NCBI RefSeq assembly: GCF_032854445.1
Contig: NC_088295.1
Span: 28,628,498-28,692,497 of the forward strand
Direction: 5' to 3'
DNA from: Liolophura sinensis
Taxonomy: Eukaryota
DNA length: 64,000 bases
Both the position numbers and the translations under genes were made by a program. This document shows, in pieces, positions 1 through 64,000 of this stretch (the stretch's first letter is position 1; each line of letters starts with the position of its first letter). The notes under the pieces are model-generated. The model had not been told where the DNA came from. It did no database searches and saw nothing but the letters and a program-made list of their open reading frames with translations.

Positions 1-1648
1 AATGCCATGGCAGATTCTCAGAGAATGCCAAAGTCCATAGATACTTCAGATACAGCACAGAGACATGAATTTCAGCTGACTTGCCATGTCGATAGTGACC
101 TGGGTAACATGAGTGGGTATTGATACTGACACTGACGGCGGTTGTACTGGCATCATAGGCGTACTCTTTGTATGCTTAAACAGCCTTACACAATTCTCCG
201 GACTCTTCGTGAAGTTGAATGGGGAGGGGTTAAAGACGCAGTGAGGTTGAGCTAAACATGCAGTAAGGGGCGGGCAAGGTGTTCATATAGGCATGCAATC
301 AAACAAATGATACTCAATGATTGATTGATTTTTTTGCTATTATTTAATATTTCAACTTTTATTTAAAACATATGCTATAGTATTCTATTTATATTATAAA
401 AAGTAATGATGATTATGAAGTATAACTACATATCTTAGGTATATATTATTTACCTGGATATGATCAGGCAATGAACTATATGCGACTATTAAGAAAAAGG
501 TTGTTTCTTTCACGAGAACCTACATCGATTTAATTAAATTAAACGGCTTCGAATACAATTAATACACATCCCGATAAATTGTATCAGCTGTGTTTGTTCA
601 CCTTCGATGGCTGAACAATCTGTCAAGTCACTCTTTTTTGATGCTTCCGTTTTTCAAATAAATGTAATTGTAGAATAATCTGTTCAACTTTCAAAGATTT
701 TCCACATTAAAGATTTTATGTCAGAAATTGGATGTGAGCTAAGTGGGTTCATTCAAGTTTTCTCTCGGAATTATGATACTATTGCAGTTTTGAACAAGCA
801 AAGGATCAGCTTTAGATCTCAGGCACGGGTGTAGAATTCCACCTAAAGGCGCAAGTCCTCCAAAAGTGATGGACAAAAATGTTGATCTTGTCATTTCTTG
901 ACAGCTCTTCCCTTACCTATGTTTATTTGAAAGTATTCTAACACGGAATGATTCACGGGAAACAATGTTACACATAGTATCAGTGTCGGTTTTACCATGA
1001 TGGACACTGTATATATTTGCACAGGTAAGGCTTTTCTCAGAGCCAGGTGTGTTTCCAGGTCAACGGGATCTCGCCACGTTACGTGAGCAGACTTGATAAT
1101 ACAGACATATACATTACACATAAAGAAAACCCTTATTACTTGTTGATGTTGTATTCGACATTCGTTAATGAGTCATCAATCATGTGGCGTTTAACCGACA
1201 TTCCGGTTCGTTATTCGCAAGAGGAATTTTTATTTTATGTATTGATTTAGTTACCTGATTGTTGTTTAACCCTTGTATATACAAAAATTGTGCACATATG
1301 CGAGTTTTGAAGTTTTATGAGTGAAGGAGACTCCGAGTATAAACCACGGAATTTTTGCAAAAAAGGTCTTCTAGCAAAATATCTTACATGTAACATTCGT
1401 CATACTGGTGGGAAACAAGTGGTTTTAATCAGCGAACTTCACGCAAGATCACTCCGCCGATCGCTTATATCGCCAACAAGGCTCCGATAACTGTTCGGTT
1501 TTTAACAGCAGCCATCTACACACGTGTAGAAATTCGCGTGGGATATTATGAAAGCCCTAATTAGCAGTAATATGCAATTTTTTTTCTTTGGATCCTCAGC
1601 AATACAACCGAAGTGTGAAATCGATCGGATGAACGGTTGTGGAGAAAA

Positions 1649-1729
1649 TACATACATACATACATACATACATACATACATACATACATACATACATACA
1701 TACATACATACATACATACATACATACAT
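1649..1729. repeat. (TACA)n / (ATAC)n tetranucleotide microsatellite, about 20 units
   Basis: Perfect catacatacata... run visible in the sequence. It generates the artefactual MYVC/IHTY ORFs on both strands. Confidence 0.97.
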
Positions 1730-4234
1730 CCTATCGTCTGAACGACTTTACTGGCTATGTCGTCTAAAGCATCGGTCTCGATGCAAACTATGGGCTTTCA
1801 TGTTAACACTCGTCAACACAAACACACCGAAGTGAAACAAAAACGTGCAGTATGTGGTTCGATGTATTAATATCTAAACTGTTTTGTGTTTGTTACAGTA
1901 ATTTTTAACATATTCCATCCATTTTGACTGGTTCACACAAATTTTTCAAGACCCGCTGGAATGTAATTCTACCCATGGACTGTCTTCTGCAAAAAAACGG
2001 TGGCAATTTACGTTTTATTGTCACAGCCATAAAAAAAACGTTACGTAGCTTATCCTGATTTAATTCTTTCAAATCAGTCCACAGTGCATTTTTAATATGA
2101 TTTTATCGAATACATACGAAAAGTAATCTTTGACTTTAAGATGGAAACAAAATGTATTTATCTAATGTGTTCTGAATAATCTATTCAATGGCCAACCATA
2201 TGCGAGTGAGAACCAGTCCTTTAGACGAAGTGTAAACCTATCCACTCTGATAAACATTCCGTGGCCTGAAATCATCCTGTGAAGACATTTCTCACTGGAA
2301 TAAAAGTGTGGACACGTGCGAAGACAGTGAAGACAACAATATGAATTTGCACTATTTCATCCAAAGATAACGTTATGTGTATGTTTCAAGCAATAGGCAT
2401 AATACATTGCATGCTTACACATTCGGAAATTTGCATAAAACACGCGGTGTATTGAATTGTCAGTGCATACCTCTATATACGAATTTTTGAAAAATAGTTC
2501 AACAACATGATTGGATGGTTCACAAAGCTCTCTGGTAGTTTAAAGTTATTCGTGGTCTTTTGGTACAAGTTATAGGCAGAATAAAAGTGTCTGAAGTGTT
2601 CAGATTGCTTGGATATGTGACACTACACACAGTCACATTTATTAACAAAGTCAATTATTTCACTTTGCCGGAGTATACGCCAGTGCAGTGGGTCAAGTTA
2701 CATTTGGGCTTAGTGCACTTATGGACCACCCCAGATTTGTGACTTTTCTCTTTAAAAAAAAATAACAACAAACAGTAACAACAGTCTATCTGGACCTGAC
2801 AACTCGGCTCCGGCTTGGGTTTGAATGCAGATCAAGGGGTGTGTGGGGACTAAAGAGGATCGGTAGAAGAACCTTGCAGAATCAAGCGTCAGGGGTTGGG
2901 TGATTATCTACCCCGGTCACTTCGCCGTGTTTGGCTGGAGCTCAAGAGCACACACAAACTTCGCAATTTGTCCGGGCGTATCTTTTGCTGGATCCGTCCA
3001 GGTGTGGTGGCTGGGTAGAGGAGACTGAGGAGAGCATGACCGACGGACAATTAGACCATCGTGCCAGTGTAACAGTAGATTCGTATTAAAAAGGAGAGAC
3101 ATGCCAAGGAACAATTCAAGCTCCATTCCGAGTCGAGGGAATCTTTGTGGACGCAGGATTAAAACACGCGTGCTCTTTCCGCCACACACATTACCCCGAG
3201 AAAGTCAAGAAATCGCTGAAATTCACGCCAGTGTCCTATTTCATTCTCCTTGTTGACAATGTTTACCCACCATCGGCAAAAGTAAGAAAAGACTAGGGTT
3301 TGGTCCTCCTATGGCTTTTTAATTTGACAGTAAAATTGTAATATCTTCGAGAGGTTGTGTCACGTATTTTGCCCCCAGAAGGCTTGAATGAAACACTGAA
3401 AAGAAGCGATTCTTAAATGCAGAGCGGATAAAGATTTCCTCTCCACGCATACGGTATCAGGCGCATTTGAATGTAGGGACTATGGTCACTTTTTTCTCTG
3501 CACCATTATTACTAGTAAATGTTTAACACAGTGTGTGATTTTGTTGAACTATGCTGCCTTACTATAGGCGATATAAGTTTTACAAAGCATACATACTGGC
3601 CAATATTTCGATCATCTCTTTGATGCCTTTTTGTTATGTAAGTATTAAGGAATGAGCATTGTCGAAAATCACTGCCTTACAAACCAAACGTCAAGTAGGC
3701 GGCAGATAGCTTCGAACACGAGGCCTTACTGAAGGTTAGTAAAGACGAGAGACAACCGGATGGTACAGTTTTCTTCCAGCGGGTCTGCCAAGTACTTCAT
3801 GGCACTTGAAGGAAAACAGAACAGAATTCTGATATAATCTGTTGAAACTTTCTATAGAAACATTATTTGAGACCATAGCTTTATGTGCCAAATCCCTTGT
3901 ATGTCAGAAGAAAAAACTGACGACTGACGAGCCTATCTCACTCAAACTTGCAGGCCGTCATTATATACATATAGCCAAACGATGACGTCATGTTTTCTTG
4001 GCTCTAGCTTAAGGGGTTGACCTCTGCACGCTTAGCACTCCTGCCTTTAGTCAAACACTCATGCCTATCAGTTATGACGGCATGATGTCCTATTGTTGTG
4101 ATTTTAATCAGTTCTTGTTTTAACAAATCAAGGGAAATTTTGTCTTTCAGAGTCTTATACTCAAGTAGGCCTATAACTTTTTTAATTACGCTTTTCAATC
4201 TTGGTGTCTGGAACTCGCCCTTACTGAGCTGCTG

Positions 4235-4288
4235 AGACTATTTAGATGTTATAATAGGTCTGAGACTATTTAGATGTTATAATAGGTA
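4235..4288. repeat. Tandem duplication of a 26-bp unit (gagactatttagatgttataataggt, 2 copies)
   Basis: Two adjacent identical copies seen directly. Confidence 0.9.
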
Positions 4289-5164
4289 GCAATGTTTGGA
4301 TCCAAAGAGTGCAGGTTCACCGTGACTTTTCAACTCAGAGGAGTGGGACGTGATTTTAGTAGGGAGATGGTGATGAAGAAACTACGGGACAGGCTTATCA
4401 TCATCTAGGCTTCACGCCTAACATGTTATTGTTAATAAAAATAACTGGTTGTAGATGAATAGGAGTGTTTTCTCCCTGGTCCAGCTACTGAAGCTAGACG
4501 AGCTTTTCTTGACTGGTTGGGTTCCCGCTTAATGAACAGTCAACTCGCCCTGTAATCACATTTAAGCTTGACTGTGAGCTAACGTCTAACACCTGACGTA
4601 AATTAAACTAAATTACAGGTGTGAAAAACAGACAGTGGCTTGTTTGCGGAATGTGACGCACACCCCAATCTGACGGCCGAGTTTGAATTCAGCACAAAGA
4701 ATGTGACAAGCACCTTCCGCTTTTTCATTGGTTCGACACACAGGTCAATATTTTGCCAACACCCAGCTCAACCCCAGCTTCATCCGGGCGATGTGTGAAC
4801 TTGTATACATATTGTATAGTTCACAGCTACTGTTTGAAGGTTCTTCTCAAATCTGCGAAAGGGTATTGAAGCTGTCTAATTTTCTGGGGACGTTTGGAGA
4901 CTCGTAAACAAAGCGACATTGGATAAATAGAACAGCAATCTGGACGAATTTAGATTCATTAACTTGTATGAAGAGAGTTTTTCCGAACCTAAAGCATCAA
5001 ACTTTGTGCACCCATAGCTGCTAGGACTGGAAATCTAAGGGCAACGAACCAAGACAGCTTTTGCCATGCTGACAAAAAAAAAAAAATAAAATAAAGAATA
5101 AAAAATAAGAAATAAAACCAAAAATAATTTGCTTGTTTTAAAAAAGGTAATTGAACATTACTGG

Positions 5165-5235
5165 TGAAATACTAGTATTCATGAGTAGGCCTACAGCGTA
5201 AAACGCCAATCAAATTAATAAATGAGTCAAAATCC
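5165..5235 (+). mobile_element. 3' fragment of the family-1 tRNA-derived SINE (tail gtgaaata...gtaggcctacagcgtaaaacgccaatcaaattaataaatgag)
   Basis: Matches the conserved 3' tail of the full SINE copies at 14.6, 15.3, 19.4 and 27.3 kb (gtgaaatattcttgagtacggcgtaaaacaccaatcaaataaataaa). Confidence 0.6.
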
Positions 5236-6139
5236 ATTGCGTTAAGGGTAAACATGATTTTTAAATAACGGATGACATTGGCATGATGGTGATGTAAAAA
5301 AATATTGAATCAGGGATATATGGATTCGGAGTTAGAGAATTGTAGATTTATAAACGACCAATCTAACATGACATGGTACACCAATTCGTGGTAAGAGTCT
5401 TAACTGACAGTCTACGCTTACCAATATGCATGGTGTTGTACTGTAAGTTGAGAATTGGCACTCAAAAAACCCATGATGCTGATCAACAGCTATAGCCTTA
5501 GCTGACAATGAACACTTGCAAACATGCATGGTAGGCGTCTGAATAGGAGTTTTGTAATCAGCCATAGCAGAAAATTGGTTCTCAAGAACACCCAGTTAAC
5601 CCGAACTGAAAATCGACACTTATAACAAATAGCATCTGTGAATCTGACTGTTTCAAAAATTCATAGATGTGTTTGTCTCATCAGAGATAACCCATATTTG
5701 TTTATCATATTTTTTATTATAACGAGCTATATTAAAGTTTATTGCTGTATGTCGTTCAAACTACGAAGCTTTCTCAATTACTCTGAGAGAATATATGCTG
5801 CACTATATGTTCATCATTGTTGCTCTGATCGGTGACTGGGATGGTGGCTGAGTTCCACTAGCACTTGTACCTCTCTAGTAGATTACCAGGTGGCCCTCCC
5901 CTAGAATCACGAAGCTGCCCTAGCCTTCAGTCAGACTTAGCCTTACCTTGTGACAAGATTCCTGAGCGTACATTTGAACTTAAATCCTAATTATCATTAA
6001 GGTCTAAGACAACTCCTAGAGTCATTAAAGTGAGTCATAATGTAAGCGGGGTAAACTATTTTAAAGTTAAAACTGAGCCTGATTGAATTGAAAGACAACT
6101 CCATGATCCTGGGAACAGATATAGTACGCGTTGTAGCCA

Positions 6140-6240
6140 CTTGCTCCTTCCCACCATCAGGACCCTATGAACACCCACGAAATGTGGTCACCCGCACCTT
6201 ATCACCATCAGGACCCTATGAACACCCACGAACTGCAAGC
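6140..6240. repeat. Two direct copies of a 31-bp unit (ccaccatcaggaccctatgaacacccacgaa) separated by 20 bp
   Basis: Seen directly. It explains the repeated SGPYEHPR in ORF 6088-6285. Confidence 0.85.
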
Positions 6241-6639
6241 GTTAATGCTCCGTTGAAATGGAACGAGGCTGACGGAGATTTCTAACAATTTACCGTGCGG
6301 TTTTAATCCACGATGGCAAAACGGTCAGAGGCACGTTTAGAAAATGTCAAAATGAAGAGTGTCAACAGTAAACAGGTTTTCACTCTGACTTTTGCAACTT
6401 GATCGATTGAGGTTTTTTCTTTTCAGCTAGACTAAGGACGTCTAATAAATTGAATATAGCATCAGCACATGTTTTTTTTTTACCTAATTCTACTTAAGCC
6501 ATGGTGCTATAGGGATGTCTAACTTGTTGCTTTTAAACATTTACGTGAATAGTTATAGAATAAAAACCTCACTTAGGTAACTTGACAGGCGCCCGGATTC
6601 CACCGCTGATGTGTGGCCGTTTGCCCACTACACACTGTT

Positions 6640-7025
6640 GTCATTCTACTGGTTTTACTCCCCACACTGTCGTCATTCTATTGGTTTTACTCCCACACTG
6701 TCGTCATTCTACTAGTTCTACTCCCCATACTGCCGTCACTCTTCTGGTTTTACTCCCATCACCGTCGTCACTCTTCTGGTTTTACACCTCTCACTGTCGT
6801 CACTCTTCTGGATTTACTCCCCACACTGTCGTCACTCTTCTGGTTTTACTCCTCTCACTGTCGTCACTCTTCTGGTTTTACTTCCCACACTGACGTCACT
6901 CCTCTGGTTTTACTCCTCTCACTGTCGTCACTCTTCTGGTTTTACTCCCCACACTGTCGTCACTCTCCTGGTTTTACTCCTCTCACTGTCGTCACTCTTC
7001 TGGTTTTACTCCACACACTGATCTC
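6640..7025. repeat. Minisatellite of about 12 copies of a 32-bp unit (tggttttactcc[cc/tc]acactgtcgtcactcttc), with an alternating roughly 64-bp higher-order variant
   Basis: Regular periodicity visible. It produces the two long overlapping + strand ORFs (6582-6893, 6613-7038) with repetitive TVVTLLVLL peptides. Confidence 0.93.
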
Positions 7026-10000
7026 TTCTGTATCTTAAGGTTTTAAAGCTCCAAGTGAAACCTCGGTAACAAATGTTCCCGTTGTCAAAAGCTAACCCAG
7101 TGTACGTCTTCTTCATTCGAAGTTTTAAAGTAAATCAACATATAAATGGAATTTTCATTATGTCATTCCTGATTATTATCGATTGATTAGTTACACTTCC
7201 TGTGAAAGGTTGTGTGTCGGAGCTATATGATACTTGGAACAAGCGCATAGCGGTTAATTTGAAATGACACATATCTGTTTTGTCACCTGTTTGTAGATTA
7301 TACATGTAGTTCAGAGTCAATCCTGATTGTGTATATACTAGTATCCACGTGCATATATTCTATAACGTAAGCTCACAGGTTCAAGCAAAGCGGAACAAAA
7401 AATCAGTTCCGATCTGGCTTATACTTCTGTCAAACATACCAACTTAGTGCTTGTAATTAATTCTAAGACGAAACATCCCTCAGTGTTGATTGTTTTGTAT
7501 GGTTCATTAATCAATCAAGATTGTGCGAAGTCATTTCGATTTAACGGTCTGAAAGGCAAATTGAAAACCTCGTAAATAACGCTTGATTCACTGCTCCCAT
7601 ACGGAGTCCTTTCGTCACCGTTCCGGAACTAGCGGCATTCTGTCCTGGACTTCCACCGTCTGTTTGTCACAAATGGCTGTCGACACATACAAATTGCTAT
7701 TGCTATAACCTCATTCTGTTATTCAACAGTATGTCTGCTCACCGCCAAGCCATTGTTGTACACATTCTCGCACTATATTATTACTCAATATCCCTAAGGT
7801 CAGAGTAATACGATTGCACTGGTTCATTAAATGCCTACTAGCACTGGATCACGATGAAGTTCAGGTGTTTTTGTTCTTGTAGACATTCAGTATAAGCAAC
7901 TATGGGTAGAAAAATAGATTTGTTTAAAACAGCAAGCATGTGCATGACCACAAGTGCTTGCCAACAAACATGACAGTGAAAAAAAAATGAAGTAAATGAA
8001 ATGTCAAATAATTATACGGACATTGTACGGATTATACGGACACAAAATGAAACTTTGCGGAAGTAAATACACGGGTATAATTTTTCTCCTGTAGATTGTG
8101 TAATCTTGAAACAATGTATGAGTTGAAGCTTGCTAAACAGGTGGATTTTTTAGGAGGAGGGTGTTTTATGTGGGCAATATCAATATCTGATCGGGATCCT
8201 CTTGTGCCCTCAACTTCTCGGTCAACCACATACAGGAGTTAGTTTTCTTTAGGAGTTTGAGCAGTGATATTGGCCAGCGGCTGACCGCGGGTAGAATCAA
8301 ATCTTCCACAACTGCTACTTTCCCAGCGAAGTTTTAAGACTGAATTTTTCTTCCATTGATTGCTTCAGCGGGAGGTCTACGTCAGTGAAAAGACAAGACC
8401 TCTTGCGTTCTTGCTCAAAGACTATATTAACAGGCGACAATAGACCTCCTTGTGACATGTCAATAGAACCCTGGGCGAGGAAAAAATATTAACTGCTAAT
8501 AACTGCCAGGAAAGGTTTGACAATGGGTCAGTAGTTGTTATATTAGCGGCAGATCGGACAGATCAAGTTGAACACAGCGATAAAGGATATTTCTGAACCA
8601 GTTAAAGCTATAAACAGCTCCTAATTATACTTTTAAACCCTTGTAGATTTTTCACGATATAATAGACAGTCAATTCTAACAATTACGAATCTGTTTCTCA
8701 AAACACACAATTGTTCAATTCTCGCCTAAAATTAGGCGATTATTTAACAGTCGATTAGATTTAAAATCCCCCGCCACTTTAATTTTGAATTTGTGGTTTA
8801 TTACAAAAGATGTATCGCGAAAATTAGATAAATAGAGTAAATATTCGACTTTTTTAGCATTAGTGTAGTTATAAAATGGTGAATAGGCAACTGGGTTTAA
8901 GAAATTAGTAATTAATACATTACGAAACATTTGGTATAATGTATTGTCAGGCGGATCCATTCGACACTTGTTAAGCCAGGCGAAAGTCACCATTAGTATA
9001 CTTAACTCCTCAAGTACTCCTAAAATGATGGCTTCACCTATGTTAAAACAAAGATGTCTGATATCATAGGATTGCCCGCAGATTGCGAATTTTCCGAAAA
9101 AGTTCCTGACCCCAGCCAATGACTGTCCGGGGGTGACGAAGAGCAGTTTTTAAATAGAAAAAAAAATCTAAATTAAATCAGGGTAAAATTCCACTTGTCA
9201 AACAAGAGCGACATGAATTTGACTACTTTCAATTGTGAGTTGCCTTGCTGGAGGTACCAAATTTCTCATGACGGATCAGCGTTTGTCAGATGTGTGAAAG
9301 ACTCTGCCAAACTTCAGTTTAAGGAGCAATGCGCGCGAGGCTCGCGTTTTTATTACAATCCTTATTCAGTTCAAACAAATCTCTGGTGAAGTGACTAAAG
9401 TCATGTAAAGGTCACTTGGCGTATATGTTTTCAAGTCCCTAGTTGGGTTTGATGTGTAACCTTAACTTGTCGTGTCACAGAACACAATGTCTGTCATCCT
9501 CTGATGTTTGGCCAAGTTTTTATGTTAGATCGTTTAGACAACGCTATATCTGGAGAAGAAAACACGATCGAATATCAGAGGAGCGTTTGTATGGTGATTA
9601 ATATTGCGTTACAACGACACCTGCGAACTGAATGCTAGTAATCCGTCTTGTGTTCGGGCGCATCCCGCCTGGGATTGGTGCTCAAACGTTGGGGTCAGGC
9701 AAGGTGAACTGATCCGCTCAGGTTTATTTTAACAGCCATGTGCTGTTGAACCACTTCCGTACAGTTAGCATACCTCGTGTTTTTAACAGTAATATTCTTG
9801 AAAAATTATCCCCAAAAAGTCTTTCATATTTCGACCAATTTTTATTCTTGGGCATTAACAATTTAGTATTTTCGTTCTTGTCACATTTCTTTAATAACAG
9901 TCATTAAATTAGCCCTTATCAAAATGTGATTTCTGACAATTACTGAACTCGCCAGTGAGCGCACCCTCGACTCGAACAACATTCTATTCATGGCCAGTGG

Positions 10001-10661
10001 ACTGCAGCAGTCTTACTACGCAGAAATCAAAGCCCGTAAATGTCCTTTCAAACCGCTTGATGGAGGTTGAAATAGGCTCCAGTCCACACACAGAGCACGT
10101 CAGATTGCTTCAGTGTAATAACAGAGAAGGCAAAACGTTATTCAGTTTACAGACGTCAAGTCCTGAGTCATATTTTTGGCCGCCTTATTTCTTGACAATG
10201 TCCTTCATACCTCCAGCTGCTCGCTGTAAGAATTAATATTACTTATATACAAAAGGTTCACGATTTTAACAAATATGATCTTTCGATTCTTTGTGTTGAT
10301 CTTAATATAGCTCTGTTCACTAAATACTTGAACAGTGTGGCCACGAAGCTTACAGTGACAATAGGTAGAACGTGTTGGGAGCAGAAGGCGGGGCGCACTG
10401 GCATGACATTTTACCACATTCATATATATACATCTTAACAAGACTGCTATTATCCGGAAATGTAGGAGCATGTGCAGGGATATGCAGATGTCATTATTCA
10501 CACACCCATCAAAACCTTTATCCGATACACATTCAAAGATTCTGAAAATTTGAGTCAGAACGAGAAGACATTTGATACATGGTCTGATAAAACCACAAAA
10601 TGTCTATTACGAGATGTTTAAGGCTCAATGCATTGATCATAGCAAGAGTAGTTGGCTGTGG

Positions 10662-10664
<3 letters not shown>

Positions 10665-10700
<36 letters not shown>
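10665..10700. repeat. (TA)n dinucleotide microsatellite
   Basis: Perfect atatat run. Confidence 0.97.
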
Positions 10701-10702
<2 letters not shown>

Positions 10703-12699
10703 GCCTTTAAGGATAAGTGCGCATTTGCATCGCGGTTTAAAGCTACACGGTGTATTTGCGTACAAAACCTAGGTTATTAACATTTTATCATGCTATAACC
10801 TTTTCTCTTACATCTACGATTTATATTATTTGAAAATTTAGGTTTGAATAAAAAATATTACTTGAAGTGTAGATGTTTTGGTCATTAATTTTTTTCTCTC
10901 GAATGACATACAGGAATATTGTCAACTGATTATGACAGCGTGATTGGTAGTGGTTTAAGATGCGAGCTGCATTCCTTTCAATCTTATAAAGATTAATTAC
11001 TGACAAAATCACTCTGTATAGTCACTGTTTAAATTAACCCAAATTTACATGTGTTCCATTTTGCATGCTCATTCGATCGTGGGTCGTCTCAATTTCCAGT
11101 GTTTCTTATTCACACGTCTTCCTTCGTTAATAACACTAAACCATTCTCTGCAAGTCCACCTCGTGTTTTAAGTGACATATTTTATTTCAGCATTAAGAAG
11201 AGCTTGGCTGAAAAGTTGCTTTTACCTTATCTGTAGGAGCGTATACTATATATAGACACTGCTTGAGAGGGCATATTTCATAGGGCAAACATGGGTTGTT
11301 GAAGGCGATTATAAAAGATAAGCTACAAACATTCATATTCTAGAATATAGTTTATGTCCTACATAAGTAAGAGTGCAAACAAGGCATTTTGTGAGAGTCG
11401 AAAATGGACTGAGTTGGATAATAAATGTTGAGTAGGGTGGTAAGCCCATGATTGTAACTGGTTGCATTTATCGCCGTTCAGCAAGATAATAAAAGTAGTA
11501 CATTGGATCTGTGGTGCAAGCTTTCGGCCCCCTCTGTGCAATGTAAATGTGTCGATCATTGAGCGACTTGTGACTATTTACAGTCCTTGTGTTTCTATAC
11601 AGAGCTTCGCGTCGGCCAAATGCCCGAGAAGAATAGCACAGAAACGGCTTTGTAACTGGTTGTCGACCATGTCAATACGAGTTCAAATGGTTAATATTTT
11701 CATTAAATAAGGGATGACTCTTTTGTCGTCACTTCACACGACTTGACAGGAGAACGAGAATAAGACACCATAAGGAAATGTCCTCGAGGGGATATTTTTT
11801 ATCAATTTTTTTTTCTATTACCTTTCATTTGACTTTCTCGCGCTGCGGAGAGTATATCAAAATGTAGCACTTGTGTATGCCTGATGTTTTGACAATGTGA
11901 CCGTGAATTGAAAAGTTGAAAGCGTTTCACGTTCCCCCAGGAGCCCTATTGAGCCTGCCCTGGCCCCAGGAGTTGTTACAGGTGTGGGGGTCCGTGTGAC
12001 ACTAATTGGTACGCCAAACTTTTATCCTACTACCAGGTAATCCACGTCAGTCTTAACACACACCTAAAGCCCTCCCCTAATCAAATACAGTCGCCGCTGG
12101 GGCGAGTAAAACTACATTGTTTCCCTCTGACCAGAGAGAGGCCAGTGGAGTCCAGTCATCTCCATCAGGACTCTCTATCCCAGTGCTTTATCCCCACCTA
12201 CAAACGTCTTGATCCTAGTGCACTAAAATAATGATCCGAGGTAACTAAAATAATGTAGATGAGGGTTCATGGTTGGGCCTACAGGTTAGTCTGTAGCAAA
12301 CAAAAACATCGGCTGAGTGCCACACTAAACTGACTCTTCTAAGAAACGGTTATTTTTGAGGGAGACCTTGGCAGGATGGAACCCAAAACCCCGAAAAAAT
12401 TTGACGATAACAAAAACAATATCATAATCTGGTGTAAAATTCGTAAAATATCAGAACCACAATATTGCTTGAATGGCTTTTTATTGTCTGGTGATATGCT
12501 TTAGGTATTAGAAAATGAAACATATTATATTATTGTCAACTTCCAGTGGACATGGATATAATATTTCTGTAATAAATATTACAGTATACTATGATTACTT
12601 TGTTGAAGACCGTTTTATTAGACATATAATTCTCCGGGCATAAGTTTGAAACTCATACATGCTAAATTATGGGCACAGTTGATCTGGCAGTATTATGAG

Positions 12700-12765
12700 G
12701 AACGGGATGTAGCTCAGCGCTGGCACATGAGGAGCGGGTTCAACCCCGACCTTCGGCAGAGGATT
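12700..12765 (+). other. tRNA-like segment (A-box-like tagctcagcgctgg, B-box-like gggttcaaccccgac); probable SINE head or tRNA pseudogene remnant
   Basis: Pol III box-like motifs are present but no foldable anticodon arm can be reconstructed by eye. Confidence 0.3.
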
Positions 12766-14628
12766 TGTAGATTCCTTAACTCGTTTTGCTCTTATGGTTT
12801 TGGTGACAATAAGGTGTCGGTAGTGCTTGTATGTCCGTCTGGACAACCTTACAAGATTGTTTGTCCACCAACGTGGCTTGCACGGCGTGAACCTTTGCGA
12901 GTTCTTTGCAGTATGACTTGCCAAGACCGGTTGTTTTCCCTTTAAAAGGAGTCAATATCCCCAGCGCAATTTTCTCTTGCAGAAATTGCTGCCATGGGCC
13001 ATAAGTCTAGGTCAAATGCTGACGACGGCAGCTGTATAGGTTAAAGATTTTGCTTCAGTGATCTGTAGGAAAGACAACGTATTATGATAAGATGGAATAA
13101 GAGGGATAAAGGCTGAAGACGGACAATGTAGTTACTGTTGTAAGTCAATCCTCAAGATGAAAAGCTTGACATTTGCAGGAACATTCTTAAATTCGCATTA
13201 TTGTGAGTGAACAACGCTTTCTTCCAAGATGTCTAAATATATAGGCTATATGCCCCTAAATGTGATGAAGTGAAGTCAAACCGGCTGTTGGAAGAAAAAG
13301 AAAAGATTTCTGGTATAACTGACGTAGGACTGTTGTATACGGAGTGGCAGGTAGCAGACGAACAATGTCACGATTAATATAGTGGCATTGTGAACAGTAA
13401 CGGGTCGGGCCCAGCATTACCACGCTTCAAGGCGCTCCTAAGCGCTTGTCCTGCCCAGAGGATTAAACTCTCCGAAGGCTTGGGGGTGTCAAATCTGCTA
13501 TTATCTGCAAAACTTGTAGAAAAAATTCCAAGGGCGGGACAGAAAATAAGCAGGATAGAAGAAACCACGAAATAAGTTGACAGCTTTAAGAACTGAATAA
13601 AAGGCAGCAAAAGCTTTACATACGCCGGACGCCATTCCTGTGAGGCTCTAGTCTGTCTTCAGCTCATGTCGTCTGAAATAAAGAAAGCTGAAATAAGTTG
13701 AGCATAGTCTACACCTCCGCCAAGATGGGTGGTTTACACGCCCCGAACACCCCATGACTGCCTGTTTGATTTTACGTATATTTGACTGACATCCATTAAG
13801 AGCGTGTAAATTTAAAAAATTGACGGGTTATATGTGGTTGTTGAATGTCTCACATCTACATAAACAAGAAATAATGGAAGTACAATAAAGTACAATTACT
13901 AAAGATCATGTGTGTGACAAATTGGATTGTTGTGATTTATATTTTTATGTTTTATCAGGAGACAAAAGTACGGTTAAAACCTTACTTTGATATTTTACGG
14001 AGCTTTCCTAAGGGGAAATAAAAAAAATATTTCGTGAACTCAAACCATTTCAACATATCTGATGTCTTGTAAGCTATAGCGAAGTACCGTGTTGGTGGTT
14101 CACGCAATCATATTTTTATAAATTGAAAAATAATGGGACAATTTGCAAGTTCATTGGAACTCTATATTCACCATAATATTTCATGATATTTCATGTCAGC
14201 ATTGGTTCAGTGGTAACATGCGTGAATGAAAACTGTTCTGTCCGATAGGATCACGAGTTTGACTTCTGTTATTGCATATTTTCTTAGCGCTTAACACAGT
14301 GAGTTAATGGGTCGAAAGTAATTCGAGCCTCAGAAGAAATCCTTGTTTTTTCTAAATATTGCTTTATATTTTGTAACGCTATATATTTGATAAGTTAAAA
14401 TATATTATAGTAAGTCTATACAGATTACATATGGTATTCTTCCAATGAAAGCTCAATGCTCTGTACTTTATCTAACAGCATGTCGTGCAATTACACTGAG
14501 AAGGGTTGGGGGAGGGGGCATCTGTTAATCAGTTTAGCTTCGTAATAAATGTCTAATAAAGACACTATCATATATTCACGGTATAATTCGTAAGACAAAA
14601 CTCGTTTCAAATACCAACATTAGACGGA

Positions 14629-14890
14629 GGGGCCTCCGTGGCTCAGTCGGTCAGCGCGCTAGCGCAGCGTAATGACCCAGGAGCCTCTCACCAATGCGGT
14701 CGCTGTGAGTTCAAGTTCAGCTCATGCTGGCTTCCTCTCCGGCCGTAAGTGGGAAGGTCTGCAAGCAACCTGCGGATGGACGTGGGTGTACCCCGTCCTG
14801 TGACCGGTTTCCAACCACCATAATGCTGGCCGCCGTCGTATAAGTGAAATATTCTTGACTACGGCGTAAAACACCAATCAAATAAATAAA
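14629..14890 (+). mobile_element. Full-length family-1 tRNA-derived SINE with target-site duplication
   Basis: tRNA-like head (ggggcctccgtggctcagtcggt... gagttcaagttcagctc), conserved body and A-rich tail (caaataaataaa). Flanked on both sides by the direct repeat aacattagacgga, at 14615-14627 and at 14891-14903. Confidence 0.88.
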
Positions 14891-15334
14891 CATTAGACGG
14901 AAAAGGATATTGTCCTGGTTAACAAGGAATATATTTAGCTTGGCCTGTTTCATCGGCTACACCTGCTGCGTAGCGGCTTAAACCGCATACCGGGGAAGCT
15001 CCTGCGTCATTTCGCAGAAGAGCTGTCACTGTGAGCAGGTTGGGGCACGGGATTTTCTAGTTGCAAGGGATCCTTTTTGACATCAGTATTTACATTCAGA
15101 AATAAGATCAACGTTCATCATAGTGCAAAATTGTTGGTAAAAATGGTTAGTTCGGCTGGCACCATATGCATATGGAGATCAGAAATACGCTTGTAACAGT
15201 TGAATGTCTCATTAGGGGCCGTATCTTCATCGTGATGAATCAAAGCGCAACTCAGGTACATACTTTTATTATCGACAACTCTATAGTAACACAATACACG
15301 ATATGAATACTGATTTCGCTCACTTGCTTATAGA

Positions 15335-15567
15335 GGGCCTCCGTGGCCACGCCAGCACGTCGCAATGACCCAGATGCTTCTCACCAATGCGGTCGCTCTG
15401 AGTTCAAGTCAGCTCATGTTGGCTTCCTTTCGGTCCGTAAGTGGAAAGCTCTGTCAACCTGCGGATGGTCGTAGTTTTGCCCGGTTTCCTCCCATCATAA
15501 TGCTAACCGCCGTCGCATAAATGAAATATTCTTGAGTACGATGTAAAACACCAATCAATAAATAAAT
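15335..15567 (+). mobile_element. Family-1 tRNA-derived SINE copy (diverged, no clear TSD)
   Basis: Roughly 85% similar by eye to the 14.6 kb copy across head, body and tail (..ccaccataatgct..gtgaaatattcttgagtacg..aacaccaatcaataaataaa). Confidence 0.8.
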
Positions 15568-18500
15568 CATTTGCCGGTTGAACATACCTTGCGACTTTCC
15601 AACATCCTTGAAAACTGTTGACTTCTTCTCTTTGCATGATTCCGTCCTAATTTTGTATTTTATGTGCTTTCTTAGTTCTTTGGTAGTTTGTGTTAAACGT
15701 CGTTTTGGGAATTGGACATGTGATTATTAACCTGGAACGTCCATCTTGGTTGACGGCTGGTATACGAATGTTTGTTTCGACGCATACATTCACTGATATA
15801 TAATAACAGGCGTGACAGTAGTATTCCTCTGGCAGATGGCTACAATATTAAATCTGAATCCATGGACGTCGAAGATGACATTCAAATACCAATGTTAAGC
15901 CATAATGGACTTTCCGGGTCAATAGTCGCAAGACCAATTTCCAAACAAGGTTCAACTCAAACCAGCAAAGAACAAAGATAGTATATAAAGTAACACGTAA
16001 GGTGCCGTGTATTCAAAGGAGCAGTCAGCATTTTTTAATGATGCAGCAAAGATACCAAGAATGTTCTGGGGGTATAAATAAATTAGTCTGAAAGGTTGTA
16101 CTATGCTAGTATAATTTGGCGTTAATGACGGATATGTATCTCCGTGGCGCATTGATGGTAACTGTACACATATGGAACCTCCACACATTATTTAACACGA
16201 TGTATGTACAGCCCTCGCTCCTGCATGCTTTTCTGCTATACATCAGGAAGCTTGTCAGGCATACATCATAGGTGACAAAGTGCACGTGTTTTCTCCGGGC
16301 TTCTTTGGGTTTCTTCCAACTATTACCCTTCCCACCGTCAATAAAATAAATGAAATAAATGAATTAATTATAATACCTTTTCAGTTTTCCTGTCTCGAAC
16401 TAAGCACAGGTAAGTATATAAATGAAACGATCGACCGAACCCGAAAACTCAGCACAGAATCTTTTTTCAGTGAGACATCTGTTGTCAAACACGAATCATT
16501 TTACACATCCCAGACGTGATATAGCTTTCGGTAGTTTTCACAATTTCGATCAGATCTGTAGAGAAAGATTAGAGAAGATTAGAGTACGGTGACGGGCAGT
16601 TGATCTGTGGTATAAACATCGTGGGGATTAGCTATAGAAGTGTACAAGCTTGGGACAATAAGACACGGAGCAAGTCGGTGATGGGCACCTCTCTGTCAGC
16701 CAGACTTGTAAGGGTGTATTATGCGTTGTCAATATGCTGTAGAAAATGATAGAAGAAACTTTAAAAAGGGATTCAGGAAGACCCCACATGATGTTGTGTG
16801 GTGAAAAAGTCTGTTCTTTGCCCATGTTCTGACCTCAGTCATGATTAAGATCCCAGCACAAAACCGCATTGTCCCAAACATTTCCTCACAATGGATGTTG
16901 ACCGGATACTTTGTGAAACAAACTGAGATCTTTTGTGAAAGAGAGCCATCTACTGGATGAAGGATACCAGCTTGTCAACAGCTCAGCGAAAGACACGTAG
17001 TCAGCTACGCAAAGGGGGATTTCCAAAAACTCATGTGTGGAATGAATACGGAATTAACCAAATTAAAAAAAGAGTATAAAACAAAGTCAAAAATCTGCAC
17101 GAAGTGGGAGAGAGCTTCCGATAGCCACACAAAAGCCTTCTAACGAAATCCCCACTGGGCGCTAGTGACCCTTGATCCCCTGTTCTTGGGTGAGAAACGA
17201 AGACGGAATGGGGTGCGAGTATTTTCCCTCGAGGCAAAGATCAAAATCACACCAACAACCCGACACAGTAAAGACATATAAATGGTATTTGATGAGGTAA
17301 AAAGATCAAAAGTATGTAGCCCAGGTTTGTTTTATCCAATTTTGCATATTTACGATTTATTAACTTATTTGATCAGTATATAACGCCTTACTCAAAAATA
17401 TTTCACACCTGATACATGATTTAGAGCAGAGTGCCTGGGTCAGAGGTCAGTGAAAATCGATGGGAACAGAACTTTATAGCGCAATGAGGCGGCGAAACCT
17501 CCCATCTTATACGATAATTATTTTTGAAGATAATATTAATGTTCAACGAACTGTTTAAATATTACTTTACCCCAAGCACCAGATTAATTTACAGTTAATT
17601 CATATGAACAATATGCATCGCGTAAAAATAATATGGAAAAGTTCGTCACGCAAAAACGAAATAAAATGTACAAGCATTATACGTAGTTTGTAAAAGTCAA
17701 GTCGACTGGAAGTAATTTATTCATGGAAGTCTGTTGGGAGAGGAAGAGCGATATGAGTACATTATACATATGCCTGTACAGGATATAGAAATGGGTATGT
17801 CGATGAATAAAAATTATAGGACTTTTTGAAAGGTAACTGTGAGAATACTATAAACTTTCTTGACATCTCAATAAGAACATTTTCTGAAGGAGGCAGGTTT
17901 TCATAAAACACCAGGAACACATTAAGAGCTTTGAAAAAGTTGCCTGGAAATCATTTTGTAATTATCCCACTGACAATGGCCGTCTTATATCGGCTAGGCT
18001 TATCACGTGGTGTTACGTGTGACCTTGTTCGGGAATTTGCCATCAAAAAGAAAAGGATGATTTTTTTTTATCTTGGCTCTTGCAGAAAAATAAACACTAA
18101 GCGCAAAGCCAAAAAAAAAAAAAAAAAGAGCTGGTGCTGAGAAAAAATTGGAACGGAGTCAGAAAATATGAATTACTCAATATCCGCTCCTTCGATTTTT
18201 TCTCCTTCTCTAGCTTTCACAGAAACCTTCAAATCTCGTCGTGTCGACTTCTTGTGGACGTGATAAAACGGTATTCTCTTATTTGTCTGCAATCTCCTTG
18301 GGGAAAATTTTTTTTGTTAGCTGTATTTTTTAGCGCAATATATTCGTTTATAAAGCATTTAACATGCATACAGCAGGCACTATGTGAAAGTTATACAATA
18401 TACTCTCACTGATATATGAATTGGGGAATAACTTCACCACTTATATTCACCGAATGGACTGCTTACACCAGACATTAAATGGTAAGCGACCAGCCAAAGC

Positions 18501-18709
18501 CGTATACGTATTTACTTTACGTCCGTTACTCCCAATTTATATGTAAGATTTATTGCAAAATGTTAAGTTTAAGACACCAAACAATATCTGTAGTTTGTAG
18601 TTAGAACTATATACGGATACACTGTTTCTTTGTTACAACATGAATATTAAAGTGTGCTCTTAGGATGTTTGCTTAATGAAGTCTTTAGAACTTTAGTCTT
18701 TTCTTCATT

Positions 18710-19040
18710 TATGCCGACCGGGACCAATAGCACAGTTGGTAGAATATCCCTTGGTCGGGTCACGCCTAGGATCTTTTAAAGAGGAAGTTGTAGTTTCTTT
18801 GCTTGGCGTTCAGCATTAAGGGGATAGTGCAACGACTGACTGGCCCGAATCAGTATAATCGTTCGGGCGGGACGGTTTTACTTCGTCTCAGTGAAGCAGC
18901 ACTAGATAAAAGAGCGGTGGAAATCTGTCCTGCAACAAAGAGGCACATTACACATATATGGACTCCAAGGGCTCCGTCGTCGTCATATGACTGAAAAATT
19001 GTTAAGTACGACGTTAAACCCCAAGCACTCACTCACTCGT
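18710..19040 (+). mobile_element. Family-2 tRNA-derived SINE (head with A-box tagcacagttggtaga; tail ...gttaagtacgacgttaaaccccaagcactcactcactcg)
   Basis: Pol III A-box-like head. The 3' 100 bp re-occur in reverse complement at 60601-60700, showing the element is repetitive. Confidence 0.6.
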
Positions 19041-19127
19041 TTATGCTGCGAAAATAATCTCTGTCGTCTGTCGAGAGACATCAGTGCCTCTATATGGTAT
19101 TTATCTGATTAGAGTCTAAAGCTGTGC

Positions 19128-19310
19128 TCAAGACATTTTCACTGGTTTACCGGAGTGCCGGGAGTAAACCACCGACCACAGGGTAACTGACAAAAGTCCT
19201 GACGTAAAGTCACAGCCCAAGCAGCGAGAGCTGGATTCGAACACGCGACCTGATTGACCTAGGGCCCGATAGTCGCAGTGACACAACAGGGGGCTATTCC
19301 ACAAAGACAT
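19128..19310 (-). mobile_element. tRNA-derived SINE-like element on the minus strand (B-box ggtcgcgtgttcgaatccagctc in reverse complement)
   Basis: Reverse complement contains ...gggccctaggtcaatcaggtcgcgtgttcgaatccagctctcgctgcttgggc..., the same head architecture as family 1. Confidence 0.5.
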
Positions 19311-19362
19311 TTCTCATTTAAATCGAAATTTAAAACTTTTCAGAATGTACAGTTTTCGGTGC

Positions 19363-19616
19363 ATGGAGCTAAAGTTTGGTTAGCTCGCTAGCTCAGCGTA
19401 ATGACTCGGAAGCCTCCCACCAATGCGGTCGATGTGAGTTCAAGTCCAGCTCATGCTGGCTTCCTCTCTGACCGTAAGTTGGACAGTCAGCAAACTGTGG
19501 ATTGTCGTGGGTTTCCTCCGCGCTGGGCCCGGTTTCCTCCCACCATAATGCTGGCTACCGTCGCATAAGTGAAATATTCTTGAGTACGGTATAAAACACC
19601 AATCAAATAAATAAAT
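19363..19616 (+). mobile_element. Family-1 tRNA-derived SINE copy
   Basis: gagttcaagtccagctcatgctggcttcctctc...ccaccataatgctggctaccgtcgcataagtgaaatattcttgagtacggtataaaacaccaatcaaataaataaatgaatgaataa. Confidence 0.85.
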
Positions 19617-22600
19617 GAATGAATAATTTCTAAAGGCCAAAAATAAACTTTAAGCATGTACTTCAAATTTTGACATATGTCAGAAATGGTTTTGTGGAAA
19701 ACCAGTACTTATAGTACGTTGATGAATATGTATTTCACGACTGAGCTTTGTTGGCGACAGGTCAACATACGTATAATTCGCAAATGGCATCTTTGTCTAA
19801 ATTTAAAGGCTATTAGTCTTTTCAACTGTATATAAAAACATAACCCTCAGTAAGACGTTGTCCACATATTTCATCAAATGAAACAATCCTTCACTTGTTT
19901 AATGTCGGTACAGTGCAAACAGAACGAATCAACAATCCAATCTTCTCAAATTCAGCACTCATGAAATGTCCATTTTGTATACTTTCAGATTTATTGCATA
20001 AACTGTATACGTATTAAAGAGTTATTAAATACGATATACTGACACATAGTTATATATTATTCATTTCTATAACGGTTTAATGTTTTGAGTGTAGAGGGTT
20101 GGGTGATTTGTTATGGCTATTTAAATATTATACAATATGTTGGAACATACATATAAATACGTCACAATATTCTTCATTCAGAAAAAAGTCATAACTTTTG
20201 GACAATTTACGTCCCAAACAATATACAGATCGAGATACGCCTGCATGGAAGCTACAGGGTAACCTGATATGTCAATTTATTTACATGTTTGTTAATTTTT
20301 AAAATGTCATATATTCTTTTATTGCAATTTCCTATTTAAAAAAAAAAAAAAAAAAAAAATTCCTGACACAACGCTCCTCGTGACCAAGTACAGCAATACT
20401 TGAATAACCACCGAAAGATGCCTTTTAAAATTTCCTCTTTGTGCGCAACACACGCTGCAGAGCTAAGAAAACTTCACTTAAAAGCCAAGATCAAAGTAAA
20501 GGAGAACATTCTTGAATTTCCAGCAAAGTTAAAAGTTACTGAGTACATGGGCGAGGCTGTCTAGGACATTTCTGAAAAGGGAAGTTCCTGCTTCGTTAAG
20601 TCATTTGTGCTGAACTTATATTTGGTATAAACACATTAAAGACTCACGCTGTCTAAAGTGACTTTAGCTTGATGCTTCAGTGCACGAGACATACCACGCA
20701 TGCGCAGTACTAGATAAGTTATTATACTAACCAACAAAGTGATTCCCAGTATCCTAAAGGCACTTAGGAAACTCCCAAAATTCTAACCCGTAAAAATATC
20801 GAAAGCATATAACCATGCAGACGATGACAGCAATTGTCAGTTAACAAGCAGTATGAGAGTTCACGCTATAGACCGGTATAATACCAACCTGTTGTTAATG
20901 AAAAGTCAAAGTGTCGAGCTCTTTTATTAAATGCAGTTATTGCTTTTGCAGTTTACCCGTAGGTGGGCAATGCAGCGGATAACGAATTTCAACGGCTTTA
21001 GACTCAGTTGCCTTTTGATGTCATTATTACAAAACTTTTGATGGAAGATCAAACCCAGTCTGATGTATACAGCCATCGGTTATTCAATAAAAACCAGACT
21101 TTTAACCAAAATTAATATGAAATAAATAAGTGTCGGAAATGCATTAGATATTAAAAGAGGAAGTAATTAAATACCACACCCTAAACGTGACGAATTATTA
21201 TTTATTATTTTGGCAACAGAGGTGGTAGATATGTCAATGTCGTCAGCTTAATAAGTGTGTCTTATTCCGCTTAAACTGGGCCAGGGGTTGTACATTCGAC
21301 TTGTTGAATTAAATCGCGATGTTAGATATATGAACAGTTGCAATCAACAGAGATACATATTTTGACAAATCATAAAATAGTATAAAAAATGTACACGATT
21401 TGGATACTGATTTCATACATTCGCCTAGAACATTCTTGCGTCTTTCCATCATTACTGAACATGTTTAACTTCATCTTTTCGTATGAACCTGTCTTAAATG
21501 GTGGTTTGTGTTGAACGTTCTTTTTGGCAATTGTCTTTGCAATTATTGACCTGCAACAGAAGTATACAGAGGCCTTACTTCATGTTGCTCTAGCAGTTCA
21601 CCTACTGAATTCTGTGTCATTACTAAGCGATACAAAAATCCTTATTTCCCCCACTACACTGATTTTGTGCGTGCACATTAAACTAGTATCCCTGCTGCAT
21701 AAATTTCCCCATCGTGTTTGGAAGTTCGCGAGAAATGTGAAAGTTTGACAGGGTGCAGCGCTTTCCAAGGTCTTAAAAACAGAGAGTCCTGACGGTTCAA
21801 CTTATATGGGACAAAAATGACAATCTCGGTTTTGAAATTGGAAATAACCCATATGTAGATAGTAATATAACATATGGCATGTGTATATCTCGCTTTGTAG
21901 CAGTTATTATATCCTGTGTAAGATGTGATGATTTCAGCCTGCGTCAATATATTGATTTAAAAAAACATCGCGTCTATATAGGATACTTTAGCAAGCGCCA
22001 TTTAGTTCTACATTGAATGTAACACTTTTGTTGGCAAATGGGGACACAGCCTTCACGATCTCTGGCGATCAATGCCAAAGTTGCATCTAATTTGACTAAA
22101 TCCTGCATGGGCCGAAGATTTACAATCAAATCTGAGTGAGATACCTATATATTTGTATTGGACCGTGGAAATCATCTACAGGCAAAATACGATGTACGAG
22201 TTCCATATCTTATCTGGGTCTCATGACTAGAATCTCCACTATCATTGAAAACCGTTACCAATATTATCATTATCTTACATGTTACCAACTTTATTTATAA
22301 GTTATATATTATTTCTTACCTATGCCTTTGGGAATTTACGTTCTAGGTTATTTTGGAAATGAGTCTTGCGATCATCGACGTGGAACGCTCCATCATGCCG
22401 GACTTGTCGCTTTTATCCAACTGGTTTCTTTTAAAACAAGATACCCATTGCATTAGTAAAATCAAACAAATAAAAGTGCACTTACAAGTCATGCGAAATC
22501 AAATGCAAACACACTGATCTGATTATGTGAAATTCATAAACGAAATACAAAAATGAACGAAATAGCAAAAACTCGAAGCACTGAAATCGCATCACTATAC

Positions 22601-22794
22601 TTCGCTGACTCTAAAAGAGCTAAAAAATAAAAAACAGAAATAGCTCAAAATGAATTAGTACGAGAACAAAAACTTGGTCGCTAAAACCATAAACTACCCT
22701 TACTAATCAAACAACACGCTGCTTAAAATACACATTTGCATGAGATTTGATCGACCCAATTCGTTTGGGTTAAAGAGAGCCCTATTTTATGTTA

Positions 22795-22860
22795 ATCGCA
22801 GCTGCACTATGTTAATCGCAGCTGCACTATGTTAATCGCAAATGTACCATGTTTATTAAG
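22795..22860. repeat. 3 tandem copies of a 22-bp unit (gttaatcgcagctgcactat), followed by a C10/A10 homopolymer at 22878-22910
   Basis: Seen directly. Confidence 0.85.
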
Positions 22861-24800
22861 GCCAAATCCTACCCCATGTACACTGAACCCCCCCCCCCCA
22901 AAAAAAAACAAACGTTTAACATTTTAAAGCGCGGTAAACACCTCTGCAGCAGATAATAAACGTGCTTAATGTTTATTTGTAACATGCTTGTTAAACATGT
23001 TTATCCAACAACTAATAATAAGACCGCTTTATAATGTTGATCCTATGCCTTGAGAACTTTAAATCACTCCGTTTAAGCAAAAAACCATACAATTTACTAC
23101 ATAAATGATTGCATTTATACAATAAATGTACGTATTTATAAAATACTGCATGTATTTATAAAATACATCCATGTATTTATGAAACAAACGCACCTTAGAC
23201 ATGTTAAACTTTAGCAGTTATAACAGTGCATTTAATTTTACCCTAGTACATATAGGGTAAGAAAAAGTACGCAATTAGCCCTAAAATAGAGGTATGATGT
23301 TTGCCTAAGTTCCTTTTAGCAGTCTTTGTGGAACAAAACTATTCCTTATTGCTAAATTTTCCTGCTGTGTATGTTCAGCTTACAGGATCGAGGTGGGTAA
23401 AGCCCATGCATATATCTAAATGTCATTACGAATGGACGCTGGATGTAGCATTGATGTAGCATGGCTGTAGCATCTTACAGTTTCATGGCATAGTGTTTGT
23501 TTGAACAGCGGCATCATTATAACACACGCAATCCTATACATAACTAACCGCCGTTGTATAACAGAACAGCGATAAACACAGTATAAAATATCCTTTCACA
23601 CAGGATGGAGGATAATTTGACATGCTATGACAAAGCAGCTTCTTCCCTACATCTGTATACATAAATATAGTTGTACACTTCAAACAAAAGTAGCTCATTA
23701 CGTCCCTTGAACACACTTCTAGCGATTCGGTGTCTTGAATAGATTTTTAACACTTCTTATTGAAAATGATGAATGAGCAATGGGTGAGTTATTTTAACGG
23801 TACACCCACACGCAATCGGCTGTATCACGCAACAAAGTTAAACTCTGACAAGTGGTCTGTGTAGGCATTTCAGAGGCAATCACTGACTCAAGCGCCGGAT
23901 ATATGGCTACATACAGCACAGTGCATATAATAAGTACAGATACCCTCACACCAAGTAGGCTGCACTCCCTAGTAGCTTTGCTTTGTCACATGTTGCGAAA
24001 GGTCGTGGGTGAAATAGTGCATCGTCTTAAAAGGGAAAATGGAATTGATTCACTGACGAAACCCGTTGTCTCATGCGGTTGACCAAATCATAAATTCTGA
24101 TAATACTATAAAGATTGGAACAAGAGTTCAGATAAACTCAATATAGCCCGGACAAATATATTCCTATTTGCATACAAAAAATATACATTAGGAGAAGTAG
24201 GGAAATTCCTAGCCGAGATACCATGGCAACGACTTTGTATCTATGTATCCAACAAAAATTAAAACAGCGAATGAAACCTATTAATGGAGTACTTGTACGT
24301 TTAGGAATGATACCTATCTATAATGTCGCAAAACTGACAATCTGTTTACCATGACGAGCGCCAGAAATGGCGAAATGTAAGGCGGAACACATAATCACCC
24401 CTGTATATCTAAAGTTATGAAACGATCACAACAATATATATACTTTCAAACAGCAGTTGCTATTAAAATTTGCCGACTTTGGATTTAGGTATCCTCCCTA
24501 AAATATCTAGTGTTACACAATACTACACAAATATCAATTTTGTAATATGAATGTGTTTTACTTACATGATTTACCCGTGTTGTACACGCTTTTAGCGTTC
24601 TCATTCACACCATTTCCTTGACCAGTTATATTGTCACTGTAAACCATACCATACTACTGTCATGTGCAGCATGCCCCTACAACATTTCCTTGAGAACAAT
24701 TCCTCGGCTGTTGACTAGATCTATGCGCCTAGGTATAGAGTCATTCTGTCGTTTTTTACATGCAGGCGTCTTTGTGTCAATACCTTTGAGGTAATACCTT

Positions 24801-24803
<3 letters not shown>

Positions 24804-24894
<91 letters not shown>
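24804..24894. repeat. (AT)n microsatellite, about 45 units
   Basis: Perfect run. It gives the YIYIYI ORF on the minus strand. Confidence 0.97.
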
Positions 24895-24897
<3 letters not shown>

Positions 24898-27334
24898 ATA
24901 CCCGCTTGTATACTGATTGTGACATATATGTACATATATATAGGTTTATCGAGTTCAAATTCAGTTACACACAGTTTTGAAAAGAAGTATTACGCTTTAT
25001 GAAATATTTGTGAAAAGAATCCCTTTGCAGTCACAACATAACAGATCCGTCTTTGATGTCGCAATCGTTCCATCACATTCGCTACGGGAGAAGCGGGTTG
25101 TCATAAAGTGACTTAAGAAAAACCGGTTCGGGTTTATGTTTGGGGTAACCCTTAATGTACCAAATGTTATCAAAAACATCTGAACAGGAAAGAAACAGTG
25201 GGTAGAGAAGTTAATTTCGCCGCTTTGTCCGACGTGGTCTAAGAAGGCACACGATGTGACAAAGATGGCAGCATGCCCCATCGGAGGCCGAACGCATCAA
25301 TCAAATGGGCATAGAAATAGCTCGTTGGAGTCCAGCTATTTTGTCTGATTCCAGTTGAAACGGATGAACTATCAAAGAGGTATGCGCACGAGCTCAACAA
25401 AACACATGCCTGACTTTGACTTTGAAAAGTCTGTCAACGAGTTACGTTTCGCCAGGTTTCATTCCTGTTTAACTGTGAAGAAAAACAGGGGCCAGAAGGT
25501 GAAAAGACAATATTTTACCTCCATGAAAGCTGTCCTCGAAACGACATATGTTACCTGACCTTTACCCATCACCCTGTGGAAATTAACATCACACTTAGGT
25601 TACAAAGCTAAGTCATTGTATTGGAACGAAGTCGTAGGATGTCAACCAATATCAAAAAAAGGTTTCCATTGAAAAGCGAATCCACACAAAAACCAAGATT
25701 CTACTTTGACCCAGAGCTCTGGAAAACTTCTTTTTTGAAGTTGTGCATTTGTATTTTATAACATCTGCATGGTCGCATAACCATGGCGTATTTATCTTTA
25801 TGGAGTGAAAATACACCGCGGTGAAGTGGCGTGGTTACAAAGTTAAGAATACTTTCTTCTTTGCACAGCAATAATTGTTATACACAATAAGGCCGTGGAA
25901 AGAGAAGAGATCTCTCTGACTTTTTTACACGCATTTTATTCACTCATGCATGCAGTCTGTATACTATGTGTTAATGGTCATCGCCAACAAGCTGTGATAA
26001 TTTTAATGGCAAAGCTAGAAATGAATTTGGAAGACAGGTGATGAAAGTTATCTTAGCTTTATATAAATTTGCACAAATTATATGCCCATCGTTTCAAAAC
26101 ATTGTAATCACCATCAGCGTACCCGGTTTCAGGCTCTTTAAAACATGTATTTATAGATATCAAGTCTCATCACGGCTGTTACGAACAGTTCTATGGAACA
26201 ACGGCATTGCTTTTCATCTTCTTGTCGTTGTCGAAGATGATCGGTGTACTACTTGTTCTTTTCGTGACGTGCATTTTTAGTGCATCCATCTCGCCACCCA
26301 AAGCCAAGTGAAACACGAATATACTTTCTGTAGTATAGCATAGATTCTTTCGCTTTTACAACACATTTCATCTGAAATACATGTTGATTTAAACCATATT
26401 TTTTGTCGCGTGGATCATTAAATGAACAGATTAAACTACAGGGAAAAACCTGCCATGGTTTTCTAAAAAAAAAACCTTGTCGAAATTCACGTGTTCTGCA
26501 GCTGCTGGCCCTTAAAGGTGCATTTGTTGTTGTTGTTCGATGATTAGTACCGGTATTTCCTTCCGTTTCATTTCCTTTTTAGTTCGTCGATCCACTGACT
26601 GTGATGTCAAATTTCAACACAAGTTACACCGCTTAGCCAGCAATAGCTCTCAGCTTTAGGTCACTAAATGTGACAGTAATGGCTGAAGCAAAATGTCTGC
26701 CTTATTGCTCATGCATATAGTGTCTGTCGCAACATATTATATAGCGAACAAAGTCTCCAGTCACACCTGCTGCACAACCAGGACATAGCAGTGAAAACTT
26801 CCGAAGCACACTTTTTTTTTTATCATCTGTCAACAATCGTTGATACGGTAGAAGGTTTGAATGCCGTGTGTCTTGAAACAGAAATACAGAACATTGCATC
26901 TTACAATCTTAGTTCAAAGTTTTTTCATAACTGTTTAATGTAGGACATGTAAAGCGCTTATTTTCACTAAACTTCATAAATCAAGCTTTCTTAACTTTTT
27001 CTCAAACTATATATACATTTAGCTGTATGACATTTTAATCAAGTTTTGAGATAAAGTTCACAGTTGCACCAAAACGCCCATATTGTATTGAACAATTTTG
27101 GGTTGCTAGCTTCTGGTAAGAATGGTAAGATAAGAATGATAATGATATGGCACCAACCGAAACCCGTTGGTCTGACCTCTTTCCACTTTGAGGCTGTATA
27201 TTCGAACCATGGAACCACGTTTGATGACTCAATGCTCATACTGGATCTGACAATATGTTTTCTTATCTACATGGCGACTATTTGGTGTACATGTATATAC
27301 AAATTTATCCAAAGATATTAAGAATGTATTCAGA

Positions 27335-27557
27335 AGCTTCCGTGGCCGATGTAGTTAGCGCGCCATCGTGTCTCAATGACCCAGGGACCTCTCAACAGTG
27401 CGGACGTTGTGAGTTCAAGTCTCTCCGGCCGTACGTGGGAATATCTGTCAGCAACCTTTCCTCCCACCATAATGCTGGCCGCCGTCGTATAAGTGAAATA
27501 TTCTTGAGTATGCCGTAAAACACCAATGAAAAATTACATAAAATAAATAAATAAAAG
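27335..27557 (+). mobile_element. Family-1 tRNA-derived SINE copy with an internal deletion of about 25 bp
   Basis: gaagcttccgtggc...aatgacccagggacctctcaacagtgcgg..gtgagttcaagtctc | (agctcatgctggcttcct missing) | tccggccgtacgtggga...accataatgctggccgccgtcgtataagtgaaatattcttgagtatgccgtaaaacaccaatg. Confidence 0.8.
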
Positions 27558-30500
27558 CAACAGAATCAATTACATTTACATCATGATAGCGACCATATAT
27601 AGAGGTATAGAGGTTAGGCTAATGTGTTATAATCCTACCACATTTTGATGGACACGGACAGAGTGGACAGGGGTACAAATGGCTGCGGGGCAAAGTAGAA
27701 TACCAAACGGGTTTGTTTTTCTATTTTCCCTACAATGTAGGACGGTTTAACAATCCTCCATATGAGTGTACCGTCTGGGCATACCACTTAACGGGATGCA
27801 TAGAATGTACGATGGAAAGAAAACAGGCTTTTATGTGAAAATGTGTCAGTTTGGCAAAAATAATGGATTATATGTTGAGGGAGAAATGACTGGAGTGTCC
27901 AGACAAGAGGAAGTGGTATCAGGTGAAAGGGAGACGAGACTGGAACAAACTGATTTCTCTAGTCACTCCCAGATTGCCATTTATACACGTCAGTTAAGGT
28001 GACAACCCCACAAACAGGCTCCTCTTCCCAGTTTTTATCAACGAAAGCTCAAAGTCGGGATTCCTCAATAAGCTTCACGGAGTGTTCTTTTCGCGATCAT
28101 CGTGAGATCTGCCAAGTTGAAAAGCCAGAACGTAACAGTATACGGCAATCTGTTCGTGCTTTACTCATTCAGGTTGAAAACGGAGCCGGTTGGCGTGAAA
28201 TAATCTGATCCAGCACTCCGGCCTTGTTGGCCATCGCTATGTTCACACTTCTCGCTGACTTACCATATATCATTCACCGTATGTTTGCATACATATAACC
28301 ATTCAAAGAGGTACGGTGTATACTTTAGCAGGTTGCTCCCCACATCTTGTCATAAAATGACCGACAAAACAAACTTTACAGATAAGATGTATACCTCGGC
28401 TTCTTGGGTTATTTACTGTCAGAAGACGCCGTATTTTTGAAAGAGTCGTGTCCGCGTAGTTACGTCCAAGAACGTATATGGAAACTGTCTGATGATGCTG
28501 TACAGGACAGGGTACATACCTATGGGAGTAAACAACCCAATTTCCACCTTCACCCATTTCCTCCCTCACCCCCACCCCAGAAGTCTTAAGAGAGCTTTTC
28601 GCCAGATTTAATCGCACTCTTTGCGCACACAGTTTGTCTTTCAGTTCAATAGAAATCTCCCTGGAGAGATGACACTCGATCATCGTTGATTCACGAAAAG
28701 ACATGTTTATGAGTCAAGCGGAATTAAACATCAAGTTTACTGTCATGTTTTCGTGCTATGGCGTGGACTATACATGCTTAGCCATGTCAGAACTGTTGTT
28801 TAATAAACTGCTTTGTCATTGACGAATGCCATGGTGCAAACCCTATCGTAGACAGCACGACAAGTTATGTCTATCAATGGCCGAGTTTGGAGTTGCCCGA
28901 AATCTATTTTTGCAGGCAATTCGCGAAATCTTTGCTGTATTGTCAACATGTACAGAGTTGCCAGGCAGTCACGAGGTGTTACTATCCCAATAAGAACTGT
29001 ATGCGTACTGCTTAAACAAAGTTGAGGGGACTCTCTTGCTCAGATTAGATTGCTGTCTCGTTGCGACAATCAGGCTCGCCACTAATAAGATCGCGTGTTT
29101 GAATCCATCTCTCACTGTTTTAAGATTGCCAGGTATATTGTGAGGGTTTACCCAGGCACGTTAAATGACTAGGCGATGGGTACGGCCTTAAACAATAGTC
29201 AAATAAAAAATTAAATCAAAAATGTTTTCAAAAAATTGTCCTTTCATTATATAAACACAGATCATGATAGGAAATTCGAGTTACTTTTGAGAAACTTCGC
29301 AGATATTCACTGCTCGTAGGCTTCGCTGGCTCAGGTAGTTGTAGGACTGACACGCTGCGATCATCACGCCCAGATCAGTAAGTTTGAGATCTTGAACACC
29401 CATTACCGGAGAGGAAGTCAGCATGATGCCTGGTAGATGACTAGGTATGAACAAGTACAAATGCTCATCCGCATTTCATATTTTTATTTTTGACGACAAA
29501 TTTACATGTATCAGTTCGTCTATATTGTTGTTTTTTTTTTTTTTACTATTTTTGACTTATTGTTTTCAAATGGAATCTAGCAATTGTACTTTAGGACCAG
29601 AGACTGTTGAAGCCATAAACTGGAGAACATTCCAAAAATGCAACTTTGGTTAAATGTATATTTGTGCATGTATTTATACAGCGGATATAGAGAGACAAGA
29701 GAGTCCGTGGGGAGGGTGAAAAAGCTTGAGGTATCGCTTGACTGCTAACATCGGGAGGGGGATGATGAAGTTTTTTGCTTTTTTTTCTCTGAGCGTTTTG
29801 TAAAACCCCGGGGACACCAAGCTCACTATCCCGTGAGGAAGTGATGGTGCATATTATACTTCAATTTTGAAAAAAATGAGGCATTAGACTGTCTGCTTCC
29901 GTCTACTTATTAAAGATTCAGCAAAGTAAGACGTTGGTCGGACTATGATTGTGTGAATATTTGGATCATTGAGTGAGAAAGGGTTCACGTGCAAACAGTA
30001 GCATCTCACTTCCCACCACTGACGAAACATTTGTGTCAAACACAGAATGGATCCATCTATACAGGTATTTCATGAATGAAGGGTGTTCCGGCTAAAACAA
30101 TAGCGACTGTATTTCCTCTTTGGTGACCTGACGCTGATCTTCCGGTATCGCAGAACGGAACTTCCTGTAGTATGTATCAAAATTTATAGCATCTTTGTTT
30201 GCTTTATTATTACTGATGCAAAAAGAAAAAAAAATTCTGTTTGAATAATAATAAAAAGTGATTACCATTTGTAATATCTTGTCCTTGATCGATATTTCAT
30301 TCTTCAATATTGTGCCCAAAATGGAAAATTTTGTTTCATTTTCCCGTTTACTTGTCTGTAGAATTTTATTTATCTTTTATTTTACAAAGAAAACGGAAAT
30401 TTGAAATTATTCAACAAAGATAAAAGCAGTGCATCGAACAAAACTATATGATGGCCTAGTGCTATCCTAAACGTAGACCTGCCAAAATAAATAAAAATCT

Positions 30501-31239
30501 GTCTCTTTTTTTTTCTGAATTTAATTTCAGGCCGATTTCGATGAAAACCTATTTTATCCGCCAGGATGCTCATTGGTATTTCTGGATTTTATGATGTATG
30601 TACAATACAAATACAATACATGATCATCGGTTTTCGATTTGATTTTGTTATTTTTATTTTTGTTAAAATGAATAATCATAGGGGCTTTTCTTCAGGCAAT
30701 TAAGGTGCGGAGTTTACTGTTGACGGGCTCATAAACTGTGATTTGGATTCTCTACTTGCTATATGAGACAGTCGGATTTAACCTTTTTCGACTCGGTATC
30801 ATCTGAAGTAGTGAAAAAGGCTATGATTGCACAATTATACTACAATTTCTTCAGACATCATGATCATTTTTTCGGGGATTGACTGCTAGAATTGTGATTT
30901 TGACACGTCCCTAAATATTGCATTTAATTATTTACTTCCTTGTATTTTAATCCATTTACGAATATTAACCTTTATAGCGGATGTCAGATTTATGGGTGGA
31001 TAAGGATGTAGAGAAACTGTAAAATCTCATGCCAAATTCCTGACCATTTCTTGGACGTAAAGCCGTAATCGAACTGAATTAAAGAGAAAAAAACGTGAAC
31101 TAACTGGTCAAGAAAAATACTATATTGTGGAGAGCTTCGTAACGATTTGCCTTTTTGAGTTGGGTGACATGTTCATCATAAATTCACCTGAGCTTAGCAA
31201 TTCCAAACCATGATCACTAACACCTTAAATTCCTATCGC

Positions 31240-31880
31240 ACGAAAAAATTCCAGACTAGGATGACGTATTCACCAGAACTTCTCTTAGGCATAGCAATGG
31301 CTCACTAATACGATGAATCTCACATTACGTATTCCAGGCTAGGATGACGTATTCACCAGAACTTCTCTTAGGCACAGCAATGGCTCACTAATACGATAAA
31401 TCTCACATTACGTATTCCAGGCTAGGGTGATGTACTCACCAGAACTTCTCATAGGCGTAAAATACTGTAAGTCGAGATCATACGTTGGGATTACATAGCA
31501 ATTCCAAGTTGTGTGCTCGCCTAGACTTGTCCTAGAGGTGACAATAAGAGGTACTGGTCAGTGTAAATTTCCCATTTCTCATAGCGATTCTCCAGAACTT
31601 CGCTTCGGTATAAAGATACTATAGCTTGAGATCACTAATACGTTGAGTCTATTTTTTGGTTTATCAAATCCATCTTGGGGAACCGTATTCACCAGAACTT
31701 TTCGGGAACGTAGCAATATTACCTTGGGTCACTGTTCTAACGTACATCTTCCATTACGTTCACCTATTCCAGTTTGAAATTACTTATATTCGCCAGAACT
31801 ACTCTTAGGCGTAAATATACTAGGTACGGGGCACTTATACGCCTAACCTCACATTAGGCACAGCAGTTCCAGAAGGGGAT
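31240..31880. repeat. Satellite-like tandem array, unit about 85 bp (ccaggctaggatgacgtattcaccagaacttctcttaggcacagcaatggctcactaatacgataaatctcacattacgtatt). The first 2-3 copies are near-identical and later copies degenerate.
   Basis: Direct repetition of the ttcaccagaacttctcttaggc core at about 31270, 31355, 31440, 31590, 31690 and 31790. Confidence 0.8.
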
Positions 31881-32004
31881 AACCTATACAGACAAATGTT
31901 CTAAGTCTAAAGGTTTTTATTGATAGCAGATATAGGTTGTGATTAAATACCAGTGAACCTGGATGTTGTCATTTGGGATTTAAAATGCCCTTTTCTCGAT
32001 ATGA

Positions 32005-32310
32005 GGGAGTTTACAATTATCTGGTCCCATTTATGAACGTGTAGACTTGTTCATACTTTGTGCATATCTGGTCCCATTTATGAACGTGTACAATTATCTG
32101 GTCCCATTTATGAACGTGTACACTTGTTCATACTTATGGGCATATCTGGTCCAATTTATGAACGTGTACACTTGTTTACACTTATGTGCATATCTGGTGC
32201 AATTTATGAACGTGTACACTTGTTCACACTTATGGGCAAATCTGGTCCCATTTATGAACGTGTACACTTGTTCACACTTATGAGCATATCTGGTCCCATT
32301 TATGAAGCAG
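32005..32310. repeat. Tandem array A: about 6 copies of a 48-bp unit (atctggtcccatttatgaacgtgtacacttgttcacacttatgggcat)
   Basis: Seen directly. It generates ORFs 32047-32283 and 32058-32366 with reiterated peptides. Confidence 0.92.
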
Positions 32311-32344
32311 TATGCATGGTCGCACGTGTGAACTTACCTTTCAC

Positions 32345-32475
32345 TTACCTGGGGCCCGTTTCATAAAGCGCACGTAACGTTACGTGCACGTAACTTCCAT
32401 GGCGACCAGTATTGTAGGTATTACGTCGCCAGGGCAGTTACGTGAGCGTAGCCCTACGTGCGCTTTATGAAACGG
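32345..32475. repeat. Palindrome (ccgtttcataaagcgcacgtaacgttacgtgcacgtaac ... gttacgtgagcgtagccctacgtgcgctttatgaaacgg) between the two satellite arrays
   Basis: The left arm at 32348-32395 and the right arm at 32440-32474 are reverse complements of each other, with acgt-rich cores. Confidence 0.85.
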
Positions 32476-33215
32476 TGTCCTAACCCTTTTATAAACCTGT
32501 GTACCTGATCATACTTATCAATCAGCTTACCTAGTTTCATTTATGAACCTGTGCACCTGGTCACACTTACCGCTCAATTAATCTGGTTTCATTCATAAAC
32601 CTGTGTACCCCATCACACTTACCAATCAGCTTGCCTGGTCTCAATTATGAACCTATGTACCTGCTGGCATTTATCAGTCACTTTACCTCATTTATGAGCC
32701 TGTGAACCTGGTGACATTTATCAATAGTTTTACCTGGTCTCATTTTGAACCTGTGTATCTGGTGACATTTATCAGTCACTTTACCTGGTCTCATTTATGA
32801 ACCTGTGTACCTCATAACATTTATCACTCACTTTACCAGGTCACATTTATGAACCCGTATACCTAGTGACATTTAACAGTCACTTTACCGGGTCACATTT
32901 ATGAACCTGTGTATCTGATAACATTTATTAGTCACTTCACCTAGTCACATTTATGAACCCGTGTACCTGGTGACATTTATCAGTCACTTTACCTGGTCAC
33001 ATTTATGAACCTGTGTACCTGATAGCATTTATCAGTCACTTTACCTGGTCTTATTTATCAACCCGTGTATCTGATAACATTTATCAGTAACTTTACCTGA
33101 TCTCATTTATGAACCCGTGTACCTGGTGACATTTATCAGTCACTTTACCAGGTCTCATTTATGAACCCGTGTACCTGGTGACAATTATCAATCACTTTAC
33201 CTGGTCACATTTTAT
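32476..33215. repeat. Tandem array B: about 14 copies of a 52-bp unit (ctggtcacatttatgaacctgtgtacctggtgacatttatcagtcactttac). It shares the catttatgaac core with array A.
   Basis: Regular 52-bp periodicity visible across 740 bp. Confidence 0.93.
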
Positions 33216-34354
33216 TTATGCATATGTATGACTGAATACTGATCTCGAACCTGATTTGATAATCTTTCAAAATACTGACGAAAGATTTACGATACACATT
33301 TATTCAAGCAAATCTTCACAACCAATTATACGCTTTCATGAAAACAATCATAAAAAGCGTATATTTTACATATTTTATTGCTTGGTGTTTAACCCCGTAC
33401 TGCGGAATCATGTTTTTCACATATGTTTATTTGATTGGTGATGAACTCCGTGCTCAAGATTCCGTGTGGAGGAATTCTTCCTCTTATGTTATTCTTCAAG
33501 CAAGTTGTTCTTGGTGTTATTTTATTTTTTCACATTTTTAAACTGTTTGATTTTGATGGTGTCGGCAAAAATGACGTCAAAGGCACAACAATATTGTTTT
33601 GGTTTTTTTCCTAAATCCTAAATCACTTTACCTGGGCAAAGGATAGGATCAGGATGAACGATACTATATGCCAAAAGAACACAAAAAGTTGGAATGGTCA
33701 CACGATCTACCCCGCTAAAACCCACGGCATATGTTTAAATTTATATCTTCAAAGAAATATCAAACCTCAGCAGAAATTGTGAAAAATATACTTCTCAGGA
33801 TAAAAAATATCAAAGGCATCCGATTTTATCGGATTTTGTTGCTTGACAAAGATTCTATAAAACCATTTGAGCAGTTTCGTTTGAGTTACATAAGAGTCAT
33901 TCTGGCTAAATTCGCCGAAAGCGTCGAGGCGGAAAGTCGCTCCTTAAGGTTCAGTTCATTAGTAGACAGGTAAAATTGAGCAACGCGCCGCCCGTGTTGG
34001 GCTGGGTGGACTTCAAAGAAAACGGGGCAGGGCCCGGTTTTGGTAAAAGGATCATTGCAGTTTAATAACGAGTCCCGCCTTTTGCAGCCCGATCTTGCTG
34101 ACAATAGTCGATCGCCTGCGAGCATTCCAGTTAGGTAACCAACAAAACGACACTGACAGGTCACGGGACTCTATCCTAATCCACTCTTTTATCACGGAAC
34201 AATTCATCCGCAATATAGAGACCGGTTGAAAAAAAGTTGGCTAAGACACGTCGATGCAAGCGTATCATTACCCTGAGCGAAGAGGACGATTTGCTGTCTA
34301 CTGTGTACTCCCATTCTTAATTTGTAACTAGCAGACGATTCAGAAGTTTTCACG

Positions 34355-34520
34355 GCGGTCGGCCAATCAGATAGCTAGAAAGAGACCGCCACTTGTTCGA
34401 GTTACAGCTAAAGCCTTGTGTTATCCCGGTTTGGGCTGACATCGCGTCAGAGACAGCGAGGGGTTGAGTAGACATCCGAGTGAGTGGCCCAGCCGGTCTC
34501 TGATTGGTTGGTTGCAACAT
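34355..34520. promoter_or_regulatory. Candidate promoter-like block: two CCAAT boxes (ggccaatcaga at 34361; reverse-oriented ctctgattggttgg at 34497) in a CpG-containing segment
   Basis: Paired inverted CCAAT/Y-box motifs about 140 bp apart. No linked gene could be established. Confidence 0.2.
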
Positions 34521-35950
34521 TGAGGGTCAGGCAGTCTAATGCTTGTCCACGTTAAAATTGCCTTCGACGTTTAACGGTGTTTGATTCGAGTTATATAGAA
34601 CAAGGTAACCTGGCGTGGTTGGGCCGGCCCGTGTGGACTGTGGTTTACATACACACACAGACAGACAACTTGAGTGCCGGGCACGACTAGTATGAACAAA
34701 ATGACAGGGACGTCCAGTAAGTGTCTTTTAACATTTCGTACCTGTTTCCTTTTCCAGGTCCGCAAAGTTGTCCTGTTCCCCAATGACAAACAGTTTCGTG
34801 TCATCACCGCGTAAGAGATGTCAAAGATGTCACGGTGTATCCACTGCCATTAAGTTTGCTACAGGCCTTGTAACTAGGCTCTCGTCCAGGCTATAGCTAC
34901 ACGTACGGGTTACAAAAGCGCAATGACAGTGAGCATAATAAATCACTGGTGTACTCTATTGAAAGAATCCGCTATAAACTCAAACTGTCTACAGCTAACT
35001 AGTCTTAGGTGTTGATTTTATGGAGTCCACAACAAGCCTTCTCTTTTGTTACATCTGGCTCACGTCTGGAGAATGATCGCGTTTTAACAGCCACATAAAA
35101 CCCCTTTAAGATGGTTGAACAAATTGTCACCCCTTCCTAAACATTTATTTAGTTTTATTTACGACGTTAGGCCACGCTTGTAGGTTTACCTTAAGGCGTT
35201 TTCAGTCCGGGCTGAAGGCGAAGAACTTGCACTGGGTGAATATACAGAGGCTGTACGATGTAGCAAAACACTCCTGCCAAAGAACAATTTTATTTCTAAC
35301 AGAATACATTACATAGAAGCTAGTTTAGCAATTTTTGAGTCAATTACACTTTTTTATGAAGTAATGTTATACTGTTTGAGTCAACAGAAGCTTTTTACAG
35401 ATTGATTGTTACACTTTCTGAGTCTCCTACGAATCATTATCAGAATTTTTCAGTCCGTAGCATGCAGATCTTTGAAGAAGCATCAATGCACATTTGAATT
35501 CATTGACTGAATGTTTATTTAACGTCATACTAAAAAAATGAATCAGTTTCACTTTTCCTAAGAACTGTTACCAGAGCTCAGTTCACAAATGGCGGTGTAA
35601 GGTGTAACCCAGACACCAGAGCACTAGAATACTTCCGTCTAAATAATGAAATAATGTCCGAAACGAGGTTCTTTTTGCAGAATGGGTCAATTAATAGGAA
35701 AAACTTTTTCTGAAACTTTCAGTATATACGTAGTTAGATTAAATCCACAATCCACAATCAGATTATACATACCTTATAGTTCAAACGTAAAAACGAATTT
35801 ACTAAAGAAGGTTGACTGAAAAATCTATATTTTTTAACCACATATTATTTCAACTAGACGATAAAAATACAGGTAAAAGAATATCTTTGATTTTTGATCT
35901 TAGGAAAGAAGAGTAATTCCCAGAATATACAATTTTCTCTCAGCACAGAC

Positions 35951-35952
<2 letters not shown>

Positions 35953-36029
<77 letters not shown>
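35953..36029. repeat. (TA)n microsatellite
   Basis: Perfect run. Confidence 0.97.
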
Positions 36030-36032
<3 letters not shown>

Positions 36033-39000
36033 TAAAGTTTAAATATTAAAATAATTGCAATACCTACATCTGGCAAAAACTTGTAGTTTAATTTTACTAT
36101 ACTTGTATTTGTAAATTTCAGCTAATAATGTGTATTATTTTAAAGATCAACTCTCATAAATCCGCTCACATTACATATACTCACTGCACCTAATGAGTGA
36201 ATAATGATACCGGTGCATATATACAACGAGTGGTCGCGCGACGGGTTGGTATACGGAGTGAAAATAATTCTGCATGATTAATTAAACACTTTCATGTTAG
36301 TTTTTTTTCAAATTTGTTTTTGATGTGTATTTTTTTGTCTTGGTTTTATTTCTTGGGCTATTTGTTTTTTCACTTTAAAGCGTTTACTGAGCAAAGTTGT
36401 AAAGTTGGTGACAGGTTAAATCGCGTGTCCAGAAGGTGTTGATCGACCGGGGTTTCATTAAGGCGATAAATAAATGAGTAGGAAGATCAGAACGTCGGAA
36501 CGGGGAGACAGGCCGGGCCGGAGCCTGTATACCAGCTCGTTTGGGACAACTTTTTATTCCCATCGCTTCCGCGTTCACAAATTAGTTACCCGCTGGAAAA
36601 GGTGTGAATTATTAATGCACAGCGGTGATAGTATCGCCGTCCAGCAACAGCAAATTTCCTTGTTGACGACAAAAGATATTTCCAAGTGAATTTGATGGGA
36701 GTTGAAGACTCTTGGATGTGCTATAGTCCGCCTTCTTGAACGATTGAGGTAGTTTGGACTGAGCGCAGCCGCAAAGAGGCCATAAGATGGATTCCTCTAT
36801 TAACCGACAGCACAATCAGCTCATCCGTCCTTGTTCTAAGTTCGGGTGAGAAACGAATCAATTGATGGGGGACGATTGTTAAGTTTGGACCCGCCACAGC
36901 CTCGCTACACAGTCTCTCCAGAGACTTCCGGACTTAACACAGATTAATAGCCTGTAATAAGAAAGAATAGGGATTAATTTCTAGAGTAGTTCCAATTAAG
37001 CCATCAGACTTAAACCAGACGTGGAGAGCGAAATGGTAGAAAGACACGAACAAACCAATCACACGTCTGCTCACAGTAGTTATATGTTGGAACAATAAAA
37101 AGCTCACTTGATATTCGTGCGGAGAGGACAGGGAATCGTTAAAAAACCAAACTATTAAAGAAAGGACAATAAAAACTAAAGGGAAAAAAACGAACGAACA
37201 AACAAACAATAAATGGAACGTAATAAAAGATTTACAGTGTAGAGACCTACCACCTATTATGGACATTCATGACACAACAGTTTTGTGTTTATATTAAACG
37301 TTTTCATGATTTTTCCGGATTAAAATTTGTACATTTACATAAGGTTCCCTTTAGAAATATTTTTTTCGTTGAGATTTTCGTTTCCATTGCATAGTTTTAA
37401 GATATGTAGTACGGTATTTGCATAATTCAATGTCATGACGGACGACAACCGTACGTGCCGGAAAGCTATACAATATAAATTGAAATATGACATCATGCTG
37501 TAAAAGTATGATATATTATTAATAAAATACTTATTCATTACGTAGAATTCACACATTGTATTTGCACAGTCATTTACCACCGTTTGTAGATATCTATCCG
37601 GTCTGTTCTAAGCGCAGGCCCAGCTAACATATACACCTCATGACGCCATTCATTCGTCATGTGTATATGTGTATTATATATGTTTGTGACAGTTGTGCTA
37701 TATGTTATATATACCGATTTTATTTTTTAATTACGTTTTTATAAAATTAATTTTTTACGGTGGGTGTGTCCATCCCATGCTGCCTTGTAAGATTTATCAT
37801 TTATTTTTGAGGACTGTATAATGAAACAAATTTTGAAAGGAAAAGATTTTCTTCCCAAACCCGAAATTACATTTCAGTGTATAACCCGATATTTTATACA
37901 AAACTTCTTTAGTGTGCTCCACTAGTTTATCATGTAAACTAAAAATAGAAAGTACCCATATAATTAACATAAATCTATAAGTAGATGAATTTAAATAATT
38001 ACCTGTTGATGATAAATACACAAACAATGTAGGTTTCGCAACTGATTATTTGATCACAATGTAAATCGTTGCATATTCAGTTTTAAACATTTTTGCTGTG
38101 GTGTGTACAGATGTAGCATGCATCCGAATCAGCTGGCGAGACCTTATTTGTGATTTAAATGTGTTGCAAAACTATTCTAAACAGGTGGAATCTTTATCCT
38201 TTCAATTATGTGTTTTAACAAACAAAAACGTTAAGTAAAAAAAAAACGTTCAAAGTCAGAGTTTTTCTTTGGTTGACGTTAACCGTGGATCTCCATGCCA
38301 AACCTCTGTCTGAGGTGACAAAGTCGTGTGCTTTTGTACCTTTTATTTTGAAGAGTTCCGATTTAGGATAGAGGAGGCGATCTTAAGTCAATGTGTATCG
38401 ACAGAAGCTCCGACAGTCCCCATCCGCCCTCTGTAGTTACAGCCCCAGCTCTGGGGGATTTACTTTTCACAACTCTTGTATACATGTTCAGAAAATTTCC
38501 AGCAAATTAGCGCAAAATTTCACCCAGGTCCGAATCACTACATCACCATATTTTTTGACAATAAATTTTAAAATGCTTAAATGTTATAATTTCCAAAACT
38601 TGAACCTTGGAGCAAGCAGTTTGGTTTGGGTTTATTTGAGTGGGTGTACATATGTTTTCTCTTGGCACCGTACCATGAAGGTCAGCGGAAGGGCTTTAAG
38701 GCGCGTGAAGATGAACTGAAGTTGAGAAGTGTCTGTATAAACGTGTCGGGAAATGTGACAGGTTCCGTGCTGAAGACTCAGGGGTCGAGGGAGCTGCCGT
38801 CAAGCCGACCCGAGTCCTCGGCACACACGGGCGCCCAGCAGATTGAGGAACCATCAAGGCAACAGAAACGGGATTTGTTGTCAAAAGCCTTTAGACGAAT
38901 CCCTCATATCTTATCGCCACGGTCCTTATGTCAGATAGTGCTTTTCTCAACCCCCTTTTCTCCCGCCCCAAAACTCATCTCCGTATCCCGGGAAAAGTCC

Positions 39001-42000
39001 GGAATTTTTATGATCCGTTTCAAAGCCCTGCAGAATTTCTTCTTTCTCGATATTATTGGAGTCAGAAAAATCCGAAAGTGGATTCACGTTGGACTATGGG
39101 TTTTCAAAGACATAATCACAATATATGTTAAGGGAATGAAGCTGTCTTTGCAAATATAGGGCATAAAAATTTATTTTACATCACACCTGTCCTATATCAC
39201 AAATGGCGTAATAAAACTCAAAGTGATACAAAGTAATATGGGAAGATTTAAAGTTAATGCATTCGTCCTTTGGATTTATCACAGAACTGGAGTTAGATAA
39301 TAATAATATATGAGGAGTGATGTTTTTATGAGTTGTGACACACGTACAGAACCGAAGGAAATATTCATAAAATAAAAATATAAAATTGATTTTAAAAATA
39401 CGTTTTTAAAAATATGAAACACTCTTTGTGAAATAAAAAACAACCAATGAAGAAAAGGTGTGATGTACATAGAACTGTCATTGCCAACATTTTAATGTAT
39501 ATATATAGTATGATGATAATATAGTTGTTTTGAGGTCATCGAGGTGAGCACTGCCTTATGTAAAAATAATGATACATGGATAATATTTGATCCTGCATAA
39601 GGGTATAATTAAACGTCTAAAATCAATAGGTCTGTCCCCTGGGTGGACGTGGTCCTATGAAGACATGAGCAGCCTGGGACACTTGTCTTACTGGCGGGCA
39701 GGTGAAGGATTCCTGTCATCACTGTAACCTTAGGGTTATGTCACTGTAGAACGTGGGGCCGAGAAAAACGAGACACCTTTAAAAGCCGGGTAGATTTGTA
39801 GATATTAGAGGAGGGTTTAGGCCAGATCTGGAGCCAGCACTCTGGTTAAACACATGTGAGATGGGATCTGGTCGGATTGGCAACTCGTATGTTGAATTCT
39901 TCTTCACTTTTAGCGTTGGCCATAAAGCCCCTGTCGAGAAGAGCGGTTGGAAGATAACGTCAACAAAAGACCGTTTGCCCTTCTTAAGAGCATTCTTCTC
40001 ACCCAACTAGAGTCAGAAATAAATACATAAAAAGTCGAGAAAGTCTATAGAGGTTTAGCGATTTTCACCGTGAGTGGCTGCCCCAAACTGTACGGTGTGG
40101 GCTGTGCAGGCCCGGGCAGTGGGCAGAAGACAAAAGAAGAGCAGGGTTAACCGAAAGGCCTGCCCCCGAACATGCGATTTGTGATACACGGGCTTTCACA
40201 GGCATCAAAGCCTAATCCCCTCCCAGCCAAAAAAGTGTCTACGACATTTTAAAATGCATAACTGTAAAGGAAATAGAGCAAGCATACAAATATTGCAAAT
40301 CTCAGTCCAAACACGTGATTCCCGATACTTAAAGATGACATAGCTGAGGGCTTTTCGAGGCTTATATTAGACATGGGTTTTAAGTCCATTTCCACTTATT
40401 TTAACACTTTCTTTCTAAGTATATGATTTAATTCTCTCCTAAAGTGTTATTTTAATACCTCACATTGACTTTTTCAAGATGAACTTGTCTCGTTCGATAA
40501 ATTCATCTGCTAAAATGCACCTCCTTTAAAAAACAAGATAAGAGGGTCTGATCAAGGGTTCCATGTTTGCTCTAGAATTCTCTTTATCTCTTATTGTAGA
40601 CGGGTTTGGAATACATCGGTGGCGACTTAAGGAACTTTTCGCTTTGAAGTGTTTTGGCACAAGAAAGTCAGTGTACCCAATATTAACTGAACCGAAAAAA
40701 CCGAGCTCCTCCGCTATTCTTGGACTGTGAAATATAGCTAAATCAACTGCGACGAATCCATACAGATTTTAACACCTTGGACATTTTTTGTTTCTGCGCA
40801 CGGTTCAGTTATCTGTGGCACGAAAATCTCCAAAGCCGTTCCCCAGTAATTTTCGATATTTCTGGCCGCTAAGGCAGAGCTGAGGGAGGGAAGACTTAAT
40901 CTCATACCAGTATCCTCGTCATCCTTCAGACAATCGCTTCTCAAACGTGTTGACGTTTGTTTTTACCGTTGACGGTCATCTGTGAGCGTTTACTCGTCAG
41001 CTATAGTGAGAAGACGTCAAACTATTCCCTCGACTTTGTGTCACTGTTATCGAGTTCCCTTTCTCCTCGACTCAATCCCTAACAGGAGCCAATTTGTTGG
41101 GCAACCGGCCATAATCAAGAAAGGAAATGTCAAGAAAAGTGAACCTTATGTTAAGAATTTTTCCATTTTGCATGCAAAGCTGCGATTCCTTCCCATGAGA
41201 GTTCTCTGGTCACGGGAGGTAAATAAGGTAGATGTGCCAGATGCACGGCTGGCGCAGCTCTCTGTCAATACATCTTTATGAGTTAATTTGAAAACAAGGA
41301 CCCTCCTCGTCTTCATTTGCTCTTTCTGATCAAAGTCCCATAAACAGCGACCGTCGTAACAAGACTTTTATTCATTTCTCCATTTGTATCCAAATTTGTT
41401 TTTTGTGACGCTTGATTTGTTTGTAGGCACAAACTTGGGCCGCTTTCAGTGGGATTATAAGAGAGCACAAATCCACGTCGACCCTTGTCTCAATATTTGA
41501 ATGGGCGAGAGATGTCAACCGACTGAGTTTACATTAGAAATTAGATGCCCGTGGAAATCGGGGAAAATATTAGCGCCGATCGTGGGTTTACGGGGGAAAT
41601 GTGCACAGTCTCGAGGAAATAGATCAATGGCTAAGGGTTTGGAAGTGTAGCAAAAGGACGCTTTACCACAGTCCTCCTTTTCTCTTATCTTTGACTTTGT
41701 GGACACAACTGATTGGTCAGAGTGTACCTGGCTAAACACCGTCGTTTGACCAGCGACAGGGTCAAATTCTAGCGCCGTGTGCTCCGAGACCACCGGCTAG
41801 TGAGATGCGAAAGAACATTACAGAATTGACGGACTGTTTTTTTGTTTATGCTAGATCCATAAAGATAGCGTCGACTCTGCCCTCGACCCTACAGTTTCAT
41901 ATTTGTCTCCCCCGCTGGAAAAATCCAAAGTCAAATTGGTGGTATGTCGTCTGCGGGCCTGAGGCGCGGGAATCCCACCTTATCCCGTCCGTCCCTTAAA

Positions 42001-43168
42001 AAGACCATTGTTCAAGCCTGTGGGAAAGTCAGACATTAAGAGAAACTCTCGGAATTAGTGAGATTTGAACGAGAACAGCGGGTACGGTCAAACCACCGCT
42101 CCAGCATAATAACTTCTCAGTCACAATTAGTGTAACAACTTTGTGAGGCGTTCAGCAAGTTTATTCGGGTGTCATGGGGCATGGATAGCGTCCCTAGATA
42201 CAGTGTCTTGTGTGCAGAGAGATATTCCCTAATCATTAGGCCGAGGCCCGGATTCGCACGACCGGACAACACGGAGAAGTTTACTGTATAATCGGAGATT
42301 TACACCCATTGCCTAGTCAAAGGATATTGAAAGACTGTCACATCACGACCCGTAATTGTACAGATCGCTCCTTCAATACAGACTGTTCACAACTTCTATT
42401 GATGGCACTTCAACAAGTGTCGCTCACATGCGGACTTGCCCACACTACCATATTTGGAAGACCCTAGAAGTGATCCATCAGTCCCCCATTAAATAACTGG
42501 CTTGCGAGGGCTTAATATCAGGAAGTGTTAAGTTGGAATTCAAGTTAGGTTTTTCGTCACCGCCTCTCTCGCAAAGCAGACCTGCCACCATCCGCCAGAA
42601 ATGTTCATTTCCTTCGCTTATTATTAATTCACAAGTCTTTGGAGAATCGTTCACCCACGATGCCACAGGCCTTTCTTATATAAAAAAAAAATCCCCAAAA
42701 GAAGACAACGGTGTCTCTAGCGAGTTTGAAGTCGATGTTCATGGACTAACGGTTCCTAGCGGGACATAAGCGTGATACTTCAGCTAGGAACAATGGGCGC
42801 CATTGGTCCATCGGATTACGTCAGTCAGTGAAAACCCCCTCGTGTTGGCCTCTTGGATTTGGACAGCCGCCCGTGACAATAGAGCTAAGGAACAGCAGAG
42901 GTCAGCCTTTGTCCAGGAGCCCTCTATAATTACTACTGTTGCGTAATTTTGGTCAAATAAGCCGCATAGATCGGCTGGCAGTGTTTTGTCCCAAGAAGGA
43001 TTTCCAGCGGTTTTAGGTCTTTAACAAACAGCTAACACAACTGGGTCCAGGAGTCATTTACTGCTTGTGGTCACTTTATCTAGTGTCATTTTGATCATTA
43101 GGACTTGACCACAAGCTGGCGAAGGACTTTCTCACCTATTTTATGACCTCTTAACTCGTCTCTTCAGC

Positions 43169-43184
43169 ATGGACTATAAGAAAA
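43169..43184 (+). CDS. NR2E1: NR2E1 (tailless/TLX nuclear receptor) coding exon 1: ATG GAC TAT AAG AAA A | gtaagt (MDYKK + first base of Ser)
   Basis: A true ATG followed by a consensus GTAAGT donor. Splicing to exon 2 gives [17 protein letters not shown], parallel to human TLX MSKPAGSTS-RILDIPCKVC. Start codon choice is the least certain part. Confidence 0.6.
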
Positions 43185-44004
43185 GTAAGTGGATATTGAC
43201 AGCTCAGTGTCAATTAGCCATTTCAGTATTTCTGTTCGACCATAATTACCAGCGTGCCTCGTCTTGTGTAGGAAGAGTCAAGTGCAGAGTCGGTTGTATA
43301 CCAATTCCACAGATGTTTTATCATTCCCCACGATTAACATGCGGAGTGCTTTGCATAACTTCACAGCATGTATCAGATGCTTGGACTGACTTGTTCTTGT
43401 AATTTTTTTTTTTGGACAGGACCTTATATTTTATTGAAAAATGGTACAGGCTAATTTTCTGTTTTAACCCTCCAAACTAAGTGTACCTCGGGTAAGATGA
43501 TAGTAGCTTAGGGTGAAAATCCTATGCTCATATATGCATGCTCACTTGTACTTTTCGATTTATAATCGTGTTATAGGTAATTTAGGATTTATATTATCTC
43601 TCAATTGCCTGCATACTGTTATCACAAATACCTATTAGTTAGTATACACTTCCGTTATATTTAGATGCGTTACTGAATTTGGACGAGAACTGTGTGTTAA
43701 TTATTCGAAATCGTTTTAGATGTAAACTTTTTTTCATGATGTATTCTTCCTGTTTTTGTTATGAAGAAAATCTTACTTGAGCGAAATTTGGCAAGGCCTA
43801 AGAGCTCATGTTATACACTTAACCATTACATATAATTAATTTGATGTGTGTTACGTACCATGTTTGGAGTTCAGAACCTTCGTGAGTCCAGTTTATTTAC
43901 TTTTTCCCTCTTTACTGGATGCACCCCGCTATTCACAGTAAGTGACACAGGCCCACAAAGATGTAAAATTTGGATTTACATCATTTTATTTCCTTTCTTC
44001 ATAG

Positions 44005-44086
44005 GTCGAATACTCGTTGACGTCCCGTGTAAGGTGTGCCAAGACCATTCATCAGGGAAACATTACGGGATTTATGCATGTGATGG
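44005..44086 (+). CDS. NR2E1: NR2E1 coding exon 2 ([27 protein letters not shown]; first half of zinc finger I)
   Basis: Acceptor tttcttcatag|GT and donor GG|gtaagt. The nuclear-receptor C4 zinc-finger signature CxxC...GxHYGxxxCxGC is present. Confidence 0.85.
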
Positions 44087-45243
44087 GTAAGTTATCCATT
44101 TTTTCGTTAATTTTATTATTTATTTATTTACGTGTGTGATAATGCTACAGCAGTAAAAGTTAAACAGAAGATGAAAATAGTGATGCGTCAGTGAGTAAGC
44201 CAGTGAAACAAAGTTCATTACAATAAAATCATTATTTAATCTTGTCTGATATCAACCGTGTGGGAATGCTTTGGAATATGCCTGAATACTTCAAGCATAT
44301 AAAGCTTGGTATTTAGGTTTTAGTAAAAGCATTTGAAAAATGTATGATTTCCACGAAATATGATAGACAGGTACATGCAATTTCACGCCATCAGATGTTT
44401 TATTTAACGACAAGAATTCCAAACAACCCGATGATTTTAAGGCTGGTTGTTTGTGATGACTATATTTTGGCTTTTGACTTTTGGGATCTGAGGTTTTTGT
44501 TAATGCCAGAGTTTTCAATTAAATTAATTAAATTAAGTTATTAATTAGCCATTATGAACTATCTTGGTATCAAGTTTCGTTGCCCTGGCGACAGTATAAA
44601 CTTCTGGTAATTCATTAGTGGACACACGACGTGTCTGGTTTCTGACAGTTGGCGCTTGGTTAAATATTTTATCTAAAACTTAACAGTAACTTTTCGCTTT
44701 ACTTTGGAATGGGAAAAGGAGGAGCAATGGTTAAAAAATAACACGAGTCAGCCGTGAAATTCCTGACGTTAAAGCTTGGTTTCAGTGCAATGCAATGTGG
44801 AGCATAATATAGAGATGAAACTTTAGACGGGTGATTTTGTCCGTTGTGTAGATATGTTTGGGATGGTGATGCTAGGCTCTATTGTGCTGGCACGCAGGGT
44901 GCGGGCTTCCCGCTATCCTAGGGCCATCTACGGCAACCCGACACTCGTTCAGCCGGCCTATGTATACATACGTCTGTACCTGTATCTACTCGTAACTTTG
45001 TTGATACTTCGGAAATATTTACACATAGTTACAAAAGGTGCTGAGAAGCCTACTGACATGAATTTAGGCCTATAGGTCCAAATCTGTGCCACGAAAGTCC
45101 CTTTTACTTTCCTCCCAATCCGTTTCCATTAGGTTTTCTCCCTAAAAGTGTCTCTGATCTTTCACCATCTGGCTAGGGTGGACCAATGTTGTCTTGCAAA
45201 TCCACAAAAGTTCATGCCGTTTTTTCTCTTTCTTAACTTGCAG

Positions 45244-45262
45244 GTGCGCTGGATTCTTCAAG
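45244..45262 (+). CDS. NR2E1: NR2E1 coding micro-exon 3 (19 bp: G TGC GCT GGA TTC TTC AAG = (G)CAGFFK, P-box)
   Basis: Acceptor cttgcag|G and donor AAG|gtgagt. It completes Gly from exon 2 (GG+G) and restores frame into exon 4 (RSIRRNR). Without it the DBD would lack the CxGFFKR P-box. Confidence 0.8.
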
Positions 45263-48200
45263 GTGAGTACATGATTTAATTTTAACCTATCTGACTTTCT
45301 TATAGACTGGGTCTTGAGCAAACAGCACCTGTACTTCTCACGACACCAGGCATCTCATTAAGCCCCTCCACTAGGAGCTGCCGTTGACTTCTGTTTACTT
45401 TCTCACTTACATACTTACTTACTTACTCTCTTGGTTTACATTCTAGTCTAACTCTCAAAGCTCTCCGCAAACTATGTTAAGAGTGACGTCTCAGCCAGTT
45501 GATTTATCACCCAAAGTCACCCTTCCATGGCCGTAATTGGCCAGTAGATGTTTGTTCCAAATTTCCTTTTCTGCACTTAAAAAAACATTTCTTTTGTTTT
45601 ATTTGTCACAACAGAATATAACACAATTGTTCTTATTATTTATGGTTGCATGCATATTTCTACTGAGATCCGTAAAGCACCCTCTCTCATCTGCATGAGC
45701 ATCTGACTATTGAAAATAGTTATTGAAAGATGATTGCGTAGTGGGATAAAAAAAGAAGTTATCAAAGCCTACAGAAACAAATAGAATGTCACAAACTGAT
45801 TCAAAATCCTCTTCAGTTTCTGATGGCTTGTTGTTTAGTGGAGTGGTATACAGTTTTATTTTTGTTTTAGTTTTATAAAACGGGGTTAATATATATAGCT
45901 GATGGTGGATTATTTGGTGTATGTATTAATTTATTTAGAGTGTTAGGATATAAATAGTCTGGGTTTTCTAATTTCCAGATATGCACAGCATTTTAACTCT
46001 ATATACTATAGATAGCAAATTTTCATGTAGGCTTTTTTTTCAGGAAACAAAAACCGAAATTCACACATGTTATTTTAGGTAGCCAATTCATCATTCAGGG
46101 ATTTACATGTTATAAAGTTTATTTCATCAATATATTATCTGGTAAAAAAGACAAAATGTATAAACAAGGTTTAGGAATGTACCAGAATAAGCAAGGCTGT
46201 ATTCTTCTGAACAGCAGCTTTTCAAACATTAGCCATACCAGGCCACATTCAATATTCGAAATTGTAGTTTGCTTGCAGTAAGTATAGGTAAAATTTGGGG
46301 AAATATAGGCCTATATTTGTCATCAAAACATAATTAATAAAGAATGGTGATAAACAGTGTGTTTTGTACAACTGATAGATTAACGGTATTACCGTATTAA
46401 CATGAACAGCTTTGACAGGGCATTTGGGTGGTATGGGAATCCGGCTTCCTGGAGAGCATGTAGCTCACTGCGAGGAGAGAAGTGGCTTTGTAATTGTCTG
46501 TAATTGATTCATTACAGCCTATGGATAAAATTGCCTTCACGTGTTTTTAGAGGCACGCAATTACTGTGTTTTGGACTTGTGTAGTAGTTTAGTCCTAACT
46601 TTTCCGAGGTTATCGTGTGTGAAGTTGACGTATAATCATGCCTAGTTTGCACGGCGGTCAGCCATGTTGCATTGTGAGTCAGATTGTCGGTAATTTTTGA
46701 CATTTCCCAAAGCCTGTTGCTCGTCCCACGATTCGTGCTGTCAGAGTGCCACTGACACGGAAATTGTCTCTGCACTTACTCATTTTACACATGATGGTTC
46801 AATTTCTGTGTGTGTATACGACTATTTATTTATCAGAGACATTTCACGTCATTTTATTAGGCGTTGGCAGAGTTTACTATATATCACAGGCTAATCTGAT
46901 GTAGTCAGCATCATTACCCGTGTATTTGTTAAACAGCATCGCTGTTGTTACAGGCCCTTCAGGAGAAGTGCTAAACAAGTCAGGTCTTTTGCTGACATCT
47001 AATTTTGCTCGAACGACCAGCGCTTTTACTCCAGCTAATATATTCATCCAATAATAACTCAATCAAGCTAAATATCACCATTCGTCTATATATTTTAATT
47101 GAACACTTATTATTTAGTTTGCGCAATAATTTATTACAAGTTATCCATAATCAAGATGACCTGAGAAGTTATCATATTCCTTAGTCGCCCCAATTTGCGA
47201 TGCCCTGGGTGTAAAATCGGCAGAATTGTTCCTAGTTTTAATTCCTACATTTTCTTTTCTGAGCTGGGAAAGATTTTGGTTATCTGTTTTAGTTACTCGC
47301 GGTGTCATTGGTGTCCATTTGTGGCTCACATTGACCTTTACAAGAGGTTAGCATCGCATTCAGTTTATTCTTAGAAGGATAGTAAATGTTGAACACCATG
47401 ACTGGGCAAACTCTCTCTTCAACAGCCTGCTCAATTGAACTGCAACTTTGATTCATCGAAGTTTAATTAGCGCGAATTGGAGGAGGATGGACAGGAGACC
47501 GGACGTGACTTAGAAATCCTGACCTTTGTCACCGGAAACAAATGAATGATCTTGTTAAAACACGCGAACACGATCAACTGAAGAGTCGGCACGGAGCGAG
47601 GTGCCTCTGTGAATTCCCCCCACCAGCTCGCCGTGTCGGGGTAAACCTCGAAATACGGGAAAGGAGATTTGCCTTTCTACGTAACCCGGGGGAGAAATTC
47701 GAGGGCTACTGTTGACTTGAGGATGAATTTTGTGTAAACGCATGTTTGTAGAAACAATAGCTTCTTAGCTGCGCAACTCGAGACTTAGTCGGTTACCTGG
47801 TCTGCACATCACACCTGAGGCGTGTAAGATCAAAGCGAACGATGCCGCCATATCGTGTTCAGGTGAGAGGTGATACCCTCCCACTGTGTTAGAGCCAGGA
47901 GAAAGCACTGTTAACGGGGGCATCTTACCCTCACAAGATCGCTCCGGTCTGACAGAACATAAGCCAAGCTAAGGTCGGAGTTAAAACTTTACACAAACTT
48001 TAGTGAGTTCCTCAAAACGTCCATGTAAATCTGGGCCTCTTGGGTGTGTAAATACCAAAGCGACTCGATTGTACACCTGGGCACGTCCTCGCTTTCTCTA
48101 GCCACCATCCGCATACAAATTATAGATTTTCAATATTTTTCCTCGATTAGATTGGCAAAGTCAGTTTTATAGGACACATAAAACTGATCCCTAAAACGTG

Positions 48201-49566
48201 TCTCCGTGAGAGATTGTCTCATTAACTTTAACACCAAAAGTCAAGAGATCCGGATTCTTTAAACTCCCGAACGAGGAAATTTTAGTAGAGAGGTGTAGTC
48301 AAACCTGTTGTCACGCTACAAAAGGCGGATCTCACTGACCATCTCAGCTCCCGTATGCAGGGACGCTTTCTTTTTATTTGTTTTATTTGTTTTTTATTTC
48401 GTGGCATCGATGTACAGTTCATGTTCAGCAAGTGCAAGTTATCATTCACACAAATTTATTCATACAGAAAGATGCATAATGACATCATCGCGATAACTCT
48501 CTGTGTTAATAAAAATCATGGTGAGAGTTCAATTCAGGAACATGTCATGTTTTTTTTTCGTCATATGAAAACAGTTATGTTGCCTGAAGAGTTCTCCACG
48601 GCTATATGCACGACAAAGCCTTGGTTGTCTTTTGTTAGTTTATAAACTACATGGGACAGCACTGAGGGTAAATTATTCGGTCGATGTGAATTATTTTGTG
48701 ACTATGACTTTTGTGAGAATAACAATAGGTTTACCGAGTCAATAATTTAGGCCATATATTAAGATGCTCGATCGTCTGGATAAATAAGAATTAGTGCCAC
48801 GTCGACAATGTTTCTGCCATATTTTTGGCAACATAACCTATAGCCCTTTGAGTAATTTCCATACACACTTTCGCTGAGGAATTCTGAATTGTGTAAGTCA
48901 GAGTAGGCCTGTACAGTAATAAAAACAGTCGTCAATGGCTGAAATTGCCATTCACTTCGAAATCAAATCATCTGCTTGCTCTGTCTTAATAATAATAGGT
49001 CTCGTTAAATAAAGCATGGCATAAACCCTTGGCTCGGATGATGTCCAAAGCACTTGATATTTTTGGTACGAATAATTTGTAGAAATCAAGATATTATTAA
49101 ATCCAAAGTTCACCTCAACAGATGATTTGTTTTTTCACCCGAAGAAAAAAGAACTGGGCAGTTAAATCACCAAATTTTTGTGGACGGCGCAGTTTTATAG
49201 CAAGTTCTAATCTGTTTAAAACTCTTAAAATTTTTGCCTTTACACACTGTACGCGACGAACACTTATTCACGTGACCGCATGAATTTTCTAGAGATAAAA
49301 ACCTTAGCCTTTGTAGACCTTGTTTTCCAAATATACCTCATGTGGTGAAACTCCAGCAGACTGAACAAATGAGCAAGTTGATAAAGTCTTCCGGGGGCTG
49401 TTTGTCTTTAATTATTTGTGTTTATTTATTGTCAGATCTATCCCCCTTTTTTCAACATTTCAGAGTCAAAAGGCATTAATTGTTTTCTTAATATTCAAGA
49501 GAAGCGGTTGAAAAACACGACATATGGACAATTTTTAGCAGCTGCCTGTTGGTGTTATCTTTGCAG

Positions 49567-49702
49567 AGATCTATCAGGAGAAACCGACAATACATATGTA
49601 AGGCCCGTGGTCAAGGGGCGTGTCCTGTTGACAAGACGCACCGGAACCAGTGCCGGGCATGTCGGCTGACCAAATGTCTGGAGGCGGGAATGAACAAAGA
49701 CG
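49567..49702 (+). CDS. NR2E1: NR2E1 coding exon 4 ([45 protein letters not shown]; zinc finger II with the 7-residue D-box typical of tailless/TLX)
   Basis: Acceptor ctttgcag|AGA and donor GAC G|gtaggt. Near-identical to tll/[15 protein letters not shown](K)KC(L/F)E(V)GMNKD. Confidence 0.92.
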
Positions 49703-52700
49703 GTAGGTTTTTTTTATCTCAGTTTGTTGAACAATCCCCATGGGCCAGATTTCGATGAAAGCTGTTTCACCAGTCACCTTTGGGCTCGAGAGCCATGGTT
49801 CCGTCACAAAATAACTATGAAATGTCCCAGCTTTACTGATTGGAGATGCGCCATGGGCTGGTTCCTTGGCTTGAACCTACACTGGTCACAAGTCACTGAT
49901 CAAATCTCCGCTCGCCTTTTTACCTTTTTGGCTTTACGTTGATGCCTATCGCGACCATTGTCTGCCGTCTCGCCTGATGCAGTCTTCTCCTCGCTGACTA
50001 GTGTCATGTTCAGTTTTCCGCCTATATTTTGATGGAAGTTGGTGTTCATTGATGCAAACGTGTGATTTTGTGGCGTCCTGACAAGTTTGTCTTTACTATA
50101 TGTGATATCAAATTTCTGGGAGCAAAATTTGTACAATCAAAGTTGAATTTGCTACTTATCTCATATATCAAAACTTTTAATAATATGTCGGTAAAATCAT
50201 ATTTTGTGGAGAAAAAGCTGTAATTTTATAGCGTTATTTACGTTTGTTTGAGTTTGAAATATAAAATATATGCGTTCGTATATAAGAAGTGATGTTAAAA
50301 TAATGCAATGCCTAATAAACGTTGTATATTAATTATACCCCATGATACCACGTTCTAAACAATGACTGTTTTGATTTAAGCTATACGTAGTAATTCACGA
50401 ATGATTTGATTCAAGCCTCATTTAGCCATTCGCCAATGTTCACCAAGTTCTGAAAACAATTATGTGGGCATAAGATCAAGGAAAAATTGTTTATTTATCC
50501 CCACAATATGTTGTTAACATTTATGTGAAGCGATTGGATTTCGTAATGACGGGTTGGCTTTCACACTAAAGCGCCGCCGTGAAAGACACGAAATTTCTTG
50601 AGCCGATTGGAAAATTAGTATAATTCAGCTTAATTGTCACTAATGTTATCAGCTGGTCTGGCCACACGCTATTGTGTTTGACTTTGGCGACCTTGGCAGT
50701 GTTAGCGTTGCTGAAGCGGACACAAATCGTCGGCTCAACAAGAAGCCACTCAAGGGAACAAAGTGTTATGATGAGCCAGAAAAAACAAGCAACAAACACT
50801 GAATATGAATATTACATCAATTTGCGGTATCCCGTGGATCGATAGGGCCCTTTGTGGCTAGAATTAGTGTAATATCCCCACCCGTTAACGGATTGCCACG
50901 GCGAAGTCGTGGCGGGAGCAGTCGGGGTTAGGTTTAGACAATTGTGTTCCTTAGCAGGTTCTTCTCCTTTTCTGTGTTGTTTGTTCCCGATCGTCGGTGT
51001 TCCAGGATACGAAGAGAAGCTATCAGTTACAGACATTACCTCGAAGAAAAGCCCTGGCTCAACGGAAATATCACTGGCATTAGATTCGCTTTGAATAGGA
51101 AAATCATGTTAGATTCCAGCCCTTTTCATCAAGTTAATGAAGGTGTTGATTGCGGTTTTCCGTCATTGATCGCTCCGTTTCTCAACCGCTTCTGTGCTTG
51201 CTAAAGTCCCCAGATTGCTCATCTTGTCTCCTTCAATGAAGTGTCATGGTGCAGATAGCATTTAAAACCCAACTAGGAAATAAACGCACGTGCCAGCTGC
51301 ACGAGACCAAAGTAAGGGCCATTGAATGACGATCGATTTTTTCTCCTCTCGTTGGCCGGTCTTTTGGTCAGAGGAAATACGAAACGTGTCTGGGCGGATT
51401 TTTTGGCAGGGGAAGGGCGCCAAGCCTGAATGGCTACAAGAGTTTTCCCAGTATCGCGCTGCGATTTGCCGAGTGCCAAGCCAGATCAACCATTGATACT
51501 TTTACTAACCCGTTTATTATTGCGTCTGTATCAAATGTTCATCTTAATTTTCGATTTTGTTTACCGCGATGAACGACCGCTGTTGAGAAGTCTGTCGAGG
51601 CAGCGTTCGGAGACTTAGGGTGCTGAGCGAAGTCCCTCGGCCGAGTACTCTTACTGACAACTGTTTAATTTGAATATCTCTCTCAATCAAATCTCATTTA
51701 TTTGGCGTACAAATCTCACTAAGTAAAATATCTTTTTTTAACCTAAGAGGGCAGTCAATAAAGTTTCTTTACGTCGGCGCTTGTTGGCTTTGTGTTGTCC
51801 ATAGACAAGATTGGCTTGCTACACGTGCAGTCTCAAGACCGCCTTTACGCAGCTTTCATCAAGTGCTGGGAATGTCACGACTGAAGAAAAAAAACCGTCA
51901 GCTTTTTGACTGGCAAATCCTTCTTAAAAGGAACTTGCACGTAGATAAGTGTGTGATATACATAGCCAATTGAGCACCTGGAGACGTTAGTGCAATTATC
52001 TCACCGCACGGTTTTAATCTATGTCTTATCCGAAACACACCGGCTCTTTTAGACACATTTATTCTACTGTGTGAACTTTCTTATTGCTGTTTGTTACATC
52101 TTTTCTGCGCGGCCCATCTTCAAGGAGCTGCATGGGAGATTTTCTGTACTCTCCATAACTTGGTTGTGCGAGTTTATCTTCAGTAAGATCCTTAAGCAAA
52201 TAAGCGAAATCCCCGGTAAAGAAGTTTAGACACTGAGAAAACTTCGCATGGCATGTGAATTGAGGCCTTGGCAAACAGCACAGTGTGATCAGCGCCACCA
52301 CACTCTCGTTAACATTTGTACCTTACGCCACTGGAGAGTTCACACGTTTTAATTCCTCACAAATCTCCCTACACTCTAGTTGATAGAAATCAGTTGCATT
52401 TTTATCGGAGTTTGAATTTCAAAATCGTATCGCATTTCAACCTGCCTCAAAGACAATACTCCTGTCAATATTAGGAATTGCGCGAATGTCTAAAGAAGTG
52501 TGCTTTCGGCTTTAAGACGTATTTCATTTTTTTCTTTTCGACACACAAGTGCCGCATACTCCGGACTGGGGGAGGTAAAAAGTAGTGTCTCTCGGATCTT
52601 CAAAACTTCCTTTCAAGATGCACTCTGAATATCTCCTGTGTCCAAAACAGAGATGAAAAATGACCGATAACAATTTATTCGACGGTGATATCTTTAAAAA

Positions 52701-54870
52701 TGACGAGCGCACTAAATCCCTCTCAACCTAGTTCAGTAGATTTCTGGTAGACGTGGGGAAATTGGTGGAAGAAAAACGTCTTTAATTGGAACGGAAGGCA
52801 AAAGCTAAAGGTGACTCTGTGGAAACATGACATTTTGATTTATCTGAAACTCGACCTGATCGACATGCCTCTAGAAAAGGGTCTACAGCTCAAACCTCTG
52901 GCTACCATTCATAGATTCATGCGCCTTGTTGGCCCACATTTCGTCCGCCATGCTGACTTTGCTCGCTCGGACAACAGCTCGTATGCAAACTTTTGCCTTC
53001 GTTGTTTCGCTTTTCTTTAACTTTCACGGAACGGCACGGGGACTTATAAAGATGTTTCCTTTCGTTGACCTTCCCTGGCCTAGGAGATGGGAGAGTTGTA
53101 AACGGTCGCCCTCTCCCTCTAACTCTTCTTTTGTCTGACCAGGGTGTTTTGGTTAGCTCTCTAGCCTTCTTCCCGTGCCGTAGCACAGCTGCGCAAACAG
53201 GTCGAATAATATACAGAATCTCCTCCTACTTTGCCTATTGTGGTATATACCACACGGGCAGAACGCGCGGCGTGCTAGAGTATTCACTTCTCTAACGTTG
53301 ATATACAAGGCGAGTGTTGAACTCAGTTTTCCTAAAGTTGAGACTTTTGTACCCAAGGCTGTACCAGCGTGAGGTGTTTCAATATAGAACCCTCTCTCAA
53401 TTCTGACTGCTTGCGATTTCTAACCGCGACCTTTATAAAATAAGTAACCACTGTTCACACAGAATTTGTATGCGGAACAATAGGTGATTTTGGGTGACAA
53501 AAAGAATATCCTAAAGTAATCAGGTGGCGGCAGATGGAGTGGTCTTCACAGCAAGATTACATACTCATTCGACAGACAAAAAACTAATGTAAGAAAAACA
53601 ATTCGGATAAGTCTATTATCAAAAATTCTGAACGTTTAAAACGAAAACAAAAGGCAAATGGATTTCTCTGCATCGTGTCTTTTGCAGACCTATATTTTAC
53701 ATACTAAATTTTAGTGCTTCGTTCGAAGATATACTTCTCTCCATTTTTGTGTAATAGCAACACTGGAAATTGTTCATTTGTGGAATGGATTTAGATTGTC
53801 CAGTAGGTTGAGTCACTCACCGGAAGTTCGTGACGGCACGTTCACTCTACATTGCTAAGAATTAATAACCAAACTTTTTTTTATAAGCCAATATTCTCGG
53901 GTTTGACAACGCTTGTCTCGATTTGACGTGTGCTTGGAAGTTAATTGAACTAGACACTGGCTTCACTTATCAATTTATTTTCTTGTTTCGGGTCACATCG
54001 GGTCGTGTGGCATTCAGCAAGGCAGTCTCCTTCAGGTGGGCCTCTTTCCAGTTTTCACTGGCTCCGAGGGCACTCTGATTATCTGTGTCGATTAAGGTGA
54101 CTGCTGTGCCCGTGTAACTAGCCGATCTCTATTTGTTATCCAATGTTGGTAATGTGCAGGTCACTGAACCGACTAAGATCCACTTTATACAAGAGCAATG
54201 GAAGGCGAAGTGCCGGGTTTTCGCTTATTAAATTAAAAATGTGTGTCTGATTTAGCCTCTCGCAAGAGCACACAGCGCCAAATGTTTCCCCGGCGAGCAG
54301 CGTTTAGACTTCCTAATTAAAGAGCGTACGACAGCAGTCAACCCGTGCCTATGGATCAATATCGCTGGGGGATTGGAGTGGCATCTTGGCCGCCGTGGTA
54401 ATGCCATCAGCGTGACAGGCCACCGATGGGGCAGTTTATATTAACCGCTCCTTCCTCATGTCTGTCTTTGATGGAATACACACCCAATTTAGAATCGTTT
54501 ACAACATGTTACGTAATAATTAATATTACCGACATATCATTTTTCATTTTGCATAGATTACTCTGGATAGTCTATGTCTTCTACATGATAAACGTTTACG
54601 CCAGCCTGAAATACCTAAGATGAATTAACAACACATATTTTATGCTAATACTCGAAACCATACATGGCCAAGGCTTATCACTGTGTCTCTATAACTGTAA
54701 ACGATACTTACGAACGTTTGTCAAAGAAGCCACTTGTATAAAAAGCTTATGAGAATAATTTTTAAAAAAGCAATTACAAAAGAGTTATTTTTTGGTGAGT
54801 GATCATGTGAGTCAAATCAAACGACTCAAGATGAGGTTTTAATATTTCTTGATTCTGCATTTCGTTTCAG

Positions 54871-55100
54871 CTGTGCAGCATGAACGTGGTCCGAGGAACT
54901 CCACAATTAGGCGACAAGTGGCCATGTACTTGAAGGAAGCCAGCGAGTTGCCGTCCGTCCTGGCTCACTCCCCATTCAGACCCGCTTTTTTCCCCGGATT
55001 AGTGAGCCTGGATCACGTCACCCCTAATGACGGCATCACTGTCTCCGCTGTGGATCACGGTTCGATCCCTGGATCTGTGCTGTGTCAACCAACACCAAAA
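54871..55100 (+). CDS. NR2E1: NR2E1 coding exon 5 (AVQHERGPRNSTIRRQVAMYLKE...QPTPK; T-box and hinge)
   Basis: Acceptor tcgtttcag|CT completes G+CT = Ala. AVQHERGPR(N/T)ST(I/L)R(R/K)QVA(M/L)Y is diagnostic of tailless/TLX. Donor AAA|gtaagt. Confidence 0.92.
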
Positions 55101-55483
55101 GTAAGTCAGCTGAGGGAATTATTTTTAGTCCCACTGGAATCAATTGAATTTACACTCTAATCGAGGCGAATTTGTGTGTATTCACATTAATGAAACTATC
55201 GCTATCACTATGCCCTTTGAAGACTAGCTCTGTACCATATCTGTATGAGTACGATGTGCGTATTGTGGTTGTCTTGTTTGTTAATTTTAAAAAAAGTGAT
55301 AACGTGTTTTTTCTTGTAAAAATATATGAAGGGTAGTTTGTGCGAACCATAAACTTTTTGATGAAACCAGGAAGGGAAATGAGGATGAAAATGTCCAAAT
55401 GTTGACTTAATACATTCAATCGTCTATTAAGTTAATTTTTCTCCGATTAATGATAATTTGTATCTGTTTTGCTTTACCCCCAG

Positions 55484-55715
55484 TACCCACACGAACTCTC
55501 TCCGACATATTACAACAACCCCGAGGCTATTTGTGAAGCGGCTGCCAGACTTTTGTTCATGAGTGTAAAATGGGCGAAGAATGTTCCCGCGTTTCTCAGC
55601 TTGCCGTTCCGGGATCAGGTCCTACTTTTGGAGGAGGGCTGGCGGGAATTGTTTGTCCTTGGTGCCGCGCAGTTTCAGATGCCTATTGAAGCCGGACCCC
55701 TCCTCTCGGCTGCGG
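55484..55715 (+). CDS. NR2E1: NR2E1 coding exon 6 ([78 protein letters not shown]; start of the LBD)
   Basis: Acceptor ccccag|TAC and donor GCG G|gtgagt. Aligns with [41 protein letters not shown]. Confidence 0.92.
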
Positions 55716-56248
55716 GTGAGTTAGCTGGTCCAATAACTGGATCAGAAAGTTCATTTCATTACCTTCTTAATCATGCATTTTGGTGGTTTTGGGCTGTCTC
55801 ATAATCACCCAGCATAACGAGCGTGAATCCACATAGCTCTATTATATGATCGATTGAGATTTTTCTGGGGGTACTATGATTGACAGGTAAAACTACCGAT
55901 GAAATGGTTTAGTTCTGAGTGAACTGGGTTCATTTTGATAGAATTGCAACAGGCTGGAAAACCTTTGGCTCTGGACAAAGCTCAATTCCGGACGTTACAA
56001 ATATCCAGGCGTGCACGTTTAAGTTCTCAATGCTCACCAAGTGCCAACTCATCCTCTGGATTCGGTAAACAAACAAAAATCTTGGAAAACTTGTGAAGAG
56101 GTTTTGATATCACTGACTTGAATGACCTTTCCCAGACAAATCAGTTAGGGTGAGAATATTGGGAAACGATCCCGTGGCACATAATCAAAACCTAACAAGT
56201 TGTCTGTTGGAGCGGAAATATTAATATATGATCACATTGTGTTGTCAG

Positions 56249-56398
56249 GTATAAGCAGCGAGCACTCACCGGCGGAGAAAGTGGTGAGCATCATGAGCCA
56301 GATCAGGGCACTTCAGGAAATCATCGGTAAATTTAAAGCCCTTCAGGTAGACCCCACGGAGTACGCATGCCTCAAAGGAATCGTCATATTTAAAACAG
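56249..56398 (+). CDS. NR2E1: NR2E1 coding exon 7 (GISSEHSPAEKVVSIMSQIRALQEIIGKFKALQVDPTEYACLKGIVIFKT)
   Basis: Acceptor gttgtcag|GT (G+GT = Gly) and donor ACA G|gtgtgt. Aligns with TLX ISEIQALQEVVARFRQLRLDATEFACLKCIVTFK. Confidence 0.9.
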
Positions 56399-56784
56399 GT
56401 GTGTGACGAGGCATGAATAATGTAAAGTGTTAACAATTGTGAAAGAAACAACACAAATGATGTAAGATATGTTTAGACATGATTTTGCTTGACATCTAGT
56501 AAACTATGTTAGGAAAACATTAAACAATGTTAAAATAAGAATGACATAATGATAATTTGGATTTTATCACCTTTGTTAATTATATACATAATGAGTGACT
56601 TTTAAATTGACAAGAAGCTGTATTTCACTGGTTACGTGTGACAGTTTGCCAGTTTGCACATTACCGTCGATGCTCTGGTTTGTCTCTCTGTGCTGTACGT
56701 CTTAATTATATCATAATTATTTCATATTATATGTATTCAGTATTGACTGCTGCATCTCCAACTTCTTTCCTCTTTTTGTTTCAG

Positions 56785-57056
56785 CTTTTGCGGGCTCGTC
56801 AGCCTCGGAGATGAAGACATTACGGGACTTTCACTCAGTGGCAAGCCTTCAGGATCAAGCCCAGCTCACCCTCAGCAAATTCATCCAGACATCTTATCCG
56901 ACACAGCCCTTCCGGTTTGGCAAACTTCTTCTGCTTTTGCCCAATTTGCGGGCGGTCTCCGGCAGCACGATAGAGGAACTCTTCTTTCGGAAAACAATAG
57001 GGAGCATCCCCATTGAGAGACTTTTAGTGGATATGTTTAAATCCAGTGACTTTTAA
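56785..57056 (+). CDS. NR2E1: NR2E1 terminal coding exon 8 (AFAGSSASEMKTLRDFHSVASLQDQAQLTLSKFIQTSYPTQPFRFGKLLLLLPNLRAVSGSTIEELFFRKTIGSIPIERLLVDMFKSSDF*)
   Basis: Acceptor ttgtttcag|CT (G+CT = Ala). AF-2 and C-terminus nearly identical to TLX (LQDEAQLTL..YPTQP.RFGKLLLLLPALR..S.STIEE.FFKKTIG..PI.RLL.DMYKSSDI). TAA stop at 57054-57056. Confidence 0.93.
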
Positions 57057-57450
57057 AGCCTGAGAAAATATCTCGATGGAATTTATTCTATAATTAGTGT
57101 AAATTAGAAATTTATTTGTAAATATAGAAAGAGTATTATATGTTCACCATTGTACAGACTGGATGTGTGTGTCACGTGACTGTTCGGAACAGATGTGTTT
57201 TACTGTTGATACTGTAGTGCTATTCAAGTTTCAAGTGCTTCCGATATTATATATCCGTGGATAGCAGAGTGAAAATATTGACTGTGACCTGTTTTTTCAT
57301 ACAAACGTAAGTACCATTCCTTGTGGCAGTGTTTGTGCAATTCTTCCAAAAGAACAAGTCGTGCACGGGTACTTTGCCGTTATCTTCTGACAGCCTAATG
57401 CACCATATAAGTGTGGCGTATGGCGTCCTTTGACATCTACGCTGTCTCAG

Positions 57451-57456
57451 AATAAA
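57451..57456 (+). terminator. Candidate polyadenylation signal AATAAA about 400 bp downstream of the NR2E1 stop
   Basis: First canonical AATAAA hexamer after the stop codon. No transcript evidence. Confidence 0.2.
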
Positions 57457-59127
57457 TCCTTCCAGACCGATGACGTCATTGTCTTCCATCACGGCGTCTT
57501 CTTCCATCATGGCTTCTTATATGAAGCTCTTCCTCTTCTTTTCCATGACGTTTTTTATATACCACGCGTCTTCCCCTGCATAACTTTTTCATGAACCAAT
57601 ATTTACTGCTGATGATTTTTCGTCATGTTATCGTCTACATTTCTGTGTAATTTTGTTCGCGAAGAGTTTATAATATTTACGTTACATGATCTCGATTCGT
57701 AAAGTTTCCATTCCGGACACCACTCTTGTTGTCAGTTGTATATAATTTTTAAGATTTACTAAAGATTTCCATGTACTGACTTGAATGTTCAGATCTCTGT
57801 ATTTGGATATTTCCATTTCACCATACATTACAGCCAAAGGAGTCATTTAAAAGAATTACATCGATTAGTGCTTACTGCCAAATCCAGTACTGATGTTTGA
57901 AAATTGCATTACAAAGAACGTTACATTGTCAGAACATTACTTTGTGTGAACGTTACGTTGTGCCTGATGTATTCTTTGTGACTTCAAAGAATATGTCACA
58001 TTTTCTGGTCCGGCTAGGATTCTCTCGAAGTCTTCTTCCTTGATGAGAATAATACAATATTCGTGTAGGTACACTGATTATCATGCCTTTTTCTGGTATT
58101 TTACAAGGATAGATGCCTAAATCGATCATACCGCGAAATGATTTTTCTTGTAACATCAAGGCGGGTATTAGGTTACATCTTGATGTAGGTTGTTGTATAA
58201 ATGTCACATATGTCGCAAAGTTCTATTGTTCACCATACATTTGGCTGTAAGGGTTTTTGTCGTAAGTATTTTTGTGACTATAACGTTGTCACGTTTTGTT
58301 GAGGTGTTTTCATCTGCAAAACATGTTGTGTCGTTAAAATCTGCTATATTGTTTCTTCCACACATGTTCAGAAACAAAAATCTGTTTTACACTCCGCGTA
58401 GGGTTCATCTGAAATAAGCAGCCATAAGAATTTCGTATTCTATAACCGGAAACGTTCGATCTGATATGAAATATGCGGCGATTCACCTACCCATCTTGTT
58501 TTTGGCAACATTTGGTGAAGATTAAGTTGTTGAGAAATAAAATATTTGCAATGAAAATGTTGTGTTGCCTCAGCATATGTAATACATAAACAATGCCGTA
58601 ACCCAGGCTGGTGTATTTGTTGGACGCTTATAGACTTACGAGATAAAATATTATTTATCTCGCAACCCCGAGGAGCTATGAGTAGGTTCCACGATTAAAA
58701 ACTGGCTGCTATTTTGTTTGCACTCAGCCTAATGCCGTTGAGATTCACCTTAAAATTGTATGTATTCCTCTGACTTGAGTTCGAATCCTGCCATATCGAA
58801 TTTGGTTTTTACTTTTCATACCGATATTTTTGCTGCATCTATATACTAGTTACCAGTAACTGTGGAATATATCATTTATACCGAACCGAAACCGCACATG
58901 AAATCTCAAATCTGTAGTAAAAACCAACTTCCAAGGAACCTGTGAAAAAAATCTCTCTGTTCTCATAGATTTTCAACATCCTTAAAATTGAAAATAAAAA
59001 CAGTAATCTTTCATTTCTTTCATGGTATATAGCATGAGTAACGATGTACATTTTTAGAAATAACATGTGTTACATATAACAGTAAAATGTTTTAAATTTG
59101 TTGAGATAGCAACTACCGTCTCTTTCC

Positions 59128-59519
<392 letters not shown>

Positions 59520-60034
59520 TTTTGGAAAGAAAGTGTATGTAGTTAAGTCATATCTACAGAGCGACATTTATTTGGTGTTTCAAGCTATAATGTGTTCTGT
59601 AGGAAATGAAATGAGCAGTTATGCAGAGTTGCCTTTCTCAAATTCCAGAACTGACCATAAAATCTGAACCATAAGTTATAGGTATAGTATACAACCAAGC
59701 ACACACTACCACCCAAATCTAAATGAGGCAGTGTGTGTATTTGATTTGCTTGCGTAAGAAGCTTGACATTCACGAATGAATATTTGCAAAGGTTGACAGG
59801 TAAAACCGCTGGGCAAAATAAAGCGCCGTATCAATACCACATAATCCTGTATCTTGACACTTGGTCATGTGAGTTAAATCACGTGATTTGATCAGCTAGG
59901 CACCGTCACGAGTTGATAATTCCGCACACACAAAACCATCCACTTACTAACTGCTGTCATAGATTCACCTGACATTGAGATAATAGTCTCACTAAGGACA
60001 AGTATTCAAGTAGAAAACGTAACTATATATATAT

Positions 60035-60060
60035 ATATATTTGCTTATTTGGTAACATGG

Positions 60061-60134
<74 letters not shown>

Positions 60135-60374
60135 GTGTTAAATGGTTTCCCTTTGCAAACATTCGGCCATATTGTAATTCAAAAATAATAAAAAACTAAA
60201 ATTTTAAAAACTAATTGTGCTAACACTGAAATGTACAAGAATGAATAGTAGTCCTCTAATAATTCCACAGTGCCAAGTGCAACGAAACCAGCAATGTTCT
60301 CAGTTTCATTAATTTTCCATTTCTTCAGTTGAAGCGAAATGGTCTAATTAAGAAACATTAGAACAGCACTTAAG
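60035..60374. repeat. Right arm of the inverted repeat (inner 29 bp + (TA)n 60064-60130 + 244 bp)
   Basis: See the left arm. The two arms flank a unique core of about 510 bp (59520-60034). Confidence 0.92.
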
Positions 60375-60600
60375 TTGCCAATAACATTTATGTTAAGACA
60401 AAATTACTGTAATATACAAGAAATAATTGACCCGCTAAAATTCTTCCAATACACCGCACATATATTTACGAAAAAAAAAAGCTTTTGACGTATATTAGAT
60501 ACAGAATTGCTTTCGTCTCCAATGGTATGGCAAAACTGCAAAATTGAATGACGGCATTATACAAGCATTGCACATGTACATGTTGTCCAAATGTGCCAGC

Positions 60601-60750
60601 TGAGTGGTTGAGTGAGTGAGTGAGTGCTTGGGGTTTAACGCCGTACTTAATTATTTTTTAAGTCATATGACGACGAAGGAGTCCTTACATGTACCAGTTG
60701 GTTTTTAACGTGCACTATACGAAATTTGAATTTAGGGCATGGTCTAGTTA
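60601..60750 (-). mobile_element. 3' portion of the family-2 SINE in minus orientation ((gagt)n gcttggggtttaacgccgtacttaa...)
   Basis: Reverse complement of 18940-19040 (cgagtgagtgagtgcttggggtttaacgtcgtacttaacaatttttcagtcatatgacgacga...). Confidence 0.6.
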
Positions 60751-63700
60751 ACAACTGCCTACATCCATAACCAGATAGGTAATTTGTTGTATTCGCTATG
60801 AATAGGTCTTTCATGCGGCAAGATTTGTTGAACCGACTTTATTCAACAAAATAAAACCTGAACAGGATCGATCAATTTTAATGGAAAAGTGATATTCTAA
60901 TATACAATCTACGTGTCGAAACGTCGTATACCAGCCGTCGACCAAAATGAACCTTCCAGATCAATATTCGCTAGGCCAATCCCCAAAACGACGTTTAGCA
61001 CAAACCACCAAAGAACTAGCAAAGTCAATAAGGTATGAAATTAAGGCGGAATCATGCAAAAAAGCAGTCACTTTGTGATATCCGGATGTACAATGTCAGT
61101 GATATTCTTTTACATACAATGTCAGTGATACCAAGATATATACAATGTCACTCAGTGATATGGTGATATATAATATATTGATATCCTGATAAATAAAATG
61201 AGTGTCACGAGTGACTCTGGGGCCGATTTCTGACCTAAGTCAAAATTTAAAACTTCGTCACGCTGCTCACTTTTTGGTACTGGAAGTATTTGGTAATGAA
61301 AATTACCAAAATTTGACGCATATTTATCTATAAAGGTAACACTAATGAGGTTTTAATTTCTAGAGCCTAATAATAACCTCTAAATTCGTATCTCAAATTT
61401 TGACATATGCCAGAAATGGCTACCGTATACCGTCAGTTATATGCATGGGCTCTTTCATAAGTTGACCTCGTGTGTTTTCCGGTCTCCAGATTTGTTTTAC
61501 TTGTTTGAATGTTTTTTAACGCCATACTCAAGACACCGGACGTGATTCATCAGTCAAAGAAGATAAAGAATCAGGTGAACATGGGTAAATTTTCTCAGAT
61601 AAAGACAGCTACATAAAAGCTACATTGATAGCCTCTCAGCTTCATCCTGTCTAACCGAATGAATCAATCGGCGGAACAACACAAGCGGCTATTTGCTGTG
61701 CATCAACAACCAATTAACTTAACTAACACTTGTCCGGACGAAGTTAGTGATTGCCGCGCTGACAATCCAGTTACAGAACACAAAATCCTATCCAAAACCT
61801 ACGGACGCTCCGGAATGCGCTCGAGTCTGTACTTTGAGTACGAAACAGTGGAACGAAAGGCTCAGCATACGAAGGGGGGAAAAAGACATTTGTCACCTTC
61901 CTTTCAAAACAAATAAAACTGGTTTACTTTGCGTGTTGATCTGGACTTGGTCAACCAACAGCCTGTGGTGATAAATGTTATCAGGGCAATTAACCTCTGA
62001 GATAACTCTCTATTTGTATATTTATCTTGCTGAATGTGTATAATAGAGAGAGAAGAACAGTCAATTCAATCCAGTGACATCGGATTGTGGGAAAACGTTC
62101 GTTCGACTTGTGAGACGAGTAAAAATGATTTCAGATGTTTGCACTCTTGTGTTGTAATGTACAACTAAATTTATGGAAAAATAAGACATGTACTGCATGA
62201 TGAAATGTGGGAGAGAAATTGTTGAGAACTGCATGCATCCAAGGTCGACATTCTTGATATTAAGTTTGAATGAAAAATCGCAGAGTTAATGATTAACTAC
62301 GAATATGAAATGTATTGCAGAGTGACTGGATGTATAAACGTCATGTGAATTTAGAGTTCTGGGTGCCTATAGGGACATAATCTTGCCTAAAAAATAATGA
62401 TTAAGGCTCAGTGAAGGATATAATGATGAGATTATAGTTCTCCTAAGTCCGTAGACACCGATTTCATATCTGCGAACATGACTAAATACTCGTCGTGGAT
62501 AAAAGGTATGGTAAAGCTGTATTCATTGCCAGCATTTTCACACCGTGAAGCTGGCAAATATTGCTCCTGTGCAATTCCAATCAATAAGCAAACTTGTAGC
62601 CAAGCGACAAACACAGTATTGCTGCAATTTTGTACGCTAGACCGACTCGGCTTTAAATGTTTTTCGCAATTGACAATATAAAATTACGTCATAACGACTT
62701 TACAGTCTGATACATGTTGTTGGAAAAAGTCACAGGTAACAATTAAGGAAATACGGCAATTCATTAATTTACCTCAGCTAGGCTGATGCATGTATTAGGT
62801 AAAGATGGCGCTGTTTATATGTATATCGGGTATTGCAGTGAGGATTTATATATCGGTATGAAGATTTGCTCCTTCAGTTCAACAAGAGGGTACCGCTACA
62901 AACCTTTCTAGCGTCATCAGTCTGACCTATTGATGTCATTTTAAATATATTATTGGAGGAAAAGATTTTTTTGGCCGTCGTTTCAATTTTTCGGAAATAG
63001 AACAAAGGTTTTAGGGGCTGTCGATTTGAGTAAATCACGTGAGCTGTCATATATGAGATAACGTGCTTTGAAAATTGCTGTTGGGCAAGACCCCATAATG
63101 TGAACGATATGATTTGTCTTGTGTGCCGGAGTGTTTTATTTGTTAGTTCCGGCTTTGTTGAAGTGGTCAAATAAAAGTCACGAAAGTCCATGTAATAGGG
63201 CACGGGTTATTAGCTCAATGTACTGATGCTCTGGACTCCCTGGGCTACAGTTTTCCTCGGCTTTAACGAAGGCCATGGGAAAAGCGTAAGAGGCCATGAG
63301 CGTTGATGTTGTTTTAACCACACCCCAAACACGCACCAGTTAACTCAAGCTTCTTTTGTTTCCATAGTACTGACGCAACAGGTGTGAAAAACATGATTAT
63401 ATTTAAGGTCGACAAAGGTCATGCTGGCATTTTCGGAAACGCTTCTGGCAGGCTCCTTCAGCAATTACGTTTGTAATCCCTAAAACGCAAATATTAAATC
63501 TGCAAAGGATTTTATTTGTTACCTGTTTAAGTATCTCCAAATTTAGACCTCTTCAGTGAAGTTTCCGTGTTTTTTTCTTTTGTCTTTTTTTGTTTTCAAA
63601 TGAAATGATTTACCTGCTATAAAATAATGACATCAAAAACGACTGTGGCAAAAAAGGGAAATCCATTGCATCAAAAACAGCTGGAGGATCACAAGACTGA

Positions 63701-64000
63701 TCATTTCGCAGAAGCTGACTACCAATTTGTGATCTGCCGGAAATTGGGTGGGTCTGGTTTTTCATGCTGACTGATGTTTTCCCCTTACTTAATGACAGCG
63801 TCCAACGTCACAGGAGATAGAGCAGACGTGGCGAATTAGGGAGCTGGAGGAATCATGTATCAGTATCAGACATGTCCTTCACCTGCCTTTCGGTCTATAT
63901 TTGATCAAGTACTTGTCAACGAACATCCGTTAATCGGTTGATTGGAAACACAGTTTACTGACACCTTGAAGCTGGAACCGTGTGTTCAGTGTTAAGATCC

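Follow-up and report, generated by a model that had tools for sequence, protein, structure and literature searches.

A very probable tailless/TLX (NR2E1) orthologue in the chiton Liolophura sinensis and the 19-nt exon in its DBD

Gene structure in the window

On the + strand of the window, the whole 64-kb stretch of Liolophura sinensis DNA that was analysed, a coding sequence extends from 34692 to 57056. The locus is very probably the tailless/TLX (NR2E1) gene of this chiton, of single-copy type, with eight coding exons that encode a 381-aa orphan nuclear receptor. The NCBI protein P0001 (381 aa, [quoted passage not shown]) is encoded exactly and uniquely in the window, and its splice mapping gave a single solution at 100% identity. 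Both the gene and its micro-exon are already known, as NCBI's annotation of the published genome of this chiton contains them. The features are as follows, with a slash at each exon-intron boundary.

34363-34367 and 34503-34507: CCAAT and inverted CCAAT, candidate promoter elements
34592-34597, + strand: TATATA, candidate core promoter read from the sequence, about 95 nt upstream of the ATG
34692-34716, + strand: exon 1 (25 nt), taken as the true first coding exon; MNKMTGTS plus the first base of Ser; donor CCA/gtaagt, phase 1
34717-44004, + strand: intron 1 (9288 nt, phase 1) from the P0001 mapping; encloses 43169-43184, the false exon 1 of the first-pass annotation
44005-44086, + strand: exon 2 (82 nt) from splice mapping; ends on the GG of Gly
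45244-45262, + strand: exon 3, the micro-exon (19 nt), GTGCGCTGGATTCTTCAAG; entered in phase 2 and left in phase 0
49567-49702, + strand: exon 4 (136 nt); remaining recognition helix, 7-residue D-box and zinc finger 2
54871-55100, + strand: exon 5 (230 nt) from splice mapping; T-box AVQHERGPRNST and hinge
55484-55715, + strand: exon 6 (232 nt); beginning of the LBD, helix H3 region
56249-56398, + strand: exon 7 (150 nt); mid-LBD
56785-57056, + strand: exon 8 (272 nt with the TAA stop); C-terminal LBD, H11-H12 loop and H12 (EELFFRKTIGSIPIERLLVDMFKSSDF)

The first-pass annotation had described a complete gene of eight exons and 378 aa within 43169-57056. Exons 2-8 of that model (seven of the eight) are base for base those of the NCBI model, the exons join in frame, all seven introns are GT-AG, and the quoted DBD and LBD/AF-2 motifs are all present in the model re-derived here. 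The two proteins differ solely at the N-terminus, which reads MDYKKS in the earlier model and MNKMTGTSS in P0001. Exon 1 was misplaced: the CDS begins 8.5 kb farther upstream, at 34692, and the true protein has 381 aa. The lengths given for introns 3 and 4 (4.3 and 5.2 kb) agree with the 4304 and 5168 nt measured; intron 2 occupies 44087-45243.

Elsewhere in the window, neither the only ORF of at least 150 aa nor any of the ten longest non-TLX open frames had a Pfam match, and no tRNAs or Rfam families were found.

The 19-nt exon and the first coding exon

The micro-exon lies at exactly the coordinates first reported for it, and the NCBI model includes it. It holds the third base of Gly followed by C-A-G-F-F-K, and so supplies the fourth zinc ligand of finger 1, Ala-22 of the P-box and the beginning of the DNA-recognition helix. 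The P-box is thus not wholly on this exon, as had been proposed: its second half (C-A-G) is, followed by FFK, but Cys-Asp(19)-Gly is encoded on exon 2 along with zinc-ligand cysteines 1-3 of finger 1. AG-N-TGY-GCN-GGN-TTY-TTY-AAR-GT has a single match in the 64-kb window, and none of 100 shuffles contained it, so the exon is not a chance match. The expectation that predictors would miss it failed for the NCBI model, but held in that three deposited orthologue models (P0035, P0036 and P0259) seem to be without it. We found no earlier description of a tll/NR2E1 micro-exon in the open-access papers searched.

An orthologous 19-nt exon is present in Patella (L003, 3339-3357), Lingula (L005, 4095-4113), Argonauta (L006, 32420-32438) and Tachypleus (L008, 14283-14301), so that the 82+19+136-nt DBD exon pattern recurs in a limpet, a brachiopod, an octopod and a horseshoe crab. 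The 82-nt exon 2 is identical in length in these four and in Owenia. The whole lophotrochozoan exon plan is that of the chiton (25/82/19/136/~230/232/150/~270 nt), with the DBD pattern partly fused in the oyster and the annelid: Ostrea has lost the CDG^C intron, giving a 101-nt exon, and Owenia has lost the FFK^R intron, giving a 155-nt exon, and has gained a hinge intron. The intron downstream of the micro-exon is 4.3 kb in the chiton versus 0.2-1.1 kb in the other lophotrochozoans. Exon 7 measures 150 nt in 8 of 10 orthologue loci (Ostrea, Patella, Owenia, Lingula, Tachypleus, Glandiceps, S. purpuratus and a mammal), the exceptions being Argonauta, at 144 nt, and Drosophila, which lacks the flanking introns. 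Mammalian TLX shares with the chiton the introns S^RIL, NKD^AVQ and PTPK^YP and the two that border the 150-nt exon. In contrast, it is without the CDG^C and FFK^R introns and hence has no micro-exon, and an extra D-box intron and two more LBD introns bring it to nine coding exons. Drosophila tailless retains the S^RIL intron in common with the chiton and has lost all others.

Neither Drosophila, nor the three deuterostomes examined, nor the one Nematostella NR2E gene examined has the 82+19+136 pattern. Because it is present in four other protostomes and absent from the deuterostomes and the Nematostella gene, we conclude that the micro-exon is probably ancestral to protostomes and is not a chiton novelty. 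A pre-bilaterian origin was considered and rejected, as one exon encodes the entire DBD of the Nematostella NR2E-type protein P0230 (L011); coming from one divergent gene with no clear tll orthology, this negative evidence is weak. Separately, the lack of the CDG^C intron in the oyster and the mammal, together with a "GGT" at both junctions, had raised the idea that intron 2 is a recent lineage-specific (transposon) insertion. The intron has the same position and phase in Patella, Lingula, Argonauta, Owenia and Tachypleus, and this idea was dropped. No repeat families overlapped intron 2.

Inclusion of the 19-nt exon is required, since by computation a transcript that skips it goes out of frame and terminates after 69 codons. 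At 19 nt, with canonical sites and a role in keeping the frame, the exon falls within the definition of a constitutive micro-exon (≤30 nt, canonical sites, needed for frame). We read it as a probable constitutive exon, delimited by two introns of old origin: CDG^C, of phase 2, and FFK^R, of phase 0. The exon is bordered by the acceptor ttttttctctttcttaacttgcag/G, with an 80% pyrimidine tract, and by a perfect AAG/gtgagt donor; the splice signals of the four orthologous micro-exons are similar, and signals of this strength probably underlie recognition of so short an exon.

It could be argued that the exon is instead an alternatively spliced on/off switch, the skipped form being a frameshifted, NMD-targeted mRNA. 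The premature stop after 69 codons would suit such a switch, exons this short are intrinsically difficult to define, and at least five distant protostome lineages keep this one as a separate exon with an intron on either side. However, all five species have near-optimal splice signals, as constitutive inclusion predicts, and a separate exon is dispensable: the oyster and Owenia have fused it with a neighbor and Drosophila has dropped both introns. We consider a switch unlikely. We are similarly doubtful that persistence of the separate exon in five lineages is functional, with regulated inclusion or skipping acting, through the frameshift, as an on/off valve on repressor dose in neural progenitors. 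The alternative to a functional persistence is neutral retention of two old introns.

As for the first coding exon, the earlier choice (43169-43184, MDYKK) was rejected as the main start, and its ATG at 43169 sits within intron 1. That exon does start with ATG, ends at a consensus gtaagt donor in the correct phase (1), joins exon 2 in frame, and could be imagined as the real first exon or as an alternative one served by an internal promoter in intron 1, given that orthologue models differ in their first-exon annotation (Patella "MS", Owenia "MAGVS", Glandiceps "MFTG"). Yet a 16-nt stretch of ATG, four codons and GT easily arises by chance within a 9-kb intron, and DYKK is absent from all 120 homologue matches. 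The upstream peptide, on the other hand, is conserved. MN[KR]xxGTSS stands directly before RIL in most lophotrochozoan orthologues in the match list, it is recognizable from molluscs to brachiopods and hemichordates, and mammals have MSKPAGSTS. The first coding exon is also 25 nt long, with the same phase, in the oyster, Lingula and a mammal. Nine of the 10 mapped tll/TLX orthologue loci, Drosophila tll included, have a phase-1 intron at S^RIL; the exception is the Glandiceps model, with its atypical N-terminus MFTG. MNKMTGT can be encoded at one site only in the window, 34692-34716. The NCBI model uses this exon as well, but it is a computational prediction, and a match to it is no proof of the choice. 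Mainly on the cross-phylum conservation of the peptide and of the 25-nt exon, we place exon 1 at 34692-34716, and regard a coding role for the MDYKK exon as very unlikely.

Family assignment

Pfam matched both nuclear receptor domains above their cut-offs: zf-C4 (PF00105) at 97.9 bits (cut-off 21.1; 4.6e-28), covering residues 13-83 of the 378-aa model, and Hormone_recep (PF00104) at 94.2 bits (cut-off 23.5; 1e-26). The best solved structure was the human NR2E1 LBD (4xaj; 249.8 bits), followed by NR2E3 (PNR LBD 4LOG, 202.4 bits), COUP-TF2 (191) and Tribolium Tll (174.8). With E = 4.5e-73, the alignment to the solved TLX LBD settles the fold. Among the top 120 protein matches, 91 have a family-level name, and all but one of these are named NR2E1, tailless or tll, so that the orthology proposed from the first reading is borne out, the best matches being to NR2E1/tailless and not to NR2E3, FAX-1 or dsf. 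The odd name, "photoreceptor-specific nuclear receptor-like", belongs to the auto-named Argonauta P0013, whose DBD is of NR2E1 type. Also among the top 120 are Saccoglossus tailless, Bugula tll and Lottia LOTGIDRAFT_130367, the last of them classified as LgTLX in the phylogeny of Kaur et al. (PMC4388693).

The NR2E class has the P-box C(D/N)GC(S/A)G instead of CEGCKG, and Asp-19 of the DBD marks the NR2E1 subclass (tll/TLX/dsf/NHR-67), with Asn in the NR2E3 subclass (PMC2225407). The chiton P-box CDGCAG fits this class, its Asp being encoded by GAT, the final complete codon in exon 2. The first-pass annotation had taken CDGCAG as a reason for doubt about the family; since it conforms to the class definition and occurs in Drosophila tailless, as in every protostome orthologue inspected, that doubt is settled, and the assignment stands. 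The D-box is KARGQGA (7 residues) and the T-box MNKDAVQHERGPR (AVQHERGPR). When class motif patterns were tabulated over 268 homologues plus representatives, the tll/TLX set was CDGC[AS]G, a 7-residue D-box and AVQHERGPR, which the chiton protein matches. The D-box has 6 residues in PNR, where it goes with CNGCSG and AVQNERQPR, 9 residues in dsf, and 5 residues in a further NR2E group characterized by CDGCRG and ERAPR. The nearest non-members (PNR/FAX-1, dsf and the CDGCRG group) share the NR2E-class architecture and a repressor-type LBD with the C-terminus FFRKTIG...LL.DM[FY]K; PNR and dsf also share the P-box class.

In an NJ tree built on Kimura distances, in which fast-evolving insect and vertebrate sequences lie on long branches, the chiton protein falls within tll/TLX, with a moderate bootstrap of 76% for tll/TLX versus the rest, and outside the PNR, dsf and CDGCRG clades, each at 96-100%. 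Over trimmed columns it is 64% identical to mammalian TLX and 72-85% identical to the invertebrate orthologues nearest in the tree, versus ≤53% for dsf, PNR, the CDGCRG group and COUP-TF. Full-length identity to named lophotrochozoan NR2E1/TLX orthologues is 69-80% (Patella vulgata, Ostrea edulis, Argonauta hians, Lingula anatina, Owenia fusiformis and Lottia LgTLX were compared). Human and vertebrate TLX have the same domain order, D-box length, T-box and C-terminal H12 motif (DBD identity 83.5%, LBD identity 57%, overall ~60%), and differ at P-box position 22, which is Ala in the chiton and Ser in human TLX (CDGCSG). Drosophila tailless (NR2E2; D. miranda P0144) has an identical P-box, a D-box that is likewise 7 residues long and a DBD of 86% identity, but its LBD is far more diverged, at 40% identity to the chiton. 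Exon lengths and phases match those of lophotrochozoan and chelicerate orthologues exon for exon. We conclude that the protein groups with tll/TLX, apart from dsf, PNR/FAX-1, the CDGCRG group and COUP-TF.

A different NR2E paralogue (NR2E3/PNR-FAX-1, dissatisfaction or a CDGCRG-type NR2E) might be suspected here because all NR2E members are ~48-53% identical over conserved columns and NCBI auto-names are loose, as with Argonauta P0013 and a CDGCRG-type scallop protein named "NR2E1-like". Against this stand Asp-19 in place of Asn-19, a D-box of 7 residues, AVQHERGPR in place of AVQNERQPR or ERAPR, a score 47 bits higher for the human TLX LBD than for PNR, the well-supported clades that exclude the chiton protein, and an exon structure identical to that of lophotrochozoan NR2E1 genes; we hold such a paralogue to be extremely improbable. 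The chiton genome may carry a second NR2E1-like paralogue elsewhere, as the scallop Mizuhopecten has two (P0008 and P0031), and the comparisons here concern the window only. The chance of a pseudogene copy or a mis-assembled window is close to negligible, as the 381-codon ORF is unbroken over eight exons with GT-AG introns and no frameshifts or stops, and the protein is 79-85% identical to other lophotrochozoan orthologues over conserved columns.

Proposed function and significance

By analogy with characterized family members, the DBD (CDGCAG with Asp-19 and Ala-22, the 7-residue D-box and the T-box) would bind AAGTCA half-sites as a monomer or homodimer, the AAGTCA specificity being taken from PMC2225407. 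The LBD is predicted to adopt a ligand-free "autorepressed" fold, with H12 within the coactivator groove. [quoted passage not shown] Judged by sequence, the chiton protein conserves five of the six residues that contact the Atro box in human TLX (E182, A185, F189, F359 and L372), the sixth, T373, being E369 in the chiton. H12 and H3 could form a pocket that recruits Atrophin-type corepressors, in which case the protein would be mainly a transcriptional repressor in the development of the eye and the anterior nervous system. A tll/TLX gene would be expected to be expressed in the anterior neuroectoderm, brain and eye. From molluscs, the one pertinent observation we found is that BgTLX mRNA was detected in Biomphalaria embryos and not in adults (PMC4388693).

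The importance of the locus is small, as this is a textbook developmental regulator present in every bilaterian examined. In practical terms, the first exon and the extent of the gene have been corrected, and CDGCAG is recognized as the normal P-box of protostome tll. A by-product is a dated intron map, in which the 82/19/136-nt DBD pattern is common to molluscs, a brachiopod and a chelicerate and is partly or wholly erased in the oyster, Owenia, Drosophila and the deuterostomes examined. Because a few deposited models seem to be without the 19-nt exon, this map is useful to annotators and may aid the annotation of NR2E1 genes, and the exon itself neatly illustrates a micro-exon that is conserved and probably constitutive.

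Gene structure and the first coding exon

The window has a G+C content of ~39% and resembles invertebrate genomic DNA. We rebuilt the gene model of the first-pass annotation from forward-frame open segments (42-58.5 kb) and the surroundings of splice sites. The eight rebuilt exons, 43169-43184 on the + strand followed by exons 2 to 8 as listed below, join in frame to encode the 378 aa that had been claimed, with GT-AG boundaries at 7/7 introns. All of the protein motifs quoted from the first reading are found in this translation, and introns 3 and 4, described as 4.3 and 5.2 kb, measure 4304 and 5168 nt.

A homology search returned P0001, the NCBI protein "nuclear receptor subfamily 2 group E member 1-like" of Liolophura sinensis (381 aa), which differs from the rebuilt protein at the N-terminus only (MNKMTGTSS-RILVDV... 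versus MDYKKS-RILVDV...). The window contains one site coding for MNKMTGT, at 34692 (ATGAACAAAATGACAGGGACGTCCA|gtaagt). With an exact protein-to-genome splice mapper written for this analysis, P0001 was placed on the window at 100% identity and with one solution.

Coding exons from exact mapping of P0001 (+ strand)
34692-34716, exon 1, 25 nt
44005-44086, exon 2, 82 nt
45244-45262, exon 3 (micro-exon), 19 nt
49567-49702, exon 4, 136 nt
54871-55100, exon 5, 230 nt
55484-55715, exon 6, 232 nt
56249-56398, exon 7, 150 nt
56785-57056, exon 8, 272 nt

Because exon 1 maps to 34692-34716, intron 1 is 9288 nt long and includes the ATG proposed at 43169. Three observations make the 34692 exon the credible one: the sequence immediately 5′ of RIL, MN[KR]xxGTSS, is common to most of the lophotrochozoan orthologues listed, with related forms in Lingula, Saccoglossus (MNKTATTSS) and mammals (MSKPAGSTS); DYKK occurs in 0/120 homologues; and a first coding exon of 25 nt ending in phase 1 is also present in oyster, Lingula and a mammal. 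We conclude that the P0001 mapping and the conserved N-terminal peptide place the start at 34692 and that 43169-43184 is not exon 1. The first-pass model is correct in its essentials and needs correction in its first exon and in the extent of the gene. Before exon 1 lie a TATATA sequence (34592-34597) and two CCAAT motifs, which would fit a putative promoter for the 34692 start. The source assembly is a published chiton genome, released first as L. japonica and then corrected to L. sinensis (PMC11068029, PMC12441733), and the gene and its protein, micro-exon included, are already present in public annotation. A sister species might have an identical protein.

Large gene-poor flanks are typical beside developmental regulators. 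The upstream flank (1-34691) is gene-desert-like: neither the 34.7 kb 5′ of the ATG nor the 7 kb 3′ of the stop codon yielded a recognisable coding sequence (Pfam, ten longest non-TLX open frames), a tRNA or an Rfam family, and the flanks carry interspersed and tandem repeats. A repeat of ~200-240 nt has four dispersed upstream copies that are 65-90% identical (14649-14890, 15350-15567, 19378-19615 and 27361-27539); it looks SINE/MITE-like, and neither a tRNA (ARAGORN) nor an Rfam match was found in it. Two kb 3′ of the stop codon lies a large, near-perfect inverted repeat (59131-60372; arms of up to 192 nt, 95-100% complementary) organised around a dinucleotide-type microsatellite. Similar microsatellite tracts occur at 1621-1748, 24758-24927 and, within intron 1, 35886-36073.

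Tandem arrays and candidate poly(A) signals
6632-7079, array upstream of the TLX start, 32-nt unit, ~14 copies
31248-31496, array upstream of the TLX start, 83-nt unit, 3 copies
32047-32334, array upstream of the TLX start, 48-nt unit, ~6 copies
32437-33264, array upstream of the TLX start, 26/52-nt unit, ~30 copies
57451, 58536, 58694 and 58993, candidate poly(A) signals

Family assignment and predicted function

Tailless/TLX belongs to the best-studied families of developmental biology. The chiton protein carries the Pfam domains zf-C4 and Hormone_recep, and its best match among solved structures is the human NR2E1 ligand-binding domain (LBD; 4xaj, 249.8 bits), followed by NR2E3 (202.4), COUP-TF2 (191) and Tribolium Tll (174.8 bits). 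Among the best 120 database matches, those with a family-level name are all NR2E1, tailless or tll, the one exception being Argonauta P0013, which was automatically named "photoreceptor-specific nuclear receptor-like". Saccoglossus tailless, Bugula tll and Lottia LOTGIDRAFT_130367 are among these named matches; the last is LgTLX of Kaur et al., whose list also has separate mollusc DSF, FAX1 and PNR genes plus one more NR2E member (PMC4388693).

From 1.84 billion representatives, a profile-free search yielded 150 sequences, which were sorted by motifs of the zinc-finger DNA-binding domain (DBD) into classes labelled via cluster names.

Motif classes
tll/TLX: P-box CDGC[AS]G, D-box of 7 residues, T-box AVQHERGPR
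dissatisfaction (dsf): P-box CDGCSG, D-box of 9 residues, T-box AVQHERGPR
PNR: P-box CNGCSG, D-box of 6 residues, T-box AVQNERQPR
Unnamed group with scallop and Nematostella members: P-box CDGCRG, D-box of 5 residues, T-box ERAPR
COUP-TF: P-box CEGCKS

The chiton protein has P-box CDGCAG, D-box KARGQGA (7 residues) and T-box AVQHERGPR. In neighbor-joining trees it groups with the lophotrochozoan NR2E1 proteins, with 76% bootstrap for the tll/TLX bipartition, and it falls outside PNR, dsf and the CDGCRG group (96-100% each). Over trimmed columns, it is 64% identical to mammalian TLX, 72-85% to the invertebrate orthologues nearest in the tree and at most 53% to every other group. The motif set, structure match, named matches and trees together bear out the original assignment to tailless/TLX (NR2E1). 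Two Mizuhopecten yessoensis proteins, P0008 and P0031, are NR2E1-like and share 76% and 67% identity with that of the chiton; each is reported from a contig of 1,834,233 bp, and the pair may represent a linked scallop-specific tll/TLX duplication.

The first reading had hesitated over CDGCAG, human TLX having CDGCSG. This doubt is unfounded, since the NR2E P-box is defined as C(D/N)GC(S/A)G (DeMeo et al., PMC2225407) and Drosophila tailless itself has CDGCAG. Ala-22 is found in all protostome tll/TLX orthologues inspected and Ser-22 in all deuterostome ones, a split that parallels the presence and absence of DBD introns in the species mapped.

An Asp at position 19 distinguishes the NR2E1 subclass and gives a preference for AAGTCA (PMC2225407). 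Given an NR2E1-type P-box with Asp-19 and Ala-22 and the high DBD identity, the chiton DBD would be expected to bind AAGTCA half-sites, either as a monomer or in homodimeric form. The protein is 83.5% (DBD) and 57% (LBD) identical to mammalian TLX and 86% (DBD) to fly Tll. Of the six residues through which human TLX contacts the Atro box, five are conserved (E182, A185, F189, F359 and L372), and E369 takes the place of T373. By analogy with flies and mice, the protein would most likely act as a constitutive, corepressor-recruiting repressor during early development of the nervous system and the eye. For molluscs, the one expression record found concerns Biomphalaria, whose embryos, but not its adults, have detectable TLX mRNA (PMC4388693).

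The 19-nt exon in the chiton and in other species

The P-box had been assigned to a separate 19-bp exon, and GTGCGCTGGATTCTTCAAG is present exactly at 45244-45262. A degenerate pattern for this exon (AG + N + Cys-Ala-Gly-Phe-Phe-Lys + GT) matched once in 64 kb and in 0/100 shuffles. Skipping the exon would join phase 2 to phase 0, so that translation would stop after 69 codons, and retention of intron 2 would give an immediate stop. A functional receptor can therefore be made only if the micro-exon is included. The expectation that predictors would easily miss it did not hold here, where the NCBI pipeline has the exon, but has some truth generally: in a few deposited orthologue models (P0035 of Plakobranchus ocellatus, P0036 and P0259) the CAGFFK segment is missing or the model reads through into the intron after CDG, and these defects are probably annotation errors due to the 19-nt exon.

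The same mapper was applied to the genomic loci of ten tll/TLX orthologue proteins and one Nematostella NR2E-type protein. The micro-exon is bounded by introns at CDG^C (phase 2) and FFK^R (phase 0).

DBD exons (nt) across species
Liolophura (chiton): 82 / 19 / 136, micro-exon present
Patella (gastropod): 82 / 19 / 136, micro-exon present
Argonauta (cephalopod): 82 / 19 / 136, micro-exon present
Lingula (brachiopod): 82 / 19 / 139, micro-exon present
Tachypleus (horseshoe crab): 82 / 19 / 142, micro-exon present
Ostrea (bivalve): 101 / 136, precise loss of the CDG^C intron
Owenia (annelid): 82 / 155, precise loss of the FFK^R intron
Drosophila miranda (insect): single exon after S^RIL (the intron 1 position), both introns lost
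Glandiceps (hemichordate): entire DBD in one exon, micro-exon absent
Strongylocentrotus (sea urchin): entire DBD in one exon, micro-exon absent
Naked mole-rat (mammal): 146 / 88, a different intron, in the D-box
Nematostella P0230 (cnidarian): DBD in one exon, micro-exon absent, orthology uncertain

The micro-exon is not special to the chiton genome, since four other protostomes examined have it. Most parsimoniously, the protostome ancestor already had both flanking introns and with them the 19-nt exon. Strong splice signals are expected where an exon is too short for ordinary exon definition. In 5/5 species with the micro-exon the donor matches the full consensus AAG|GTRAGT, and the 30 nt 5′ of the acceptor are 70-87% pyrimidine.

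The dissatisfaction-type representative P0243, a fragment of 509 aa, starts exactly at CSGFFKRSIHRN, the CDG^C boundary, which hints that dsf genes may carry an intron at this position; if so, the CDG^C intron would predate the tll/dsf split. A prior description of a conserved 19-nt exon in protostome tailless genes was not found in the searchable open-access literature, and the cross-phylum intron map, with this conserved constitutive exon, is a mildly new by-product of the analysis.
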